Below are positions 1 to 64,000 of a stretch of 64,000 nt of DNA, piece after piece. Made by a program: the position numbers and the translations under genes. The stretch is from assembly GCA_016699085.1 (NCBI GenBank), contig CP064958.1, positions 345,375 through 409,374 of the forward strand, read 5' to 3'. Under the pieces are notes generated by a model. The model had not been told where the DNA came from. It saw only the letters and a list, made by a program, of their open reading frames with translations, and made no database searches. Origin of the DNA: Candidatus Nomurabacteria bacterium (GTDB taxonomy: Bacteria > Patescibacteriota > Minisyncoccia > Phycocordibacterales > UBA9973). Each line of letters starts with the position of its first letter. The stretch's first letter is position 1.

Positions 1-76
1 CGTGAAACATATTTCATAAGTTACACATGAAACTTATCAATATTTTGAACATTATGTTACACGTGTAACAAATTAT

Positions 77-571
77 ATGAAAATACAAGCAGAGTACATT
101 GGCTACTCAAAAGTAAAATATATACTTGAATACGAAGACTGTGATGATTTTTCTATATTGCCATATGAAAAATGTACTCAGGTATATACGGTTTGTTTTA
201 ATGAAGACAAAATAATCATTGGATACGGCGGTCATAAAAATACATGGGGACTCATAGGGGGTACAATTGAGCCTGGTGAAACTTTTGAACAAACTTTAAT
301 TAGGGAAGTACAAGAAGAATCAAACCATAAACTACTAAAAATGTTACCCATAGGCTATCAAAAGGTGACGGACACAAGAGATAATTCCATTGTTTATCAA
401 TTGCGATATGTTTCATGTGGAACACCATACGGGCCTTTTATTTCAGATCCAGCGGGTACTATAACGCAAATAGCATGTATTGAACCATGTGACTATAAGA
501 AATATTTTGATTGGGGCAAAATTGGAGAGCGAATCATGCAACGAGCTGTAGAATTAAAAGATCAGCTTTAA
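77..571 (+). CDS. NUDIX hydrolase
   Basis: Nudix box-like GGTIEPGETFEQTLIREVQEESN (GX5EX7REVXEEXG pattern); 164 aa. Confidence 0.8.
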   Translation: MKIQAEYIGYSKVKYILEYEDCDDFSILPYEKCTQVYTVCFNEDKIIIGYGGHKNTWGLIGGTIEPGETFEQTLIREVQEESNHKLLKMLPIGYQKVTDTRDNSIVYQLRYVSCGTPYGPFISDPAGTITQIACIEPCDYKKYFDWGKIGERIMQRAVELKDQL

Positions 572-598
572 ATCTGTTAGTGTGACAGATATCTAAGT

Positions 599-988
599 AT
601 GCCAAAAGTATTTACATCAAAAAGCCAAAAAATTGGAGAACTAGGTGAAGATATAGCTTGTAAGTATCTTACTAAGCACGAGTATACTATTTCGGAGCGA
701 AACTATACAAAAAAATGGGGTGAAATAGATATTGTAGCTCAAAAAGGCCAAAAAATTTACTTTGTTGAGGTAAAATCTCAGAATCAAGTGGGTGTTACAC
801 ATGAAACTATTCGTCCAGAAGAAAATATGCATCCCAAGAAATTACAGAGGCTCTCTCGAACGATTCAGACGTATGTCCTTGAGAAAACGAGTGGGGAAGT
901 TGATTGGCAATTTGATCTTATTGTTGTCCTTTTGAATGAAAACAAAAAGACAGCCCATGTACGTCGCATAGAAAATATTATTTTGTAA
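599..988 (+). CDS. YraN/UPF0102 family endonuclease-like protein
   Basis: GELGEDIACKYL ... WGEIDIVA ... FVEVKSQ motifs typical of YraN family; 129 aa. Confidence 0.7.
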   Translation: MPKVFTSKSQKIGELGEDIACKYLTKHEYTISERNYTKKWGEIDIVAQKGQKIYFVEVKSQNQVGVTHETIRPEENMHPKKLQRLSRTIQTYVLEKTSGEVDWQFDLIVVLLNENKKTAHVRRIENIIL

Positions 989-1034
989 ATTTGACAAAAT
1001 ATAAATTTTCTTATATAAAGATAAAAACTTTTGT

Positions 1035-1493
1035 ATGTTCTACACTTTGCTTCTTTTTATGGCAGCATTACAAAATGTGCCAATTCAGATTCCATTAGAT
1101 GCAGCAAGACCAGTGGCAATTCTTGACAGTGTGCAATTGAAGCGGTTGCACAAGGGACGTTTTGATGACACAAAAGTAAATCGTTTAGATGGAAACCTGT
1201 ACGTACGGTTTCAAGATAAAAATATTTATTTTTTCGACAAGGATAATCTTAATGCAACTCTTTCCAAAGAAGGGAAGTTACTGCAGGTGCTTATATGGAA
1301 AGATACTGTTTTATACAGCTATGTGTATTTGGATTCGTTGAGTGAGATTGGTGTAATGATGACCTATACAAAAGATAAGGAATTTATATCAGGGGGAGAA
1401 ATTCCTGCAAACGAATCTTTGAGGGTTGTGTATCCAATTATTAAGGTCAGATTTGATTCAATAAAAATATTTACTTCAGGTTCAAAAAAATGA
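1035..1493 (+). CDS. hypothetical protein
   Basis: ORF with hydrophobic N-terminus, followed by terminator hairpin; no recognisable domain. Confidence 0.4.
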   Translation: MFYTLLLFMAALQNVPIQIPLDAARPVAILDSVQLKRLHKGRFDDTKVNRLDGNLYVRFQDKNIYFFDKDNLNATLSKEGKLLQVLIWKDTVLYSYVYLDSLSEIGVMMTYTKDKEFISGGEIPANESLRVVYPIIKVRFDSIKIFTSGSKK

Positions 1494-1505
1494 TACAGCA
1501 CAAGG

Positions 1506-1535
1506 AAAGGCGACCATAAGTCGCTTTTTTATTTT
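1506..1535 (+). terminator. rho-independent terminator (GGCGAC-cataa-GTCGC + T-run)
   Basis: GC hairpin followed by TTTTTTATTTTTT immediately after ORF 1035-1493. Confidence 0.6.
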
Positions 1536-1628
1536 TTCTATTATTGTAAATAACATTGTATTTGAAGGGGAATATGCTAGGATAGGGAAGTTCAGTTTTT
1601 AATTCGTAATTCTTAATTTTAATTGATT

Positions 1629-1756
1629 TCGGGGTGTGGTCCGCCAGTGGTCGGGTAAATGTAACGGCTAATCACGACTACGCTTGCGCTCCGCTGGACT
1701 GTGATTTCTACAGTTTCTTTGAAACTAAGAAATCGGGAGCATTCCTGTTTTGGGGA
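1629..1756 (+). repeat. disrupted tRNA-Pro 5'-half pseudocopy (fragments separated by insertions)
   Basis: tcggggtgtggt (1629-1640) = first 12 nt of tRNA-Pro, then 20-nt insertion, then gtaacggctaa, later attcctgttttgggga at 1741-1756 matching the anticodon arm. Confidence 0.55.
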
Positions 1757-1777
1757 TACAATTCTTTTCATACCAAT
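1757..1777. repeat. 21-bp perfect inverted repeat, left arm (tacaattcttttcataccaat)
   Basis: exact reverse complement of 1883-1903; flanks the intact tRNA-Pro. Confidence 0.8.
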
Positions 1778-1797
1778 AAGATTTTTGAGATATGAGT

Positions 1798-1870
1798 CGG
1801 GGTGTGGTGTAACGGCTAACATTCCTGTTTTGGGAACAGGCGACTCAGGGTTCGAATCCCTGCACCCCGA
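1798..1870 (+). tRNA. tRNA-Pro (anticodon UGG)
   Basis: Manual fold: 7-bp acceptor CGGGGTG/CACCCCG, D-arm, anticodon stem CCTGT/ACAGG with loop TTTGGGA (UGG), T-arm CAGGG-TTCGAAT-CCCTG, discriminator A; no encoded CCA. Confidence 0.9.
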
Positions 1871-1882
1871 CCCATATCTTAA

Positions 1883-1903
1883 ATTGGTATGAAAAGAATT
1901 GTA
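1883..1903. repeat. 21-bp perfect inverted repeat, right arm (attggtatgaaaagaattgta)
   Basis: exact reverse complement of 1757-1777. Confidence 0.8.
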
Positions 1904-1945
1904 TCCGGAGATTTGGGAAATCTCCGTGGCATTTTATAAAAATGA

Positions 1946-1974
1946 GGCGACTCAGGGTTCGAACCACTCCCGAC
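1946..1974 (+). repeat. degenerate tRNA-Pro 3'-half pseudocopy
   Basis: GGCGACTCAGGGTTCGAA identical to tRNA-Pro positions 43-60, then diverges (CCACTCCCGAC). Confidence 0.55.
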
Positions 1975-2024
1975 AAAAGCAAAGCTTGTGTGGAAACGAT
2001 AATTTTAAATTTCCAAATAACTAT

Positions 2025-2369
2025 ATGGATGAGCAAAAAAATGTGCCTATGCCAATACAAGTTTCTAAGCTACAAGGATTTATTGACTTCATCCGGGAGC
2101 AGGGAGTTGTTGGTCTTGCGATCGGTTTTATTTTAGGTGGCGCAGTATCAAAAATTGTTGGGTCTTTGGTAGATAATGTTATCAATCCGATCGTCGGGAT
2201 TATTCTCGGTAAAGTTGATCTTGCTGAACGCATGATTACTATTGGACAGGCAAGCATTAAATGGGGAGCATTCGTCTCGTCAATTATTGATTTTGTCGTT
2301 ATTGCTGCAGTCGTTTATTTTGGATTTAAGATGCTTGGACTCGAAAAACTAGATAGGAAGAAAGAATAA
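2025..2369 (+). CDS. mscL: large-conductance mechanosensitive channel MscL
   Basis: GFIDFIREQGVVGLAIGFILGGAVSKIVGSLVDNVINPIVG ... KMLGLEKLDRKKE matches MscL TM1/TM2 architecture; start chosen at 2025 (alt 2049). The track ORF from 1899 reads through tRNA-fragment DNA and is too long. Confidence 0.8.
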   Translation: MDEQKNVPMPIQVSKLQGFIDFIREQGVVGLAIGFILGGAVSKIVGSLVDNVINPIVGIILGKVDLAERMITIGQASIKWGAFVSSIIDFVVIAAVVYFGFKMLGLEKLDRKKE

Positions 2370-2372
2370 TTT

Positions 2373-2444
2373 GCCTTCGTAGTTCAATGGATAGAACGCA
2401 AGTTTCCGGAACTTGTAATATAGGTTCGATTCCTGTCGAAGGCA
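2373..2444 (+). tRNA. tRNA-Arg (anticodon CCG)
   Basis: Manual fold: acceptor GCCTTCG/CGAAGGC, D-arm GTTC-AATGGATA-GAAC, anticodon stem CAAGT/ACTTG with loop TTCCGGA, T-arm ATAGG-TTCGATT-CCTGT, discriminator A. Confidence 0.85.
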
Positions 2445-2528
2445 CACAAAGAGTTTTGTGTGCGCCAGGAATCGAATGGAGTTTCGTTATCGAGTTTACG
2501 AGATCGAAACTCACCTGCGGCAGTTGCC

Positions 2529-2547
2529 GAGATTCCTGTCGAAGGCA
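2529..2547 (+). repeat. direct duplicate of tRNA-Arg 3' end (gattcctgtcgaaggcaca)
   Basis: 19-nt exact copy of 2428-2446, 100 bp downstream; enclosed in a larger hairpin CAGGAATCG ... GATTCCTG with internal 8-bp stem GAGTTTCG/CGAAACTC. Confidence 0.7.
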
Positions 2548-2592
2548 CAGATGCATTTTCTATGATTTTTTGCTATTGTGTGAGCATTCACT

Positions 2593-2663
2593 GCGGGATT
2601 AGTTAAATGGTATAACTCTAGTTTTCCAAACTAGTGTCGGGAGTTCGATTCTCCCATCCCGCA
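2593..2663 (+). tRNA. tRNA-Gly (anticodon UCC)
   Basis: Manual fold: acceptor GCGGGAT/ATCCCGC, D-arm GTTA-AATGGTA-TAAC, anticodon stem CTAGT/ACTAG with loop TTTCCAA, T-arm GGGAG-TTCGATT-CTCCC, discriminator A. Confidence 0.9.
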
Positions 2664-2677
2664 CAAACTTGCTATAT

Positions 2678-2768
2678 CTGGCAATTACTCGAACTCCTTT
2701 AATAATACGCCTTATTTATCAACAAGAACTGAATTTTGATTACTAGTATTTAGTTCGATTCCACGATG
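2678..2768 (+). repeat. island end-repeat A, copy 1 (~90 bp)
   Basis: ggcaaTtactcgaactcCTttaATaatacgccttatttatcaa ... tagttcgattcca aligns with copy 2 at 3872-3963; contains tRNA T-arm-like TAGTTCGATTCCA. Confidence 0.7.
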
Positions 2769-2786
2769 GTTTAATAATCTTAAATT

Positions 2787-3443
2787 ATGAAATGCTATTT
2801 ATGTTTAAAAGAAATAATGAATGAAAAAGTATCGAGGGATCACGTACCAGCGCGAAATATTTTTCCTGAACCAAAGCCATCAAACTTAATGACACTTCCA
2901 ACCCACTTAATATGTAACCAAGAGTATTCAGATGATGAGGAAATATTTAGGACTGATATTGTTTCAATAGCAGATATTGAAAATAATCCAAGCGCTAAAA
3001 ATGTCTGGGAAAAAGTAAAAAGAAGTCATGATAAAAATCCAAATAAACAAATAGAAATGTTTTCAAGGATTGAGTTTATTAATATAAAAGACCACAGAAT
3101 TCCTCAGCTGAAATTATCAGAAGAAAGAACAAAGAGAGTTATTACTAAAATAGCAAAAGGACTATATAATAAGCGCACAGGAAATTTTATAGATAATTTA
3201 TATGAAATAAAGATACATTTCCAACCAGTAGAATTTATACCTGATTTATTAAAAAAGCTCAATATAAAGGAACTTTCACTGATACTTTTTCCTATGCAGG
3301 CGCCGTCTCAAAAAGTGGGTCAATTTGGTGGATGGTTTTCTATAAACGAATTGCTGCTATTGTTAGTTTCTGGAATGAAGAGATGGAAAAGGAAACTCAA
3401 TCAGTCTAAGCTTGTGAAAATAATAATCTATTATAAAATTTGA
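2787..3443 (+). CDS. hypothetical protein with N-terminal HNH-like motif
   Basis: N-terminus MKCYLCLKEIMNEKVSRDHVPARNIFPE (C-x2-C ... DHVP, HNH ββα-Me-like) and THLICNQE; rest of the 218 aa unrecognised. Confidence 0.45.
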   Translation: MKCYLCLKEIMNEKVSRDHVPARNIFPEPKPSNLMTLPTHLICNQEYSDDEEIFRTDIVSIADIENNPSAKNVWEKVKRSHDKNPNKQIEMFSRIEFINIKDHRIPQLKLSEERTKRVITKIAKGLYNKRTGNFIDNLYEIKIHFQPVEFIPDLLKKLNIKELSLILFPMQAPSQKVGQFGGWFSINELLLLLVSGMKRWKRKLNQSKLVKIIIYYKI

Positions 3444-3458
3444 TATACTGGGTCTACT

Positions 3459-3782
3459 ATGCCAATGATAAATGTCGAATATGATAGTAATCTGGTTCCT
3501 GAACCGGATATTCAGTCCCTATCGGAAGCTATAAGGGATATTGTATCTAATGTTACAGGAATTGAAGATGTCTTTACATATGCGAATTCTGCAAGGATCA
3601 AAATTAAGATTGCTCCAATTGAAATTTTTGTCCGCATGACAGATAAGAAAATAAAAGACGAAGACGCTTTAGTGAATGACATCAAATTAAAGCTAAAGGA
3701 ATGGAAAGTAGCAAGTAATTTCCAATATCCTATTAATCTCACTTTAATACCTATGAATTGGAAGGTAGAAATAGGCATTTAA
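3459..3782 (+). CDS. hypothetical protein
   Basis: 107-aa ORF immediately downstream of the HNH-like ORF inside module 1 of the tRNA-Gly island. Confidence 0.4.
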   Translation: MPMINVEYDSNLVPEPDIQSLSEAIRDIVSNVTGIEDVFTYANSARIKIKIAPIEIFVRMTDKKIKDEDALVNDIKLKLKEWKVASNFQYPINLTLIPMNWKVEIGI

Positions 3783-3789
3783 TGTAAAG

Positions 3790-3852
3790 TAGGAATATGT
3801 ATATAAGCATCATATTTTTTCTGAAACACGGTTCGAACATCCTGCACGGTGG
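3790..3852 (+). repeat. island end-repeat B, copy 1
   Basis: gaaacacggttcgaacatcctgcacggtgg (3823-3852) is 30/30 identical to 4913-4942; upstream ~30 nt also similar; starts right after the stop of ORF 3459-3782. Confidence 0.75.
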
Positions 3853-3871
3853 TTGCACAAAGTTACCACTT

Positions 3872-3963
3872 ATGGCAAGTACTCGAACTCACTTATAAAA
3901 TAGCCTTATTTATCAAAAATAAATCACCAAGTAAATAAGATTCTTAGTTCGATTCCATAAGGG
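3872..3963 (+). repeat. island end-repeat A, copy 2
   Basis: aligns with 2678-2768 (~80% identity), same TACTCGAACTC ... CCTTATTTATCAA ... TAGTTCGATTCCA landmarks. Confidence 0.7.
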
Positions 3964-3993
3964 AATGTTTTGCTTGGTGTAACAAATAGTTAA

Positions 3994-4548
3994 ATGCAAT
4001 CAGACAAGCAAAAAGGAAAATTTCTATCAAAACTCCAGATTGTTTCTATGGAACAAAGAATTAAGGGGGCTTTAGAATATCATTTCTTTAGATATCAGAC
4101 TTTAGAAAAAGAGGGGCATCCTGTTGATTTGGCAGGCAATTTTAAGTCAGACAATGAACGGTCTGAAGCCGCCAGAAATGAAATTAAGTATGAATTAGCG
4201 GCATATCTTAATCAGTTAGGAGCTTTTTACCATTTCATTTGCTCTCAAGATGTTACACAACCCGTAGACCCTGATTTAAAAGAAACTTGGTATGATTTAC
4301 ATAAAAATGGGGTACTCCATTTTATGGACAATAAGTGGTCTGGACACCGTTCTGTAGATTGTCCCAAGAAAGAAGATAGTGATTCAGTCCACACACAAAT
4401 AATGTTTTTTGATGTTGGTGCAACTACTTGGAATGGCGAGCACTTTATGGTAAACATTCACGAGAAGTCCCTAGATCTTTGTGACCTGCATCCGAAAATT
4501 AAGAAATTTATAAACTGGGCTTTTAAGGAAATTAATAAAAAAGCCTGA
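3994..4548 (+). CDS. hypothetical protein
   Basis: 184-aa ORF, first gene of module 2; no recognisable domain. Confidence 0.4.
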   Translation: MQSDKQKGKFLSKLQIVSMEQRIKGALEYHFFRYQTLEKEGHPVDLAGNFKSDNERSEAARNEIKYELAAYLNQLGAFYHFICSQDVTQPVDPDLKETWYDLHKNGVLHFMDNKWSGHRSVDCPKKEDSDSVHTQIMFFDVGATTWNGEHFMVNIHEKSLDLCDLHPKIKKFINWAFKEINKKA

Positions 4549-4612
4549 GAATAGAAGGAATGATTGTATCTACAATCTTCATCTACAAGAAAACCAAATT
4601 TATTTACTACCG

Positions 4613-4882
4613 ATGAAGTACTTATTAATAATTCTATTGATTGCGGCTGGATTTTGGATTTTTCACAAAAAAGACGTTTGGGAAGGATTTTATTATCCAA
4701 ATGGTTGTTTAAGTTGTGCTGAAAACTATATCTATAGTCCAAAATTTGAAACAAAAGAGGAATGTTTTGATTGGGCAGATTCCATAAAAATTTCTAGAAA
4801 TAATCCCGACGATTTATTCGAATGTGGCTTAAACTGTAAATATAAAGATGGATTTAATGTTTGTGAGGAAACTGTAGATTAG
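4613..4882 (+). CDS. small Cys-rich membrane-anchored/secreted hypothetical protein
   Basis: N-terminal hydrophobic helix MKYLLIILLIAAGFWIF, six Cys in 89 aa. Confidence 0.4.
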   Translation: MKYLLIILLIAAGFWIFHKKDVWEGFYYPNGCLSCAENYIYSPKFETKEECFDWADSIKISRNNPDDLFECGLNCKYKDGFNVCEETVD

Positions 4883-4942
4883 GAATGTGGATGTATTCAT
4901 TATTTCTTGTTAGAAACACGGTTCGAACATCCTGCACGGTGG
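4879..4942 (+). repeat. island end-repeat B, copy 2
   Basis: 30-nt perfect match to 3823-3852 plus similar upstream flank; starts right after the stop of ORF 4613-4882. Confidence 0.75.
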
Positions 4943-4995
4943 TGCACATAAAACACTTGACCTGGATGTAAAGCATTCAGGTTTTAGTGTTTTAC

Positions 4996-5011
4996 TGCGG
5001 ATGGAGAATCG
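4996..5011 (-). repeat. inverted copy of tRNA-Gly 3' end (T-loop/acceptor fragment)
   Basis: tgcggatggagaatcg is the reverse complement of cgattctccatccgca, i.e. tRNA-Gly cgattctcccatcccgca minus 2 nt. Confidence 0.55.
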
Positions 5012-5094
5012 AAAGACGGAGGCCGCGAAGCCGTCCGAAGGACGTGGCCGAGTCGGGGTCGAGAAATTTTTATGCAATAAAAAATATTCGTGAC

Positions 5095-5136
5095 CGATTC
5101 TCCTCCGCCAAAGGTCGGACAAGCATCCCGCACAAA
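5095..5136 (+). repeat. direct copy of tRNA-Gly 3' end with 21-nt internal insertion (putative attR of the island)
   Basis: cgattctcc[tccgccaaaggtcggacaagc]atcccgcacaaa versus tRNA-Gly 2643-2669 cgattctcccatcccgcacaaa. Confidence 0.7.
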
Positions 5137-5330
5137 ATAAAAATTCCCTCGAAAGGGAATTTTTTACATGATTTTTCCTAAGAAATTAGAATGATGATTT
5201 TTGATAAATTGTTTCCGAATATAATAACGTCGGGCTTTTCTTCGAAAACAATTAATAATTGTAGGTTCTTTTCCATGCTAAGTAATTATTTCTCATACTA
5301 TACCACATCAATTAATTTTAAGCAAATAAA

Positions 5331-5350
5331 ATCCCGAACAAAGTCGGGAT
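5331..5350 (-). terminator. rho-independent terminator for the minus-strand gene 5365-5820
   Basis: ATCCCGA-acaaag-TCGGGAT hairpin with T-run on the minus strand. Confidence 0.55.
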
Positions 5351-5364
5351 AATAAAATTTTTCT

Positions 5365-5820
5365 TTATAAACATACAGCACGATATTGTATCTTGTCGAT
5401 GTTCACTTCCGGTTGAACTCCATGATCAATATTTAAATAATAGGTAACCATTGACTGAATTTGAGCCAGGGTCTTGTCACTTTTCTTGCCGTTTTCTTCA
5501 ATACTGATGCCATTAGTCGTGCCGGTACTACAGTCTACTTTAACTGTATATATACGTTCGCATTCACTAAAATAAAAAATTGATGTTCCGGCATCACCAG
5601 AATCAGTATTCATTATGAGTCCGTGGCTCTCAACAAAATTAACGAATCTTTCCCCGCAGTCCTGATTCGTCGTTCTGAAACTTACAAACGACGGGGTGCA
5701 TGTAGGGAAGAACTCCCTCTCTTTTGCTGTTGCATTTGTTTGTGCGTATGTTTGTGTTGTCAAAATGAAGGTACTCATGAGTACCAAGAGTAGTAGTTTC
5801 ATAGTGCAGTTTTTCTCCAC
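5365..5820 (-). CDS. secreted hypothetical protein
   Basis: signal peptide MKLLLLVLMSTFILTTQTYA; several Cys; no known domain. Confidence 0.5.
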   Translation of the reverse strand: MEKNCTMKLLLLVLMSTFILTTQTYAQTNATAKEREFFPTCTPSFVSFRTTNQDCGERFVNFVESHGLIMNTDSGDAGTSIFYFSECERIYTVKVDCSTGTTNGISIEENGKKSDKTLAQIQSMVTYYLNIDHGVQPEVNIDKIQYRAVCL

Positions 5821-5862
5821 TATACTCGCTTGTATGAGATTTGCAATAGTTTGCAGGCAAAG

Positions 5863-5892
5863 AAAAAATCCGGGGATAGGACCGGATTTTTT
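5863..5892. terminator. bidirectional rho-independent terminator downstream of hup
   Basis: AAAAAATCCGG-ggatagga-CCGGATTTTTT. Confidence 0.7.
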
Positions 5893-5974
5893 CTTATATA
5901 TTTTTTTCTCGAGAAAAAAATTATTTGTCCTTCGAGATACTCAGGATAAATAATCCTAGTTTTTTTCAAAGGAA

Positions 5975-6247
5975 TTATTTAACTGCGTCCTTAAATGCTT
6001 TTGCTGCGCGGAATTTTGGAACTTTGACTGCAGCAACTTTGACTTGCTCACCAGTCTTTGGATTTCTAGCCATGCGCGCTGCGCGCTGTTTGACTGAGAA
6101 GATGCCGAGGCCAGCGATAGATACCTCATCTCCCTTTTTCAAGGTTGAAATGATCGCATCAATCAAGCCATCAACAATTTCTTCAGCGGCAACTTTGGTG
6201 CCGCCAATCTTTCCATGAACCCATTCTACGAGTGCTTGTTTATTCAT
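5975..6247 (-). CDS. hup: DNA-binding protein HU
   Basis: MNKQALVE ... GLGIFSVKQRAARMARNPKTGEQVKV ... RAAKAFKDAV: canonical HU/IHF fold, 90 aa. Confidence 0.92.
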   Translation of the reverse strand: MNKQALVEWVHGKIGGTKVAAEEIVDGLIDAIISTLKKGDEVSIAGLGIFSVKQRAARMARNPKTGEQVKVAAVKVPKFRAAKAFKDAVK

Positions 6248-6386
6248 AGCAATAGAAATGTGTGTGGAACTAAGTGATAATATAACGACCCGTCATCTGG
6301 TTGCGTTGTACGAAACCATCAAACGCTTGCCTATAAGTATATCGCCCTTTGTTTACAATGCAAGGTAGGATTAAATTTGACAAATC

Positions 6387-7160
6387 TTATTTTCCGTTTT
6401 GCCACGCAATGTTAAAAAGCGAGGTAAGTAAGCCTGCAATTTTACTATTTTTTACAATCGCTGTGTGGAGTCCTTTGTCCCATACAGTAAATGCTACTGT
6501 ATCACCGAAAATTGATGTCTGAACGTCCGGATTGTACATTTCTTTGGAAATCGATCGTACTTCGCGAGATTTGCCGAGAGCATCTTGCTTCTCAAATTCT
6601 GCAAATGGAGATTCTGGTAATAGAAGCCGAACTTTGATCTTCTTTTTCTCGCGTTTTTCTCGAAATGTTTTGAGTTTCTCCCTTGCAATAGTAAATTTCT
6701 CTGCTTCACCGCCAAAACGAAGAATTTCCGCATGACCGCCTTCAAGCGAGCGATAAAATGTCTCGACGAAACCATCTTCACCTGCAAGTTCTTCGATCTC
6801 GATAGGCTCCTCACCGCGAGAGATCGTGAAAAGTGCTTGTAGCTCTGGTAGTGTCCGCTCAAGAATGCTTTTGCGTTCATTGATACTGGTCTCATCATAG
6901 CTGATGATCTGACGCAGGCGCAAAGGCGAATCAATATAGAAAAATCTTCGCTTACCTTGCTTCTGAACAAGGACAGCGCCTTTTTCAACTAGCTCTTCGA
7001 TAGAAAGATGGACGCTTGACCGAGGCAAATGCACTAGCTGTGCAACATCTTGTATGGAAAGTGGCTCTGCACCTGAAAGTGCAACAATGATTTCTACTTG
7101 CGTTCGATCGAATCCAGCTTTGCGTAAAGAAGCTTTCAATTCCTGTGGTATTTGTTTCAT
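6387..7160 (-). CDS. TrmB-family transcriptional regulator
   Basis: N-terminal winged-helix GFDRTQVEIIVALSGAEPLSIQDVAQLVHLPRSSVHLSIEELVEKGAVLVQKQGKRRFFY typical of TrmB. Confidence 0.7.
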   Translation of the reverse strand: MKQIPQELKASLRKAGFDRTQVEIIVALSGAEPLSIQDVAQLVHLPRSSVHLSIEELVEKGAVLVQKQGKRRFFYIDSPLRLRQIISYDETSINERKSILERTLPELQALFTISRGEEPIEIEELAGEDGFVETFYRSLEGGHAEILRFGGEAEKFTIAREKLKTFREKREKKKIKVRLLLPESPFAEFEKQDALGKSREVRSISKEMYNPDVQTSIFGDTVAFTVWDKGLHTAIVKNSKIAGLLTSLFNIAWQNGK

Positions 7161-7305
7161 AAAATGACAAATATTTCTGACAAAAATTAATAATATCTAT
7201 AAATAATCAATACTAACAATATACTATCACAATACATATACCAAATATAGTTGACAAAATAGAATCAAACTGGTATGTTATGTCCAGATTATTCAATACC
7301 AAATA

Positions 7306-7361
7306 TTTCAAAGAGAGATTACTGGAAGTATGTTGAAGCTTGCTTCTGGTAACCTCTCTTT
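7306..7361. promoter_or_regulatory. 22-bp imperfect palindrome/hairpin ~150 bp upstream of the TrmB-like gene (candidate operator)
   Basis: TTCAAAGAGAGATTACTGGAAG-12 nt-CTTCTGGTAACCTCTCTTTGAA: 19 Watson-Crick + 2 wobble pairs, 1 mismatch. Confidence 0.4.
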
Positions 7362-7379
7362 GAAAAGGCTGTTTAAGGG

Positions 7380-7600
7380 ATAAGTCGTGGACATCGCCAC
7401 TATACGAGGGCCGCCATGAAGGTAACTTCATAGGTCATACTCACTAACGGAACTTGGCACGGGCTCCGCGAGGACCGCATCTGCTTGCCTGCGAAATCAG
7501 GATATCCTTACAAAACAGTTTGATCGTACCCGCCACGCCTTTAGCGAAAGCTTGCGCACCTGGCGGGTCTATTTAAATCCTTGTTCTTTATATAGCCAGT
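7380..7600. other. GC-rich, hairpin-dense non-coding segment (candidate structured RNA)
   Basis: local GC well above the window average; multiple short stems with GNRA-type loops (TCC-GCGA-GGA, AGC-GAAA-GCT, CCTG-CGAAAT-CAGG) and an 8-bp stem ACCCGCCA/TGGCGGGT; no convincing ORF. Confidence 0.3.
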
Positions 7601-7746
7601 AAGTTCTGCTGAAAGAAGAGTAGATGGTTCACGACATTGCCATGATGAAATAATTCATTGGGAACCATCGAACGTAGCGTGTGAGTATATGCACACTATG
7701 GAGTCCTCTTCGCTGATGTCATATGGAGGAAATATTCTTTCCTCCG

Positions 7747-7798
7747 CTTTATCAGACCTTTGAGCAATGATTCGAAGTTCTGTAGAGATTTGTTCTTT
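7747..7798 (+). repeat. repeat family R1, copy a (CTTTATCAGA ... TTCTGTAGAGA ... GTTCTTT)
   Basis: shared 5' CTTTATCAGA and 3' TCTGTAGAGAnnnnGTTCTTT boxes with copies b, c, d; preceded by the hairpin GGAGGAAA/TTTCCTCC. Confidence 0.6.
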
Positions 7799-8204
7799 CA
7801 AATAATTTTCATTGTAACGTTTGTACTTCGCCTGAAGTATTTCTGAAATTCAAGCGCTCCATGCGTCATCTACACGAAAAAACAAACAAAACTAAAACGT
7901 TACAACATGAAAAAAGGTAATGCAGTGCTTATCACAAGAATCGGAGATTCTTGGGGACCAGATCATCCAATCGAAATCGGCCGTGAATTTATGTGTCGAC
8001 TTCGCTATGATTTGGAACTCGGGGATAGTTGTTATGCAAAAGGAATCAGTCCTTCGCATGGCATCGAAACCACCACTATCCTCAGTATCATTGTGATAGG
8101 TAGAGTTGTAATCTTTAAAACTTACAATTCGGTTTATATGGTTCAGCCATTATACCGAACATATCGTTTTAAAGGTTAAAAATCTGGGAAGCTCTGCTTC
8201 CCAT

Positions 8205-8256
8205 CTTTATCAGAATCGTGATCAAGTATCGTGATTCTGTAGAGAAATTGTTCTTT
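8205..8256 (+). repeat. repeat family R1, copy b
   Basis: ctttatcagaatcgtgatcaagtatcgtgattctgtagagaaattgttcttt; internal 12-bp hairpin CAGAATCGTGAT/ATCGTGATTCTG (8211-8239). Confidence 0.65.
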
Positions 8257-8264
8257 ATAAAGAT

Positions 8265-8312
8265 GTGATTAGTTACCTTAGTTTCTCATGGTGATTAAGG
8301 TAACTAATCACA
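8265..8312. repeat. 17-bp perfect-stem hairpin (TGTGATTAGTTACCTTA ... TAAGGTAACTAATCACA)
   Basis: arms 8265-8281 and 8296-8312, 14-nt loop; sits just upstream of a 48-aa membrane ORF (8321-8467). Confidence 0.6.
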
Positions 8313-8424
8313 TTCAAATTATGAAAAAAATTAAGGAATCAATTAATAATACGATTGATAACAATATCTGGATATTCGCTGTCATTGTTGTAGGTATCTG
8401 CGGGATTAGTCACTTGTTAGTAAC

Positions 8425-8745
8425 CTATACCGCGTTGGGTGAAGTATTCAGAGCGATGAAGCCGTAGGTAGCGTGTATGATTTCTTGAAGGTCTAACATG
8501 CCTTTCGCCGCAAGCGATAAAAGTGGTTCTAGCAGTTTCACCAACCTCTCATAGATCCCTCTTTTCGAAAGAATAAGGATCGCAAACCGGGGAAGGGAGT
8601 TCAGGCTAGTCTCCAAGTGGCGATAGAGTGCAAGATCTCTGTCAAAGCGGAATCCATCGGCTGATGGAGTAATCTCGGTCGCACCGAGTAGGAGAAAACG
8701 CATCGGAATGACGTTGCGAGTAACTCTATAGCTTTTGGGCAACAA
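8425..8745 (-). CDS. hypothetical protein (doubtful)
   Basis: 106-aa ORF in a repeat-rich region; no domain; overlaps a plus-strand terminator/repeat, so it may be non-coding. Confidence 0.2.
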   Translation of the reverse strand: MLPKSYRVTRNVIPMRFLLLGATEITPSADGFRFDRDLALYRHLETSLNSLPRFAILILSKRGIYERLVKLLEPLLSLAAKGMLDLQEIIHATYGFIALNTSPNAV

Positions 8746-8800
8746 ATGTTGCCCTGATTTTTGAGAACTTAATTACGATTGAGTTTTCAAAATGAAATTG
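8700..8800 (+). repeat. repeat family R2, copy a (includes terminator GGGCAAC-aaat-GTTGCCC + TGATTTTTGAGAAC)
   Basis: ~100 bp alignable with 10600-10695; hairpin 8737-8754 followed by T-run; shared GTTTTCAAAATGAAA tail. Confidence 0.65.
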
Positions 8801-8874
8801 TTCTTTGTAAACGTTCGAAAAGAATATAGTTGGCATTATTGCGCATATAGTGCTCAGTATATTCTTTTCGAACT

Positions 8875-9525
8875 ATGGAAAACACAAACACATTTCCTGT
8901 ATATTGGATTACTCTTGCACATACGCATGCCACAAATGGCCTCGCAGCCTTTGCTCGCACAAAACGCGTGAGTGCTTTGATTCATGCTATTGAAAATATT
9001 GCTTCTGATTTAACTAAGGCAAAAGTTTTGCCGCGTCAAATCAGTTATGATACGAGCTCAGTAATTGAGGTGCTTACGGACTATAAAAAACGGTTCGTTG
9101 AACATTCTCCAGAAACGAAGAACTGGGATTCATGGCGTCTCGTGTCGCATAAAAATGCATTAAAGAGTTTACAGAATAGACTGGAATGGGCGATGATCGG
9201 ACTTGTGCGGGCACTAAAGTATCAAGCACTTGAGCACAAAATTTATGTCCGAGATTGGAGAGGTGATCGCACATTATATATCGCGAATGACTACTGCTAC
9301 TTTCAAGTTACCGGCTCTTGCCAGAACCAAGGCTGTGAGACTTGCCGTAAAAGGCTTCGCGAAATGAAATATGCACTCAATCAGGCTGATATTACTTTTA
9401 GTTATGCATGGGAACTTTCCAAGAACGTGACTTTCTTCAAGATCGAATTGCCGTCGAAAGACATTCGATCGATTGATGAAGTGAAAAGTGCGCTTGCGAA
9501 AGCCGGAGTGTATATCCATACATAG
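8875..9525 (+). CDS. hypothetical protein
   Basis: 216-aa ORF followed by the terminator GGGCGAC-gaattc-GGTCGCCC (9531-9552); no recognisable domain. Confidence 0.45.
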   Translation: MENTNTFPVYWITLAHTHATNGLAAFARTKRVSALIHAIENIASDLTKAKVLPRQISYDTSSVIEVLTDYKKRFVEHSPETKNWDSWRLVSHKNALKSLQNRLEWAMIGLVRALKYQALEHKIYVRDWRGDRTLYIANDYCYFQVTGSCQNQGCETCRKRLREMKYALNQADITFSYAWELSKNVTFFKIELPSKDIRSIDEVKSALAKAGVYIHT

Positions 9526-9958
9526 GATTGGGGCGACGAATTCGGTCGCCCATGTTATTTAGCTCGGTACAAACGTAGTGAGCTAATCGCATGTGTTCTA
9601 TCGATCACAAAAATCACGACGGGGAGACCGATGAAGCCCCAGGATTGTTTGCGCAGGCAATCTGAATCATTGGCTTGGGCGTGTGTAGATGAAATGAATT
9701 GCGGATGCTGGGGTGAAACAGTATCGGATCATGTGTAATCTATGTATTCCAATGGAGCTCAGTTTACCCAAGTGAGGTGAATTGAGTATCGTATGCGGTG
9801 GTGGTACGGACGCGTCGTACTCCTTGACGGGAGGAGATGTTTCTTTTGAAACATTGAGATGTGCATCATCGAGGCAACATGCTTCCAGAAATACATCAAG
9901 GTGCTTTGCCAGTGTCTTGATGTGTAGAAAAGCCAATCTGTCTACGGATGGATTGGCT

Positions 9959-10010
9959 CTTTATCAGAATCGTGATCAACGATCGTGATTCTGTAGAGAT
10001 AAAGTTCTTT
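9959..10010 (+). repeat. repeat family R1, copy c
   Basis: ctttatcagaatcgtgatcaacgatcgtgattctgtagagataaagttcttt, hairpin 9965-9993; ends 17 nt before the ATG at 10027. Confidence 0.65.
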
Positions 10011-10026
10011 TCATAAAAAAACAAAT

Positions 10027-10413
10027 ATGGGCAACCAAGTTGAAAAAATTATTATTGTGCAAAGGCATCAAGAAAATTTGAACAGTATACGGGAAATGGT
10101 GGCGGAAAATCTGCCATCCTGTCTGAGTATTATGACGTTTTTTACTTCGCCAGAAGATGCACTTCGTGCGGCAGCTGGGAGCAACAAGAAAACAATTGTT
10201 ATTTCCGGGAACGTCTTCGAGGAGACCAATCTCGATGGCGATTGGTTCGCTCGAGAATTTAAAGCGAATATGAGTGATGTAAAAGTGTATTGTTACTCAG
10301 TTTGCCCAAGTGGTGGTGAACATTGGGACGGATTGATTGTAAAGGAACAAGGTACATGCGCTACCGGCGATCATGCCAGTTTGATTGAATTCTTGCGTGC
10401 AGGATTGAAATAA
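10027..10413 (+). CDS. hypothetical protein
   Basis: 128-aa ORF directly downstream of R1c; weak resemblance to a degenerate receiver-like alpha/beta fold only. Confidence 0.4.
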   Translation: MGNQVEKIIIVQRHQENLNSIREMVAENLPSCLSIMTFFTSPEDALRAAAGSNKKTIVISGNVFEETNLDGDWFAREFKANMSDVKVYCYSVCPSGGEHWDGLIVKEQGTCATGDHASLIEFLRAGLK

Positions 10414-10450
10414 TGGTGCATAATATTTTTTCACTAAACCAAATGAACTT

Positions 10451-10624
10451 ATGATTGTAAGCATTACCGAAGAAAAAAAGCGTAAGCTCTATGCTACTGC
10501 CAACAAACTTTTAGCACGCAATAATTTTGCATTTGACGGCACGCCGAGAGAGAAAATGAAGAGAGGACAGAGACATTTTGAAAAAAGGATTATTATGACG
10601 CCGATGGGTAACGGAAGCAGGTAG
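10451..10624 (+). CDS. small hypothetical protein (57 aa), not in the ORF track
   Basis: ATG at 10451, stop at 10622-10624 (MIVSITEEKKRKLYATANKLL...); immediately followed by R2b terminator. Confidence 0.3.
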   Translation: MIVSITEEKKRKLYATANKLLARNNFAFDGTPREKMKRGQRHFEKRIIMTPMGNGSR

Positions 10625-10695
10625 CTTCCAGGACATGGACAACAAACGTTGTCCAGATTTTTGAGAACATAAAGTGATTTGTGTTTTCAAAATGA
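10600..10695 (+). repeat. repeat family R2, copy b (terminator GGACAAC-aaac-GTTGTCC + AGATTTTTGAGAAC)
   Basis: aligns with 8700-8800; hairpin 10637-10654 plus T-run. Confidence 0.65.
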
Positions 10696-11032
10696 AACCC
10701 GCCAAAGGCGGATAAGTTGTTCATTTAAAAAATATAATTATAGCAAACCATAAGAAGAAGTCATCATTTACGGTTACCTTTGATAAAGTCAAAGAAATCA
10801 AACATATGTCACGAACTATTTTTATGGGAGTCGATACGAAACAAAAGCCATTCAAGGATAAAAGTAAATACTACAGGAAGGAAAAACATAGCAAAGCTTT
10901 TGCCTAATAAGAAGCATATAAATCCGACCTACATACAGGCGGATTTTATTTTGACATCGTATACATTATATGGTAATTTAAGAAATCGGGAATTTATTAT
11001 GTAAGATGGTACGTTTCCTGTTTTTATCAGAA

Positions 11033-11088
11033 TCTGAAGCATGGACTTGAGGTTCCGTAGAAATATTCAGTTCATTTTAAAAAAAAAC
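11033..11088 (+). repeat. repeat family R1, copy d (degenerate)
   Basis: tttatcagaatctgaag ... ttccgtagaaatattcagttcatttt; ends just before the ATG at 11093. Confidence 0.45.
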
Positions 11089-11092
11089 AATA

Positions 11093-11416
11093 ATGCCTAA
11101 CACACTAGCACACATTTTCAGAAATTTACAAACATCAAATGATGATGTTCTTACAAAACTTAATGCCATGTTTACAGGTATTAATCAAATGACAGGTGAT
11201 GAACTCGTGCCGGCATATCAGGCAGCGAAAGTATATGAAGAAAATTTGTTACCCAATGATCAATTCAAAAAACTGGCAGGGAGTTTAGTGGAAGCAATTA
11301 AACAACGGATGCGAAATGTTGCTCGTGCTCAATTTACAATTGTTGATAATAAGAATTTCAAAATTATTTTTGCTGAAGTTACTGGCGATGAATCATTTCG
11401 TGCATTGAAACGTTGA
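11093..11416 (+). CDS. hypothetical protein
   Basis: 107-aa ORF downstream of R1d. Confidence 0.4.
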   Translation: MPNTLAHIFRNLQTSNDDVLTKLNAMFTGINQMTGDELVPAYQAAKVYEENLLPNDQFKKLAGSLVEAIKQRMRNVARAQFTIVDNKNFKIIFAEVTGDESFRALKR

Positions 11417-11489
11417 AATAAAAGAGATGTGTAAATAAAATCCGTCCAAGAGTTACTCTGGACGGATTTTCTTATACTAAAAAATTCAA

Positions 11490-13016
11490 CTATCTTGCGT
11501 ATTCGATTACACGTGTCTCCCGTATGAGGGTGACTTTGATTTCACCTGGATACTTGAGTTCGGATTCGATTTTCTTGGCAACATCACGGGCGAGGTCTTT
11601 GGCTTCGACGTCAGTGATTTTCTCAGGGGTGACGAATATTCTGATCTCACGACCAGCAGAAAGTGCGTAGGATTTCTCGACTGAAGGGAATTGGTTGACG
11701 AGTGCTTCGAGTTCGGCGAGACGCTTGAGATAATTCTCGACACTATCACGTCGTGCACCAGGACGTCCGCCTGAGATATAGTCCGCAGTCTGAACAATGA
11801 CAGCTTCGATCGTCTCATGAGGACAGTCATCATGGTGACTTTTCATAGCGACGATGATGCGTGGATCAGCACCAAATTTCTGAAGGATGCGGATACCGAT
11901 ATCGATATGTGTGCCTTGGACTTCATGGTCGAGCGCTTTGCCGATGTCGTGGACGAGTGCGCCAGCTTTGGCAATAGCGACGTCAGCTCCGAGTTCTTCT
12001 GCGAGCATGCCAGCAATATGGGTCATTTCGATCGAATGTTGCAAGACGTTCTGTCCGTAGCTCGTGCGGAAGTAGAGGCGACCCAAGATGGCGATAATAC
12101 GTGGATCAAAGTTAAAGATGCCACATTCATAGACGGCTTGCTCACCTTTTTCTTTGATGATTTTGTTGATATCATCTTTGGCCTTATCAACCATTTCTTC
12201 GATTTTGGCTGGTTGGATACGGCCATCGAGAATCAAATTCTCAAGTGCAAGTCGGGCGATCTGACGTCGTACAGGGTCAAATGATGAAATAACGATCGTG
12301 CCAGGTGTATCGTCGACGATGAGTTCAACACCCGCTGCTCGTTCGAAAGCTCTGATGTTACGGCCTTCTTTACCAATGATTTTGCCTTTGATTTCATCTG
12401 AAGGAATCGCAACGTTAGTCGTCATGAGTTCAGCTGCTGTCGAAGATGCGAGACGTTGGATAGAGGTCGCGAGTATGTCTTTGGCACGGTTCTCAAGTTT
12501 TTCGGCGTTCGAGTTTTCAAGCTTCTGCATACGAATAAGAAAGTCCTCTTCGTATTCATTCTCAACACTTCGCACAAGTTCGCTCTTGGCATCTTCACGA
12601 GAAAGTCCTGCGACACGTTCGAGGGCTTTAGCTTTCTCACCTTCAAGCTCGACAGCTTTCTCTTTGATCTTCTTGATGTCCTCGATCTTGAGTTTGATGT
12701 TTTCGACTTCCTTGTCGATCTCGACTTGTCGCGCATCGAGCAGTTCTTCTTTCTTGATGAGACGCTTCTCTGTGTCTTTGAATTCTACTTCTTTCTTCCT
12801 CTCTTCATTTTTAAGCTCCTCGTCGCGATCTTCTGCTTTTTTCTTGGCTTCGTCCAAGATTCTCTGGGCTTCTTCTTTGGCATCAATCATGGTCTTCTTG
12901 ATCTCAAGCTCCATCGAACCTTTCTGTCCGAGAGATATGATGAGTCGTAGATAGTAGCCAATACCGACACCGGCAAGTGCTGCTATAGCCAAAAAGGCTA
13001 GTAAGTGCAAATTCAT
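11490..13016 (-). CDS. rny: ribonuclease Y
   Basis: N-terminal TM helix, long coiled coil, KH domain (IIGKEGRNIRAFE), HD domain (HSIEMTHIAGMLAEELGADVAIAKAGALVHDIGK); 508 aa. Confidence 0.92.
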   Translation of the reverse strand: MNLHLLAFLAIAALAGVGIGYYLRLIISLGQKGSMELEIKKTMIDAKEEAQRILDEAKKKAEDRDEELKNEERKKEVEFKDTEKRLIKKEELLDARQVEIDKEVENIKLKIEDIKKIKEKAVELEGEKAKALERVAGLSREDAKSELVRSVENEYEEDFLIRMQKLENSNAEKLENRAKDILATSIQRLASSTAAELMTTNVAIPSDEIKGKIIGKEGRNIRAFERAAGVELIVDDTPGTIVISSFDPVRRQIARLALENLILDGRIQPAKIEEMVDKAKDDINKIIKEKGEQAVYECGIFNFDPRIIAILGRLYFRTSYGQNVLQHSIEMTHIAGMLAEELGADVAIAKAGALVHDIGKALDHEVQGTHIDIGIRILQKFGADPRIIVAMKSHHDDCPHETIEAVIVQTADYISGGRPGARRDSVENYLKRLAELEALVNQFPSVEKSYALSAGREIRIFVTPEKITDVEAKDLARDVAKKIESELKYPGEIKVTLIRETRVIEYAR

Positions 13017-13233
13017 ATATTTTCAGATTTCCTTATGCCAAAAGCACCGCGTGTGCGGAATGTCGAGAGTAAGATGCAAGTTCTAAATATTGTGTAACCA
13101 TAGTGTGAACAAACATCGGAGCGTGAGAAAGCGGAATTTTTGGAAATCAGGAAATAACTATTTAATAAAAATCGATACTTTCATAGTAGCAAATCTTCAT
13201 GAGGATGTCACGAATGCTTAACCGTCAGTAGTG

Positions 13234-13824
13234 TTACTTGTCTGACTTAGGTTTGGTGATGATTTCGTCTACGATGCCGTACTTGAGTGCTTCTTCGGCG
13301 CTCATGAAGAAATCACGTTCGACATCTTTTTCGATTTGTGCAAGTTTCTGACCAGTATTTTTTGCCATGATTTGATTGAGCTGATGCCGTGATTTGATGA
13401 TGTGCTTAGCAGAGATCTCAATATCGGTTGCTTGGCCTTCAGCGCCGCCGCTCGGCTGGTGAATCATGATCTCAGAGTTAGGAAGTGCGAAGCGTTTGCC
13501 TTTGGCACCACCAGAAAGGAGAAATGCTCCCATTGATGCAGCCATGCCAACACAAATCGTTGAAATATCAGGTTTGACGAAATTCATCGTGTCATAGATT
13601 GCAAGACCTGAAGAAATCACACCACCAGGAGAGTTGATATAGAGACTAATATCACGCTTGGGATCTTCATTGGCGAGGAAGATGAGTTGCGCGATGACGA
13701 TGTTTGCAACATGATCATCAATGACGCCGCCTAAGAAAATAATGCGCTCGCGAAGCAGTCTGGAGTAAATATCGTAGGCTCGTTCGCCGAATTGTGATTT
13801 TTCAATAACAGTAGGAATCAACAT
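13234..13824 (-). CDS. clpP: ATP-dependent Clp protease proteolytic subunit
   Basis: [34 protein letters not shown] ... [11 protein letters not shown] ... IMIHQPSGG: canonical ClpP with Ser-His-Asp context. Confidence 0.95.
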
Positions 13825-13875
13825 GGTTAAATTAATTATTTAGTAATTGGTCATATAAAACGTCGTACTATATCG

Positions 13876-13930
13876 TCTCGCCCCGTACGAAGTTTTGTGT
13901 GCGTCTGAGATGAAGCTTTCGTTCTGGGGT
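13876..13930 (+). repeat. bipartite GC element, copy 1 (TCTCGCCCCGTACGAA-32 nt-GTTCTGGGGT)
   Basis: 13-16-nt GC box identical to copy 3 and to the reverse complement of copy 2; same spacing to a GGGGT box. Confidence 0.7.
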
Positions 13931-14101
13931 AACTGTTGGGATTAACATATAGGTAAAAGGTAAGGTTAAACTTGATTAGTAACAGATTAAGTATAGCAAA
14001 ATAGGGCATTCTGAGGGACTTGACAGAATAGGGTATAGTATGCTATGATATAGGCACAAATTGTTCCCGTTTAATTTCATAAAAACAAAAAAAACATAAA
14101 G

Positions 14102-14800
14102 ATGAAGAAAATCTTTTCCTTTTTGCCACTGGCAACCCTTACTTTATTTGTCATTTCAATGACCTCTTGCTGGGACGGTGATCGTCAGGCAAAGAGGGAA
14201 ATGCTTTTCGAAAACCAACCGGATGCAGCTTTTGTAGATAATTACATTGCGACAATTAAATTTTCTTCCCCGATTGCTGTGGATCCTTTGACTGTCCGGG
14301 TCCAAGACGCTGCAGGCAAAACAATTTTTGTCCGCTGCATTGACAAGGCTAAGCTTACTGATATCCTAAATCTTGCATTAGATGGCAAGATTCATGGTTT
14401 TGAAGTCTGGGGAAGAGTTCGACCTACGTCATACCATACGAAGTATTTAGGCAAAAAAATATTTGTATGGGAAGTTGTAGGAGAGGTATGGACCACAGAA
14501 GATAAAGATTATCACATGGTTGCCGACTCGGTTAGAGGATACAATTTGAGGGATATTGAAAAAAACTCTCGCGAAAAATCCAAAGTCCGGATAATACAGG
14601 CGCCGTTACCGAGCAGGGTTACAAAACCTTGTGATGGATCCAATGTGGAATTTAGTTCTACATTCCCTGATGGAACGAAAATTGAATTTAAGTCGGTACA
14701 GGGAGTCGTGCAGCAAACCAAAGCACTTCCCAGTATGCCAACTGTTCCAAAGTCAGATTCAATCCCGCGGCCTGGTGCGACAGTGCCCGTGCCGCAATGA
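14102..14800 (+). CDS. putative lipoprotein/secreted hypothetical protein
   Basis: signal peptide with lipobox-like LFVISMTSC; Pro-rich C-terminus; followed by terminator 14822-14852. Confidence 0.55.
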   Translation: MKKIFSFLPLATLTLFVISMTSCWDGDRQAKREMLFENQPDAAFVDNYIATIKFSSPIAVDPLTVRVQDAAGKTIFVRCIDKAKLTDILNLALDGKIHGFEVWGRVRPTSYHTKYLGKKIFVWEVVGEVWTTEDKDYHMVADSVRGYNLRDIEKNSREKSKVRIIQAPLPSRVTKPCDGSNVEFSSTFPDGTKIEFKSVQGVVQQTKALPSMPTVPKSDSIPRPGATVPVPQ

Positions 14801-14821
14801 TGTTTCGCCTATGCGAAGCAA

Positions 14822-14852
14822 AACACCCTCAATTATAGAGGGTGTTTTTTAT
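14822..14852 (+). terminator. rho-independent terminator
   Basis: AACACCCTC-aattata-GAGGGTGTT + TTTTTTATT. Confidence 0.75.
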
Positions 14853-14907
14853 TACATAAAGTAATCAGTGGCAAGTATTTTACTTCTGTTCTTCAAGAAA
14901 CTTAAAC

Positions 14908-14958
14908 ACCCCAAACAAAATAACGGTTAATAAATAACCTATTTCGTACGGGGCGAGA
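14908..14958 (-). repeat. bipartite GC element, copy 2 (inverted orientation)
   Basis: reverse complement reads TCTCGCCCCGTACGAA-29 nt-GTTTGGGGT; lies 42 nt 3' of the tig stop codon in tig sense orientation. Confidence 0.7.
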
Positions 14959-14999
14959 AGTGATCGATGTTACTTATTCAACTTAGCAATTTCAGAGGT

Positions 15000-16088
15000 T
15001 TATTTGAGCCCTTCTAGGAAACTAAACACTTTTTCATTCCTAAGAATATTCTCAACATAGAGCTCTGCTTGGAGCGGATCAGCATCTTTGTACATATCCA
15101 TAAGTTTCTTTACTTCGGTATCAATGTTTTCTTTTGGTACGGTAATATTTTCGACTTGGGCGATTTTGTTGAGTGTAAGCTCAAGTATTGCTCGGCGCTC
15201 GGCATCTTTTCTCCATTCCTCACGAAGAGATTCCTTGGTCTTCTTTACGTGCTTCAAGTAGTCGTCCATATTGAGTCCCATATTTGAAATGTCGCTCTCC
15301 ATGCGGTGGAACATTTTATTGAGTTCAGCTTCAATTAAAATTTCAGGTACATCGACTTTGACACCATCGATGATTTTCTCAACTGCTGCAATGCGTTTCT
15401 TCTCTTCTTCTTTATTCTTTTTCTCGAGTAGGATATTTTCTCGAATTTTTTCCTTGAGCTCATCAGCTGTTTTAAAATTACCAACAGCTTGGGCGAAAGT
15501 ATCATCAAACGGCGGCAATGCTTCCTCCGTTAATTCTGGATGATTGTGCTCATGCGATTCGCTAGTGTCGTCTTTGTGAAGTTCTTGATGGGCGCGCATT
15601 TTCCTGAATTCAAGTATTGCATCGTCGACTTCCTTCTCGGTTACTTCTGCCTTCACTTCTTTGCTAAAAGCCTCCGTAGCTATCTTTTTATAGTCGGGTA
15701 AGGTGAGCTCAGGCAGTACGGCGGTGCGGATTTTGAAACCGAGGGGATTATCTTTGGCAAGCTTGGTAATCATGATTTCAGGCCGGCCGATAGCGTCGAT
15801 CTTCTCACTCTCCAGGATTTCTGGATAGTGTTTTGCCATGGCAAGTTCTGCCATTTCCTCAAGGATCGGCATGTCGCCGATTTGTTTGCGGAATACATCA
15901 ACAGGGACTTTGCCTTTACGAAAGCCAGGCATTTCGAAATTTGCGAGCAAATGCTCGATAGCTTTGGTTTCGAATGTCTTGAATTCTGCTTCAGGTATTT
16001 CACCTTCGATCTCAATTCTGCTTTTTTCTAGTTTAGTGATTTTTGGTTGCATGGATTCGAGTGTACTTGGGAGAAGTGTTTTTGTCAA
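15000..16088 (-). CDS. tig: trigger factor
   Basis: N-terminal ribosome-binding signature PGFRKGKVP, PPIase and C-terminal chaperone arms; 362 aa. Confidence 0.85.
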   Translation of the reverse strand: MTKTLLPSTLESMQPKITKLEKSRIEIEGEIPEAEFKTFETKAIEHLLANFEMPGFRKGKVPVDVFRKQIGDMPILEEMAELAMAKHYPEILESEKIDAIGRPEIMITKLAKDNPLGFKIRTAVLPELTLPDYKKIATEAFSKEVKAEVTEKEVDDAILEFRKMRAHQELHKDDTSESHEHNHPELTEEALPPFDDTFAQAVGNFKTADELKEKIRENILLEKKNKEEEKKRIAAVEKIIDGVKVDVPEILIEAELNKMFHRMESDISNMGLNMDDYLKHVKKTKESLREEWRKDAERRAILELTLNKIAQVENITVPKENIDTEVKKLMDMYKDADPLQAELYVENILRNEKVFSFLEGLK

Positions 16089-16119
16089 AAAGTGTTGAAA
16101 TGTATAAGATACAGAGCAA

Positions 16120-16452
16120 TTGACAATAATGATTTATTGTGATAATATGTCTTCAAACCTAAAAATAAAAAAAATGGAAAATGAATTTCTCAAAGTAAGG
16201 GTAAAACTGATTAAAGCAATTGGTGAAAAAAGATTTGATAATATTATGGACAGTATGAATGAGTGGAAAGAAGCAATAAAATTACTTGTACTTTCTGCGG
16301 AAGAAAAAGAAAATGGCAGTGGAGAAAAAATTGAGAATTTACTAAGGGAAATTTCCAACAGTTCTTTCCTTCACACTTCTGCAGTGAACGGTAAGCCAGA
16401 GAAATTAATAAAAGCTCTGGAGGAATTAAGGGATAAAATTAGTTTTGCATAA
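16120..16452 (+). CDS. hypothetical protein
   Basis: 110-aa Lys/Glu-rich ORF; real start may be the internal MENEFLKV. Confidence 0.35.
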   Translation: MTIMIYCDNMSSNLKIKKMENEFLKVRVKLIKAIGEKRFDNIMDSMNEWKEAIKLLVLSAEEKENGSGEKIENLLREISNSSFLHTSAVNGKPEKLIKALEELRDKISFA

Positions 16453-16526
16453 TGTTTCTATGAAGAATTTACAAAAAAGCGCTCAGATTTTTTCTGGACG
16501 CTTTTTCTTTTGCAAAATTTATTTTT

Positions 16527-17114
16527 TTATTCCTCTAACTTCGGAGCGTAGTCACTCTCGTAACGAGCAGCACATTCATCGATAATCTTTTTTGCTTCGG
16601 CTGCGTCAAAGAATCCCAAGACTTTACATGTGCCGGGTTTCTTGAGGTCTTTGTAGTGCTCGAAATAATATTCAGTCTCCTTTTTCCAGTGTTCGCCGAG
16701 TTGATCGAGAGAGGTGAGGTGATCCATGCGCTTGTCATCTGAGAGTACAGTGATCACTTTATCATCACGCTCGCCCGCGTCTTCAAATTTCATAATACCA
16801 ATAACACGAGCTTCAACGAGTGAGCCAGGCACTAATGCTTCGGTGACGTCAACAACGATCATATCGAGAAGGTCGCCATCTTGGTCCCAGGTCTTAGGAA
16901 TCGCACCATAGGCAACAGGGTACGCGAGCGATGAGTAGCCGACGCGATCGAGCTTGAGATGGCCGGTTTCAGTGATGAGCTCGTATTTATTGATCGAACC
17001 AGAATTTATTTCGATAATTGCATTCACAGTATTGTCGTCTTTGTTTACATAGGGATCGAGCACATGCTGGAGATTGAGCATGTATTTTGATGGTTTGTGG
17101 TTTATGTTGGCCAT
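16527..17114 (-). CDS. ppa: inorganic pyrophosphatase (family I) with C-terminal extension
   Basis: NAIIEINSGSINKYE ... DGDLLDMIVV ... conserved Asp/Lys/Tyr residues of family I PPase; ~20 aa longer than usual. Confidence 0.85.
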   Translation of the reverse strand: MANINHKPSKYMLNLQHVLDPYVNKDDNTVNAIIEINSGSINKYELITETGHLKLDRVGYSSLAYPVAYGAIPKTWDQDGDLLDMIVVDVTEALVPGSLVEARVIGIMKFEDAGERDDKVITVLSDDKRMDHLTSLDQLGEHWKKETEYYFEHYKDLKKPGTCKVLGFFDAAEAKKIIDECAARYESDYAPKLEE

Positions 17115-17266
17115 GAGTTAAATAAGTATTAATTAATAATTACGAAAGATGAATTAAAATTCAGGAGATAGTATTTACTCGCGACAGTATCTTCTTTGCA
17201 GTGAGGACGAGTGCGACTTATTGACTGCGCCCCGCAACAAAAAGAGATATTGTTGCGAGTACTTTA

Positions 17267-18592
17267 TTATTCGCTTTTTTGTTCCTCTGGTTCTTCAGCG
17301 ATAGCTACAGTAGGTTCACCAGAAACATCTTCATTTACTTCTGCGGGAACATCTTTAGTTGCACTTTTCTTTTTAGTTTTAGGTTTCGTGTCAGCATTTT
17401 CATCAGCAGATTTTTCTTTGGTGAGGTCTCCGAGTGATACATAGCCTTCATCGTCGCCATCGACTTTCTCTGAAACATCTTCACCCTTGATACCTTTGAT
17501 ATCGATGCGCCAACCAGTGAGTTTTGCTGCGAGTCGGACATTTTGTCCGCCTTTGCCGATAGCAAGACTGAGCTGATCATCTGCGACTTCAATGAGGGCT
17601 TTGTGTTCGTTTTCTTCCATATCAATATCGAGGACCTTGGCAGGCGAGAGTGCGCTTGCAACAAACGTAGAAATATTTTCTGACCAAGGAATAATATCGA
17701 TCTTCTCACCAGCGAGCTCATTCATAACGGTCGTCACACGAACACCGCGCTGGCCCACACATGAGCCGACTGGATCAACATGATCATCGGTCGACATAAC
17801 TGCCATTTTACTTCGGGAGCCTGCTTCACGAGCGATCGCTTTGATAACAACAACACCTGATGCGATTTCTGGTGCTTCGAGTTCAAAAAGTTTCTCTAAG
17901 AATTTTGGATGGGTACGTGAAAGTTTGAGTGTGATACCTCGAGGAGTTTCTTCGACGAGGTAGAGGTAGGCACGAATACGCTCACCACGGCGATATGATT
18001 CGCCAGGGATTTGTTCTTCGAATGGCAATATGCCTGTTGCTCGATTGAAATCAATATACACAATACCTCGCTCTATCTTTTGGACGACGCCGTTGATGAT
18101 TTCGCCTTCCTTTGTGCCGTATTCATCCATGATTGAACTTCGTTCAGCTTCTCTGATGCGTTGGATGATGACTTGCTTGGCAGTTTGTGCGGCAATACGA
18201 CCAAAGTCTTCTTTGGTTTCAAGTGGGAATATGATTTCTTCATCGAGTTCGATACCTTTTTTTATCTTGCGTGCGTCATCGATAAAGATATGATGTTCTT
18301 CGTTGTAACGCACACGCTCGTCGCCCTCTTCTGGCTTGTCTTCTTCATCGAGTATTTCAGGTGATACGACTCGTACAGTCGTGTCATCGACAACTTTTTT
18401 GACTTGGTAGAATTCGGTTGTGCCAACTTCGAGATCAAATTTAGCACGGATAATTTGGCCGCGTTTGCCGTATTCTTTCTTGTAGGCAGCTGCGAGAGAT
18501 TGCTCGATGGCATCTATGATTTTCTCTTTTGGAATCTTGCGCTCTTCTTCGAGCTGTTCAAGCGCTGATTTTAGTACTTTGAGGTCTAACAT
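17267..18592 (-). CDS. nusA: transcription termination/antitermination factor NusA
   Basis: N-terminal NusA domain, S1 domain, two KH domains ([11 protein letters not shown]..., [22 protein letters not shown]); acidic C-terminal tail. Confidence 0.9.
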
Positions 18593-18685
18593 ATTATTGT
18601 ATTGTTATTAATTTTTAAGAAAAAAAGTCCGCTTCCGCGAACTTCTCTTACATCACTACTATAGCATTTTCAGAGAAATGTGCAA

Positions 18686-19060
18686 CTATTTTTTGTTGTT
18701 TTCTATAGTAGAAATACCGCCTTCGACAGCTATGGCTACTTGCTTGGCTTTATGATATGTCGAACGAGTTTGATCGCTTGCATTTGCTGTTGCCGCGTCA
18801 CCAACTTGTAGTAATACCCCCATTATTTTTTTGCGAGTTTCAGCTTTTTGCTCTGTTGTTTTCTTGGGCTTTTTATCATCTAGCGAAGTATCTATGTTTG
18901 CAAAGCTTTGGGTTGTGGCCACAGTCATAAGCAAGGCTGGAATAAGCATTTTCATTTTAGTAGCTGCTTTAGCGGCCAAACGCCCAATGTAGTTCTCTTT
19001 GGATTCTGCCTGGGAAGCAAATGATTGTTCTGGTGATTTCATATGTGGTGAGTATAGCAT
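18686..19060 (-). CDS. hypothetical secreted protein
   Basis: possible internal start at MKMLIPALLMTVATTQSFA (signal peptide), which would give 18686-18955. Confidence 0.35.
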   Translation of the reverse strand: MLYSPHMKSPEQSFASQAESKENYIGRLAAKAATKMKMLIPALLMTVATTQSFANIDTSLDDKKPKKTTEQKAETRKKIMGVLLQVGDAATANASDQTRSTYHKAKQVAIAVEGGISTIENNKK

Positions 19061-19130
19061 TTAGGAAATAAAAAAGCCCCTGATAGCATTTGCTAACAGA
19101 GGCTTACTAAAATGAAAAAACAAACCCAAC

Positions 19131-20441
19131 TCACTCTATCTTCTCGAAGCGGGCTACACTTCGTGCGTCCTTCGAAACTATAACTATCGTGTATATGCCT
19201 GTTGGCAAATCACCGATATCGAGCCTTACCTTAGAGCCAATTCCCACACTCGGTACAACAACTTGCTGTCCCAGTATATTGACGATCTTGATTTCGTCTA
19301 TATGGGTGACTACATCAACAGTAATTATATCGGTCGCAGGATTTGGGTATAGCTTTAGGGCCTGCACATTACGTATCTCATCTACAGCAGTAATTGTAAA
19401 CTCTGCTGTATCAAAGACATAAATGTCTACAAGGCCATTCCCGTTTATTGAGCCAATCATTGCATAGTACTTTTCCATGAAGGGTACTCCAACATCCTTG
19501 TATCCGATGCAACCATCGTCGTCGTAGGCTTTAAAAGTGCCATTAATTCCGATGTAATTTAGATTGCATGTTTCGACATCAATATCGTTAATACGATCAA
19601 TGACGCCAGTAATTAGCATTATACCTTTCCAGACATCAGTACTCAGCGCCCAGTGGCAGTCAATGAATGATTCAGATCCTACAGTGAGAATTCCCGTGCT
19701 TACGGTGAGATTTTCATCCATGAATTCGCCAACCAATATTGGTTGGTTAGATACGTTTGTGCGCACCTTAACCTTTCCTGGCTGGTATTGGGTCGGCAAT
19801 GTGATTTCCTCCCATATGTGACCCTCAACGCTGTACCTTTTCAGCTTTTCTTCGGGGAAGAAGATATTTTCTTCACCTTCCACAGTGTACAAGAAGCCAT
19901 CTATTACCATACCGGACTGCGTATTTAGAGTGGCCTGATTCCCAACGGGAATTACATTTCCCTCCAAATCGATTTCTACGATATGGTACACACTGTCTCC
20001 GTCAAAAGTTTTAAAATCACCAATGACGTACATTTTTTCCGGTGTTACGATTAGATCGTTTACTGGACCGTCTAAGATATATGGTGACGTCCAATGTTTT
20101 GTGGTGCCACTCATTTTTGCAAAATATTTGCAAGTGGAATTAATAAAATTTCCACCTACCCACCATGCATTGTTGAAGTAGGCACACACTTTTTTTTGAT
20201 CGCTTGATAAATCGACACCTTCTAATCCTGTGGTTGGAATAATTTGCTGCTGGTTTGCTGTCCAAAGAACTGCACCTGGTGTACCGCCAAACAAAAGAAG
20301 GGTATCTTTGTTTGCTGTGATTGATGAAGGAGCATTATTTGGCTCCCCTAATGCAAGGGGAAATTTCTGCGAAAATAATGTTTGTGCTGAAGCATTGATT
20401 GCTCCAACAAGAAGTATGAGCAATAAGGCTATATTTTTCAT
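19131..20441 (-). CDS. secreted protein with T9SS-type C-terminal sorting-domain-like tail
   Basis: signal peptide MKNIALLLILLVGAINASA; C-terminus LKLYPNPATDIITVDV ... ILGQQV ... LDIGDLPTGIYTIVIVSKDARSVARFEKIE matches the Por_Secre_tail pattern. Confidence 0.6.
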   Translation of the reverse strand: MKNIALLLILLVGAINASAQTLFSQKFPLALGEPNNAPSSITANKDTLLLFGGTPGAVLWTANQQQIIPTTGLEGVDLSSDQKKVCAYFNNAWWVGGNFINSTCKYFAKMSGTTKHWTSPYILDGPVNDLIVTPEKMYVIGDFKTFDGDSVYHIVEIDLEGNVIPVGNQATLNTQSGMVIDGFLYTVEGEENIFFPEEKLKRYSVEGHIWEEITLPTQYQPGKVKVRTNVSNQPILVGEFMDENLTVSTGILTVGSESFIDCHWALSTDVWKGIMLITGVIDRINDIDVETCNLNYIGINGTFKAYDDDGCIGYKDVGVPFMEKYYAMIGSINGNGLVDIYVFDTAEFTITAVDEIRNVQALKLYPNPATDIITVDVVTHIDEIKIVNILGQQVVVPSVGIGSKVRLDIGDLPTGIYTIVIVSKDARSVARFEKIE

Positions 20442-20595
20442 CTGATTTATTTTTTAAATGAAGAATCGATGTTTTGTACATTAAATCATATATTTTGTCA
20501 AATGTAAAGGGCTTTATCCACAGGTAAGTAGGTACCCAATTTGAGGCCTTTTTATAAGGCTGTGGTATACTTTAGGTCAATATAACTTATTTCCT

Positions 20596-20913
20596 ATGGA
20601 TCCAATACAAGCTCAATCATCACCAGTAGCTGATTCTCATAAACGCAAGCTTTTATGGCTTGGATTGGTTGTTTTACTTATACTAATAGGTGGGTATGCA
20701 TACTATACGAAGCATAAAAAACCAGTTCTTGATCCATCTTCAGTTGAAGCGCGACTAGAAGAACTCAATCGATTAGGAGAAACTTCCTCAAAAGAGCCAG
20801 TTACTCCAGAACAGCAAACACAAGAATTAGATAATTTAGCAAAATCATCTTCGGGGACTACAGTGACAACAGAAGACCAGATGAATGCTCTCAATAGTTT
20901 AGGTGGTCAATAA
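20596..20913 (+). CDS. small membrane-anchored hypothetical protein
   Basis: single TM LLWLGLVVLLILIGGYAYY then low-complexity S/T/E-rich tail. Confidence 0.4.
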   Translation: MDPIQAQSSPVADSHKRKLLWLGLVVLLILIGGYAYYTKHKKPVLDPSSVEARLEELNRLGETSSKEPVTPEQQTQELDNLAKSSSGTTVTTEDQMNALNSLGGQ

Positions 20914-20918
20914 ATAAT

Positions 20919-22331
20919 ATGAGACATTTTATTTTTGGTGCATATCTACTTATAGCATTGCTCGCCGTGAGTACTTTTCTCTATGCATCGAAAGCATTTG
21001 CTGGCTCGGGTGACAATGTCACTGGCTGGGCATGGGGTGAAGCGCAAATGCCAGACGGTAGTGCGGGGGGAATGGGCTGGCTTTCATTTAATTGTACCAA
21101 TGCTAGCTCTGGAGGTTGTTCACATCTAGATGATGCAATGCAAAATATCTCCACAAAATATGGTGTAAATGTCGACATGACGACAGGTTATATGACTGGT
21201 TATGCGTGGAGTGATAACTATGGCTGGGTACAGTTTGATGCTGGCTGTCCTTCTGGAACTAGTGGAGAATGTAATGCGAGACTTAATTTTACAACAAATA
21301 AATTAGTTGGTTTTGCTAGGGTCTTGATCGGTAATGGTCAGACAGATTGGGACGGATGGATAAGTTTAAATGCTGTGAATGATCAAGACCCAAGTTCAGT
21401 TGGGTCACAACCCTCTGCATTTGCGTACGGTATTTCATATGATCCAGCAACAGGGGCTCTCACGGGATTTGCTTGGGGTGGAGAAATGATAGGTTGGGTC
21501 AAATTTATTAATGTTGTTACTGCGGCACAATCAACTGATGGACTCGCCCTTATACCAACAGCAACCCCCGCTACTAATCTACAAGGACTTCCAAAAGTAA
21601 TTACTATCCCAACAGGAAATAAGGTATATCTCAATTGGTGGTCACCAAATGGTACCGTCTTTGATCATTGTGAAGCAATATCTACACAGGTAGTGCCCGC
21701 ATGGACCACCCTTGATTTTTCAGCTGGCTCTGCTAATTTGCCACCTCCGCCACCGGCTAATCCTACAATATTCAAATCAATTTCCGACATACTTGTTCCT
21801 ACAAGTGGGACAAAATACACACTCTCTTGTTATAAAACTCCATCAGCTACCAAGGCAACTACTGCCACAGCAACGGTAAACACTTCACCGACAATTACAC
21901 CTACTTTGTCCCTTCATATTAATGGATCGACAGCAACAAGTGGTACGGCTTTCCCGCCAACATACTTGATTGATCTTGGATTTGATTCTTCTAATCCTGA
22001 CTACAATCCAACTACGAGTTGTGTTGGTATAGGCGGTAGTACTGATTGGAATACGAATCTAGGCACATTAACTTCAGCAAATAATTATGCGATAAGTAAA
22101 ATAGGCGTTAGTGTGCCAACAAATCCGACAAATTTCCAAGTTAGATGTCTGGCAAATAATGGCACATGGATAACCTCGAATATTGTCACCGTTTCAAAAT
22201 TTACGGCAACTTGCCAAGACCCAACTGCAACAAACTACGGAGGATCATTGCCGTGTACGTATGGACAAAACCCAACTACAGGTGGAGGTGGGGGTATTGT
22301 GCCGATATATAATGAGCCGAGAAATTATTAA
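20919..22331 (+). CDS. secreted repeat-containing hypothetical protein
   Basis: N-terminal TM/signal; three Trp-rich repeats (GWAWGEAQ, GYAWSDNYGWVQFD, GFAWGGEMIGWVKF); T/S/P-rich C-terminal half. Confidence 0.5.
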   Translation: MRHFIFGAYLLIALLAVSTFLYASKAFAGSGDNVTGWAWGEAQMPDGSAGGMGWLSFNCTNASSGGCSHLDDAMQNISTKYGVNVDMTTGYMTGYAWSDNYGWVQFDAGCPSGTSGECNARLNFTTNKLVGFARVLIGNGQTDWDGWISLNAVNDQDPSSVGSQPSAFAYGISYDPATGALTGFAWGGEMIGWVKFINVVTAAQSTDGLALIPTATPATNLQGLPKVITIPTGNKVYLNWWSPNGTVFDHCEAISTQVVPAWTTLDFSAGSANLPPPPPANPTIFKSISDILVPTSGTKYTLSCYKTPSATKATTATATVNTSPTITPTLSLHINGSTATSGTAFPPTYLIDLGFDSSNPDYNPTTSCVGIGGSTDWNTNLGTLTSANNYAISKIGVSVPTNPTNFQVRCLANNGTWITSNIVTVSKFTATCQDPTATNYGGSLPCTYGQNPTTGGGGGIVPIYNEPRNY

Positions 22332-22370
22332 GCATTGTTTACTTACCATTAATTTAGTATTCTACATATT

Positions 22371-24074
22371 ATGAAACAAGAAAAAAATAATATATTGCAA
22401 AGTGCAAAAGTGATATTACTCGGACTCATCATTGCAGTCGGGGTTAGCTATGTGTCTGCATTCGTCGGTCCGACAGCAGATGCGCCTGGCAATAATGTGA
22501 AAGCACCACTTAATTCAAGTGAGACAAATCAGGCAAAAGATATTGGTTCATGTACGACTGGTAGCTGTGGTGGTATTGCAGTCGGAACATTTAATGCGTA
22601 TCGGGACTCTTCTTTTTCAGGTACAAACGTATATTTTGGTCTATCTGACCCTACTTCTCATGTTGGACCTGATCTCTTTCTCAAAAAATATAGTATTGAA
22701 GGCAGTACGGCCACAGATCCTCTTTGCGTACAGCGTTCTACTGGTAAAGTTGTGACATGTACTGGGTCAGCTCCAACAGTAACATTGACAGCTACACCTA
22801 CTTCAGTTACGAGTGGAGGCACCTCAACAATCTCAGTCAATTACACAGGAAGCAATTCCTCAAGCTGTCAAAAAAGTTCAACACCATCTAGCGCATGGAG
22901 TGGAACAGGTATAGCTTCTCAATCAATTAGTAACATCACAGCAACAACGACGTTTAATATTAGCTGTGATAGCGGATCGGTAACGGATAGTGTTGTGGTT
23001 ACGGTAGGCAGTGTACCTCTTCCTGTGATTACACTTACATCAGCGCTTGATCAAAGTGATGCATACGATGCATTAACAAAGACAATCAGTACGTCAGGTA
23101 TTACCGCAATCAGTTCTGTTTCAACAACAGACACAGTAGCCAATGATAGGAAGGTTTGGATGGCGCTTGCAACTACCAATGCGACTTCTTGCACATACAC
23201 TTCAAGTCCTTCATTTTCAACCTGGAACAGTGGATCAGCAACATCATTTAATGCAACAAGTTATGATTTGCCAAACTGGGGAACAAATTCATTTACGATT
23301 ACATGTTTGAATTCTGCTGGTCAGTCAGCAACAAAAACAGTCTCATTCATTGTTAAAGGTAAAATGACTTATGATGCAAACGGGTCATGGACAACGCCTG
23401 CAAATATTACTCAAATATTCTTTGAACTTTGGGGTGCTGGAGCTGGCGGAGCTGGTGGTGGTGGTGGAGCAAGTAATGGCACACAAAGTAATGCTGAAGC
23501 TGGAGCTGGTGGTGGTGGTGGTGAAAGTGGTCAATATAATGCCAGTTTGGTTACTAGTGCATCTGGAGCGTATACGCTAACAATCGGCTCAGGAGGCACA
23601 GGAGGTAATAATGGTAACGGAGGTGATCCAGGTACAGCAGGAAGCGTAGGAAGTGCAGGTGGTAATACAACAATTGCAGGTAGTGGGTTATCTTCACTTG
23701 ATACTATCGCAGAAGGCGGAGCTGGTGGTGGCGGAGGACAAGGTGGAGATCACAACAATGGTGCTTCTACTGGTGGCTACGCTGGAGGGTCACTTACCTC
23801 ACCAGGTGTTGGAGATAATCGAGTTAACGGACAAAGCGGTATAGATGGTCACCCTCAAAATATTAGTGGTTGTGGCATAGACAATGATAATGGCATAGGC
23901 GGATCTGGCGGAAATCCATCTGATCCAAATGCTAGTGCTGGAACCAAAGGTGTGGGTGGATCAGGTGGATCTGGTGGTCAACCAGGACCAGGTTGTGGCG
24001 GCGGTGGTGCTGATGGTACTGATGGAGCAAATGCTGCGGGCGGACGGGCAATCATCTACTGGCCATCAATGTAA
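22371..24074 (+). CDS. membrane-anchored protein with extreme Gly-rich C-terminal region
   Basis: N-terminal TM; C-terminal 200 aa dominated by GGxGG runs (WGAGAGGAGGGGGASNG ... GGAGGGGGQGG ...); followed by terminator 24096-24122. Confidence 0.5.
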   Translation: MKQEKNNILQSAKVILLGLIIAVGVSYVSAFVGPTADAPGNNVKAPLNSSETNQAKDIGSCTTGSCGGIAVGTFNAYRDSSFSGTNVYFGLSDPTSHVGPDLFLKKYSIEGSTATDPLCVQRSTGKVVTCTGSAPTVTLTATPTSVTSGGTSTISVNYTGSNSSSCQKSSTPSSAWSGTGIASQSISNITATTTFNISCDSGSVTDSVVVTVGSVPLPVITLTSALDQSDAYDALTKTISTSGITAISSVSTTDTVANDRKVWMALATTNATSCTYTSSPSFSTWNSGSATSFNATSYDLPNWGTNSFTITCLNSAGQSATKTVSFIVKGKMTYDANGSWTTPANITQIFFELWGAGAGGAGGGGGASNGTQSNAEAGAGGGGGESGQYNASLVTSASGAYTLTIGSGGTGGNNGNGGDPGTAGSVGSAGGNTTIAGSGLSSLDTIAEGGAGGGGGQGGDHNNGASTGGYAGGSLTSPGVGDNRVNGQSGIDGHPQNISGCGIDNDNGIGGSGGNPSDPNASAGTKGVGGSGGSGGQPGPGCGGGGADGTDGANAAGGRAIIYWPSM

Positions 24075-24144
24075 AAGTAAAATAAGTAAAAAATAAAAAC
24101 TCCGAAAGGGGTTTTTATTTTTTACCCACACAATTTGCGTCATA

Positions 24145-25926
24145 TTGTCTGTTATACTTGGTATAAGAATGCAAATCAAAGAAGAACAATTAAAAACTTT
24201 TATTGCAGAGGCAGGATTAGTTTCAAAAACAGATTTAACTGCAGCAATAAAAGAAGCCAAAGAGAAAGAGCAATCAATCGGCGACATACTCTTGTCCGCT
24301 GGTAAGATTACCGACTCTGATCTTAAACGTATGCAAGCCTACATATTGGGCATACCGTTTATTTCACTGCTTGGGGAAAAAATCCCATTTGAAATACTTT
24401 CGCTTATTCCTGAACCTATTGCTCGCAATCATAATATTATCGCGTATCGCAAGCGCGCTGATGAACTCGAAGTCGCAATGCTCGATATTGAAGACCTATC
24501 GGTGATTGACTTCATTAAGAAAAAAGTTGAACTTAAGATTTCTCCACGTTTGACTGATACTGAGTCTCTCAAACACGCACTCTCACAGTATAAGAAAAGT
24601 CTCAAGGCGGATTTTGATGACATCATCAAAAAAGAATCTGTCTCACTTAAGATGATCGCCGAAGAAAATGGTGAGGCAGGACTTTCAGGTAAAGAACTCA
24701 AAGCTATGGCTGATGATCTACCAGTCGTTAAGATTGTCGATACACTTATATCCCATGCAATTCTCCAAAATACATCTGATATCCATATTGAGCCTGAGGA
24801 AAATGAATTGCTTGTTCGCTACCGTATCGATGGCATACTCCATGATGCGATGGTACTACCAAAAGATGCAGCAGCTGGTATTACAGCGCGTATTAAAGTA
24901 CTTTCGAATTTAAAGCTTGATGAGAAACGATTGCCGCAGGATGGGCGCTTCAAAATCACGACTGAAGCCGGGGATCAGGTATCGTTTCGTGTCTCAACAT
25001 TGCCTACATATTATGGCGAGAAAACAGTTATCAGAATTTTGAAGGAAAATGCCAAAGGTTTTACCTTGGAAGGTTTGGGCTTCCACGGCGAAGCGATGGA
25101 GCGCATTCATGAAGGCATGAAGCAAAAAACAGGGATGATTTTAGCGACCGGACCGACTGGATCAGGTAAGACCACAACACTCTATACTGTGCTTGATATT
25201 TTAAACACTCCAGATGTTAATATTTCAACAGTTGAAGATCCAATTGAATATCAAATGCAGCGAATCAATCAAACGCAGGTAAAATCAGAAATTGGACTCA
25301 CGTTTGCTAATGGACTTCGCACGCTCTTGCGACAAGACCCAGATATTATTATGGTCGGTGAGATTCGTGATACCGAAACTGCATCGCTTGCAATTAACGC
25401 CGCACTGACCGGTCACTTGGTGCTCTCAACGATCCACACCAATTCTGCAGCAGGTGCTATTCCCCGAATGATAGACATGGGTGCGGAGTCATTTTTGATT
25501 GTCTCGACAGTGAAAACTATTATTGGCCAACGCCTTGTGAGAAAATTAACCAATACGAAAGAAAAATATTTTTTGAATCCGACTGAAATAGCTGCGCTAG
25601 CTAAAATCATAGATTTGGATCGGATGCTTACCATGATTAAGACTGAGAATATTGTGCCACAAGATGCGACCTGGGAGACGATACCGTTCTATAAAGCTAT
25701 ACCTTCTGAAGAATCTGAATCAGGTTATAGTGGCCGACTTGGTATTCATGAAGTGCTAAAAGTGACGACAAGTATTAAGGAACTCATACTAAAAGGTGCC
25801 TCAGAAGATGTTATTTCAGAACAAGCCAAGAAAGAAGGTATGATGACGATGCTTGAAGATGGTTTATATATGGCAGTGTCTGGATTAACCACAACAGAGG
25901 AAGTGCTACGAGTCGTGTCTGAATAG
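24145..25926 (+). CDS. pilB: type IV pilus assembly ATPase PilB (GspE family)
   Basis: N-terminal GspII_E domain, Walker A GPTGSGKTT, Asp box and His box; 593 aa. Confidence 0.92.
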   Translation: MSVILGIRMQIKEEQLKTFIAEAGLVSKTDLTAAIKEAKEKEQSIGDILLSAGKITDSDLKRMQAYILGIPFISLLGEKIPFEILSLIPEPIARNHNIIAYRKRADELEVAMLDIEDLSVIDFIKKKVELKISPRLTDTESLKHALSQYKKSLKADFDDIIKKESVSLKMIAEENGEAGLSGKELKAMADDLPVVKIVDTLISHAILQNTSDIHIEPEENELLVRYRIDGILHDAMVLPKDAAAGITARIKVLSNLKLDEKRLPQDGRFKITTEAGDQVSFRVSTLPTYYGEKTVIRILKENAKGFTLEGLGFHGEAMERIHEGMKQKTGMILATGPTGSGKTTTLYTVLDILNTPDVNISTVEDPIEYQMQRINQTQVKSEIGLTFANGLRTLLRQDPDIIMVGEIRDTETASLAINAALTGHLVLSTIHTNSAAGAIPRMIDMGAESFLIVSTVKTIIGQRLVRKLTNTKEKYFLNPTEIAALAKIIDLDRMLTMIKTENIVPQDATWETIPFYKAIPSEESESGYSGRLGIHEVLKVTTSIKELILKGASEDVISEQAKKEGMMTMLEDGLYMAVSGLTTTEEVLRVVSE

Positions 25927-25940
25927 GCAAAAAATATACT

Positions 25941-27158
25941 ATGCAATTTTCATACAAAGCAAAAAATAAAGAGGGGGTGCAGACTGACGGTGTTCTTGAG
26001 GCATCAGACAAATTTGCCGCAGCCAAAGCGTTACGTGCGCAAGGACTCATACCGGTCATGCTTACACTTACAAAAGTAAAGGCATTAGGTGGACTTTCCT
26101 TTCTGAGTGGATTATTTGGCGGCGTTAAACTTCACGAAAAAATAATTTTTACCAGAAATCTAAGCGGTATGCTTTCGGCTGGGCTGTCACTGTATCGGGC
26201 TTTATCAGTCTTGGAGAAGCAGACAATAAATGAGAAATTTAAGAAAATATTAAATATGCTTATCAAGGACATTGACCGGGGTGGCACACTGTCTGAAGGT
26301 ATGGGGAAATTTCCAAAAGTATTCTCTACGCTGTTTGTCTCTATGGTACGTGCTGGAGAGGAATCTGGAAGTATGCCACAGACATTGACCGAAGTTGGTG
26401 GCACACTTGAGAAGACCTATGCGCTCAATAAGAAAATAAAGGGCGCGCTCATGTATCCGTCTATTATCTTGATTGCGATTGTACTCATTGGTATTTTGAT
26501 GATGATATTTGTCGTACCAACACTCACGAATACATTTAAAGACTTAGATGTAGAATTACCGAAAAGTACACAGCTAGTTATATTTATTAGTGATTCGCTC
26601 TCACAGAGCCCTGTTATTACATTCCTTGTTCTCTTCACTTTTGCAGGGGGATTGTTTGGAATTTCAAGAATAAAAGGTCTTAAAAAATACACTGATTTTA
26701 TTGTTATTCGTATACCAGTTATCGGTGGCATTGTGCAAGAAGTAAATGCTGCCCGTACAGCTCGAACACTATCCTCACTTTTGAACGCAGGTGTTGATAT
26801 GACTAAAGCATTAACAATTACTGAAGAAGTGGTTCAGAACATGTATTACAAAGCTGTTATTACCAAGGCGATTGCGTCAGTACAAAAAGGTATCACACTC
26901 TCCTCAATATTTAAGGAAGCAGATCGGCTCTATCCAATCATGGTTGGAGAAATGATGGAAGTTGGAGAAGAAACTGGCAAATTATCAAGCATGCTTATGG
27001 ATATCGCCACCTTCTACGAAGGTGAGGTTGATACAAAAACAAAAGATCTATCAACTATTATTGAGCCGATTCTAATGATTTTCATTGGTGGTGCTGTCGG
27101 ATTTTTTGCGATATCAATGATTTCACCGATGTATTCCTTAATGGATAGTGTTTCATAA
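25941..27158 (+). CDS. pilC: type IV pilus inner-membrane platform protein PilC (GspF family)
   Basis: two T2SSF repeats, 405 aa; 14 nt after pilB. Confidence 0.9.
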   Translation: MQFSYKAKNKEGVQTDGVLEASDKFAAAKALRAQGLIPVMLTLTKVKALGGLSFLSGLFGGVKLHEKIIFTRNLSGMLSAGLSLYRALSVLEKQTINEKFKKILNMLIKDIDRGGTLSEGMGKFPKVFSTLFVSMVRAGEESGSMPQTLTEVGGTLEKTYALNKKIKGALMYPSIILIAIVLIGILMMIFVVPTLTNTFKDLDVELPKSTQLVIFISDSLSQSPVITFLVLFTFAGGLFGISRIKGLKKYTDFIVIRIPVIGGIVQEVNAARTARTLSSLLNAGVDMTKALTITEEVVQNMYYKAVITKAIASVQKGITLSSIFKEADRLYPIMVGEMMEVGEETGKLSSMLMDIATFYEGEVDTKTKDLSTIIEPILMIFIGGAVGFFAISMISPMYSLMDSVS

Positions 27159-28962
27159 TATGCAACGATATAAAACAAACAGATATCGTGGTATGACACT
27201 AATTGAGACGCTTGTTGCGATAGGATTTTTCATGGTTGTGTCTGTCGCATTGTATGAAGTGTATGTAAAAATTATAAAGACTACGACGATTTTAAATGCA
27301 CGTGTTGTTGCAGCGTCTCTAGCAAATGAAGAATTTGAAATTTTACGTAATATGCCATATGCAAGTGTCGGAACTCAAGGTGGCATTCCATCAGGTTCTG
27401 TCCCACATATCCAGACATTAACACGTGATGGTATTTCATTTGATGTGACAACAACAATTCGAAATATTGACGAAGCATTCGATGGCACCATCGGAGGCAC
27501 ACCCAATGATCTTTCTCCAGCTGATAATAAGCTAGTAACGATTGAGATTACTTGTGCAGTGTGTGAAAATTTTGTTCCACTCATGTATACAACCCACATC
27601 GCGCCAAAAGATTTGGAGACAGCTTCAACGAATGGGGCACTCATTATCAATGTTTTTGATGCAAATGGAGTAGCGCTGCCTGATGCCACAATCACCATTG
27701 ATAATCCAACCCTCGTTCCAGCTGTCCATATAAGCGATGTTAGTGGTGTGGATGGCACGCTTACTATTGTTGATGCACCGCCAGCAGTCGGTTCGTACCA
27801 TATTGTCGTAACGAAAGACGGCTATTCTACAGACCAGTCATATCCGCCGAATGCAGTCGATAATCCAAATCCTACAACCCCCGATGCAACAGTTGTTGTG
27901 CAGCAAATTAGTCAGGTAAGCTTTAGTATTGATAAAACGAGCACGCTAACGACTACGACAACGAGCGATACGTGCGTTGCAAAGCCTGGGGTAACGTATG
28001 AACTTTCAGGATCAAAAATAATTGGGACAACGCCTGATGTGTTGAAATATACATCTACAGAAACTACTGACAGTTCTGGGGTAAAGACTATCACAGGCCT
28101 TGAATGGGACACCTATACGATTGCACTCGCCGACTCAACCTATGATCTTATTGGTACTAATCCATTGCTGTCGCTCGGCCTCTTGCCTGATTCACTGCAA
28201 AACATGCAGCTCATTGTCGCACCAAAGAACCCAAATCGATTACTTGTTGTTGTCAGGGATCAATCAACCGGGTTGCCTATTACAGATGCTCATGTTGAAG
28301 TGGCAACTGAAGATTTGTCATATGATGTCATTCAAAGAACTGGTGAAGGATTTTTGACGCAGACTGATTGGTCGGGTGGTAGTGGACAGGAAGATTTTAT
28401 TGATCCGACTCTTTACTATAGTTCAGACGGTAATATCGATACGACGAGTCCAACGGGTGAATTAAAATTGCGAAATGTATTTGGTACCTACGTAACGAGT
28501 GGATATCTAACCTCCTCAACATTCGATACGAATGGAGAAAATAATTTCCATCAGATTTATTGGTCACCTACATCACAACCCGCACAAACTGGCAGTGATA
28601 GCATTAAGTTTCAAGTGGCTACCAACAATGATAATACAACTTGGGATTTTAGAGGTCTTGATGGTACAGACGCTACCTACTATACTACCGAGGATAATGC
28701 ATTGAGTGCACTTCTCAATGGTAATCGATATTTTCGTTATCGAGTGTTTCTCGCCACAGCTGATACAGCTGTCACGCCGTCAATATCGGATATTTCATTT
28801 ACGTTTACAACCTCATGTACCCCACCTGGGCAAGTTTCATTCAGTGGACTTTCGCCCGGAGAGTATACGGTGTCTGTTATCAAAGCTGGATACCAGACGT
28901 ATTCTGGATCAGTAACTATTAATTCAAATTGGCAGAAACTTGAAGTTGCTATAACGCCATAA
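27148..28962 (+). CDS. large prepilin-type N-terminal domain protein (pilin-like, 604 aa)
   Basis: class III signal RG|MTLIETLVAIGFFMVV; overlaps the pilC stop by 11 nt; Thr/Ser-rich beta-rich body. Confidence 0.65.
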   Translation: MFHNMQRYKTNRYRGMTLIETLVAIGFFMVVSVALYEVYVKIIKTTTILNARVVAASLANEEFEILRNMPYASVGTQGGIPSGSVPHIQTLTRDGISFDVTTTIRNIDEAFDGTIGGTPNDLSPADNKLVTIEITCAVCENFVPLMYTTHIAPKDLETASTNGALIINVFDANGVALPDATITIDNPTLVPAVHISDVSGVDGTLTIVDAPPAVGSYHIVVTKDGYSTDQSYPPNAVDNPNPTTPDATVVVQQISQVSFSIDKTSTLTTTTTSDTCVAKPGVTYELSGSKIIGTTPDVLKYTSTETTDSSGVKTITGLEWDTYTIALADSTYDLIGTNPLLSLGLLPDSLQNMQLIVAPKNPNRLLVVVRDQSTGLPITDAHVEVATEDLSYDVIQRTGEGFLTQTDWSGGSGQEDFIDPTLYYSSDGNIDTTSPTGELKLRNVFGTYVTSGYLTSSTFDTNGENNFHQIYWSPTSQPAQTGSDSIKFQVATNNDNTTWDFRGLDGTDATYYTTEDNALSALLNGNRYFRYRVFLATADTAVTPSISDISFTFTTSCTPPGQVSFSGLSPGEYTVSVIKAGYQTYSGSVTINSNWQKLEVAITP

Positions 28963-28966
28963 TTTT

Positions 28967-29563
28967 ATGTCAAAAGGATTTACACTTATTGAATTGCTTG
29001 TAACCCTTGCTGTCATCGGTATTGTGGTTACGATCGTGGGAAGATTTAGTGGTGATACATTTTATTTTTCAAATATCTTTTCACATTCACTCAATACTTC
29101 TGATCAAGCGCGCCGTATTCTAAGGCCGATGGCGGATGAAATCAGATCAATATCGCCATCATCAGCTGGGGCATATCCAATTGAGCAAGCTGCATCAAAT
29201 GCATTTATTTTTTTCTCTGATATAGATAATGATGGACTCAAGGAACGTGTGCGATACTATGTAAGTGGTACACTACTGAAGAAAGGTGTCACTAAACCAA
29301 CAGGTAATAATTTTACATATGATCCTAGCTCGGAAGTTATTATTGATGTTGTTGAGGGTGTCCAAAACGGTGCGAGTCCAGTTTTTGAATATTATGATAC
29401 TAACTATGATGGCACAACGAACCCATTAGTGCAGCCAGTTATCATTTCAACTATACGGCTAGTGAAGGTCACCTTTATTATTGATGAAGATGTCAATCGA
29501 ATGCCGGGTCCGATGACAGTAATGACTCAAGTCTCAATGAGAAATCTTAAAGATAATTTATGA
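28967..29563 (+). CDS. prepilin-type pseudopilin
   Basis: MSKG|FTLIELLVTLAVIGIVV canonical N-terminal methylation motif. Confidence 0.7.
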   Translation: MSKGFTLIELLVTLAVIGIVVTIVGRFSGDTFYFSNIFSHSLNTSDQARRILRPMADEIRSISPSSAGAYPIEQAASNAFIFFSDIDNDGLKERVRYYVSGTLLKKGVTKPTGNNFTYDPSSEVIIDVVEGVQNGASPVFEYYDTNYDGTTNPLVQPVIISTIRLVKVTFIIDEDVNRMPGPMTVMTQVSMRNLKDNL

Positions 29564-31050
29564 GAATAAAAGGATTTATACTTCTTAATACTATTGTTTT
29601 CTCAGCAATCGCGATTACGCTTGTTGTGGCATTTGTTGGCTGGGCAGGTGCTAGTTTAAAATCAGCAGCAAATCTGGTGAAGCGTGAGCAAGCTTTTGCA
29701 ATTGCAGAAGCGGGTATTGATTATTATCGATGGCATTTAGCGCATGCAACGAATGACTATCAGGATGGTACAGGTCAGCCCGGTCCGTACGTTCACGCAT
29801 TTAATGATAAAGATGGCAATCAAATCGGAACTTTTACACTTACGATTACACCGCCGCCTATTGGCTCGACACTTGTGATTATTGAGTCAAAAGGTACGCT
29901 TATCTCTGATCCAAATATATCGCGCACAGTTGTTACACACCTCGCCATACCTTCCTGGGCACGGTTTGCACTCGTGACTAATGCTGATACGCGCTTTATT
30001 GAAGGTGCTGAATTTTTTGGTCCAGTACATTCAAATGGGGGGATACGATTTGATGCTTTGGCACATAACCTAGTGACCAGCGGCAAAGCATCGTATATTG
30101 ATACGAGTCATCCTGGAACTACTCAAGAATTTGGTGTTCATACTCATGTAAAACCTCCTCCACAAAATGGTATTTCCGGGGGTAACTATGTAGCCGCTGA
30201 GGCCCCACCATCTGTTATGGAAAATCGACCTGATGTTTTTATTGCCGGCAGACAATTTCCAGTACCGCAAGTAGATTTTGTAGGTATTACTAGCAATTTA
30301 GCAGCATTTAAGACAGATGCACAAACAAGTGGGTATTATTTTGCCGCATCTGGTGCTCTGGGATACCACATTGTTCTAAAAACCGACGATACATTTGATA
30401 TATATAGGGTAAACAGCTTAGCTCCAGTCCCACGCAATTCATGTAAAAATATATCGAACCAAAACGGCTGGGGAACCTGGAGTATCAACCCATCCGCTGG
30501 TGGTCAGACGCTTATTGGCAATTTCCCTAATCCAATGAATGGGCTCATCTTTACAGAAGATGATGTTTGGGTTGACGGTACAGTCAACAGTGCTCGCCTT
30601 ACTATTGCAGCAGCAAAATTTCCTGACAACCCCTCAACAAGAAAAAATATAATTATAAATCACAGTATTAATTATACTAACTTTGATGGGCAGGATGTTG
30701 TTGGGCTTATTGCACAGAATAATGCCATTATCGGGCTTTTTGCTGATGAAGAACTTGTTATCAATGCTGCACTTATTGCACAAAATGGGAATTTGATCCG
30801 ATATAATTATCCTGGCCCTGGTAATGGTAATGGCTCAGCACAATGCTCACCGAATGATGTACTTACCTCATTTAATTCATACGGTATGATTGGTAGCAAT
30901 TTACAGGGAGTACTAAGCTATAGTAATGATGCAAGTGGATTTTTATCTCGTACCTATACGTACGATGCTAATTTGCTCTATAGTCCGCCACCATCATTTC
31001 CGAGGACATCAGATAAATATTCAACAATATTTTGGCAAGAGCTGCAGTAA
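29560..31050 (+). CDS. pilin-like/minor pilin hypothetical protein (496 aa)
   Basis: N-terminus MRIKGFILLNTIVFSAIAITLVVAF pilin-like hydrophobic helix; ATGA overlap with the previous gene. Confidence 0.5.
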   Translation: MRIKGFILLNTIVFSAIAITLVVAFVGWAGASLKSAANLVKREQAFAIAEAGIDYYRWHLAHATNDYQDGTGQPGPYVHAFNDKDGNQIGTFTLTITPPPIGSTLVIIESKGTLISDPNISRTVVTHLAIPSWARFALVTNADTRFIEGAEFFGPVHSNGGIRFDALAHNLVTSGKASYIDTSHPGTTQEFGVHTHVKPPPQNGISGGNYVAAEAPPSVMENRPDVFIAGRQFPVPQVDFVGITSNLAAFKTDAQTSGYYFAASGALGYHIVLKTDDTFDIYRVNSLAPVPRNSCKNISNQNGWGTWSINPSAGGQTLIGNFPNPMNGLIFTEDDVWVDGTVNSARLTIAAAKFPDNPSTRKNIIINHSINYTNFDGQDVVGLIAQNNAIIGLFADEELVINAALIAQNGNLIRYNYPGPGNGNGSAQCSPNDVLTSFNSYGMIGSNLQGVLSYSNDASGFLSRTYTYDANLLYSPPPSFPRTSDKYSTIFWQELQ

Positions 31051-31070
31051 TCTCATGCTATACTTGGTGC

Positions 31071-31838
31071 ATGGAATCAAAGCGGAAAATTATTGTTGGC
31101 AACTGGAAAATGAATCCAGTCGGATCTTCGAAAGCTCTTGCAATATTTAAAGCAATAAAAAAAGAACATCATTCGTATAAGAATATCGATGTCATAGTTG
31201 CAGTTCCGTGTGTCTATTTACCAGTTTTGAAATTATTAGCCTCAAAACGTCTTAGTTTGGCTGCACAGAATGCCTTTTATGAAGCCGCTGGTCCCTTTAC
31301 AGGAGAAATGGCAATAAGTATGTTGCAAGAAGTAGGTGCAACAGCAGTTATTGTCGGACACTCAGAGCGTCGTGCTCTTGGAGAAACTAATGAGCTTATA
31401 AATAAAAAAGTAAAAGCTGCACTCAAGAAAAATATATTGCCAATCCTCTGTATCGGCGAGAGTACTCGTGAAGATGATGTATGGTATTTACATGCTGTAA
31501 AATCGCAATTGGAAGAATGTCTTAAAGATGTAAAAGCATCAGAACTCAAGTCACTTGTTATTGCTTATGAGCCACTATGGGCAATCGGTAAAGATGCCAA
31601 AAGAGTTGCTACACCTATTGAATCAGAAGAAATGGCTATATATATACGAAAAGTGCTTACCGATCTATTTGGTGCACGATATGCAGCACTACCGCGGATT
31701 ATTTACGGCGGTTCAGTAGATGAGCAAAATGCGCAAGGTTTCTTGTATCATGGCGGTGTTGATGGACTACTGCCAGGACGTGTTAGTCTTGAACCAAAGA
31801 AATTTTTAAAAATTCTAGCAATGGCAAACGAGATGTAA
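31071..31838 (+). CDS. tpiA: triosephosphate isomerase
   Basis: IIVGNWKMN ... VIVGHSERR ... YEPLWAIG ... GGSV signatures; start at 31071 (MESKRK) rather than the track's 31032. Confidence 0.9.
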   Translation: MESKRKIIVGNWKMNPVGSSKALAIFKAIKKEHHSYKNIDVIVAVPCVYLPVLKLLASKRLSLAAQNAFYEAAGPFTGEMAISMLQEVGATAVIVGHSERRALGETNELINKKVKAALKKNILPILCIGESTREDDVWYLHAVKSQLEECLKDVKASELKSLVIAYEPLWAIGKDAKRVATPIESEEMAIYIRKVLTDLFGARYAALPRIIYGGSVDEQNAQGFLYHGGVDGLLPGRVSLEPKKFLKILAMANEM

Positions 31839-31845
31839 TAAATAT

Positions 31846-32949
31846 ATGAAATCAATTACGAGTATTAAAAGCCTACAAAACAAGATTGTCTTATTGCGTG
31901 CTGACTTTAATGTACCAATTGAAAATGGCAAAGTCCGGGATGCATTTCGTATCGAAAAAACATTGCCAACAATAGACTATCTCGTAAAAAAAGGTGCTCG
32001 GATCATCATCGTCTCACATGCTGGTGAAGATGGTAGTGTTTCTTTGCAGCCAGTTGCGACATGGCTGTCAAAAAAAATGAAAGTTCGATTCATAACAGAT
32101 CCATTACCAAATGCAATTGAGTTTAATACTACTAAAATAGTATTGCTTGAAAACATTAGGCAAAATAGTGGTGAAATGAATAATGATAGGACATTTGCAA
32201 AAAAATTAGCTAGACTTGCGGATGTGTATGTCAATGATGCTTTTTCTGTCTCACATAGAAAGCATGCATCACTCGTTCTTATACCTAAATTGCTCCCAAG
32301 TTATGCAGGACTTCAGGTAATGGAGGAAGTTAAGCATTTGTCGCTGATTTTAAAACCGAAACACCCATTTCTTTTTATTCTAGGCGGCGCTAAGTTTGAC
32401 ACAAAAATGCCTCTTATAGATAAATTTATACAATCTGCAGACCATATGCTTATTACTGGAGCGCTCATGAATAATTTTTTTAAAGATGCAGGGTTTGAAA
32501 TTGGTAAGTCATTATATGAACCGAAGGATTTTCATTTACAAAAGCTTCTAAAAACGCCTAAGTTACTTTTACCTGTTGATGTAGTCGTAACACAAAAAGA
32601 TGGTGGTAAGCAAACTAAGTCGATTGCTGAAATTACATCAAAGGATATTATTGTTGATATTGGCAGTCGAACAGTACAAGAAGTTGCACTACTTATTGCA
32701 AAAGCTAAATTAGTTGTTTGGAATGGTCCAACGGGCCTCTATGAAAAAGGATTTGATAGAGGGACGCGCGGTGTACTTGAACTATTAGTAAAATCCAAGG
32801 CAACTACCATAATTGGTGGAGGTGATACAGTCGCATTAGTTCACAAACTTCATCTAGAGAAAAAATTTACTTTCGTCTCAACAGGAGGAGGGGCCACCTT
32901 GGCATTTTTGACTAAAGGTACTTTGCCTGGGCTGAAAGCGTTAGAATAA
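31846..32949 (+). CDS. pgk: phosphoglycerate kinase
   Basis: VLLRADFNVPIENGKVRDAFRIEKTLPTIDYLVKKGARIIIVSHAG N-domain signature; tpiA-pgk adjacency. Confidence 0.88.
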   Translation: MKSITSIKSLQNKIVLLRADFNVPIENGKVRDAFRIEKTLPTIDYLVKKGARIIIVSHAGEDGSVSLQPVATWLSKKMKVRFITDPLPNAIEFNTTKIVLLENIRQNSGEMNNDRTFAKKLARLADVYVNDAFSVSHRKHASLVLIPKLLPSYAGLQVMEEVKHLSLILKPKHPFLFILGGAKFDTKMPLIDKFIQSADHMLITGALMNNFFKDAGFEIGKSLYEPKDFHLQKLLKTPKLLLPVDVVVTQKDGGKQTKSIAEITSKDIIVDIGSRTVQEVALLIAKAKLVVWNGPTGLYEKGFDRGTRGVLELLVKSKATTIIGGGDTVALVHKLHLEKKFTFVSTGGGATLAFLTKGTLPGLKALE

Positions 32950-33040
32950 TTTTATAAAATTACCTATTGGTTATGTATTGTAAGATAAGTTTGGTACACT
33001 TATATATACATAAATTATATTTAAAACAAAAAGGTATAGT

Positions 33041-34858
33041 ATGTCATTTTTACGAAACCCACAATACGATGTTGTTAAATTATTTTTCCTCGCAGTTACT
33101 ATTATTGCACTTGGGGTTTTTATAGTTTTCAATATTAACAATAGAAACAACTTTAATAGTGCGCTCGTGGGAGATACACTGGCACCTTCTATTCCAACGG
33201 GGTTAACAGTAGAATCAACAACGTCATCGTCAGTCACTCTTTCCTGGGATCCATCGACTGGTGATGTTGCTAACTATACTGTCTACCAAATTACCGATGA
33301 TGGGGATGTTCCAGGTGATGGTATTATGATTAATGTTTCGACTGCCCCAGGCACACCAATTGCAAAAGATATCTATGGTGTCGCAGTGAATAATCTCGGA
33401 CGCGACTATGTTGAATTTGGAACTAACCCGCTTTGGAATTCGATGCTCGATGAGATCGGATTTACCAGTGCGGCATATACAGCTGGCGCGGAAGATCGAT
33501 GGATACATCCAGTGTCTGCAACAGGTGGATTTGATAGTGGCAGGGAGTTTTCTGTACTAGCAGCTCCTGTTGGTATGGGAGCAAACATTGACGAAATTTT
33601 TTACCATACACAAAAGACCACAGGTGCATATAATCTACAAAAAAAGAATAACGATACCAATGTTGATTTTTGGGACGTGACCGCTGACTACATTAAAAAC
33701 CATAATCAAAAAATGGTGTTTACTGCTAATGTCATCCGCGGTACTACAGAAGAGATGGGAACATTCATTAACTCTATTGGTACACACGGTATTAGTAAAT
33801 ACAAACTCCGGTACGGTCAAGAAGTACCGAGTGGCGAAGGGGGAAGTCTTACTTCAAATGAGTACATTGCAAAGCTCAACGAATTTGATGCATACCTTAA
33901 TAGTCACTATGGATCTCTCCCTGAGCGAGTAGTAAATATGGCTGATCATACAACGTGTCCGAATACTAATCAGACCAATTGCTGGGATAACAATGCAGTC
34001 TATCAATGGGCACTTGCCCATGACGTAGAAGAATTTAGTCAGTATTTCTGGCTCGATGGTATACAAGCCACCGCAGATACTCAGTTCAAAAATATTGATG
34101 ATTACTTTGCGCAATCGAATACTCTCCTGCAGACAAGTCTCAACAATGATGTACTCGTTCGTTTAACGCAGTACCAAGACGATATGCCAAATCTTAAAAT
34201 GCATCTTGGGCAATACGGCATGAGTTTGCAACGAAGTGGATATGCTGCGCATACAATGCTTCACGGAGTTATGCTTTGGAATTTATTGTTTGAGATTCTT
34301 AAATTTAACAGCGAGCACAATAACTTTGTAAATTCTGCAATTTTCTTGGAGAACGAAACTGCTGTCAGTCCGTATGGGGCAGGCGATTCTTCTTTCACTA
34401 TTGATCCGAGTTTTATTCAAACAAGTGGTTCAAAATCATTTGTAAAACGAGTTCCGGGTGTTGCGTATGAAATGTTAAAGCCAGTTTTCACTTCGGCAAA
34501 CCCATTGTTTGTACAAACAGAAATTACAAATCGTGCCACAGGACTCGATGCAATAGCAGTAAAAAGCGATAAGACCAGATTATATATTTACAACAATGGT
34601 CCGGAGAAAACAATTTCAGGACTGACACTTAACAGTGCTCCGATTACTGGTTCGCATTATAGAAATGCACTTTGGAGTGAAAAATTGTACGGTTCAATCG
34701 GTAGTTCTCCCGCATATTCAACCTTTAAAGACGAGGATCACATCGAAGCAAATCCAAATCTGCAAGCAATTCCAGCCCAGGCCGAAAAAGGTAATATTGA
34801 TTTAGGAAATCCAATTACTATTAGGCCGTACAGTATTACCGTAATTGATCTTGAGTAA
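33041..34858 (+). CDS. membrane-anchored surface hypothetical protein (FN3-like N-domain)
   Basis: N-terminal TM; SSVTLSWDPSTGDVANYTVYQ fibronectin-III-like; 605 aa. Confidence 0.5.
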   Translation: MSFLRNPQYDVVKLFFLAVTIIALGVFIVFNINNRNNFNSALVGDTLAPSIPTGLTVESTTSSSVTLSWDPSTGDVANYTVYQITDDGDVPGDGIMINVSTAPGTPIAKDIYGVAVNNLGRDYVEFGTNPLWNSMLDEIGFTSAAYTAGAEDRWIHPVSATGGFDSGREFSVLAAPVGMGANIDEIFYHTQKTTGAYNLQKKNNDTNVDFWDVTADYIKNHNQKMVFTANVIRGTTEEMGTFINSIGTHGISKYKLRYGQEVPSGEGGSLTSNEYIAKLNEFDAYLNSHYGSLPERVVNMADHTTCPNTNQTNCWDNNAVYQWALAHDVEEFSQYFWLDGIQATADTQFKNIDDYFAQSNTLLQTSLNNDVLVRLTQYQDDMPNLKMHLGQYGMSLQRSGYAAHTMLHGVMLWNLLFEILKFNSEHNNFVNSAIFLENETAVSPYGAGDSSFTIDPSFIQTSGSKSFVKRVPGVAYEMLKPVFTSANPLFVQTEITNRATGLDAIAVKSDKTRLYIYNNGPEKTISGLTLNSAPITGSHYRNALWSEKLYGSIGSSPAYSTFKDEDHIEANPNLQAIPAQAEKGNIDLGNPITIRPYSITVIDLE

Positions 34859-34871
34859 TTACTGTTTCAGT

Positions 34872-34905
34872 AAATCAAAAGCGCCTATAAGGCGCTTTTG
34901 ATTTT
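34872..34905. terminator. bidirectional terminator between convergent genes
   Basis: AAATCAAAAGCGCCT-tata-AGGCGCTTTTGATTTTTT; overlaps the stop of the HIT gene. Confidence 0.8.
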
Positions 34906-35286
34906 TTCTGCGATTATCGATAACGCTTCAATGTTTGCCATCTCTTTGCCTTCACCCATGCAATCATCGTTTTCTTCATAGCAAGGGAATAATTTTAAAT
35001 GACCATGGTTAACTTCTAGGCCTTCCATGACTTGTATGCATCGACGAGAACCAAGAGATGTATCAATCGCTCGTGCTATACGTTTAGTAAAAAGATGCAT
35101 ACTTGCAAACTCGTTATCGTCTAAAGATTGATACAGGTAACTCGAAACATGTTTTTTAGTAGCAATGACAGTCATACCAGGATATTTTGGGAATACTCCT
35201 AGGAAGGCAATGAAATTATCGTCTTCAAGAATCTTTGCCGAAGGAATTTCTCTACTTACAATTTTACAAAAAATACAGTTTTCCAT
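34885..35286 (-). CDS. HIT family hydrolase
   Basis: MENCIFCKIVSREIPSAKILEDDNFIAFLGVFP ... NHGHLKLF histidine-triad-like motif. Confidence 0.8.
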   Translation of the reverse strand: MENCIFCKIVSREIPSAKILEDDNFIAFLGVFPKYPGMTVIATKKHVSSYLYQSLDDNEFASMHLFTKRIARAIDTSLGSRRCIQVMEGLEVNHGHLKLFPCYEENDDCMGEGKEMANIEALSIIAEKIKSAL

Positions 35287-35401
35287 GGACTAAGTGTAAC
35301 ATAATTAGCAGTTGTGCTTGTGGCTATTTGTAATATCCACACATATCCTTGTCTATAGATAGGTAACATACTATTATTTACTCATACATTAATCTTACCT
35401 C

Positions 35402-37783
35402 ATGAACTTTCTCAATAATCCCGAATACTCGTCTCTTAAAATTATTGCTGTTTTAGTAGTTGTTGCAGGCCTCGGCTTCTTTGTATTTGGCAAAGAAAAC
35501 TCAGGTAACCTTGCTCGCATCTTTAATGATAATAGCCGGATCGAAACAGCAAAAAACACTAATCCCACCCAAGGAGAGGGTGACCCCCAATTCTTCTCCT
35601 CTCCCACCATAGTCTCCATCATCCCAAACGTGGGTCCCACTACAGGTGGAGCTCTCGTCACCATCACTGGTACGAGCTTCTCTCCTGACATCACCGCTAC
35701 CCTCGACTCTCTGCCATGTACTGACCTCTCCTATGTCAGCGACACAGAAATCAAATGCAAAACACCCCCACACTCCATTGACCTAGTAGACGTCACCATC
35801 ACAGAAGCCACTGGTACTGCTACTCTCACAGATGGGTATCAGTACATTGATGCTCCAGTGACAGCAGGGAGTGGAGGAATATTCAACAATCAGGGAGGGG
35901 TGCTTTCGACTGGTGGTACTACTTCCACGAGTTCCAAGAAGCCTAAGGTTTCCTTCGAATCAGACAAAGGCATTCACGAAGAAGCCGGTACCTTCACCGT
36001 CACTGCTACGCTCTCTTTCACCTCCAACGATCCTGTCACCGTACCCTTCACCATCGCAAGCACCAGTACTGCCCTCAACCCTGCCGACTATTCCTTGATC
36101 TCCGCCAATCCACTCATCATTCCCGCCAACGAACTATCAGGAAGTATTTCTTTCAAAGTCCTCAACGACTCTTCTTACGAAAACGATGAATCAGTCATGC
36201 TTACCATGGGAACACCAGTCAACGCTACTTCTGGTGACACCACTCACACAACTATGATCGATGACAATGATGTGCCGCCGACGGTGTCGTGGGTGCTTGC
36301 CTCACAAACAGGCAATGAGAACGTGGGGACGATGAAAGTGGAAGCGAAGTTGTCATTTCAAGTTGGAGTACCGGTCACTGTACCGTTTACATACATTGGT
36401 ACCGGAGGTACGGCTTCAACTCCCGCCGACTACACCATGTCAGCCAGTCCTATTATTATTCCTGCCAATACACCATCATACTTCACAACCATCAACGTCG
36501 TCTCTGACCCATATCCTGAAGGCAATGAAACCGTCGTTGTGAAAATGGGAACACCAACCAATGCCACTCCCGGAAACATCACAACCCACACAGCGACGAT
36601 TACAGATGCGCAGCCGCCATGTAAGATCACTTCTTTCAATGCGAATCCAACTTCGATTGGAAGTGGAGCATCCTCAATACTTTTTTGGACGACAGGGTAT
36701 TGTACTAGTACATCAATTGATCAAGGAATAAATATTGTGACGCCCGTATCGGGGGGATCGGTTAACACTCCTCCACTAGTAGAAACAACAACTTTTATAT
36801 TGACTGCGTCTTCAGCAATTAATACTGTGACAGCGCAAGTAACTGTCGAGGTAGTAGGTTGTGGATGGCAGTTCGTATTAGATACCCATCCTTCAGAGAT
36901 TGATTGGTATAGAGTGGCAATGTCTGCAGATGGATCAAGGATTGCAGCAGTCGCTTATGATACCCCTTTTGGCCCTTCTAATCCTGCCTATATCTACACT
37001 TCAAGTGATAGTGGTGTCACTTGGGTACAACAAACAAATTCTGGAACGGGCTATTGGCAATCCATTGCAATGTCTGCAGACGGAATGAAGATTGTAGCAA
37101 TAAAAAATAGTAATTATGTTTTCACTTCCATTAATGGTGGAGTTACTTGGGCTTACACCCAAAATCCTCTTTGGAATTCTCTGCAATCCATCACCTCTTC
37201 TGCCGACGGCACAAAGCTTGCAGTGGCAGATTTTGGGGGATATATTTATACTTCTACTAATGGTGGTTCCAGTTGGGTCCAGCGAATAAATTCTGGAATA
37301 GGTAGTTGGTATTCCATCGCTTCTTCTGCTGACGGCACAAAACTTGCGGCAGTAAGAGAAAATGGATACATTTATACCTCAAGTGATAGTGGTTTTACGT
37401 GGACTCAACAAACAAATTCTGGAACGGGTCTATGGCGCTCCATCGCTTCTTCTGCTGACGGCACAAAACTTGCGGCAGTCATGGAAGGTGGTTATATTTA
37501 TACATCTACAAATAGTGGGGCAACTTGGACAAAACAACTTGGAGCGGGACATCATGACTGGTTGTCGATCGCTTCTTCTGCTGACGGCATAAAGCTTGTT
37601 GCGGCAGATCGATGGTTGAGTCCAATCGCCGGCGGAGATGTTCATACTTCTACTGACGGAGGTGTAACCTGGAAAACTCATGAATGTATTAGTGGTCATC
37701 ATTGGGAAGCCGTAGCTTCCTCTGCTGATGGTTCGAAATTGGTAGGCGTTTGTAATGTAGGGCATGTTCATACAACCTACTAA
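35402..37783 (+). CDS. surface protein with IPT/TIG domain and BNR (Asp-box) repeat beta-propeller
   Basis: TM anchor; IVSIIPNVGPTTGGALVTITGTSF (IPT); at least six S-x-D/N-x-G-x-T/S-W repeats (SSDSGVTWVQ, SINGGVTWAY, STNGGSSWVQ, SSDSGFTWTQ, STNSGATWTK, STDGGVTWKT). Confidence 0.6.
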   Translation: MNFLNNPEYSSLKIIAVLVVVAGLGFFVFGKENSGNLARIFNDNSRIETAKNTNPTQGEGDPQFFSSPTIVSIIPNVGPTTGGALVTITGTSFSPDITATLDSLPCTDLSYVSDTEIKCKTPPHSIDLVDVTITEATGTATLTDGYQYIDAPVTAGSGGIFNNQGGVLSTGGTTSTSSKKPKVSFESDKGIHEEAGTFTVTATLSFTSNDPVTVPFTIASTSTALNPADYSLISANPLIIPANELSGSISFKVLNDSSYENDESVMLTMGTPVNATSGDTTHTTMIDDNDVPPTVSWVLASQTGNENVGTMKVEAKLSFQVGVPVTVPFTYIGTGGTASTPADYTMSASPIIIPANTPSYFTTINVVSDPYPEGNETVVVKMGTPTNATPGNITTHTATITDAQPPCKITSFNANPTSIGSGASSILFWTTGYCTSTSIDQGINIVTPVSGGSVNTPPLVETTTFILTASSAINTVTAQVTVEVVGCGWQFVLDTHPSEIDWYRVAMSADGSRIAAVAYDTPFGPSNPAYIYTSSDSGVTWVQQTNSGTGYWQSIAMSADGMKIVAIKNSNYVFTSINGGVTWAYTQNPLWNSLQSITSSADGTKLAVADFGGYIYTSTNGGSSWVQRINSGIGSWYSIASSADGTKLAAVRENGYIYTSSDSGFTWTQQTNSGTGLWRSIASSADGTKLAAVMEGGYIYTSTNSGATWTKQLGAGHHDWLSIASSADGIKLVAADRWLSPIAGGDVHTSTDGGVTWKTHECISGHHWEAVASSADGSKLVGVCNVGHVHTTY

Positions 37784-37842
37784 AGACTTCTAGGAATACT
37801 GCCTGTAAAATAATTAAAAATTACTAATTACAAATTGAAATC

Positions 37843-38193
37843 GTGAACACTACACACAAAATAATTCTTGTCATCATTTTTCTTACAGTCATTGTAGGTG
37901 GAGCGTTGTACTTGGATAAAAATAAAAAAGAAGAGATAGTAAATCCATATGCTGATTCGGTTGTTACTACTACCATTCTCACCAATCCTGACGGTACATT
38001 TGGTTACGACATTTTGATCGATGGCAATATCTATGTGCATCAGCCGACCAAGCCTGCTGTCGGTGGCAATGTTGGCTTTGCGACCGAAGCCGAAGCAAAG
38101 CAGGTTGCTGACTTGGTTATTTCTAAAATCAAAAACAATATTTTACCACCAAGTGTAACATCTGAAGAAATTACAAATTTTGTAATTGATTAA
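37843..38193 (+). CDS. small membrane hypothetical protein
   Basis: N-terminal TM IILVIIFLTVIVGGALYL; followed by terminator 38207-38235. Confidence 0.4.
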   Translation: MNTTHKIILVIIFLTVIVGGALYLDKNKKEEIVNPYADSVVTTTILTNPDGTFGYDILIDGNIYVHQPTKPAVGGNVGFATEAEAKQVADLVISKIKNNILPPSVTSEEITNFVID

Positions 38194-38206
38194 TTTCGAA
38201 ACAAAT

Positions 38207-38235
38207 CAAAAAATCCCGCTGTGGCGGGATTTTTT
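38207..38235. terminator. bidirectional terminator
   Basis: AAAAAATCCCGC-tgtg-GCGGGATTTTTTG. Confidence 0.8.
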
Positions 38236-38248
38236 GATTTGTTCTAAT

Positions 38249-39937
38249 TTATTCAACTGTAACTGTATAGATAAAAGGTTCCGATACAACGTTTGAACTA
38301 GTATTTTTTGCCGTAAGAACTGCATTGTAGGTTCCGGCCGCAGTGCCTTTGGGAATAATTATGTTAAATGACTGGGTAGCGTATTTACTTGCAACAACAT
38401 TTAGATCTTTTGAATATGATCCTGCATATTCTGTATAATTTTGATAAATAAGCGTCGGTGACGGGGAAGTCATAGTTAGTGTAAAGGCTTGCGTTCCACA
38501 TAAATATGGATTGCTATTCGTTTCATTGAATTGGACATACACCATTTGCCGGTCGAGATCAACTTTTGATTTCGGTATTGTAATATGTGAAAGGTCGCCC
38601 CAGATGACTGTGTTGGGACCTTTTTGGCTGTTATTTTCTTTGACTGACCAGTATGAAGACATGACTGGGGATGTGACTGTCGAAGCGGTGCATGAAGTAG
38701 GAGTTGCCAAATCAACGGAAAATGAAATTGATCCATCGCCACCTTTTTGAACGTTACTAAGGGTAAGCCCATATAATGGATCAGAAAAACTTGTTTCTTT
38801 GCCGAGTGTGTAGTCTTTCATATCATCACCAAAGGCATGCTCACTTGGATTTGCGTCGAGAATATATGTTTGACCGTAATCGATTCGAGATAAAGTGAGC
38901 CCAAAGGGTGAAAACTGACTGAGTGACTTATTAAATCCAACCGGAGCATGGTACTCAAGGGTGTAGGGAGTAGTAATGGTTGTGCCATCTTGTGCGGTAA
39001 CTGCAATCTTGATGAGTCGAGTGCCAGTACGAGACTCAACTGGTTTGAGAGTATATACTCCAGAAGTCGTAACAGTCATAACGTCTTCGTCAGGTAGCCA
39101 TCCTAAAGCGTTTCTTGCAAATGCACTTAAGCCGAGTGAATAGCTTGAATTGCCCATGATATCGAAATTGTTTCCAGTTTCAATTTTTACACAATCAGTG
39201 ATTTTGTCCTTAATTGTCGTGTTGCCGCAATCATAGCCGTTGGCGTGATCGAGTCCAAATAAATGACCAACTTCATGGATCATGACGCGTTCGAGGCCTG
39301 TCTGTTCTGGAGTAAATGTACTCCACAGATTTTCGTACCACCAAGAGCTTCCCATACCTGCAGCAATATTTGTGCCTAGTTGTGCAAGTCCATTGAAACC
39401 AGGATAGTCTGAGCAATTGTGTAGGATAAATGTATAGTCGTAGGTTTCGAGGTTGATGCTATTTTCCGAAATGTAATTTGCAAGCGCTGTACCAGGAATA
39501 ATGCTTGCAGATGTATTGAAATCACATTCACTTGAGTCTATTGGTTCTGTAATCCATCCATAGACATCACCTCCGAAAACTATATCTCCATAGGAAGCCT
39601 GCTTAAAAAACTTTGCGAAATTGCCGCTAAATATTTTCTCAGTTGCTTCTGAAGGTGTAAATGGATTTTGAGTCGAGTCAGTATAATTAACAAGAAAAAC
39701 GGCAAGTGTTTTAGTCACTACAGCTGCTTTCTGTTCATCGTTTTTAATTACGTTTACAAAACTTGTGGTTGAGATAGGAATATAAGAACCTATGCCATTT
39801 TTTGGAGTATTGTTTTCTACGGGAGAATTAACTGGATTCTTAATAGCATGCACGCTACTGCCAGTTACAAGAATGATAATAACTAAAATAGAGATACAAG
39901 TTTTGGCAAACAAAGAAAATACTGAACGTTTTTGCAT
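38249..39937 (-). CDS. secreted zinc metalloprotease (metzincin-type HEXXHXXGXXH)
   Basis: signal peptide; VMIHEVGHLFGLDHANGYDC matches the metzincin extended zinc-binding motif; 562 aa. Confidence 0.65.
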   Translation of the reverse strand: MQKRSVFSLFAKTCISILVIIILVTGSSVHAIKNPVNSPVENNTPKNGIGSYIPISTTSFVNVIKNDEQKAAVVTKTLAVFLVNYTDSTQNPFTPSEATEKIFSGNFAKFFKQASYGDIVFGGDVYGWITEPIDSSECDFNTSASIIPGTALANYISENSINLETYDYTFILHNCSDYPGFNGLAQLGTNIAAGMGSSWWYENLWSTFTPEQTGLERVMIHEVGHLFGLDHANGYDCGNTTIKDKITDCVKIETGNNFDIMGNSSYSLGLSAFARNALGWLPDEDVMTVTTSGVYTLKPVESRTGTRLIKIAVTAQDGTTITTPYTLEYHAPVGFNKSLSQFSPFGLTLSRIDYGQTYILDANPSEHAFGDDMKDYTLGKETSFSDPLYGLTLSNVQKGGDGSISFSVDLATPTSCTASTVTSPVMSSYWSVKENNSQKGPNTVIWGDLSHITIPKSKVDLDRQMVYVQFNETNSNPYLCGTQAFTLTMTSPSPTLIYQNYTEYAGSYSKDLNVVASKYATQSFNIIIPKGTAAGTYNAVLTAKNTSSNVVSEPFIYTVTVE

Positions 39938-40109
39938 ATATGATGAATTGCCTATAGGGCTGGTCTTAATCGGTTAATAATAATTATTATAATATATTTT
40001 CCAGAAAATGCAATAGGTGACGAGTAGATGTTCTAATAGCTTCATGTTTGTATATTTTCCAAATAGAAAAACAAAAAATTTTTATTTTGCATATGCTACA
40101 ATCTTCTCT

Positions 40110-41765
40110 ATGAAAACTACAGATCTAATTGATCTTCTACTAGAAAAACGCGGTATTACTGGTGTGCAAGATAAAGAAATGTTTCTGCATCCTTCATATG
40201 AGCGCGGTATGCATGACCCCATGCGAATGAAAAATATGGAACGTGCAGTGGTACGGCTCTATGAAGCTATTGAAGCAAAACAAAAAATTGTTATTTATGC
40301 TGACTATGACTGTGATGGTATTCCGGGTGCGGTAATGATGCATGATCTCCTAACCAAAATCGGTTACACGAATTTTTCTATTTATATTCCAGACCGACAA
40401 GATGAAGGATATGGACTCCATATGGATGCGATTAAACAATTTATTATCGAGAAAGTTGATTTACTAATTACGATCGATTTAGGGACGACCGCTGTCGCTG
40501 AAGTTGCCGAAGCTCAAGCAAATGGTATCGATGTCATCATTACAGACCATCACCTGCCGCACGGCGATCTGCCGAAAGCATTTGCCCTGCTTAATCCAAA
40601 GCAGGAAGGCGATACATATCCATATCCTATGCTTGCAGGTTCTGGAGTTATTTTTAAGTATATCCAAGGGTTTCTTTTTAAATATAGAGAATATTACAAG
40701 ATTCCAAATGGTTTTGAGAAATGGCTGCTTGATATGGCTGGACTTGCAACACTCGCTGATATGGTGCCCTTAACTGGGGAAAATCGAGTGATTGCATATT
40801 ACGGACTTATGGTTTTACGCAAATCAATGCGCCCAGGACTACGTGCACTTTTTTCACATCTTAAAATTGACCAGCGACATCTGGCTGAAGATGATATTAC
40901 ATTTATGATTACCCCTAGGTTGAATGCCGCATCTCGTATGGATTCTCCAATGCGAGCATTTGAACTTCTATCCGAAACTGATAAAACTAAAGGCAACTTG
41001 CTTGCATTACATCTTTCGAAAATTAATGATGAGCGTAAAGTGTTAGTTGCTCAAATTATGAAAGATGCCTATAAACATTTGGAAAAGCGCGATCTAGGTC
41101 AAGTTATTGTGATAGGGAATCCTTCCTGGCGTATTGGTGTGCTTGGTCTTGTTGCGGGCAAGCTCTGTGAAGTATACAAGCGACCAGTCTTTGTCTGGGG
41201 AAGAGAAAGTCATGACGGGTCAACGACACTCAAAGGCTCATGTCGAAGCGATGGTAGCATAAGCGTTGTAGAACTCATGCAGGCAAAAGAGTCTCTCTTC
41301 CTTCATTTTGGTGGACACGAAGCATCAGGTGGATTTTCTCTGGAAGAAGCAGGGATTCATTTTCTTGAAGAACATTTAACAAAAAGCTATCTCTCACTTG
41401 CGAAAGATACCTCAGAATCGAACGTGGTCTATGATGCGCAATTGGCTGTATCAGATATAACATCCAAAATGCATACAACACTCGCAGAGCTTGCGCCGTT
41501 TGGCTGTGAAAACCGTAAGCCTACGTTCTTGTTTTCTGGAGTAATAGTAGAGCGTGTACGGCAATTTGGTAAAGAAAAAAATCATTTAGAACTACACGTT
41601 AGTGATGGTAAACGTAGTATAAAAGCTATAGCTTTTTTTACAACAGCAGATACTTTTGATGTAAGTATTACAGAAGGTTCGTGTATTGATCTGGTGGCGA
41701 CTGTTGAACTCTCGTATTTTGGTGGTCAGTCAGAATTACGCTTACGAATAGTTACTATCCAATAA
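40110..41765 (+). CDS. recJ: single-stranded-DNA-specific exonuclease RecJ
   Basis: DHH motifs (IYADYDCDGIPG, ITDHH), DHHA1 domain (GGHEASGGFS); start at 40110 (MKTTDLIDLL), track ORF is 5'-extended. Confidence 0.85.
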   Translation: MKTTDLIDLLLEKRGITGVQDKEMFLHPSYERGMHDPMRMKNMERAVVRLYEAIEAKQKIVIYADYDCDGIPGAVMMHDLLTKIGYTNFSIYIPDRQDEGYGLHMDAIKQFIIEKVDLLITIDLGTTAVAEVAEAQANGIDVIITDHHLPHGDLPKAFALLNPKQEGDTYPYPMLAGSGVIFKYIQGFLFKYREYYKIPNGFEKWLLDMAGLATLADMVPLTGENRVIAYYGLMVLRKSMRPGLRALFSHLKIDQRHLAEDDITFMITPRLNAASRMDSPMRAFELLSETDKTKGNLLALHLSKINDERKVLVAQIMKDAYKHLEKRDLGQVIVIGNPSWRIGVLGLVAGKLCEVYKRPVFVWGRESHDGSTTLKGSCRSDGSISVVELMQAKESLFLHFGGHEASGGFSLEEAGIHFLEEHLTKSYLSLAKDTSESNVVYDAQLAVSDITSKMHTTLAELAPFGCENRKPTFLFSGVIVERVRQFGKEKNHLELHVSDGKRSIKAIAFFTTADTFDVSITEGSCIDLVATVELSYFGGQSELRLRIVTIQ

Positions 41766-41791
41766 AAAAATGCCCACAAGGGGCATTTTTT
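41764..41791. terminator. bidirectional terminator
   Basis: AAAAAAATGCCC-acaa-GGGGCATTTTTT. Confidence 0.8.
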
Positions 41792-41804
41792 ATTTACTTC
41801 GTTT

Positions 41805-42365
41805 TTATTGAAGTGAAGATTGGATGTTTGAGTTAAATTCAACTGAATTTGGGAGGATACTGTTTACAGGATTTGTTGAAATTACAGCGTCTGCTTTTAC
41901 ATCAGCCTTAATGCTTTCAAAGAAAGCTTTTTCTTGTGCATGAAGGGCCTTTGCTGCAGTTAGGAAATCTTTAATGGCAGTAACAGCTTCTTTGAGTGCA
42001 ACTTTTGCATTCTCTGTAGATTGACCATTTTGATATGCACTGACTGAAGTTTGGAAAGCTAAGATTTTTGCCTTTGCAATATCATGTTTAACAATAACCT
42101 GATCAAGCTTAGCATTGTACATACTCATGTCGTGACCGCGAGCTTGGAGTTTCTGATTGATTTCTCGTAGGTGGTTTACAGCGTTATCCATGCGTGTCAT
42201 GTACTCACTGAGTCTTTCTCGGACAGACATAATTCTATCTGAAGTGCTCATAGTTGCTCGTGCGTTTGTATCTACTGTTGTAACAGCAAATGTTGGTGCA
42301 ATACCTGCAAACATAAGCATTGATAAAGCGATAGTACTAATAAGAATTTTTTTTGTGTTTTTCAT
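41805..42365 (-). CDS. secreted alpha-helical hypothetical protein (paralog of 42856-43284)
   Basis: signal peptide MKNTKKILISTIALSMLMFAGIAPTFA; helical/coiled-coil composition. Confidence 0.45.
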   Translation of the reverse strand: MKNTKKILISTIALSMLMFAGIAPTFAVTTVDTNARATMSTSDRIMSVRERLSEYMTRMDNAVNHLREINQKLQARGHDMSMYNAKLDQVIVKHDIAKAKILAFQTSVSAYQNGQSTENAKVALKEAVTAIKDFLTAAKALHAQEKAFFESIKADVKADAVISTNPVNSILPNSVEFNSNIQSSLQ

Positions 42366-42519
42366 AAAGTAATAATTACGGTAATAAATGACAGGATCAC
42401 TGTCAGAGGGCTTTCTAAGCCTCTCGCCTAGTATGACGTATCATCCTCTAAATAGTGACACTCCCATATAAAGCAATAAAATCCAGGCATCAGCCTGGAT
42501 TTTATTGGGGCAACTCTTA

Positions 42520-42780
42520 TTAGAGCCCTTGGTCAATATTGGTTGTATCAATACTATTGAGATCATTGCTTGCACTGTTAAAGTCAGCATCCAATTGCGC
42601 ATCTGTGCTTGCGCCATTTGTAGTGTCAGATGGATAGGTATTTGTCATGTCAGCATTATATGGAGTAACTGCGTTTTGATTTGTATTTTTAACAATAAAG
42701 TAAACACCAATCAAAATAACAACTGCTACTAAAACCCAAATAATTGCGTTGCCTCTTTGTGAACGATTTGTTTGTGACAT
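42520..42780 (-). CDS. small membrane hypothetical protein
   Basis: TM IIWVLVAVVILIGVYFIV then N/T/D-rich tail; terminator hairpin 42477-42503 downstream. Confidence 0.35.
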   Translation of the reverse strand: MSQTNRSQRGNAIIWVLVAVVILIGVYFIVKNTNQNAVTPYNADMTNTYPSDTTNGASTDAQLDADFNSASNDLNSIDTTNIDQGL

Positions 42781-42855
42781 AGGTAGAGATGAAATATATA
42801 ATCTTTTAGTTTATATATTTCAGAAATTAATATATTAATAATTGTTACCTTTTTA

Positions 42856-43284
42856 TTATTCTACAGTGACGGGATTACTAGCTCGATATGCCTCTAGCGC
42901 AGTTTTTAAATAATCTCGAACAGTTGCTACTGTTTGTTTCAAATCAATAAAATCGTTTTTAACTTTTATCACCTGAGCTCTCATTTCTGGTGTAAAAGCT
43001 GTTGCAGTGCCAAACATTGCCTTGAGTGTATCAATATCAGCTTTAAGTGTTGCTCGCTTTGCTACAGCTGTCTGTAGAAGATTTTGTGCTTGTGTAACAT
43101 CTCGTCCGCTTGCTTGCGCTCTTGTAATAAGATCGTCAAAACGGTCCATGACAGTTGCCATGCGGCTGTACATAGACTCAATACGATTACTAAGATCTGC
43201 TGGGGTAATAGTCGCTGCAAATGCCTGTGTTCCTGCAAACATGATAGTAAGTGCCAATGCGCCTACAAGGATTTTATTTTTCAT
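42856..43284 (-). CDS. secreted alpha-helical hypothetical protein (paralog of 41805-42365)
   Basis: signal peptide MKNKILVGALALTIMFAGTQAFA; same architecture as 41805-42365. Confidence 0.45.
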   Translation of the reverse strand: MKNKILVGALALTIMFAGTQAFAATITPADLSNRIESMYSRMATVMDRFDDLITRAQASGRDVTQAQNLLQTAVAKRATLKADIDTLKAMFGTATAFTPEMRAQVIKVKNDFIDLKQTVATVRDYLKTALEAYRASNPVTVE

Positions 43285-43474
43285 AAAAAATATCTATTTT
43301 ATTAGTAATAAGTAAAAATTCTATTAAGAATTTTTATCTGCTGTAATAACGAATGAATATATATATTGTGACAACGATCAATCACTCTATATGCACTTAA
43401 GTATAGCATGTATGCATTCGGCACAATGTGTTTTTGCACATGCTCCTTTTATAATAAAAAGCTATACTTGGAAA

Positions 43475-44185
43475 ATGAAACAAGATATAACGACTGTATT
43501 TACCGATGGATCATCGCGCGGCAATCCTGGTCCTGGTGGCTGGGGGACTGTCGTACTTTATGCTACCGGTATGGTTCGTGAACTCGGCGGTTATGCAGCA
43601 GATACAACAAATAATCGTATGGAACTTACCGCTGCTCATGAAGCATTGTATTTTCTTGAGCAAGAAAAATACGACCGCGAAGTCATTGTCTGTACGGACT
43701 CTACGTATCTACTTAATGGCATTACAGGTTGGGTATTCGCATGGGAGAAAAATGGTTGGAAAACTAAAACAGGTGAGCGAGTTGAAAACCGTGACATTTG
43801 GGAAGCGTTGCTCGGGCTTACCTATCGATTAAGTCGAACAAATAAAATAACCTGGCAAAAAGTAAGTGGTCATCGAGGTGTATTTGGTAATGACCGTGCA
43901 GATTTTATTGCAACATCGTATGCACTTGGTACACCGCCACTTCTCTATAAAGGTTCATTTGATGAATATGTACGGTTATTCGGCAAAGGTGGAGCAAGTG
44001 AGGCAAAAGCACCAAAACGTAAAGGTGAAGCATATGCATATGTTTCACTCGTTGATGGTGCATGCTATTCGGATCAAACGTGGGACGCATGTGAAAAACG
44101 AGTCAAAGGGAAAAAAGGTGCAAAATTCAAAAAAGTGTTTTCTGTTGAAGAAGAGAAGGAGTTGGTAGCACTATGGAGTAAATAG
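43475..44185 (+). CDS. rnhA: ribonuclease HI with ~100-aa Lys-rich C-terminal extension
   Basis: FTDGSSRGNPGPGGWG ... NNRMELTAAHEAL ... VCTDSTYLLNGITGW ... catalytic DEDD context; start at 43475. Confidence 0.8.
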   Translation: MKQDITTVFTDGSSRGNPGPGGWGTVVLYATGMVRELGGYAADTTNNRMELTAAHEALYFLEQEKYDREVIVCTDSTYLLNGITGWVFAWEKNGWKTKTGERVENRDIWEALLGLTYRLSRTNKITWQKVSGHRGVFGNDRADFIATSYALGTPPLLYKGSFDEYVRLFGKGGASEAKAPKRKGEAYAYVSLVDGACYSDQTWDACEKRVKGKKGAKFKKVFSVEEEKELVALWSK

Positions 44186-44323
44186 GATACAATCCTTGAC
44201 TTTTTGCAAAAAATATGTTTATATACAAGAAGACGTAAGAAGGAAACTTCCAGAGCGTCTAATACTTTGAAGCATTAGTGCTTCATTTTTCGTTCATTTC
44301 ACTTTCATAAAAAACAAAAAAAC

Positions 44324-45841
44324 ATGAAGAAAAAACTCTCCATGATTATGATTTGCATTTTCGCAATGACTGTGCAAATTTCATTTGCTCAGGAAGCAGC
44401 TTTCACCGTCAGTAAGGCCAATCCCTGTATGAAGCAGGATTCAGTTATTTTCACCGATCAATCGACTGGTGATATCACCGAATGGTATTGGAGTTTCGGC
44501 GGAGGTACTCCATATAGCCATTATGGCCAAACTCCTCCCAAAATTCATTTTGATTGGGCAGGTAGTCATCAGGTGTGGCTTACCATAACTACAAGTGATG
44601 GATATCAACACCAGACATCCCAATATATAAATGTCAGTGAATTGCCAGCAGCGATGTTGGACCAAAATAATTTAAGTAATAACTGCCCTGGGACAGAAGT
44701 TACATTGTCTTCATCGCAAACTATGGAGAAATTTGAATGGTTCAAAGAGGACTCACTTATTTCCTCTGGTCTTGTAAAAACCATATCCGTAACTGAAACA
44801 GGTGAATACGAGCTTTATGTAACGGATGCAAATGGTTGTCGATCCCAGTATGGAGATGACATATATGTTCCATATTATCAGGAAATGATTGTTATCATGG
44901 ATGGTTGGGGGCCAACAGGCGGAATGGAAAACGGGGAACTAAGTAATTGCTATAGTTCACCTGGAAGTTTGAATGCACAGGTATACAATGCCTGGGCGCA
45001 GCCACTTACCTTTGTATGGAATGGAATTGATACAACATACTATTCAAACTATACACCAACAGGTACGGGTGATTATTCAGTTCAGGTCACTGATCAAAAT
45101 GGCTGCAAAGCAAAATCTGAAACTGTCCATGTAACGACGCATCCAACCCCAATCATTGCAATTAATGCATTGAATGGCACAAGTGCATGTTACGGTGATA
45201 GTCTGTTGTTGACCGTTCCAAATTCCTGGTCCTCATACCAGTGGAATTACGGCTCAACGAATAGTGTCATGTATGCCATGTGGAGTGGAAACTATAGTGT
45301 GACAGTAACTGATATGTATGGTTGCATAGGTATGGATAATATAGATCTAAACTTTATGCAACCACCCCAGGAGCCAAATATTTTTCCGGGTGATGGGTGT
45401 ACACTTGCGACAGATGGAATCGATGGAGTGCAACAGTGGTATGTCAATAATGTTGCTATTGCGAATTCAGATACGCCATACTTATTTATCAATACTTCCG
45501 GTTTTTATACCGTGGAAGTTACGAATACGAATGGTTGTATTTCTGAACGATCCAATCCGTTTTGGGCAAATTGCTCAGTAACAGGAATTTTGGAGCTTCA
45601 ACCAACAATTGAGTTTATGGTGTATCCGAATCCAGCAACAGATGTGATCAATATTTCACTGCCAATTTCGGATGATTATACAGTTGAACTCATTAATATG
45701 GTTGGCCAACATGTTTTTGACTTGCAAAACCAACAAGGTTTGGTAAATGTTCATCGACCAAATATTCCACCTGGTCAGTATTTACTAAAAGTTTCTGACA
45801 AAGATGGAATCAATACAGTGCAGCAAGTGATTTTCAATTAG
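44324..45841 (+). CDS. secreted protein with T9SS-type C-terminal sorting-domain-like tail
   Basis: signal peptide; Cys-rich repeated beta modules; C-terminus MVYPNPATDVINISL ... MVGQHV ... IPPGQYLLKVSDKDGINTVQQVIFN. Confidence 0.6.
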   Translation: MKKKLSMIMICIFAMTVQISFAQEAAFTVSKANPCMKQDSVIFTDQSTGDITEWYWSFGGGTPYSHYGQTPPKIHFDWAGSHQVWLTITTSDGYQHQTSQYINVSELPAAMLDQNNLSNNCPGTEVTLSSSQTMEKFEWFKEDSLISSGLVKTISVTETGEYELYVTDANGCRSQYGDDIYVPYYQEMIVIMDGWGPTGGMENGELSNCYSSPGSLNAQVYNAWAQPLTFVWNGIDTTYYSNYTPTGTGDYSVQVTDQNGCKAKSETVHVTTHPTPIIAINALNGTSACYGDSLLLTVPNSWSSYQWNYGSTNSVMYAMWSGNYSVTVTDMYGCIGMDNIDLNFMQPPQEPNIFPGDGCTLATDGIDGVQQWYVNNVAIANSDTPYLFINTSGFYTVEVTNTNGCISERSNPFWANCSVTGILELQPTIEFMVYPNPATDVINISLPISDDYTVELINMVGQHVFDLQNQQGLVNVHRPNIPPGQYLLKVSDKDGINTVQQVIFN

Positions 45842-45862
45842 CAAGAAAAACACTTACTGCAA

Positions 45863-45890
45863 TACCCTCACATTCTGAGGGTATTTTTTA
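45863..45890 (+). terminator. rho-independent terminator
   Basis: ATACCCTCA-cattc-TGAGGGTAT + TTTTT. Confidence 0.8.
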
Positions 45891-45905
45891 TGTTAAAATT
45901 TTTAT

Positions 45906-47396
45906 ATGCAACGATATTTACTTTTTATCGTTATGCTTGCATTTGGTATTGGCATACTAACAGCTAGTTATGTTCCAATACCTATAAATATACTCTGTAT
46001 ATTTATAGGTATTGGTGTACTCCTTTTCTTTTTACAATTTGTATTTCAAAAGCGCAAAAATATTTTCCTTCTCATTTCAATACTCCTGCTTGCTTTTACC
46101 ATTGGCATAGTTCGTACACAGTTTGCGATTATAGGCATACCACCCTATTTAGAAGAATTAGTAGGGGATAATGTCTCGTTTACTGGAGAAATAATTGCAA
46201 AACCAGATGTGCGAGAATCGAGCACGCGGTTAATAGTGGAGAGTACTAATCTTGTGCCAGATGAAAAAGTTAGATTACTTGTCGTTGTTGGTCCTTATGA
46301 AAATATTTCTTACGGGGATACGCTTAAAGTTACAGGCATAGTCGAGACGCCAGAAAATTTCCAAACCGATCAAGGCAAAGAATTTGATTACGTTTCCTAT
46401 CTCGGCAAAGACGATGTGTATCTCATAGTACCGAAAGCAAAGGCGAGTGTTATAGACACTCGCCCACGTTCGCTCCTTAAGATGTTGTACAACATCACTG
46501 ACCGTTTTAGTAATGTTATTAGTGACGCTGTTCCTGCGCCCGAAAGCACATTTGAACAAGGTATTCTTTTGGGGGCAAAGTCTGGATTATCCCAAGAGTT
46601 GCGTAATGCATTTATTACGACAAGTACCATCCATATTGTTGCCCTGTCTGGCTACAATGTATCAATAGTTGCTCGCGCAATTGAAAACATCTTCTCATCT
46701 TTCCTCTCTCAAACATTCGCACTTAGCTTAGGGGGGTTAGGCATCGTACTGTTTGTACTGGCAACTGGTGCACAAGCAACGGCAATCAGGGCAGGTGTGA
46801 TGGCGCTCTTGGCAATTATTGCCAAGCGTACTGGACGGACGTACATGATTACTCGTGCGCTTTTTATTGCTGGTGCATTGATGCTTCTTTGGAATCCAAA
46901 ATTGCTTGCATTCGATGTATCATTCCAGCTTTCTTTTATTGCAACAGCGGGAATTATTTGGATAACACCAATTCTTCTACAGAAACTTTCATGGATCCGT
47001 ATTTTGTGGTTCAAAGACATAATTGCAACAACAATAGGGGCTCAAATTGCTGTTGCGCCGCTCATACTGTATAAGATGGGCACCTTTTCTTTGATTGCAC
47101 TTCCAGTCAATATTATTATCTTGCCATTTATTCCTATCGCGATGTTGCTCGGATTTTTTATTGGGGTTATTGGACTTGCGAGTCCCGTGCTCGCCATGCC
47201 ATTTGGCTATTTGTTGTACCTATTACTCCATAGCATACTTTTTATTGTGGTTACTGCGAGTCATATTCCTTTTGCAATGGTTGTTGTGTCGCATTTCCCG
47301 TTCATACTGGCATTGATTCTGTATCTGGCACTTTTGTATTGGCTTTATCGGACGCACCGAAATAGAAGTAATGAAATAAAAGACACTGCATTTTAA
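45906..47396 (+). CDS. comEC: competence protein ComEC/Rec2, N-terminal part (DUF4131 + channel domain)
   Basis: polytopic membrane protein, OB-fold region then ComEC competence-domain TM bundle; no metallo-beta-lactamase domain in this ORF. Confidence 0.7.
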   Translation: MQRYLLFIVMLAFGIGILTASYVPIPINILCIFIGIGVLLFFLQFVFQKRKNIFLLISILLLAFTIGIVRTQFAIIGIPPYLEELVGDNVSFTGEIIAKPDVRESSTRLIVESTNLVPDEKVRLLVVVGPYENISYGDTLKVTGIVETPENFQTDQGKEFDYVSYLGKDDVYLIVPKAKASVIDTRPRSLLKMLYNITDRFSNVISDAVPAPESTFEQGILLGAKSGLSQELRNAFITTSTIHIVALSGYNVSIVARAIENIFSSFLSQTFALSLGGLGIVLFVLATGAQATAIRAGVMALLAIIAKRTGRTYMITRALFIAGALMLLWNPKLLAFDVSFQLSFIATAGIIWITPILLQKLSWIRILWFKDIIATTIGAQIAVAPLILYKMGTFSLIALPVNIIILPFIPIAMLLGFFIGVIGLASPVLAMPFGYLLYLLLHSILFIVVTASHIPFAMVVVSHFPFILALILYLALLYWLYRTHRNRSNEIKDTAF

Positions 47397-47405
47397 TTCT
47401 ATTTT

Positions 47406-48002
47406 TTATTCCAGCGCTTCCTCGAAGTTATCTTCAACATCATTCCAATTAAGATTCTCAAAAAAGGCTTCAACGTATTTTTTCTTGTCTGCTGGTGTAT
47501 AGTCAAAAAGATACGAATGTTCCCACATATCAAGTGCAAGGATTGGTGAGAGTCCAGTTAGTTGTCCCAAGTGTTGCTCGTCTACCCACTGCATGATAAG
47601 CCTTGTTGTTTTTCTGTCGTAGTAAAGCATAGCCCAACCAATGCCTCGAGTAAGTGCGATTGCTTTAAATCGTGCAAGCCACGCATCATATGAGCCCCAT
47701 TCTTTCTCTATATTTGTCTGCAGCACACTATCCGCTGGGAATGAGCTAGCACCGCCTTCGAGTGCGCCAAAGTAATATTCATGGTTTCGCATGCCGTCGA
47801 ATTCAAATGCAAATCTGCGCTGTAGTTCGCCGAGTTCATAGGCATATTTCTCACTATTTCCCGCTAGTTCATCGATATGTTCGAGAATAAGGTTGGCATT
47901 TTTAACATAGCCCTGGTAGAGCTTCAAGTGTTCCTCGATTGTTTTTGCTGATATTCCTGCAAGTTCAGGAATTACGAATGCTTTAGCGGTAAATGGTGTC
48001 AT
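47406..48002 (-). CDS. sod: Fe/Mn superoxide dismutase
   Basis: EEHLKLYQGYV (His-containing N-domain), DMWEHSYLFDY C-domain metal ligands; 198 aa. Confidence 0.9.
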   Translation of the reverse strand: MTPFTAKAFVIPELAGISAKTIEEHLKLYQGYVKNANLILEHIDELAGNSEKYAYELGELQRRFAFEFDGMRNHEYYFGALEGGASSFPADSVLQTNIEKEWGSYDAWLARFKAIALTRGIGWAMLYYDRKTTRLIMQWVDEQHLGQLTGLSPILALDMWEHSYLFDYTPADKKKYVEAFFENLNWNDVEDNFEEALE

Positions 48003-48080
48003 ACATTATATTGAAATAGTTAGAAGTAATGGCTAAAGTATACCACGGGAATTTTTTACCAGGAGAGGTATACTTTATAT

Positions 48081-48941
48081 ATGTCACACAGGTATACATA
48101 CCTATCTATAGGATTTGGAACGTTACTTTTTGTTATTTGGTTTTTTATTTTGCAAAGTTTGCCCCACGATTCAGGTAAACTCAAAGTTGCCTTCTTAGAT
48201 ATCGGACAAGGGGATGCAATTTATATTGAGGCACCCAATGGCAATCAAATGATTATCGATGGCGGACCGGGGATTGCACTTATGAATAAATTGCCCGAGG
48301 TGTTGCCATGGGGTGACAAAACTATCGATACAGTTGTTATTACCAACCCAGACGCAGATCATTATTCAGGTCTAATTCCTTTATTTGAACAATATGCAGT
48401 TGCTTCAGTTGTTGAACCTGGCACGCGTTCAGAGACATCGCTCTATCAAACGCTTGAAGAGCATATAATTCTAGAACATGTGCCTCATCTACTAGCGACG
48501 CGTGGAATGGAGATTATACTCGATAGTGAGAAACATATTTCCTACGAGATCCTTTTCCCGGATCGTGATGTGTCTACCTGGGAAACTAATGACGGATCAA
48601 TCGTCGGCAAACTCACCTATGGCGATACATCATTTCTTCTTATGGGTGATGCCACCATACTGACCGAAGGTATTGTCGTTGCTGAAAATAAAAATACGCT
48701 TGATACTATTGATGTTCTCAAGCTTGGTCATCATGGTTCGCGGACATCATCTGGCAATCCGATTCTTACTGCGACGACACCTGATGTTGCGATTATTTCT
48801 GCGGGATTGAATAATAAATATGGTCATCCACACCAAGAAGTCATTGATCGATTACTAGCTTTGCATATTCCATACCTTACAACATTCAAAGAGGGAACAA
48901 TTATCTGCGAGAGTGATAGTATGGATATTATCTGTCAGTAA
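48081..48941 (+). CDS. ComEC-type metallo-beta-lactamase domain protein (C-terminal ComEC module as separate gene)
   Basis: TM + FLDIGQGDAIYIE ... NPDADHYSGL ... LKLGHHGSRTSS motifs characteristic of the ComEC MBL nuclease domain. Confidence 0.7.
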   Translation: MSHRYTYLSIGFGTLLFVIWFFILQSLPHDSGKLKVAFLDIGQGDAIYIEAPNGNQMIIDGGPGIALMNKLPEVLPWGDKTIDTVVITNPDADHYSGLIPLFEQYAVASVVEPGTRSETSLYQTLEEHIILEHVPHLLATRGMEIILDSEKHISYEILFPDRDVSTWETNDGSIVGKLTYGDTSFLLMGDATILTEGIVVAENKNTLDTIDVLKLGHHGSRTSSGNPILTATTPDVAIISAGLNNKYGHPHQEVIDRLLALHIPYLTTFKEGTIICESDSMDIICQ

Positions 48942-48945
48942 AATA

Positions 48946-48970
48946 AAAATCACGCATATGCGTGATTTTT
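48946..48970. terminator. bidirectional terminator (palindrome AAAATCACGCATATGCGTGATTTT)
   Basis: perfect palindrome flanked by A- and T-runs between convergent genes. Confidence 0.8.
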
Positions 48971-49214
48971 ATTTTACTGCTCCGGCTTTTTTGAGAGTGG
49001 CGTAGACGCCGTTTTTGTTGAGTGTTCGTAGTCCTCGAGTCGAAATTTGGACTGTGACTGTTTTCTTGAGCTCAGGTACGTAGATTCTTTTCTTCTGAAT
49101 ATTGATATATCGACGAGTTTTACCAGTTGGCGTGAAAATAGTAGCACGTGTGCGGTTCGCATACTTGCCGGCGGTCGTCGAACTTCGTTTTGTGACTATA
49201 CATGTTTTAGCCAT
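48969..49214 (-). CDS. rpmB: 50S ribosomal protein bL28
   Basis: MAKTCIVTKRSSTTAGKYANRTR ... basic 81-aa protein matching the L28 N-terminal pattern (MA+xC.VTxK ... TAG ...). Confidence 0.6.
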   Translation of the reverse strand: MAKTCIVTKRSSTTAGKYANRTRATIFTPTGKTRRYINIQKKRIYVPELKKTVTVQISTRGLRTLNKNGVYATLKKAGAVK

Positions 49215-49219
49215 AGTGT

Positions 49220-49867
49220 TTGCATGCTATCATGCTATATACCTATATGCAAGTTACTGAATCAATTTTTTACGTTGCTGTGCTCATTATGTCAGTCGTT
49301 GTCCACGAAGTGGCTCATGGCTATGCGGCATCGCGCCTGGGGGACCAAACCGCAGTCATGGCTGGCCGGTTGACACTTAATCCCCTTAAACACCTCGACT
49401 TCATTGGATCGTTTCTTTTACCGCTCCTCCTCATTATTTCCAAAGCAGGTTTCGTTTTCGGCTGGGCTCGACCAGTGCCATACAATCCGAATAATTTACG
49501 CGATAAAAAATGGGGAACGGTGATTGTGGCTTCGGCAGGTGTTATAGCCAATGCTGGCATGGTTGTTATTTTTTCACTCGTGTTGCGGCTCTTGCCACTT
49601 GTTGGTGTCACTTCGCCAGCACTCATAGGCATTCTTTCTATTATCGTCTTGGTCAATATTGTGCTTATGATTTTTAACCTTATCCCGATTCCCCCGCTTG
49701 ATGGTTCTAAAATCCTCTTTGCTTTTTTGCCACCAAGCGCTCGTCGTATTGAATACTATATGGAGCAGTACTCCCTCGTCGTACTTCTTTTCTTTGTTAT
49801 ATTCCTCTGGAGATATATTGCACCGTATATATATATATTATTCCATGCAGTAACAGGATTAAGCTAG
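49220..49867 (+). CDS. M50-family (site-2 protease-like) membrane metalloprotease
   Basis: HEVAHGYAA (HExxH in TM helix) and NLIPIPPLDGSKIL (LDG motif); polytopic. Confidence 0.65.
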   Translation: MHAIMLYTYMQVTESIFYVAVLIMSVVVHEVAHGYAASRLGDQTAVMAGRLTLNPLKHLDFIGSFLLPLLLIISKAGFVFGWARPVPYNPNNLRDKKWGTVIVASAGVIANAGMVVIFSLVLRLLPLVGVTSPALIGILSIIVLVNIVLMIFNLIPIPPLDGSKILFAFLPPSARRIEYYMEQYSLVVLLFFVIFLWRYIAPYIYILFHAVTGLS

Positions 49868-49946
49868 GTCATGGCAGACTTGCGTTTTCCTTGGGGCTAT
49901 AGTAGAGTTATCGCACTAGCTTTTTGAGCTATTTTTGTTTAGACAT

Positions 49947-50372
49947 ATGCCGACAATCAACCAATTAATCAAAAATAAAAGAAAGAAGGTTATTAAGAAA
50001 TCAAAAACTGTCGCACTTGCGAGAGGGTTTAACTCGCTTAAGAACCGACCAGTCTACTACCCTGCCCCATTTAAGCGAGGAGTTTGCACGAAAGTTTCAA
50101 CAACAACTCCAAAGAAGCCTAACTCAGCGCTTCGTAAGATTGCACGTGTTCGTCTCACTAACGGTCTCGAAGTGACTGCCTACATCCCGGGTATTGGTCA
50201 CAATCTCCAAGAACACTCAGTTGTTATGCTCCGTGGTGGCCGTGTGAAGGACTTGATCGGGGTACGATACCACATTGTTCGCGGTATGCTCGATGCATCA
50301 GGAGTCGATAAACGTATGCAAAGCCGTAGTCGCTATGGTGCCAAACTTCCTAAGAAAGGCGATAAGAAATAA
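49947..50372 (+). CDS. rpsL: 30S ribosomal protein S12
   Basis: [14 protein letters not shown] ... [10 protein letters not shown] ... canonical uS12; start at 49947. Confidence 0.95.
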
Positions 50373-50387
50373 TTTTAATTTAAATTC

Positions 50388-50858
50388 ATGCGAAGAAAAG
50401 TCAAAAATCGTAATACTGCAGAGCCAGATCTAACCTACAACTCAGCCCGTCTAGGTAAGTTTATCAATGCCATCATGTTTGATGGTAAGAAAGAAACTGC
50501 GCGCCAAGTTGTCTACGATGCACTCACGATAATCAAAGAAAAAGCTGCAACTGAAGAACCGCTTGAAGTATTCGATACTGCTATTAGAAATGCTTCTCCT
50601 GCAACTGAAGTTCGCTCACGCCGAATCGGTGGTGCTAACTATCAAGTCCCTCGTGAAGTTCGTCCTGAACGCCGACAAGCACTGGCATTTCGTTGGATTA
50701 TTGATGCTGCTCGTGCAAAGAAAGGCTCACCAATGGCCAACCGTCTTGCAGATGAGTTAATGCTTGCTGCTAAGAACGAAGGTTCTGCTATCAAGAAGCG
50801 TGATGATACGCATCGTATGGCTGAAGCCAACAAAGCCTTTGCTCACTTTGCGTGGTAA
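50388..50858 (+). CDS. rpsG: 30S ribosomal protein S7
   Basis: canonical uS7, 156 aa. Confidence 0.95.
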   Translation: MRRKVKNRNTAEPDLTYNSARLGKFINAIMFDGKKETARQVVYDALTIIKEKAATEEPLEVFDTAIRNASPATEVRSRRIGGANYQVPREVRPERRQALAFRWIIDAARAKKGSPMANRLADELMLAAKNEGSAIKKRDDTHRMAEANKAFAHFAW

Positions 50859-50880
50859 TTGTAAATAATCTTCAATAACA

Positions 50881-50910
50881 AAAGCTCCCTAATAGGAGCT
50901 TTTGTTATTT
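50881..50910 (+). terminator. rho-independent terminator between rpsG and fusA
   Basis: AAAGCTCC-ctaata-GGAGCTTTTGTTATTT. Confidence 0.65.
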
Positions 50911-50990
50911 GCATAAACTTACCTTATACCGTATAGTATTGGCACAAGACGCAAGTCTCTTTTTTATTTATTTTATACATATAACGAACT

Positions 50991-53141
50991 ATGGAACGAG
51001 ATTATCCGTTAGAGAAAGTAAGAAATTTTGGTATTATCGCCCACATTGATGCGGGTAAAACAACGACAACTGAGCGTGTCCTTTACTATACCGGTGTGTC
51101 ACACAAGATCGGCGAGGTGCATGACGGCGAAACAACGACTGACTGGATGGAACAAGAGCGCGAGCGTGGTATCACGATCACGTCTGCTGCGGTGACTTGT
51201 TTCTGGACGCCAACGTATGCATTGACTGACAAAAATAAAAAGCATCGTTTCAATATTATTGATACCCCAGGTCACATCGACTTTACGGTTGAAGTAAAGC
51301 GCTCCCTCCGTGTGCTCGATGGAGCTGTCGTTGTGTTCGATGGTGTTGCTGGTGTTGAACCACAATCAGAAACCAACTGGCGTTATGCTGATGAGGCAAA
51401 CGTCCCTCGAATCTGTTTCATCAACAAACTTGACCGAACCGGTGCATCATTTGAACATTCCTATGCAACAATCCTTGATCGTCTTTCCAAAAAAGCTGTT
51501 CGTGCACAAATTCCAATAGGACTTGAGGAGAAACATGAAGGCGTGATTGATCTCCTTCGTATGAAGGCCTACTACTTCGAAGGTGAGATGGGAAATAAAG
51601 TTATCGAAAAAGATATTCCTGAAGAATATAAAGCTGATGCGGAGAAATACCATAGTGAGCTTATCGAGAAAATCGTCGAGCAAGATGATGCAGTCATGAA
51701 TGAATATCTCGAAGGCAAAATTCCTGATTTTGATATGCTTAAGAAATTGCTCAGAAAAGGCGTGATTGCCAACAATGTATTTCCAGTCTTTGCTGGAAGT
51801 GCACTCAAGAACAAAGGCGTGCAACTCGTTCTCGATGCTGTTGTTGACTATCTCCCAGCACCTACCGATATTCCGCCGATCCCAGGTATCAATCCTGATA
51901 CTGATGAAGTGACGGAACGCAAAGCGTCTGACGCGGAACCATTTGCAGCGCTCGCATTTAAAGTTGCTACTGATCCATTCGTCGGACAGATTATTTTCTT
52001 CCGTGTGTACTCAGGTACACTTGAAGCCGGCTCATATGTCTATAACCCACGTACTCGCAACAAAGAGCGCATCGGCCGAATTCTTCGTATGCATGCCAAC
52101 GATCGAGAAGAAGTGAAGAAAGTCTATGCCGGAGAAATTGCGGCAGCTGTTGGACTCAAAGATACGATTACGTCAGACACGCTCTGTGATCAAGAAAAAC
52201 CTGTTGAGCTTAACCGTATCGTCTTCCCTGAACCAGTTATTTCGCTACGAGTAGAACCAAAGACCAAAGCTGACCAAGAGAAAATGGGTATGGCACTTAA
52301 CCGTCTTGCCCAAGAAGATCCGACATTCCGCGTATCTACTGATCAAGAAACAGGAGAAACGATTATTGCTGGCATGGGAGAACTACACCTTGAAATCATC
52401 GTTGATCGTATGAAGCGCGAATTTGCTGTGGAAACCAATGTTGGCAAGCCACAAGTTGCCTACCGAGAAACAATTACCTCAGAAGCTTCAGCCGAAGGCA
52501 AGTACATCAAGCAGTCTGGCGGCCGCGGTAACTATGGTCACGTCAAAATCAAGATCAAGCCAATGGATATGTCACTTACCAAAGAAGACATTGAAGATTT
52601 ACCAAAGAATACCAAGCGTGAACCACATTTCGAATTCATCAACAATATCAAAGGTGGCGCGATTCCGCAGGAATATATTCCACCAGTTGAGAAAGGCTTC
52701 CGTGAAGGACTTGATCGGGGAATTCTTGCAGGGTTCAAAATGGTAGATGTTTCTGTTGATCTCTGGGATGGTAGTTTCCATGAAGTTGACTCGAACGAAA
52801 TGGCCTTCAAAATCGCAGCATCGATGGCTATCCAAGACGCAGCCAAAGCTGCTAAGCCTGTCATCCTTGAACCTATGATGAATGTTGAAGTCGTGACCCC
52901 TGAGAAATTCATGGGTGATGTAACTGGAAGTCTTTCTGCAAAACGTGGACTTATCGAAGGCATGGAAGATCGAGGTATGAATAAAGTTGTTCGTGCTATC
53001 GTGCCGCTATCTGAAATGTTCGGCTACATGACCAATCTCCGTTCGATGACTGAAGGTCGGGCAGGATTTACTATGGAATTCATCCGGTACGATATCGTAC
53101 CTGCTAACGTTGCGGAAACAATTATTGCTGCAAGGAAGTAA
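50991..53141 (+). CDS. fusA: elongation factor G
   Basis: G-domain [24 protein letters not shown]; 716 aa full length. Confidence 0.97.
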
Positions 53142-53168
53142 AAGCGTACGCAAGTTTATATAACAACA

Positions 53169-53223
53169 TCTCGCCCCGTACTAAACAATCTGCGCATTCG
53201 GCAGGTTGTTTTGGTTCTGGGGT
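53169..53223 (+). repeat. bipartite GC element, copy 3 (TCTCGCCCCGTAC-32 nt-GTTCTGGGGT)
   Basis: 27 nt after the fusA stop; same boxes and spacing as copies 1 and 2. Confidence 0.7.
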
Positions 53224-53266
53224 GCCACAAAACGTCGCTGAGACGATCATTGCCGCAAGGAAATAA
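53219..53266 (+). pseudogene. decayed duplicate of the fusA 3' terminus
   Basis: translates [15 protein letters not shown]-stop versus the fusA end [15 protein letters not shown]-stop. Confidence 0.65.
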
Positions 53267-53280
53267 AATTTACATAAACA

Positions 53281-53310
53281 AAAATCTCCCCAAACAGGGG
53301 AGATTTTTGT
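53281..53310 (+). terminator. rho-independent terminator
   Basis: AAAATCTCCCC-aaaca-GGGGAGATTTTT. Confidence 0.8.
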
Positions 53311-53359
53311 TTATTGACATTTATGATAATTTGTGATAATCTAAGCAAAACTTAAAAAT

Positions 53360-54133
53360 ATGAAAAATAAAAGACTTCCTTTTATCATCTTGGCACTGGC
53401 TGCCATTGCTACGATTATTTTTTTCGCTGTCTCCTGCTCCAAGGAGAAAAGTATTGTTGATTTGGTGAACGATATTGAACCGGTTCATCGGTTAGATAAT
53501 CGTTATACATCTATCCTGGATACGTTATCAACAATGACAGACAAAGGCAAATTGGAATATATTAACAAACAGTGGCCAACACTCGGAAATGATGTTGTTT
53601 ATTGGGTAAGAAACTATTCTGATGATATGCCTGCATATTCTCGAATTTCAAAAACTGCAAGAATTGATTCTGTGGTCTTACTTTTCGGTAGTGGAAAAGA
53701 TGCACAAGGCAACGATGCAAATGGGAATATGCATGATGGCGGAATATTTGATAATGATCTAATTGCCGCAATTTATGTTCACGGAGAAAAGGATCCTCAC
53801 AAATATTTCGTACAATGCACCAATGGTATGAGCTATCCGGTAGAAACATCAAATGTTCGGAGAATTGGTCGCATAAAATATGGAAGTGAATTTACCATCG
53901 GAGAGGGAGAAGGATTCTGTCACTATATATCCTTTGATGTTGGGATTGACTTAGGACGTGAGTGCGGAATTAAATTTTATGAAGGGAGAATTCAAACCCC
54001 AGAGCATGAAATATCATATGAACGTGCATGGGAATTGAGAGATCAAACTGATGATATACAGGTTACGGCTGGATTGAAAAAAGGAGATTATTTTAACCTT
54101 ACTACCAGGAAGTGCAAACTGGTTCCCAGATAA
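53360..54133 (+). CDS. putative lipoprotein, hypothetical
   Basis: lipoprotein signal MKNKRLPFIILALAAIATIIFFAVSC. Confidence 0.45.
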   Translation: MKNKRLPFIILALAAIATIIFFAVSCSKEKSIVDLVNDIEPVHRLDNRYTSILDTLSTMTDKGKLEYINKQWPTLGNDVVYWVRNYSDDMPAYSRISKTARIDSVVLLFGSGKDAQGNDANGNMHDGGIFDNDLIAAIYVHGEKDPHKYFVQCTNGMSYPVETSNVRRIGRIKYGSEFTIGEGEGFCHYISFDVGIDLGRECGIKFYEGRIQTPEHEISYERAWELRDQTDDIQVTAGLKKGDYFNLTTRKCKLVPR

Positions 54134-54153
54134 ATTTGCTATTTTAAATGGCA

Positions 54154-54182
54154 AAACCCACCAATTAGTTTGGTGGGTTTTC
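54154..54182. terminator. bidirectional terminator
   Basis: AAAACCCACCAA-ttag-TTTGGTGGGTTTT. Confidence 0.8.
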
Positions 54183-54440
54183 TTTTGCGTCTTTTTTAGG
54201 TAATACGCCTTGTTCTTCGAGTTCCTTTCGTTTTTCTGGAGACATAAAATCTTTGGCTAACATGTCGCCTAATGCTTCGGGTGTAAGTGGTTTATCCTTG
54301 ATAAATTTACCTTTTTCATAATTAAAAATTTCTCTTTTGTCCATACATATATTGTATAGCGGCATATACCACCGGTCAATCATTGTGATTGGGAAGCGCT
54401 TTACAATAAAACCAAGATACTTCATGATAGGAAAAACCAT
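54165..54440 (-). CDS. hypothetical protein
   Basis: 91-aa ORF, Lys/Glu-rich C-terminus. Confidence 0.35.
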   Translation of the reverse strand: MVFPIMKYLGFIVKRFPITMIDRWYMPLYNICMDKREIFNYEKGKFIKDKPLTPEALGDMLAKDFMSPEKRKELEEQGVLPKKDAKENPPN

Positions 54441-54459
54441 TATCTAAACAGGCAAGTAC

Positions 54460-54675
54460 ATGGAAAGTTCCAATAAAAAATACCATCAAGCATATGCAAT
54501 CGCTAGAGCATTGTATACGTTAATATATGTAGGAAGCCGTAAAATGTCTCCAGAAGTTTATATATGTATCGTTCAGGGTGTCAAAATGTCCCAAGGTACT
54601 CTTGCTGAAGAGTCGGAGTTCCCCGGTGTTGTAGAATTTTCTCATGAACTAAATTTAGCTTTGCAAAAAAAATAA
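54460..54675 (+). CDS. small hypothetical protein
   Basis: 71-aa ORF; terminator hairpin AAGAACCCCATGGGGTTCTT at 54817-54838 downstream. Confidence 0.3.
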   Translation: MESSNKKYHQAYAIARALYTLIYVGSRKMSPEVYICIVQGVKMSQGTLAEESEFPGVVEFSHELNLALQKK

Positions 54676-54887
54676 TTGGAAGGATATCTATCTCACCTAC
54701 ATGTTGCAAACTTTAGAAGGAGCCCCGGCAATCATCACCGAAGCGCAAATCAAGAGTTTAGTTATTCTTTTAAGAAATGTGAGGAATATACTAGAGAAAA
54801 AAATGTTGTCTTAGTTAAGAACCCCATGGGGTTCTTTTTATTGCAAAATACAATATTTATGTTATAATAAAATAAACTTTATTTGAC

Positions 54888-55289
54888 ATGCTAAAAACAA
54901 AACAAAACAAAGAGGCAGATGTTGCGGTGCTCAATCTATTTAAGGCACTGCGAAGACTGGTAAAGGGCGAGACTAAGAAATTATCAAAAGCAAACTACAA
55001 GAAACTTACTTCTGTAGTACGTTTGATGAATACCAAACCCACCGAGAATAATCTTGAGGTGGTGAAACAATCTTTCCTGAAGAGTATCAAAGGTGATCCT
55101 GACTATATTGGCTGCAATGAAACGTATTATTTGATTGAGACGTATACCCCAAAAGAATCGCTGGATTCAATTGTGAAGGAATTGCTCAATATATGTGGAT
55201 CTAAAGATTTCAAAGCCTCTGTGCTTTTACTTTGGAGCCAAACCATGCGCGATAAAGCGCTTGAAGAAAAACGAAAACTGACAAAATAA
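54888..55289 (+). CDS. hypothetical protein (first of a three-gene small-ORF operon)
   Basis: 133 aa, Lys-rich, no domain recognised. Confidence 0.4.
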   Translation: MLKTKQNKEADVAVLNLFKALRRLVKGETKKLSKANYKKLTSVVRLMNTKPTENNLEVVKQSFLKSIKGDPDYIGCNETYYLIETYTPKESLDSIVKELLNICGSKDFKASVLLLWSQTMRDKALEEKRKLTK

Positions 55290-55294
55290 GTAAC

Positions 55295-55678
55295 ATGGAA
55301 AATACGACATCACTTGCCCGATTACGAGTGGGCACAGCAAAAAATATTGCTTTTGGACTTGTAGAATTTATTGTTAACAAAAGGGGTATTTTGTATCCTA
55401 AGATAAAAGAAACAGTCTATCAGGCATTACATTTTATGGAGACTGAAAACGGTAAAAGTATTGAAGAATACCGACCTTGCAATACGGGCGCGCGAGAATT
55501 GGCTGAGTGGATGATTGATAGTGTGAGTCAATATCGTCGTGCTGCATTTGCGGCATATGTCCGTGCGAAGTTAAATAATGATCCGATTATTGCTAACGTA
55601 GAAGAGAAACAGATATTCAACGACGCCTTGGAAGATGTGTCGTATCAGCTAGCTTGTCAACTGAAACACACGAAGTAA
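55295..55678 (+). CDS. hypothetical protein
   Basis: 127 aa; 5-nt gap from the previous ORF. Confidence 0.4.
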   Translation: MENTTSLARLRVGTAKNIAFGLVEFIVNKRGILYPKIKETVYQALHFMETENGKSIEEYRPCNTGARELAEWMIDSVSQYRRAAFAAYVRAKLNNDPIIANVEEKQIFNDALEDVSYQLACQLKHTK

Positions 55679-55881
55679 TGCACAGATCCTTAGAACTTTC
55701 AAATGCAATGAGGGAAATTTTCCCTCAAGATTCTAAGAAAGATTTCTGGATTGAGTGTATACGAAGCAAACTCAGTCACCCACATATGAACAGTAATGCT
55801 CAAGAATGCACAGGTGATTTGCTTGTCGTGATGGAAAAAGTAAAAGATATTCTCCATCAGAGGCGAAAAGCATTTCTCTGA
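55654..55881 (+). CDS. small hypothetical protein
   Basis: 75 aa, overlaps the previous ORF by 25 nt; followed by terminator AATACCCC-ttctttct-GGGGGTATT (55888-55912). Confidence 0.3.
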   Translation: MSTETHEVMHRSLELSNAMREIFPQDSKKDFWIECIRSKLSHPHMNSNAQECTGDLLVVMEKVKDILHQRRKAFL

Positions 55882-55945
55882 TTGCTCAATACCCCTTCTT
55901 TCTGGGGGTATTTCTTTTTTACAGAAAATCTGTACACTGAACCAA

Positions 55946-56680
55946 ATGGAAAACGATATGAAAAAAATTAAAGGAATTGCATTGATCACAGGCGCAACTG
56001 GAGATATTGGCGGGGATGTGGTCGCAGAAGGCATTTCCCGCGGATACTTCATATTGGCGTTTGGGCGAAATCAAGATAAATTATTGGCGCTTAAAGATAA
56101 GTATCAAGACGCAATAGAAACAGTGTCGCTTGATCTTTCTGACGAGGCACATGTTGAAAGAATACTTAAGGATATGAATCAAAAGTATCCTAAGGTTGAT
56201 GTGCTGATCAATGGTGCCGGACTTTTTCGTTGGGATTATGAATACGGGAAGGCAACTGTGGATGAGAACAGGCTTGCGGCCATGGAAGACTTGATGGAGC
56301 AGAACTATACTTCAAAAGTTCGCTTCATGAAATATTTCAAACCGCTCTATCGTGGGCAGAAAGTAAAAGTGATAGATGTGTCATCTTGGGCCGCGCAGTT
56401 TCCGTTGTCGGATTTGATTATCTGGCCGGAATGGGGATATGTATTCTCAATGCGTTCTGTGTCTGCTCGAAACTTGAATTTACAGAAGCAGAATGATCCA
56501 ACTGATACGTTTAGTTACGATTTGATCGAGCCGAAACTCATTGATACGCCCAAAATGCGGGAGAATATGAAAGATGACTCCGAAGGTCGTCGACCAACAA
56601 TGCATGTCAATTGGGAAGTTGATGCTCAAAAGCCTGCAGCTCTTGCGAAAAATATCTGGGATCTAGCTGAACAAGAATAA
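55946..56680 (+). CDS. atypical short-chain dehydrogenase/reductase family protein
   Basis: Rossmann TGATGDIG and NGAG motifs; canonical catalytic YxxxK not evident. Confidence 0.5.
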   Translation: MENDMKKIKGIALITGATGDIGGDVVAEGISRGYFILAFGRNQDKLLALKDKYQDAIETVSLDLSDEAHVERILKDMNQKYPKVDVLINGAGLFRWDYEYGKATVDENRLAAMEDLMEQNYTSKVRFMKYFKPLYRGQKVKVIDVSSWAAQFPLSDLIIWPEWGYVFSMRSVSARNLNLQKQNDPTDTFSYDLIEPKLIDTPKMRENMKDDSEGRRPTMHVNWEVDAQKPAALAKNIWDLAEQE

Positions 56681-56868
56681 TCGAAATAAAATGCCTCGAA
56701 AACCTCGGGGCATTTTTTATTTATCTAAAACTCATTCTCACATTCTCAAGTATGTTGGCATGAGTTTTAGGTAAAAGAAAACCCAAGCGCATGTAGGTGT
56801 TTCATTTGACAAAAGCCCGTATTTCATTAGACTGAGTCTAAATTTCTTCATAGTAAAAATCAGTCACA

Positions 56869-57642
56869 ATGGAATCAAAATTTAGCCAGAAACAGCTGGA
56901 TGCTGCAAGAAAGAAAATCATTTTCGCGCTCGATGTGGATGATCTTAAAAAAGCTAAAAACATCATAAATGATTTAGGTCCCCATGTCGGAGGCATCAAG
57001 ATTGGTTTGGAGACTCAAACAGTTTTTGGTGGTCCAATTATGCTTGATCTGACAGAAAAGCAGGACGTTGATACATTCTATGATGGCAAGTTCAATGACA
57101 TCCCCGCTACCATTATTGGTGCAACAAAACCTCTCGCAAAACGTGGAGTCGGAATGTTTAATATCCACGCTACAAGTGGTAATGAGGCAATTAAAGCTGC
57201 AGTAAAAGCATGTGAAAGTGCAGGTTGTATTGTACTTGTTGTAACTGTGCTTACTTCCATTAGTCCTGAAGAATGCATGGAAATATTTGGCGATACTCCT
57301 GAAAACAAGGTGTTACAGTTTGCTCGTAAGGCAAAAGCAAATGGAGCTCATGGTGTCGTGTGTTCAGCAAAAGAACTTCCAGTGCTTATGGCGGATGAAG
57401 AAACTCATTCGCTTATAAAAGTGACTCCAGGTATTCAGCCTGAATGGATGCAAAAGAATGATCAACAGAGAGTTATGACACCCTACGAAGCGATCAAAGC
57501 TGGTGCTGACTATTTGGTGATTGGAAGAGCAATCAGTCAACCACCTAAAGATCACGAGTATATCCAAGGTGATTCTCTCAAAGCGATTGAACTCATCACT
57601 GAAGAAATCGCCAAAGCATTGAGTGAAATGAACATAGAATAA
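56869..57642 (+). CDS. pyrF: orotidine 5'-phosphate decarboxylase
   Basis: FALDVDD ... IKIGLE ... DGKFNDIPATI ... MFNIHATSG ... LVIGRAI match OMPdecase active-site regions. Confidence 0.75.
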   Translation: MESKFSQKQLDAARKKIIFALDVDDLKKAKNIINDLGPHVGGIKIGLETQTVFGGPIMLDLTEKQDVDTFYDGKFNDIPATIIGATKPLAKRGVGMFNIHATSGNEAIKAAVKACESAGCIVLVVTVLTSISPEECMEIFGDTPENKVLQFARKAKANGAHGVVCSAKELPVLMADEETHSLIKVTPGIQPEWMQKNDQQRVMTPYEAIKAGADYLVIGRAISQPPKDHEYIQGDSLKAIELITEEIAKALSEMNIE

Positions 57643-57662
57643 ATAATTAGATATCTAAAATT

Positions 57663-57695
57663 AAAATCCCCTAAAGTGAATCACTTTGGGGGATT
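57663..57695. terminator. bidirectional terminator between convergent pyrF and the PRTase gene
   Basis: AATCCCCTAAAGTG-aatc-ACTTTGGGGGATT + T-run. Confidence 0.8.
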
Positions 57696-57698
57696 ATT

Positions 57699-58475
57699 TT
57701 ATACTAGCACCTTAGCATCACGCATTGCTTGCATTAGTATAGGCCATTCGTCTTTTGTTTGAGTCACAATATTTCCATCCTTAATGTCTGCATAAACCGC
57801 AGGATCTTCTTGTACATATTCCACAAATGGCTTTTGCCATAAAGAATATACAGGGATAGTTTGTTCACCATGCTTGAATTCTGTCTTTACTGATGGAGAT
57901 CTATTAAATGCACCAACGATGGCGACAACTGTACCTCCATTTTTCTCAATCTCAGTAATGGTTTTTTCTGTGGTGCTGAAATTATTCAATACATCTTCAA
58001 CTATAACAGTCACATCGCCTTTCCGTATTGAATGCCGCGCAAAAGCCAGATTTGTTTCCTCACGTTCCTTTTCTGACCTTGCCTTCTTCACCTTTTTTTC
58101 AGCACATGCATACCTTTTTGTACACACAAGAGCAAGCATCAGTGCCAGCGCGATACCGCCCATTTGAGGACCAATAAATACTGTTATCTTTTCGAGCAAA
58201 GCAGGGCTAATTTCGCGTTTTAGTTGTGTAGCGAAGTAGTGTACTAATGTTGGATGTTCTTCGGCTTTGGCGAAGTTTATGTAGATGTCGCCAACATATG
58301 CTTTTTCTGTTTGGTCAGGAAGGGGGTATTTACCCGCATACGTGACTAATGGACCTAATCGTTTGCCACCTTGATCTTTCGGACATTCATAGAATCCATC
58401 GATCGCATGCATGATACTGATAGGATCATTTTTCTGGTCATTAACGATCTGCATAATAGGTTTTTCGTGTGCCAT
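57699..58475 (-). CDS. type I phosphoribosyltransferase (putative orotate phosphoribosyltransferase)
   Basis: PRPP-binding motif VTVIVEDVLNNFSTT; convergent with pyrF; 258 aa is longer than typical PyrE. Confidence 0.5.
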   Translation of the reverse strand: MAHEKPIMQIVNDQKNDPISIMHAIDGFYECPKDQGGKRLGPLVTYAGKYPLPDQTEKAYVGDIYINFAKAEEHPTLVHYFATQLKREISPALLEKITVFIGPQMGGIALALMLALVCTKRYACAEKKVKKARSEKEREETNLAFARHSIRKGDVTVIVEDVLNNFSTTEKTITEIEKNGGTVVAIVGAFNRSPSVKTEFKHGEQTIPVYSLWQKPFVEYVQEDPAVYADIKDGNIVTQTKDEWPILMQAMRDAKVLV

Positions 58476-58691
58476 AGGGAGTGTATTTGTGTTTTTTAAA
58501 TTTTTTTAAACTTTACCATAGTATGGCTTTATAGCAAGATTTAATCTGCTTTATAAAAATCAGGGGAGTAAGAAGCCTCCTGTCAAAGGACTTATTGACA
58601 AATATTTTCTATTTGCTAGGATGAGATGTAATCGCAATTTTGCGCCGTTTTTATTTAGTCTTTTTATTATTACTAGTAATTTTTTATTTCT

Positions 58692-59882
58692 ATGGCAGAA
58701 CTATTTAAGCGAGACAAGCCACACATCAATGTGGGCACTATTGGTCACGTTGACCACGGTAAAACAACTCTAACAGCAGCTATCCTCCATGTGTTACAGA
58801 TGGCTGGTAAAGAGGTGAAAATGAAGGGAGTTGGCGATATCGACAACGCTCCTGAAGAAAAGGCTCGTGGTATCACGATTAACATTTCTCACAACGAATA
58901 CGCAACAGACTCACGTCACTATGCGCATATTGACGCTCCTGGACACGCTGACTACATCAAAAACATGATTACCGGTGCAGCTCAGATGGATGGTGCTATC
59001 CTCGTTGTTGCTGCTACTGACGGCGCGATGCCACAAACTCGTGAACACGTGCTTCTTGCTAAGCAAGTCGGTGTTCCAAAAATCATCGTCTTCTTGAACA
59101 AAGTAGATATGGTTGATGATAATGACTTGGTTGATCTCGTTGAAGAGGAAATCCGAGAAATCCTTGCAAAACAAGGCTTTGATAAAGATTGTCCAATTAT
59201 CCGAGGTTCAGGCCTTAAGGCTCTTGAATCAACATCTATGGATGATCCATGGGCACAGAAAGTTATGGAACTCGTTACAGCTCTCGATACCTATATTCCA
59301 GTCCCAGAGCGTGATGTTACCAAGCCTTTCCTTATGCCTATTGAAGATATCTTTTCTATCGAAGGTCGAGGTACTGTGGTTACTGGTAAAATCGAACGTG
59401 GGATCGTTAAGGTTGGTGAAGATGTTGAAATCGTCGGTATCAAACCAACACTTAAAACGACCGTTACTGGTATCGAAATGTTCAACAAGCAACTCAATGA
59501 AGGTATGGCTGGAGACAATGCAGGTATACTTCTCCGTGGAACAAAGAAAGAAGAAATTACTCGCGGACAAGTTCTCGCAAAGCCAGGCTCAGTAACACCT
59601 CATGATAACTTCGAATGTGAAGTCTATATCTTGAAGAAAGAAGAAGGCGGCCGTCACACACCATTTTTCGCAGGTTACAAACCACAATTCTACATCCGAA
59701 CAACTGACGTGACTGGTGATGTTACGCTTCCAGAAGGTACTGAAATGGTTATGCCAGGTGATACGATCAAGCTCGTGGTTAAATTGGTTACTCCAGTTGC
59801 CCTCGAAGATCAGACACGCTTTGCAATCCGTGAAGGTGGCAAGACAGTTGGTGCAGGAGTTGTAACTAAGATCATCAAGTAA
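58692..59882 (+). CDS. tuf: elongation factor Tu
   Basis: [22 protein letters not shown]; 396 aa. Confidence 0.97.
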
Positions 59883-59910
59883 GCTTACTATCCGAGACTA
59901 TTGTTCATTC

Positions 59911-60276
59911 ATGACAACACAAACAACAAAACCAAAGACGACTCGCAAGAAAGTCACGAAAGAAGAGGCAAGTGTCAAACTCCGCATTCGCGTCAGGGCA
60001 TATGAGAATAAAATTCTCGATGCTTCAGTGAAGCAGATTATTGATACAGCTCGAAGGTACGATGCAGTTGTTGTAGGTCCAATCCCACTTCCGACAGAGA
60101 TCAAAAAGTACACAGTCAACCGCGCATCGTTTGTCTACAAGAATACTCGAGAACAATTTGAGATGCGAGTTCACAAGCGAGTGATTGACATACTTAATCC
60201 TAATCAGAAAACGATCGAAGCACTGACAAACTTGAGTTTGCCGTCAGGGGTTGATATTGATGTCAAGATGATGTAA
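59911..60276 (+). CDS. rpsJ: 30S ribosomal protein S10
   Basis: KLRIRVRAYENKILDASVKQIIDTARRYDAVVVGPIPLPTEIKKYTVNRASFVYKNTREQFEMRVHKR: canonical uS10 with N-terminal basic extension. Confidence 0.9.
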   Translation: MTTQTTKPKTTRKKVTKEEASVKLRIRVRAYENKILDASVKQIIDTARRYDAVVVGPIPLPTEIKKYTVNRASFVYKNTREQFEMRVHKRVIDILNPNQKTIEALTNLSLPSGVDIDVKMM

Positions 60277-60321
60277 GGTATATCTCTAACCGAGCATGTC
60301 GGTTCGCCCGACCTCTACTAT

Positions 60322-60933
60322 ATGAAATTTATTCTAGCTACAAAGGAATACATGACAACCTATTTTGCACCGGATGGCAGAGCTATTCCGGTTACGGTTG
60401 TTCACGCAGGTCCTATTACGGTAACCCAAGTTAAAACTCAAGAACTCGATGGCTATGACGCTATCCAGTATGGTTCAGGCACTCAGAAAGAATCACGCAT
60501 GACGAAAGCAGAAATTGGCCACCTCAAAGAATTACAGAAGACCAACATTCTCCGTGAAGTTCGGCTCGATATGCCAGCTGATGTCAAACGTGGCGATACT
60601 GCTGATGTTTCATTGTTTACGCCAGGAGATGTCGTCAGTGTTTCAGGTATTTCAAAAGGTAAAGGATTTCAAGGTGTCGTCAAGCGATATAACTTTGCTG
60701 GTGGACGTAGAAGTCATGGTCAAAAGCATTCTGAACGTGAAGGTGGATCAATCGGTGGAGGTTTGCGCTCGCGCGTACCGAAAGGCATGCGAATGCCAGG
60801 CCGTATGGGAACTGATATGATTACGGTCACTAACCTCGAAATTATCGCTGTTGAATCTGAAACTGGCACAATGCTTATCAAAGGTGCGCTTCCTGGAAGA
60901 CGAGGTACGCTATTAGAAATCAAGGCAAAATAA
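60322..60933 (+). CDS. rplC: 50S ribosomal protein L3
   Basis: canonical uL3 (GKGFQGVVKRYNFAGGRRSHGQKHSEREGGSIGG). Confidence 0.92.
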   Translation: MKFILATKEYMTTYFAPDGRAIPVTVVHAGPITVTQVKTQELDGYDAIQYGSGTQKESRMTKAEIGHLKELQKTNILREVRLDMPADVKRGDTADVSLFTPGDVVSVSGISKGKGFQGVVKRYNFAGGRRSHGQKHSEREGGSIGGGLRSRVPKGMRMPGRMGTDMITVTNLEIIAVESETGTMLIKGALPGRRGTLLEIKAK

Positions 60934-60966
60934 TACTTGTCCCGTTAGAAAGAAACCAAAAACAAT

Positions 60967-61764
60967 ATGACAACAAATCTGAAACAACCAAATACTAGTA
61001 CAACCAAGCGAAATGAAACGCAGGTTGTTTCTGATGGTATGGAAGTAATAAAGAAACAAAAGAATACCAAAGCAAAGACTGGCAAACCAGTACTTAAGTC
61101 TTTGGAAGTGCCTTTGTATACGCAAGCTGGCAAATCTGACAGCATGCTTCCACTTCCACCTGAATACTTTGGTTTGCCTTGGAAAGCTGATTTGGTGCAC
61201 TATGTAGCAAATGCAATGCTTCTCAATAAACGTGCAGGTACTGCCGATACAAAAAGTCGCGGTGAAGTTCGCGGTGGTGGCAAGAAGCCTTGGCGTCAAA
61301 AAGGTACTGGACGAGCTCGACATGGATCAAGTCGTTCACCAATCTGGAAAGGTGGAGGTGTGACCCACGGACCGCTCGCTGAGAAAAACTACAAACAGAA
61401 AATAAATAAGAAAATGAAAGTGAAAGCTCTCTTTACTGCACTGTCAGCTAAGGCTAAAGCAGGAGATATTCTTTTCATTGACGCACTAAAACTCGACAAC
61501 ACGAAAACTAAAGATGCAGTGAAGATTATCGGTGCAGTAGGTACTATCAAAGGATTTGAGCGAGCAGCAAAAAATACAAAACGCCAAATTGCGCTTATCC
61601 TACCTGATTTGACTTCTCTAATGGATCGCTCATTTAGAAATCTTTCCTCTGTTGAGCTTGTTGCGACCAAAGAGCTCAATGTCGTCAATATTCTCGAATA
61701 CAAAACAATTATTTTTGTTGATCCGAAAGCAACCTTTGCATTATTCGCGAAGAAATTTGCATAA
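60967..61764 (+). CDS. rplD: 50S ribosomal protein L4 (N-terminally extended)
   Basis: RGEVRGGGKKPWRQKGTGRARHGS uL4 signature; ~50 aa extra N-terminal residues; alternative start MEVIKKQ. Confidence 0.85.
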   Translation: MTTNLKQPNTSTTKRNETQVVSDGMEVIKKQKNTKAKTGKPVLKSLEVPLYTQAGKSDSMLPLPPEYFGLPWKADLVHYVANAMLLNKRAGTADTKSRGEVRGGGKKPWRQKGTGRARHGSSRSPIWKGGGVTHGPLAEKNYKQKINKKMKVKALFTALSAKAKAGDILFIDALKLDNTKTKDAVKIIGAVGTIKGFERAAKNTKRQIALILPDLTSLMDRSFRNLSSVELVATKELNVVNILEYKTIIFVDPKATFALFAKKFA

Positions 61765-61769
61765 ATTTT

Positions 61770-62066
61770 ATGGCTACTACAACGACTAAAAATCTATACG
61801 CACATGTCCTCACACGTCCTCGTATAACTGAGAAGGCAGCACAAGTAAGCACAAAGAATGTGTACACATTTGATATTGCAAAGACGACAACGAAGAACGA
61901 AATTATGAAAGCTATAAAGGCTCTCTATAAAGTTACTCCAGTTGCTATCCGTGTAGTGACTATTCCACGAAGAAATGTTATACGACGTGGCAAGGCTGGT
62001 GTACAAAGCGGTGGTAAGAAAGCCTATGTATCACTTAAAAAGGGCGACAAAATAGAATTAATTTAA
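61770..62066 (+). CDS. rplW: 50S ribosomal protein L23
   Basis: canonical uL23, 98 aa. Confidence 0.88.
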   Translation: MATTTTKNLYAHVLTRPRITEKAAQVSTKNVYTFDIAKTTTKNEIMKAIKALYKVTPVAIRVVTIPRRNVIRRGKAGVQSGGKKAYVSLKKGDKIELI

Positions 62067-62076
62067 TCGTACTGAC

Positions 62077-62925
62077 ATGAAGCACTATAAACCTACAACT
62101 CCATCACGACGTCACATGACCAATGTATCCTACAGAGGTGTTTTGACAGGCGTTAAGCCCCACAAGGCTCTGACGAGTGGCTTCAAGCGACATTCTGGTC
62201 ACAACAACCAAGGCCGTATTACCACGAGACACAAAGGTGGTGGCCACAAACGACTCTATCGTGATGTTGATTTTCTATATAACAAAATTGATATTCCAGC
62301 CAAGATCACGAGTATTGAATATGATCCAAACCGAAGTGGTTTTATCGCTCTTGCTGTATATCGAGATGGTGAAAAGCGATATGTCTTGGCATCAAAAGCT
62401 ATGACAGCAGGAACGAGTTTCATCGTTTCAGAAAAAGCACCACTAACTCCTGGTAATCGTTTGCCACTACGACTGATTCCAGTTGGAACTTTTGTATATA
62501 ACATTGAAGTCAAACCAAAAGGCGGCGCTAAGATTGCTCGCTCTGCAGGTATTTTTGCGCAAGTCATCGCTAATACTGATGGTAAGACTCATATCAAAAT
62601 GCCTTCGACTGAAGTACGCACAGTATCAGAGAATTGCTGGGCAACAATCGGTGAAGTATCAAATGAAGAATATAAATTGCAGAATTTCGGTAAAGCTGGC
62701 CGTTCTCGATGGAAGGGTATTCGTCCAACAGTTCGAGGTTCTGTCATGAATCCAGTTGACCACCCATACGGTGGAGGTGAAGGACGACAAGGCCGTGGCA
62801 CTCGAAGGCCTAAGACTATGTGGGGTAAAGTCACTGGTGGACGCAAGACTCGCACACCAAAGAAATACTCAAACACCTTTATCGTCTCACGACGCAAAAC
62901 TGGCAAATCAAGGAAGTCCCAATAA
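62077..62925 (+). CDS. rplB: 50S ribosomal protein L2
   Basis: canonical uL2 ([22 protein letters not shown] ... [14 protein letters not shown]). Confidence 0.95.
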   Translation: [282 protein letters not shown]

Positions 62926-62929
62926 ATCA

Positions 62930-62958
62930 AAAACAACTCCTCGCGGAGTTGTTTTACA
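62930..62958 (+). terminator. rho-independent terminator directly after rplB
   Basis: AAAACAACTCC-tcgc-GGAGTTGTTTT. Confidence 0.75.
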
Positions 62959-62975
62959 TTTGTTAAGATTACGAT

Positions 62976-63371
62976 ATGGAATCATATGAAAAAGATAAAC
63001 AAGCTTTTACTATCTCTGGACGTATTCGAAGTATGCGGCACGCGTGTCGAGGACTACTCATCTTTATAAAAAATGAGCACAATGCTTGGCTGCATATCGT
63101 AGCGCTTATTGCTGTGGTGATGCTTGGCATGTATTTTTCTATTTCGTCTATCGAATGGTTGTTTATAATCCTAGCTGTCGGTATCGTCTTTGTCGCGGAA
63201 GCCTTTAACACTGCGCTAGAGATCGATATGAATCTGACGAGTCCTGAATTCAACCCCAAAGCTCGTGACACCAAAGATATAGCTGCAGGGGCTGTGCTCA
63301 TCACCTCACTTGCCGCACTTCTCATCGGCCTCATCATATTTATACCAAAAATACTCTGGTGTTTTAAATAA
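62976..63371 (+). CDS. dgkA: diacylglycerol kinase / undecaprenol kinase family (DgkA)
   Basis: three TM helices and the conserved E..NTALE...ARDTKDIAAGAVL motif of the DgkA family; 131 aa. Confidence 0.75.
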   Translation: MESYEKDKQAFTISGRIRSMRHACRGLLIFIKNEHNAWLHIVALIAVVMLGMYFSISSIEWLFIILAVGIVFVAEAFNTALEIDMNLTSPEFNPKARDTKDIAAGAVLITSLAALLIGLIIFIPKILWCFK

Positions 63372-63406
63372 AAAGACTAATAAATTGGGCTTTTTTAGAT
63401 GTACGC

Positions 63407-63433
63407 AAATGCAAGGGAAATCCTTGCATTTTT
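63407..63433 (+). terminator. rho-independent terminator
   Basis: AAATGCAAGG-gaaa-TCCTTGCATTTTT. Confidence 0.75.
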
Positions 63434-63485
63434 CTGTAGTTATGGTATAGTGTCAACAAATTCATTGTTAAACAAACAAAAAAAC

Positions 63486-64000
63486 AAATAAGCCATGCTG
63501 TACTTAAACATTTTGCCCGATACCTGGGGAATCCCATATGGTAATTCGATTGTATTAGGGATACTAATAATTCTTTTGGTGGTGTTTTTAATATACCGCA
63601 AAAGGATTTTTGCCCGATTTAAAACTCATAAGTCAGATAAGACGATCGGATTGAATGATCCAATTGTTGATGAAACAAACAGGTCAAAATTTGAAAATGG
63701 GAAAGCAATTATTGTGGCCACTGCTGATCCGAATGTTCGTCCACTTAAAAAAGCTGAAGAAGAAAAACAAGCTATTCCAGTGTCGGATGTAAATGAAAAT
63801 AAAGCTGATGAACAAACTCTGGCAGTGAACTATGTTGCACCAGAGCCTGAGGCATTGCCATTTGCTGCTTTTCTGCCGGAAGATGCCAATGACTTAAATT
63901 CTGTCATCTCGGCGCATAAGAACATTCCAAAAATTGCCCTTAATGCAGAGGAATCCAGGAAAATTCTTGGAATGTTCGCAAAGGACTATGAGAGTACGAT
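63486..64000 (+). CDS. hypothetical membrane protein (3'-partial, runs off the window)
   Basis: open frame from the ATG at 63486 to the window end; N-terminal TM IVLGILIILLVVFLIY. Confidence 0.3.

Follow-up and report, generated by a model that had tools for sequence, protein, structure and literature searches.

Integrative elements and islands that target gene ends, such as the 3′-ends of tRNA, tmRNA and guaA genes or the 5′-end of dusA, restore the gene with the terminus that they bring in, and the native terminus persists beyond the element as a diverged direct repeat. Many hosts are entered at one and the same conserved site, and the sequence of the replacement end reflects descent through other hosts. 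Other systems are defined by DNA structure. The attC sites of integrons are folded, strand-specific hairpins with conserved basal boxes and a variable interior and length; cassette units end in ...G, the sequence that follows begins with T, and units stack. IS200/IS605-derived PATEs and REP/BIME sequences with their RAYT proteins (HUH Y1) are short, non-autonomous, strand-specific hairpins that are presumably moved in trans. Homing endonuclease genes, group I introns and inteins, which are abundant in the rRNA and tRNA genes of the CPR, occupy fixed sites in conserved genes, occur as empty and filled alleles and spread horizontally, possibly with co-conversion of the upstream flank.

The elements described here resemble each of these systems in these respects. 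Three copies of a bipartite GC-rich motif in a 64-kb stretch of a Candidatus Nomurabacteria genome (the window, the whole of this stretch) probably represent the hairpin ends (E) of independent, small, non-autonomous mobile modules of Patescibacteria (CPR). On our best reading, the element of ~125 nt is previously undescribed and carries a replacement gene end from another species; a full-text literature search that included the motif found no description. Each module would comprise ~71 nt, in which 6-20 codons from the start or the end of a conserved gene are present as a functional copy (part A) followed by a tail, and then a hairpin of 38-58 nt, beyond which lies the displaced native gene end (part B).

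Three probable insertions in the window

The sequence TCTCGCCCCGTAC occurs exactly at 13876-13888 (+), 14946-14958 (-) and 53169-53181 (+), and the bipartite pattern CGCCCCGTAC-N20-45-TGGGGT matches these three places only; 100 dinucleotide shuffles gave 0.00 matches. This agrees with the original prediction, which had listed the same three places, and its perfect 16-nt inverted match between copies 1 and 2 (TCTCGCCCCGTACGAA) is equally real. Its spacings were also recovered, with 27 nt from the fusA stop to copy 3 and ~41 nt from the tig stop to copy 2. A near-match at 54960, with two mismatches and neither a 3′ box nor a covariance-model match, is attributed to chance. A duplicate of the fusA C-terminus does follow copy 3, as had been proposed, but is not decayed: over 45 nt it is in frame, has its own stop and is identical to the working end at 33/45 nt, with 13/14 residues kept. 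Gene-end duplicates are also found at copies 1 and 2, where they had been overlooked. For each duplicate pair, no more than 4 of 200,000 segments drawn at random from the window reached its similarity, a count that includes any draws of the copies themselves. The features of the three modules are collected in the table.

Table. Parts of the three modules, each listed in the order A, tail, hairpin, B.
Feature	Position	Strand	Remarks
Module 1 (clpP), part A, functional first six codons (ATG TTG ATT CCT ACT GTT)	13806..13824	-	Pfam CLP_protease; duplicate relation
Module 1, A-tail, 51 nt	13825..13875	+	Now immediate clpP 5′ leader
Module 1, hairpin E, antisense to clpP	13876..13930	+	Covariance model 61.7 bits; MFE -22.0
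Module 1, part B, displaced native clpP start (ATG TTA ATC CCA ACA GTT = MLIPTV)	13930..13948	-	
Module 2 (tig), part A, functional terminus VFSFLEGLK*	15000..15029	-	Pfam Trigger_N/Trigger_C for the ORF; duplicate relation
Module 2, A-tail, 41 nt, ends ATCACT	14959..14999	-	~80% conserved in orthologous module of relative L080
Module 2, hairpin E	14908..14958	-	Covariance model 52.6 bits; MFE -25.6, z -5.5
Module 2, part B, displaced terminus VFKFLEEQK*	14880..14909	-	Near family consensus ...FLE(E/N)QK
Module 3 (fusA), part A, replacement terminus, 14 codons + stop	53097..53141	+	Now the working gene end
Module 3, A-tail, 27-nt non-coding spacer that arrived with A	53142..53168	+	Missing from empty site L122/L124
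Module 3, hairpin E	53169..53223	+	TCTCGCCCCGTAC, variable stem-loop, GTTCTGGGG/T (slash, junction); covariance model 72.7 bits; MFE -28.1 kcal/mol, z -4.0
Module 3, part B, displaced native terminus	53222..53266	+	42/45 nt = functional fusA end of L122

The insertion at fusA can be compared with an empty site. A relative with ~91% identical fusA DNA lacks exactly 125 nt, corresponding to 53097-53221 with an ambiguity of 1-2 nt (GT), and the last T of the hairpin is common to element and target. The relative's native fusA end differs from B at 3/45 positions (~7%) and from A at 12/45 (~27%), compared with a difference of 8.6% over the whole of fusA in this genome pair. Because the native end of the empty-site relative matches B and not A, part A of fusA is foreign; fusA is the one locus at which a foreign origin of A is directly demonstrated. 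An exact-protein search with the window's own fusA product gave no recorded match. Ten of the 12 bases that differ between A and B are synonymous third-position changes. The sequence downstream of B is identical to that in L122, and a terminator scan placed the native fusA terminator 3′ of B, at 53285-53311, and found none in the A-tail.

At clpP, which lies on the minus strand with the module on the plus strand, parts A and B are identical at 15/19 nt; all four differences are synonymous and both encode MLIPTV. Part B matches the native clpP start of L132, a more distant and element-free relative, at 17/18 coding nucleotides. L132 carries tig, an opposite-strand gene for a 222-aa lipoprotein-like protein and clpP in this order, with no element at the tig or the clpP site. 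At tig, A and B are equal in length, share the same stop and agree at 21/30 nt; B differs from its counterpart in L080 by one synonymous change, and the sequence after the stop is strongly diverged, with indels. A native bidirectional terminator lies beyond B at ~14820-14851. Each of the two copies, one at the start of clpP and the other at the end of tig, can be accounted for as a separate insertion with a gene-end duplication of its own.

A hairpin family of the Patescibacteria

Genome and metagenome scans have provided ~45 further non-redundant copies, all of them in Patescibacteria (Nomura-, Pacei-, Zambryski- and Saccharibacteria); outside this group only GC-rich matches without the hairpin were found. 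The concern that the motif might be confined to the three sites in the window is removed by these many copies and by presence/absence polymorphism with exact boundaries. The broad REP/MITE-like reading offered in the original prediction has held up in the sense that the motif behaves as a repeated, mobile hairpin element, which is probably a recombination or nuclease target.

The hairpin is 38-58 nt long with a conserved base, (ACCACT)TCTCGCCCCGTAC ... GT(A/T)(C/T)TGGGG. In 40/40 aligned copies the base reads CGCCCCGTAC / GTAYTGGGGT(G). The alignment also shows an internal GTAC and the 5′ flank ACCACT-TCTCG; the invariance of the boxes is partly a matter of ascertainment, because the conserved boxes were in the search pattern. 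Pairing is found in 93% of cells compared with 73% in shuffles (0/500), compensatory changes occur at 6/6 apical pairs, and the basal stem of divergent copies has C-G to T-A changes. Within one MAG, the hairpin interiors of four different targets show 85% similarity, compared with 44-50% for one and the same target across genomes, which suggests that the hairpin assorts independently of the gene-end part. A scan for intrinsic terminators returned none at any E, and no T-run follows. At the Rfam gathering threshold tRNAs are the only matches in the window, and a permissive search of the three loci gave sub-threshold, terminator-like noise.

The geometry of the modules is constant, with the position homologous to the junction T lying 68-75 nt upstream of TCTCG independently of hairpin length. 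The targets are 26 sites in 25 housekeeping genes (fusA is hit at both ends), and the same sites recur across different genomes, the fusA site being occupied in both Saccharibacteria and Nomurabacteria. Pfam supports 23 targets, including S11, S12, S19, L2, EF-Ts, EF-G, LepA, TsaD, ClpP and Tig, and further HtpX-like M48, NusG, UvrB, AlaRS, Xth, FolD, transketolase, NYN, ComF-like PRTase, tyrosine recombinase, PilB-like ATPase and response regulator; uvrA and a P-type ATPase were assigned by reading terminal sequences, and trxB by the C-terminal sequence in L111. Wherever the flank is long enough to tell (~33 loci), the gene body lies 5′ of E without exception, and in about two-thirds of the target genes the element is antisense, before the start codon. 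Differences between A and B fall on codon positions in the ratio 47/42/154 (p ~3e-23), and the changed codons comprise 122 synonymous versus 56 non-synonymous ones; both A and B look like real coding ends. Stacked arrays with three intact C-termini and two hairpins are present at htpX (L033) and at the trxB-like gene (L111). At several loci (L019, L106, L092/L109) A equals B near the junction and diverges further on, a pattern that would also be expected if a rare founding event had been followed by ordinary homologous recombination or gene conversion. The bases preceding the junction T are not conserved.

Several additional candidates were rejected. A search for longer autonomous versions, in which the partner of B was sought over as much as 12 kb upstream of every E, recovered the ~71-nt spacing only; the apparent exception in L111 is the stacked array. 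TTGCAA, considered as a second A-tail motif or promoter, is present in just 8/37 tails and is therefore a sub-lineage feature, not a promoter. Matches to viral contigs, for example in L001 inside a portal-like ORF, all proved to be chance matches in GC-rich or coding DNA and give no case for a viral origin. Hairpin stability in the targets is enriched 50-80 nt past the junction; a target hairpin as landmark was discarded, as native terminators account for the 3′-end targets and most 5′-end targets have no such hairpin. A few of the downstream target hairpins are relic elements (L023, L033, L054-like).

A proposed mechanism and its alternatives

In the mechanism that we propose, part A would be taken from a lineage different from that of the recipient gene, and the module would insert at a T within the first or last codons of the orthologous gene. 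Part A would then serve as the working gene end, leaving the essential gene intact, and the native end B would be displaced past the hairpin, where it abuts GGGG/T. A trans-encoded protein may recognise the folded top-strand hairpin and carry out strand transfer or cutting at GGGG/T, while carried or adjacent gene-end homology would align module and target and the left side would be resolved through homologous recombination. Modules would be able to stack and would spread horizontally, in a homing-like fashion, to the equivalent site of the gene concerned in other genomes. We infer the homing, the trans-acting enzyme and the single-stranded DNA hairpin step; the mechanism most likely works on the same principle as integron attC sites and IS200/IS605 or REP hairpins. 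Among the 26 ORFs scanned in the window are genes for pili, glycolysis, RecJ, RNase H and surface proteins; no transposase, integrase, HUH, RT or guided nuclease was found among them, nor was a RAYT or TnpB partner found in this window.

A bolder and doubtful version holds that the module is a nucleic-acid-guided homing device, with E as the protein handle and B or A as the guide that pairs with the orthologous empty site. Pairing could involve, for example, single-stranded DNA taken up by natural transformation, with strand transfer at GGGG/T, and the synonymously recoded A would both repair the gene and shield the filled site from re-targeting. Such a device would account for the absolute polarity, the requirement for conserved sequence beside the 3′-end of E and the divergence of A and B; if true, it would constitute a new class of programmable, capture-by-copy mobile element.

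Among the alternatives to a dedicated module, it seems unlikely that the loci are scars of inter-species homologous or illegitimate recombination at gene ends, following natural transformation, with E carried along as a structural 3′-flank element, such as a hot spot for uptake or recombination or a terminator that has eroded. Mismatches are enriched in the 300 nt before the fusA junction (43 versus ~23 expected), which looks like a recombination tract, and the mosaic A/B identity patterns point in the same direction; the type IV pilus and RecJ functions of the window fit DNA uptake, and the native fusA terminator (ATCTCCCC...GGGGAGAT) occupies E's would-be place and resembles its base. However, the right junction is invariably an exact GGGG/T, the 68-75-nt geometry is repeated at 26 unrelated target sites, no exception to the polarity is seen, stacked modules share one junction, and one fusA site is shared by Saccharibacteria and Nomurabacteria, none of which is predicted by random, homology-facilitated illegitimate recombination.

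A transposon made of the hairpin alone is about equally unlikely. E (~55 nt) would move, staggered cuts ~71 bp apart would duplicate the target, and A and B, identical at first, would diverge later through mutation and recombination with foreign alleles. Consistent with such a long target duplication, the whole ~71 nt is duplicated, tails included, in L032, L033, L041 and L020, the coding parts are 100% identical in L027, L042 and L118, and hairpin subtypes are common to different targets. It is contradicted by fusA, where A is far more diverged from the native end than B in a pair with a low overall difference, and by the third-position bias (154 versus 47 and 42), for which neutral decay of B would give at most ~1.7:1. 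In L019 the coding part is identical at 39/41 positions and the adjoining tail only at about half; a symmetric duplication also does not predict the same polarity at every locus. To our knowledge, no transposase produces duplications of ~70 bp, which we count against this explanation.

A cis-acting RNA element of the host genes (a 3′-UTR stabiliser, processing site or terminator), with the duplications incidental, is very improbable, and the 3′-UTR element of highly expressed genes suggested in the original prediction is likewise not supported. The hairpin covaries strongly, two G.U pairs are invariant in the 40 aligned copies (the search pattern fixed those bases), many copies have a T-loop-like apical GCAUUCG, and E lies in the sense 3′-UTR at fusA and tig. 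Yet most target genes have E antisense before the start codon, no U-run follows it, Rfam offers no match, close relatives with otherwise the same genes lack it, and the foreign gene ends are left unexplained.

Scarcely credible is the composite or non-autonomous transposon that had been suggested originally, with copies 1 and 2 as terminal inverted repeats and the lipoprotein gene as cargo: the perfect 16-nt inverted pair does flank the gene, whose body is non-homologous between the window and the close relative L080 while the flanks are conserved, but L132 has the same gene order without the element, the conserved lipoprotein promoter and terminator lie inside the pair and are common to L080, each copy is a separate insertion whose own gene-end duplicate faces outward, and copy 3 and the ~45 other copies are solitary.

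The mobile module with a replacement gene end, if confirmed, would add a new class of selfish DNA to genomes that rank among the smallest of bacteria. Its insertion into essential, universally conserved genes would be tolerated through a spare foreign gene end, and it would document frequent DNA exchange among CPR lineages. Modules leave behind uORF-like fragments and silent 'fossil' gene ends, which will escape annotation pipelines, and they equip ribosomal-protein and chaperone genes with 5′ leaders that contain a strong hairpin. In metagenome assembly the hairpin is able to seed chimeras, and it offers a handle for finding a putative recombinase or nuclease. Genome engineers aim for the same logic, a structure-defined end combined with a homology-defined target and no scar in the host gene, and now that some Saccharibacteria are transformable the module hypothesis is open to direct testing.

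Comparison with known systems

The diversity-generating retroelements were rejected as a model: the A/B differences involve all base types, are mostly synonymous and are not adenine-specific, and there is no RT among the scanned window ORFs. The resemblance to TnpB/IscB omega-RNAs is one of layout only, in that a structured element end abuts sequence identical to the empty target and the copy in target context (A) is recoded relative to the abutting sequence. Known omega-RNA scaffolds are far larger than E, the scanned window ORFs include neither tnpB nor iscB, and unlike TnpB/IscB the module has no conserved target-adjacent motif other than T.

Unlike MITEs, which have terminal inverted repeats and identical target-site duplications of 2-10 bp, the 125-nt insertion shares 1-2 nt, (G)T, with its target, and the flanking repeat is ~71 nt long and diverged. 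PATEs have sub-terminal hairpins at both ends and insert 3′ of a conserved tetra- or pentanucleotide that the empty site contains, whereas the module has one hairpin; no target tetranucleotide is conserved in the empty site, and ACCACT lies within the inserted DNA. REP/BIME sequences are imperfect palindromes of 20-40 nt with a GTAG/GTGG head, whereas E, in 40 copies, is 38-58 nt long without a GT(A/G)G head. REP sequences are recognised by extragenic copies numbering in the hundreds per genome and by a REP-flanked RAYT gene; the exhaustive covariance-model search found 3 copies in the 64-kb window. Neither PATEs nor REPs are accompanied by a gene-end repeat of ~71 nt.

In contrast to attC, E has no RYYYAAC (R″) or GTTRRRY (R′) boxes, its base being CGCCCCGTAC / GTAYTGGGGT(G). 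There is no attI/intI platform, and the copies are solitary or two-unit stacks scattered at housekeeping genes; an integrase is adjacent to a module only where the tyrosine-recombinase gene itself is the target. Unlike that of integron cassettes, the content of the module is a copy of the target itself.

Gene-end-targeting elements are recognised by direct repeats of the gene terminus at both borders, of which the inner one makes the gene whole again, and this is also the arrangement of the module. Unlike them, it measures ~125 nt and encodes nothing, having no ORF, integrase or cargo; it has a structured hairpin end, hits at least 25 protein genes at the 5′- or 3′-end, and forms stacked arrays. 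With the homing elements the module shares fixed sites and empty alleles. An RNA (splicing) mechanism is disfavoured because the module is antisense at 5′-ends, and unlike homing elements the module has no ORF and preserves the function of the gene by duplication, not by removal.

Hairpin E and its family

The window holds three copies of the bipartite GC-rich motif, as the original prediction had claimed. The 13-mer TCTCGCCCCGTAC has exactly three exact matches, at the clpP 5′ end, the tig 3′ end and the fusA 3′ end; the full pattern (TCTCGCCCCGTAC, then TGGGGT 20-45 nt downstream) is confined to the same sites and absent from shuffles, and an exhaustive covariance-model search of the 64-kb window found no fourth copy. 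Each copy forms one long hairpin (E) with the base CGCCCC(G)/(U)GGGGUG and an upper stem that differs from copy to copy; E has no match in Rfam. A 100%-identical EF-G places the window in a Candidatus Nomurabacteria genome. One scan of a genome collection and one of metagenomes yielded about 45 true non-redundant copies, all on AT-rich contigs of Patescibacteria (Nomura-, Pacei-, Zambryski- and Saccharibacteria), and no hairpin was found in GC-rich motif matches outside Patescibacteria.

The basal boxes are invariant in an alignment of 40 copies, which is partly ascertainment because they belong to the search pattern. Compensatory changes occur at 6/6 predicted apical pairs, 93% of cells are paired compared with 73% in shuffles (0/500 shuffles equal) and 33-56% in slid controls, and in divergent copies found with the model the base covaries, C-G becoming T-A. 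Two G·U pairs, with bases fixed by the search pattern, recur unchanged in every one of the 40 aligned copies and make the structure of E strand-specific.

On the E strand, all three window copies share one layout: gene body, a replacement gene end (A), a tail, E, and the displaced native gene end (B). A starts ~71 nt upstream of TCTCG, and B at the T of GGGGT; A, tail and E together form the module. The A/B repeat recurs in almost every copy of the family, with a left edge 68-75 nt before E that is independent of E length (38 to 58 nt). Polarity is absolute: in every one of the ~33 loci with sufficient flank, the gene body lies 5′ of E. At gene 3′ ends E runs in sense, at 5′ ends in antisense.

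Features of the window (strand where noted)
Feature	Position	Description
tRNA cluster	1797-2664	tRNA-Pro(TGG), tRNA-Arg(CCG), tRNA-Gly(TCC); unrelated to modules
13-mer, clpP copy	13876 (+)	
Near-invariant intergenic stretch	~13985-14080	~95 nt; 1 mismatch to L080
Promoter of lipoprotein gene	14020-14049	near-consensus, TTGACA-18-TATGAT
Lipoprotein gene	14102-14800	
13-mer, tig copy	14958 (-)	
Type IV pilus-like cluster; RecJ gene	24145-31050; 40017-41765	cluster: PilB-like ATPase, PilC-like T2SSF, N-methyl pseudopilin
Palindrome	53086-53101	16 nt, perfect, across left junction of fusA module
fusA module	53097-53221	
fusA A	53097-53141	last 14 codons + stop
13-mer, fusA copy	53169 (+)	
fusA B	53222-53266	last 14 codons + stop, second copy
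E-base-like hairpin	53285-53301	~+63 after E
Gene after fusA	53360-54133	257-aa putative lipoprotein, no Pfam match
Extra sequence relative to L122	54442-54801	~360 nt
Sequence missing relative to L122	near 55686	~240 nt

Replacement gene ends and their targets

At fusA, a relative with an empty site (L122; EF-G 99% identical in amino acids, fusA 91.4% in nucleotides) ends in a B-type terminus and lacks exactly the 125 nt of the module, on four contigs from four samples. Compared with its native fusA end, B has 3/45 differences and A has 12/45, and the terminator and promoter downstream of fusA are identical to those of the window. At the level of sequence, this comparison shows the fusA module to be a precise 125-nt insertion and A to be foreign. 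Mismatches in fusA concentrate just upstream of the junction, with 43 in the last 300 nt and 138 in the remaining 1806 nt, which hints that the upstream flank was co-converted. The palindrome across the left junction, GGTACGATATCGTACC, was made by the imported sequence, since the relative has CGGTATGATATCGTGCC at this position. The gene after fusA (compare L122 5246-5986) has a conserved 5′ end and flanks in L122 and a body only ~40-50% identical, a pattern also seen in the lipoprotein gene at 14102-14800.

The segment after the fusA hairpin, originally described as a decayed duplicate of fusA, is a duplicate but not a decayed one, being intact and in frame; 10 of the 12 bases that differ between A and B are synonymous third-position changes. 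The tig copy is followed by VFKFLEEQK* (functional tig end, VFSFLEGLK*), and the clpP copy, in antisense, by ATG TTA ATC CCA ACA GTT, which encodes the same MLIPTV as the real clpP start, ATG TTG ATT CCT ACT GTT. Over 36 loci, the A/B differences number 47/42/154 at codon positions 1/2/3 (chi-square p ~3e-23), with 122 synonymous and 56 non-synonymous codon changes. To judge from this codon-position ratio and synonymous excess, the pattern is that of two orthologous coding sequences, not of a functional copy beside a neutrally decaying one. The tig and clpP modules are both common to the window and a close relative, L080; their B fragments differ at 3 of 47 nt, all synonymously, and just beyond them the two sequences diverge heavily, with indels.

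Overall, 26 sites in 25 genes are targeted, fusA at both ends. The Pfam-supported targets (23) include S11, S12, S19, L2, EF-Ts, EF-G, LepA, TsaD, ClpP, trigger factor, HtpX-like M48, NusG, UvrB, AlaRS, exonuclease III, FolD, transketolase, an NYN protein, a ComF-like PRTase, a tyrosine recombinase, a PilB-like ATPase and a response regulator; uvrA and a P-type ATPase were assigned by reading terminal sequences, and trxB by its C-terminal sequence in one locus (L111). Different genomes reuse the same junction: the fusA 3′ site is occupied in Nomurabacteria and Saccharibacteria, and the clpP 5′ site in five genomes. In L042 (504-3142), three modules share a 3-kb stretch, two of them at the 5′ ends of xth and an NYN-domain gene and one at the 3′ end of a tyrosine-recombinase gene. 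The base of the copy at the recombinase gene is degenerate and carries a compensated change from C-G to T-A.

Modules also stack: htpX of a Saccharibacterium has three intact C-termini (THPPIQDRIEALLG..., THPPIEERIRALMG..., THPPMEERIQALIG...) with two hairpins in between, and a trxB-like gene has the array YLYLNTR*, YLWLNAK*, YLYLNAR*. At four different targets in one MAG, and across genomes for hairpins of one subtype, the hairpin interiors agree to 85%; between genomes at one and the same target the agreement is only 44-50%. Two loci (L079 and L118) have a clpP A-tail in common and unrelated hairpin tops. The two parts of a module, hairpin and gene end, thus assort independently of each other. 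Among metagenome contigs, L107 has the left flank of L054/L063/L072, an almost identical hairpin and a completely different right flank, owing either to recombination at the hairpin or to a chimeric assembly that the repeat has seeded. Short hairpins resembling the base of E (CGCCCCCGTA...GGGGGT, GCCCCGTAC...GGGC, TCTCCCC...GGGGAGA) lie downstream of B, for example at ~+55 after E in L023 and ~+95 in L054, and suggest that certain native 'terminators' may be old copies of E that have eroded.

Lipoprotein gene in the clpP-tig interval

The inverted copies at clpP and tig had been read as possible ends of an inserted lipoprotein gene, a reading contradicted by a more distant, element-free relative (L132; tig 62% identical). 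Its gene order is ppa, tig, a 222-aa gene on the opposite strand (31% identical to the window lipoprotein over 90 residues) and clpP, with no element at the tig or clpP site, the native tig terminator directly after tig, and a native clpP start that matches window copy B at 17/18 coding nt. Because L132 has this order without the elements, the lipoprotein gene is resident, and the two flanking hairpins are independent insertions.

The lipoprotein gene is hypervariable: relative to the ~92%-identical L080, it keeps its promoter, signal-peptide start and terminator, and its body is unalignable or non-homologous. This turnover is a phenomenon separate from the hairpin modules. The promoter lies inside the near-invariant intergenic stretch; coding DNA differs by ~8%.

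Mechanism and relation to known systems

The right junction of the module is fixed between GGGG and T. On the left, the switch from recipient-like to donor-like sequence occurs at a variable point: at fusA it lies upstream of A, and at L019, L106 and L092/L109 it falls within A. In the mechanism we propose, a putative trans-acting protein would recognise the folded hairpin and act at its 3′ base, homology of the carried gene end to the target would position the module, and the left side would be resolved by homologous recombination. The pilus cluster and RecJ fit the DNA-uptake lifestyle that this transfer model assumes.

Less weight is given to the modules being passive scars of transformation with no dedicated mobility, or arising from a duplication of ~71 bp of target with later recombination. 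By symmetry, passive recombination should give both orientations, and the absolute polarity disfavours it in its pure form, as it does a symmetric long duplication. The other two alternatives, an RNA element acting in cis and a composite transposon, also carry lower weight than homology-guided insertion.

The module failed the defining tests for a REP, MITE, PATE, attC, DGR, terminator or any Rfam family, and the literature searched, motif string included, holds no published description of it. If the homology-guided reading is true, it would represent a new category of mobile DNA; we see in it a variant of mobile DNA of known kinds, built on an architecture without precedent. Gene-end-targeting integrative islands likewise supply a substitute terminus and displace the native one, integron attC and IS200/IS605 hairpin sites are likewise structure-defined and strand-specific, and homing elements likewise occupy conserved sites that have empty alleles in relatives.

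Follow-up and report, generated by a model that had tools for sequence, protein, structure and literature searches.

The fusA-tuf locus and its duplicated gene tail

The window, i.e., the whole stretch of 64,000 nucleotides of Candidatus Nomurabacteria DNA that was analysed, harbors an intact fusA gene, whose product shares 90% amino acid identity with that of L001 (Ca. Nomurabacteria), and a tuf gene separated from it by a block of 5.4 kb. The features of the locus are the following:

50991..53141, + strand: fusA (EF-G), intact, from ORF and translation; its last ~14 codons lie within the left repeat copy
53098..53169, + strand: left repeat copy, 72 nt, functional fusA tail plus 26-nt 3' UTR ending AACAACAT
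53170..53222, + strand: hairpin element, 53 bp, CTCGCCCCGTAC…loop GCATTCG…GGTTCTGGGG
53222..53266, + strand: displaced fusA tail, right repeat copy from T 53223
53274..53314, no strand assigned: bidirectional intrinsic terminator, an inverted repeat with an 18-bp stem and a T tract
53360..54133, + strand: lipoprotein-like ORF, 257 aa, first in the variable block, with a signal/lipobox-like N-terminus
54165..54440, - strand: small convergent ORF, 91 aa
54888..55881, + strand: three small ORFs, 133, 127 and 75 aa, operon-like, with a terminator at 55888-55912
55946..56680, + strand: short-chain dehydrogenase/reductase (SDR; PF00106, E = 2e-20)
56869..57642, + strand: pyrF, OMP decarboxylase (PF00215, E = 3e-41; NF001273, 195.5 bits, cut-off 193)
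57699..58475, - strand: divergent pyrE-like PRTase, convergent with pyrF (TIGR01367 pyrE_Therm, E = 4e-13, below cut-off)
58692..59882, + strand: tuf, with its own promoter-like site at 58595-58622

All the features described in the initial annotation are present: fusA and tuf lie apart, and a second fusA tail, in frame, is located at 53219-53266, 77 bp downstream of the fusA stop. The two tail copies share 38 nt at 82% identity in the repeat search, and the tail peptide scores 60 versus a maximum of 41 in the shuffled block; the repeat is far above chance, and the sequence of the duplication is identical in an independent assembly (L081). The "GC element" that had been placed between the copies does exist, but it is a structured hairpin of 53 bp (53170-53222), with a predicted RNA fold of -29.4 kcal/mol (z = -3.3), a score of 47.6 bits (E = 4e-12) against the covariance model R1 and no match to any Rfam family. 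Since the copies flank only the 26-nt UTR and this hairpin, the duplication does not, contrary to what had been proposed, mark the block. The strong terminator at 53274-53314 is likely the original one of fusA; relatives, too, bear a terminator at the same position 3' of fusA.

A hairpin family at gene ends

The window contains exactly three high-scoring copies of the hairpin (40-48 bits with the covariance model), which have in common the pattern TCTCGCCCCGTA…stem-loop…TACTGGGG and each of which adjoins a duplicated gene end. The two copies other than that of fusA are arranged as follows:

13806..13948, + strand: second element copy, at the head of clpP (13234-13824, - strand)
13806-13876: clpP left copy, holding the functional start MLIPTV…
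13877-13929: clpP hairpin, 48 bits against R1
13930-13948, - strand: displaced clpP head, MLIPTV
14880..15028, - strand: third element copy, at the tail of tig
15028-14958, - strand: tig left copy, functional tail …VFSFLEGLK-stop, stop at 15000
14957-14909, - strand: tig hairpin, 39.8 bits against R1
14909-14880, - strand: displaced tig tail, VFKFLEEQK-stop, then a terminator

The clpP site is likewise occupied in L189, L119 and L195, and the tig arrangement is also found in L195 and in three other assemblies. All three other assemblies of this species carry both the clpP and the tig copy; for no young insertion was an empty-site allele recovered.

Outside the window, the scan of metagenomes matched at least 120 loci, and the hairpin was recognized in at least ~70 of them, at the ends of tsaD, lepA, uvrB, fusA, htpX, ychF and other genes. 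Among the matches listed there are 91 unique well-folded hairpins, 60 of which have the repeat under a strict test and ~8 more by alignment. Copies at fusA ends occur in L020, L021 (two copies), L028 (head and tail) and L046, and in 1.37 Mb of fusA-centred loci the hairpin matches lie exclusively at the ends of fusA. The 22 matches on viral contigs, attributable to chance, have neither hairpin, nor prefix, nor repeat, and since they lack all the features of the element they can be used as a negative control. This is a large and apparently undescribed family of hairpins in Patescibacteria, located at the ends of conserved genes.

The consensus of the element is (A[C/G]CACT)T-CTCGCCCCGTA[G/C]-variable stem-loop-TAC-T-GGGG; its members are palindromic, ORF-less and 35-57 bp long, and their stems show compensatory pairs and a conserved bulged T, with a covariation that was matched by 0 of 500 shuffles. 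The distance from the start of the left copy to the hairpin, in 67 elements among the matches listed, is mostly 71 nt (9 elements), 72 (15), 73 (24) or 74 (14). This spacing of 73±1 nt, which the 72 nt at fusA fit, is independent of the gene, the coding part of the copy ranging from 17 to 68 nt; the offsets of some divergent members are different (52 nt in L020, 64 nt at the tail in L028, 40 nt in L046). The same nucleotide junction recurs in the same gene on several contigs (four times in uvrB, three at the fusA head, four in clpP), and no strong target motif was found at the recurrent-junction end. The sequence A[C/G]CACTT is conserved 5' of the hairpin and absent from the ends of the right copies, so that it may belong to the element and not represent a target motif, in which case the true duplication would be of ~66-70 bp.

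Some of the duplications extend into noncoding DNA. In L137 the duplication covers 73 nt, 54 of which are noncoding, and in L200 it includes 38 noncoding nt that are 75% identical to the native upstream region. Arrays of the type unit-hairpin-unit-hairpin occur in L021, in L096 (units identical at 71/71 positions) and in L103, in which two clearly different hairpins each follow the same 73-nt unit, UTR included. Noncoding duplication is seen directly at few loci, mostly arrays, which could also derive from unequal crossing-over; the two dissimilar hairpins of L103 argue against this.

It might be supposed that the hairpin is useful to the host, being an RNA or DNA element (e.g., a 3'/5' UTR stability/processing element or a factor-dependent terminator) selected at highly expressed conserved genes, with the duplications as by-products of recombinational exchange. 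The conserved stem with compensatory changes, the G·U pairs and bulged U conserved on one strand only, the position of the hairpin 5-57 nt outside housekeeping-gene ORFs and its fixation in 4/4 assemblies of this species would agree with such a role. However, where the hairpin lies at a gene head its conserved strand runs antisense to that gene, so that one RNA function cannot serve both heads and tails; the hairpin has no T tract and belongs to no Rfam family, and its arrays, its nested copies and its patchy distribution among species are typical features of selfish repeats. We regard a host function as quite improbable.

Origin of the two gene ends and comparison with known elements

The second fusA tail had been considered a decayed copy; instead, it differs from the functional tail by nine synonymous codons and a single replacement (A/Q), a 9:1 ratio with P = 2e-3. 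The same bias is found in 54 pairs of copies among the matches listed, with 189 synonymous to 79 replacement codon differences (P < 3e-17 versus in-situ decay), while the UTRs of the copies show no relationship, even in pairs with nearly identical coding parts. A tandem duplication in situ, due to slippage at a local hairpin and followed by decay of the downstream copy, would require no mobile element and would explain the existence of adjacent direct repeats with a hairpin between them. Synonymous-only divergence is incompatible with the decay of a dead copy, though, and the unrelated UTRs and the presence of the same conserved hairpin sequence at many genes of many genomes also speak against slippage; the distribution of the family, together with the substitution pattern, refutes this hardly credible origin.

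Of the two fusA tails, the displaced one is closer to 12/12 relatives, and its first 20 nt match those of L001 at 19 positions. In L020 the GC3 of the functional tail is 0.30, versus 0.73 in the body of the gene and 0.75 in the displaced tail; in L046 the corresponding values are 0.10, 0.55 and 0.60, and L028, with 11 codons only, goes in the opposite direction. Judging from these sequences, the functional gene end would often be a foreign replacement; at fusA, the left repeat copy (functional tail and UTR) was presumably imported, and the displaced tail appears to be the native, formerly functional one. The pairs with identical coding parts and unrelated UTRs need an extra assumption, i.e., either mismatch correction or gene conversion.

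On the whole, we think it probable that the duplication of the fusA tail marks the flanks of a small mobile hairpin, MITE-like and devoid of ORFs, which generates a target duplication of ~73 bp and then spreads between species by recombination. In the primary insertion, an unspecified enzyme would act at a sequence resembling A[C/G]CACTT, placing the hairpin immediately 3' of it and duplicating ~73 bp on the other side; intergenic regions being short in Patescibacteria, such a target would usually span a gene end, and the length of the duplication would keep the target gene intact, while an orphan copy of its head or tail would come to lie past the hairpin's GGGG end. The resulting unit (gene end, UTR, hairpin and orphan gene end) would be homologous on both sides to a naive orthologue, so that after DNA uptake it might recombine into other species with the duplicated gene end as homology arm, a step suggested by the substitution and composition patterns. 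The incoming gene end would become functional and the resident one would be displaced with its own UTR and terminator. At fusA, the import would correspond to 53098-53222 (tail, 26-nt UTR and hairpin) and the native 3' end to 53222-53314 (tail and terminator).

Two points are not easily accommodated: to our knowledge, target duplications with a fixed length of 73 bp are unprecedented, and recombination via arms of 20-60 nt at ~80% identity is not classical RecA behaviour. Moreover, no transposase (including any of IS1634 type), integrase or endonuclease was identified among the 30 window ORFs and the block that were scanned, and no autonomous element with hairpin-type ends was found in 2.1 Mb.

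MITEs and other palindromic non-autonomous elements (Correia, RPE, ERIC) are flanked by duplications of 2-10 bp. The hairpin resembles them in being tens of bp long, ORF-less, essentially made of paired terminal inverted repeats, multi-copy, flanked by direct repeats and located mostly at gene borders; it differs in its fixed flanking duplication of ~73 bp, and we know of no autonomous IS that matches it. Unlike in MITEs, the gene ends carried by its copies are xenologous, implying that it spreads by recombination. The IS200/IS605 PATEs and the REP/RAYT hairpins, moved by HUH Y1 enzymes, share with it a strand-specific imperfect hairpin with an extrahelical T, and the A[C/G]CACTT directly 5' of the hairpin recalls the TTAC of IS608, a GTAG/GTAC motif being also present; those systems, however, produce no target duplication and depend either on a RAYT gene or on a pair of hairpin ends, and neither was seen here. 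In CRISPR adaptation (Cas1-Cas2) and in casposons, short DNA enters a sequence-defined site, a ruler sets the second cut, the segment between is duplicated and re-insertion gives arrays, in analogy with the ruler-like spacing and the arrays described above; but the hairpin loci have neither cas genes nor a leader, the repeated unit consists of ordinary DNA from a gene end, and what is inserted is a conserved hairpin instead of foreign spacers. In bacteria, very long target duplications, of 8-514 bp, have a precedent in IS1549 and IS1634 (IS1634 family; PMC2266710); there the repeats are variable and flank DDE elements of 1.5-2 kb, whereas here they are fixed at 73±1 nt around a hairpin of 35-57 bp.

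The mobile ORFs of fungal mitochondria (Allomyces atp6; Glomus atp6/atp9/cox2/nad3) insert a foreign C-terminus that leaves the gene intact and displace downstream the native one, which is closest to relatives, the two copies differing mainly synonymously (PMC3630166). The outcome at the hairpin loci is the same in these respects (intact gene, displaced native end, mainly synonymous differences), but the fungal elements have an ORF that encodes a LAGLIDADG or GIY-YIG endonuclease, and they affect C-termini only, unlike the hairpin, which has no ORF, occurs at heads and tails and keeps a fixed 73-nt geometry. This likeness to the mORF hybrids, with a foreign C-terminus inserted and the native one displaced (PMC3630166), raises the possibility of homing without transposition, the hairpin being either what remains of an element driven by an endonuclease or a non-autonomous partner of one, or else a signal promoting recombination or uptake, that spread by double-strand-break repair or transformation, with the 73-nt spacing inherited from a few founder events. 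The recurrence of junctions within the same genes, the synonymous differences between copies, the compositionally foreign functional tails of L020 and L046 and the presence of competence genes (type IV pilus genes, ComEC and RecJ are all encoded in the window) are in line with it. Nevertheless, 0 of ~70 copies among the matches listed have an associated ORF, the targets are many unrelated genes, at heads and tails, beyond the reach of a sequence-specific endonuclease, and neither the 73±1 nt across unrelated genes nor the L103 array, with its two different hairpins and duplicated UTR, is explained by founder inheritance; homing of this kind seems unlikely to us.

The block between fusA and tuf

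It is known that elements can integrate into the 3' end of a gene and replace its tail; in tyrosine-recombinase islands of this type, the repeats bracket kilobases that include the integrase. The initial annotation had seen in the 5.4-kb block an old island of this kind, which would have been integrated at the fusA 3' end by site-specific recombination, bringing a replacement tail, and would later have lost its recombinase. The locus does share with such islands a duplicated gene tail and a gene rebuilt by an element-borne copy. In addition, the block is absent from 80 relatives (tblastn with its eight proteins gave 0 matches in their fusA loci) and the slot is variable: comparing the fusA-tuf spacing in relatives, as had been suggested, revealed a lineage-specific interval, with a gap of 102 to 9249 bp, or no tuf within 10 kb, and ORFs almost never common to different relatives. 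In one relative (L033), 3.2 kb lie between 104-nt fusA-tail repeats, a true tail-flanked insertion. In the window, however, the repeats bracket 79 bp and not the block, and the tuf side bears no second att-like repeat and no remnant of the fusA tail or the tuf head. No recombinase or integrase was found in the block by Pfam/NCBIfam profile searches, and its composition is native (tetranucleotide z = -0.6, signature and GC both typical of the window). The displaced, block-proximal tail appears to be the native one and is contiguous with the terminator and the block, so that the duplication event is later than the block's left edge. Finally, clpP, tig and several dozen further genes show the same combination of hairpin and duplication; such an island is highly improbable. 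The block is unrelated to the hairpin event; in Paceibacteria, the slot between fusA and tuf that it fills is subject to rapid turnover.

Profile searches of Pfam and NCBIfam gave no family for the lipoprotein-like ORF, whose protein is identical and in the same context in L081, or for the small ORFs of 91, 133, 127 and 75 aa. The calls of SDR, pyrF and PRTase hold, the last as pyrE-like; the pair had been regarded as an isolated pyrimidine step, whereas a pyrE-like PRTase and pyrF represent the last two steps to UMP. The block genes are lineage-typical, this pair among them: homologues of the PRTase in Patescibacteria (≤50% identity) adjoin pyrF/pyrD/pyrC within ribosomal clusters, and in three other Patescibacteria a convergent pyrE-like/pyrF pair is embedded in ribosomal clusters (rplB|rpsS).

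Two tails and one hairpin at the 3' end of fusA

The analysis of the fusA 3' end disclosed a second, displaced copy of the gene's tail, separated from the functional tail (i.e., the end embedded in the intact gene) by just a 26-nt UTR and a 53-bp hairpin. The region is organized as follows:

50991-53141, + strand: fusA ORF
53170-53222, + strand: hairpin, CTCGCCCCGTAC…GGTTCTGGGG (53 bp, fold z = -3.3)
53219-53266, + strand: second copy of the fusA tail (displaced tail), 77 bp past the fusA stop
53274-53314: strong bidirectional terminator, after the displaced tail
Between fusA and tuf, eight genes in this order: lipoprotein-like ORF, small convergent ORF, three small unknown ORFs, SDR, pyrF, and convergent PRTase
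58692: start of tuf

The second tail, already noticed in the initial annotation, is real: the repeat spans 38 nt with 82% identity, the peptide match scores 60 (shuffled sequences reach at most 41), and the same repeat is present, identical, in an independent assembly. It had been described as decayed; yet the displaced and the functional tails differ by nine synonymous codons and one replacement, a ratio that makes the in-place decay of a dead copy unlikely (P = 2e-3). Translational bypass or readthrough was rejected since the reading frame of the second tail differs from that of fusA, and a DGR TR/VR pair because the differences, of every type, lie at third codon positions rather than at template adenines only; no RT gene was found among the block ORFs (Pfam, NCBIfam). 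Simple slippage as the source of the duplicated tail and an antisense regulator were also considered and rejected. No Rfam match overlaps positions 53142-53222 at E <= 1, and a tRNA/tmRNA and Rfam search around the site retrieved nothing relevant.

Compared with the functional tail, the displaced tail is nearer to the corresponding sequence of each of the 12 closest relatives; as an example, it matches the tail of the comparison locus L001 at 30/42 positions vs. 24/42 for the functional tail, and at 19/20 vs. 14/20 over the first 20 nt. In the relatives, a terminator likewise follows the fusA tail. Taken together, these data indicate that the displaced tail and the terminator, with which the block of eight genes is contiguous, represent the native fusA 3' end; the imported DNA would thus be the side of the functional tail. 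A sliding identity analysis of fusA vs. the 12 relatives, which are too distant to resolve a co-conversion tract, revealed no clear identity drop before the last ~15 codons.

The ~5.4-kb block between fusA and tuf had been interpreted as an old integrated island that had lost its recombinase, with the tail duplication as its mark. Tail repeats left by an island at a gene 3' end should bracket the island, whereas the two fusA tails, 125 bp apart from start to start, enclose only the UTR and the hairpin; no fusA-tail or tuf-head remnant exists in 53267-58691, and neither a repeat nor an inverted hairpin is located near tuf. Hence, the repeat is not the scar of the block. The island reading is supported only in part: the expected absence from relatives is observed, as none of the block proteins was found in 80 fusA loci, and the slot itself is variable. 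In 55 relatives the fusA-tuf gap ranges from 102 to 9249 bp (median 887 bp), in at least six relatives tuf is not within 10 kb of fusA, and almost none of the 197 gap ORFs are shared between relatives, none being in common with the window. Two other gaps, rpsG-fusA and rpsJ-rplC, likewise differ greatly from one relative to the next, the former measuring 7.4 kb in L001.

The block does not look foreign in composition: its tetranucleotide distance (z = -0.55 and -0.66) and GC content (0.386) fall inside the window range. Pfam and NCBIfam scans of all eight ORFs retrieved no integrase, recombinase, or remnant thereof, and no integration scar is detectable. The pair formed by pyrF and the PRTase, previously considered an isolated pyrimidine step, supplies the last two steps to UMP, the PRTase being a divergent pyrE-like protein. 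In three other Patescibacteria (L203, L205, and L207, at about 5.4-9.8 kb of each locus), pyrD, pyrC-like, pyrE-like, and pyrF genes are located within the S10/spc ribosomal cluster, in the interval flanked by rplB and rpsS, with the pyrE-like/pyrF pair convergent, as in the block. On the basis of the variable gap, the native composition, the lack of a recombinase, and the lineage-typical genes, the block represents lineage-specific content of a slot in the ribosomal super-operon that is hypervariable, an ordinary accessory slot and not an island with an att scar. The geometry that the island reading would have predicted occurs in another genome: in L033 (12033-15371), 104-nt direct repeats of the fusA tail sharing 97% identity flank a 3.2-kb insertion after fusA, which is devoid of the canonical hairpin and contains, besides a terminator, a membrane ORF of 84 aa and a gene for a secreted protein of 827 aa.

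A dispersed hairpin family at gene ends

A covariance model of the hairpin retrieved exactly three copies in the window, i.e., the one at fusA and the following two:

13806-13948: copy preceding clpP; the displaced head, MLIPTV, occupies 13930-13948
14880-15028: copy following tig; the displaced tail, VFKFLEEQK*, occupies 14909-14880

These two copies bracket the tig-clpP intergenic region, in which a lipoprotein gene is located on the + strand (14102-14800). The search for the fusA duplicate in other genomes was also positive, since the same motif was found in five other species-level genomes, accompanied by a duplicated fusA tail in L020, L021, L028, and L046 and alone in L068. L021 harbors three fusA tails and two hairpins, and L028 also a duplicated fusA head beside an inverted hairpin copy. 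Within 1.37 Mb of fusA-centred loci, every hairpin match is at a fusA end.

A metagenome scan extended the hairpin to at least 120 loci; among the matches listed, a flank repeat is recognizable at about 68 of 91 unique well-folded hairpins, and the family is dispersed over more than 60 distinct loci. The heads involved are those of tsaD/tsaB (at least 10 loci), uvrB, lepA, fusA, rplB, and clpP, and the tails are those of fusA, htpX, ychF, a P-type ATPase, sodA, secDF, uvrA, and tig. Scans of viral contigs (phage vector) gave first no match and then 22 chance matches to the pattern, without any of the properties of the family.

The hairpin is 35-57 bp long and does not contain any ORF, nor was one found at any copy examined. 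Its stem is formed by pairing of the arm GCCCCGTA[S] with the arm [S]TAC(T)GGGG, and is backed by compensatory changes and by a conserved bulged T. No Rfam family matches it and no description was found in the literature, so that the element is apparently undescribed. The hairpin ends (CTCGCCCCG…CTGGGG|T) are not the RYYYAAC…GTTRRRY of an integron attC, and no integrase was found in the scanned ORFs; this candidate was therefore rejected.

Some variants were also observed. A family with a CCTGCCCCGTAG left arm is represented in L113, L119, L159, L185, and L186; in L096 (1559-1630) a hairpin is nested in another hairpin, and in L137 (8133-8330) a palindromic insert of ~130 nt sits exactly between the repeat unit and its hairpin. 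On separate contigs, the fusA-tail elements of L094 and L171 have homologous imported UTRs (ATTCTCAYTTT…), yet their hairpin stems are quite different, suggesting either turnover of the hairpin or a renewed insertion at one CACTT site. Lastly, L070 (12028-12322) carries after fusA a 156-bp insert with two different GC hairpins and ~79-nt near-identical fusA-tail repeats on either side, which may represent a second family of long-duplication elements.

A probable target duplication of about 73 nt

The order of the parts is constant: gene body, functional end, AT-rich spacer ending in A[C/G]CACTT, hairpin (CTCGCCCCG…GGGG), T, and displaced end. It is the same at both kinds of gene end, the element being in sense with the gene at tails and antisense at heads. 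In 62 of 67 elements, 71-74 nt (mode 73) separate the start of the left copy of the repeat (functional end plus UTR) from the hairpin, independently from its coding share (17-68 nt); in the window the offsets are 72 nt at fusA and 71 nt at both clpP and tig, and three divergent members show offsets of 40-64 nt. The heptamer preceding the hairpin is conserved in left copies and not at the ends of right copies.

In some cases the repeat includes noncoding sequence. L103 contains two clearly different hairpins, each one after the same 73-nt unit, noncoding part included, and a third copy with an unrelated UTR; L096 harbors two identical 71-nt units and an older third tail; in L137, 54 nt of the 73-nt repeat are noncoding; and the left-copy UTR of L200 shares 75% identity over 38 nt with the native upstream region. 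Young single insertions are few among the loci. These structures suggest that a ruler-type enzyme might insert the hairpin by duplicating a fixed ~73 bp of target, with A[C/G]CACTT as the putative target motif, and the family as a whole would point to an integrase with a 73-bp ruler. Such a long duplication would explain both the survival of the gene end and the existence of orphan ends; indeed, where genes are so densely packed, 73 bp counted from an intergenic motif usually extend into the neighbouring gene, whose end would consequently be duplicated.

No empty-site allele was found, all the assemblies of this species carrying the same structure (look-ups with identical ClpP and lipoprotein). 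The search for an autonomous element, i.e., two hairpin ends at a distance of 0.1-8 kb together with a 73-nt repeat that matches, disclosed only arrays in 2.1 Mb of sequence. A Pfam search of 30 window ORFs yielded pili, ComEC, and RecJ instead of a transposase, and no Y1 HUH transposase (TnpA or RAYT) was found among the ORFs scanned in the 64-kb window, which is part of an 808-kb contig.

The family resembles MITEs in being small, ORF-less, provided with terminal inverted repeats, and dispersed in multiple copies, and it has a target duplication of fixed length, but this length (~73) is atypical for them. With IS200/IS605 and REP/RAYT elements it shares the presence of a short motif 5' of the hairpin, in its case A[C/G]CACTT; however, those elements are not known to duplicate their target. 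Among bacteria, IS1549/IS1634 offer a precedent for long target duplications, whose length varies there from 8 to 514 bp (PMC2266710), unlike the nearly constant repeats of the hairpin family. Mobile ORFs of fungal mitochondria provide the target gene with a foreign C-terminus and leave the native C-terminus displaced (PMC3630166), a result that the hairpin copies appear to share; those ORFs, however, encode a homing endonuclease, whereas the hairpin copies contain no such ORF, the two fusA tails being separated by 26 nt and the hairpin only.

Proposed exchange between orthologues and further observations

In most pairs, only the coding parts of the two copies are similar, with mainly synonymous differences (189 synonymous vs. 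79 replacement codon differences in 54 pairs, P < 3e-17; 11:0 at the fusA head and 9:0 in L021, and an AGC/TCT serine pair in L020). The UTRs are unrelated, even in pairs with nearly the same coding sequence. Where the host is richer in GC, the displaced tail resembles it in composition and the functional tail looks foreign: the GC3 of gene body, functional tail, and displaced tail is, respectively, 0.73, 0.30, and 0.75 in L020 and 0.55, 0.10, and 0.60 in L046. Copies in a given gene recur at an identical nucleotide junction on different contigs, with no strong motif at that end.

These data are consistent with a model in which the whole unit (gene end, UTR, hairpin, and orphan end) might recombine into naive orthologues, the orphan copy serving as distal homology. 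Genes for PilB/PilC, ComEC, and RecJ are present in the window, which makes DNA uptake plausible. Against recombination stand the very short homology arms, and identical coding parts associated with unrelated UTRs require an additional assumption of gene conversion or mismatch repair. We propose only tentatively, and with rather less than even confidence, that the hairpins belong to an undescribed class of bacterial mobile DNA: an ORF-less hairpin inserted by a ruler-type enzyme with a fixed ~73-bp duplication (seven helical turns), which would protect the invaded gene end and act as a built-in homology arm for cross-species homing to the ends of conserved genes. This homing would bring in foreign gene termini and UTRs, a horizontal replacement, at micro-scale, of the heads and tails of essential genes.

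If this were true, it would represent a new mode of life for selfish DNA in tiny, gene-dense genomes: thanks to the great and fixed length of the target duplication, insertions at gene borders would do no harm, and the element could ride on homologous recombination between species. Recombination between species of uncultivated Patescibacteria could then be traced by a concrete marker, readable directly in the sequence. The hairpin model would account for the orphan "pseudo-tails" and "pseudo-heads" beside core genes, and it would advise caution, since in marker genes such as fusA, tsaD, lepA, uvrB, and clpP the UTRs and the first or last ~15 codons may be xenologous.

Concerning the rest of the window, ComEC is apparently split into a Competence/DUF4131 part (45906-47396) and a separate metallo-beta-lactamase ORF (48081-48941), with a 198-aa ORF on the opposite strand between them (window 45906-48941); RecJ (40017-41765) and a type IV pilus cluster (~24145-31050) are located nearby. 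The sole compositional outlier is the region 1-6000 (tetranucleotide z = 3.3-3.8, GC 0.35), which contains tRNA-Pro, tRNA-Arg, tRNA-Gly, mscL, and several ORFs without family. Two secreted proteins (19131-20441 and 44324-45841) carry a Por_Secre_tail domain, i.e., a T9SS-type C-terminal sorting domain, which is unexpected in a Patescibacterium.
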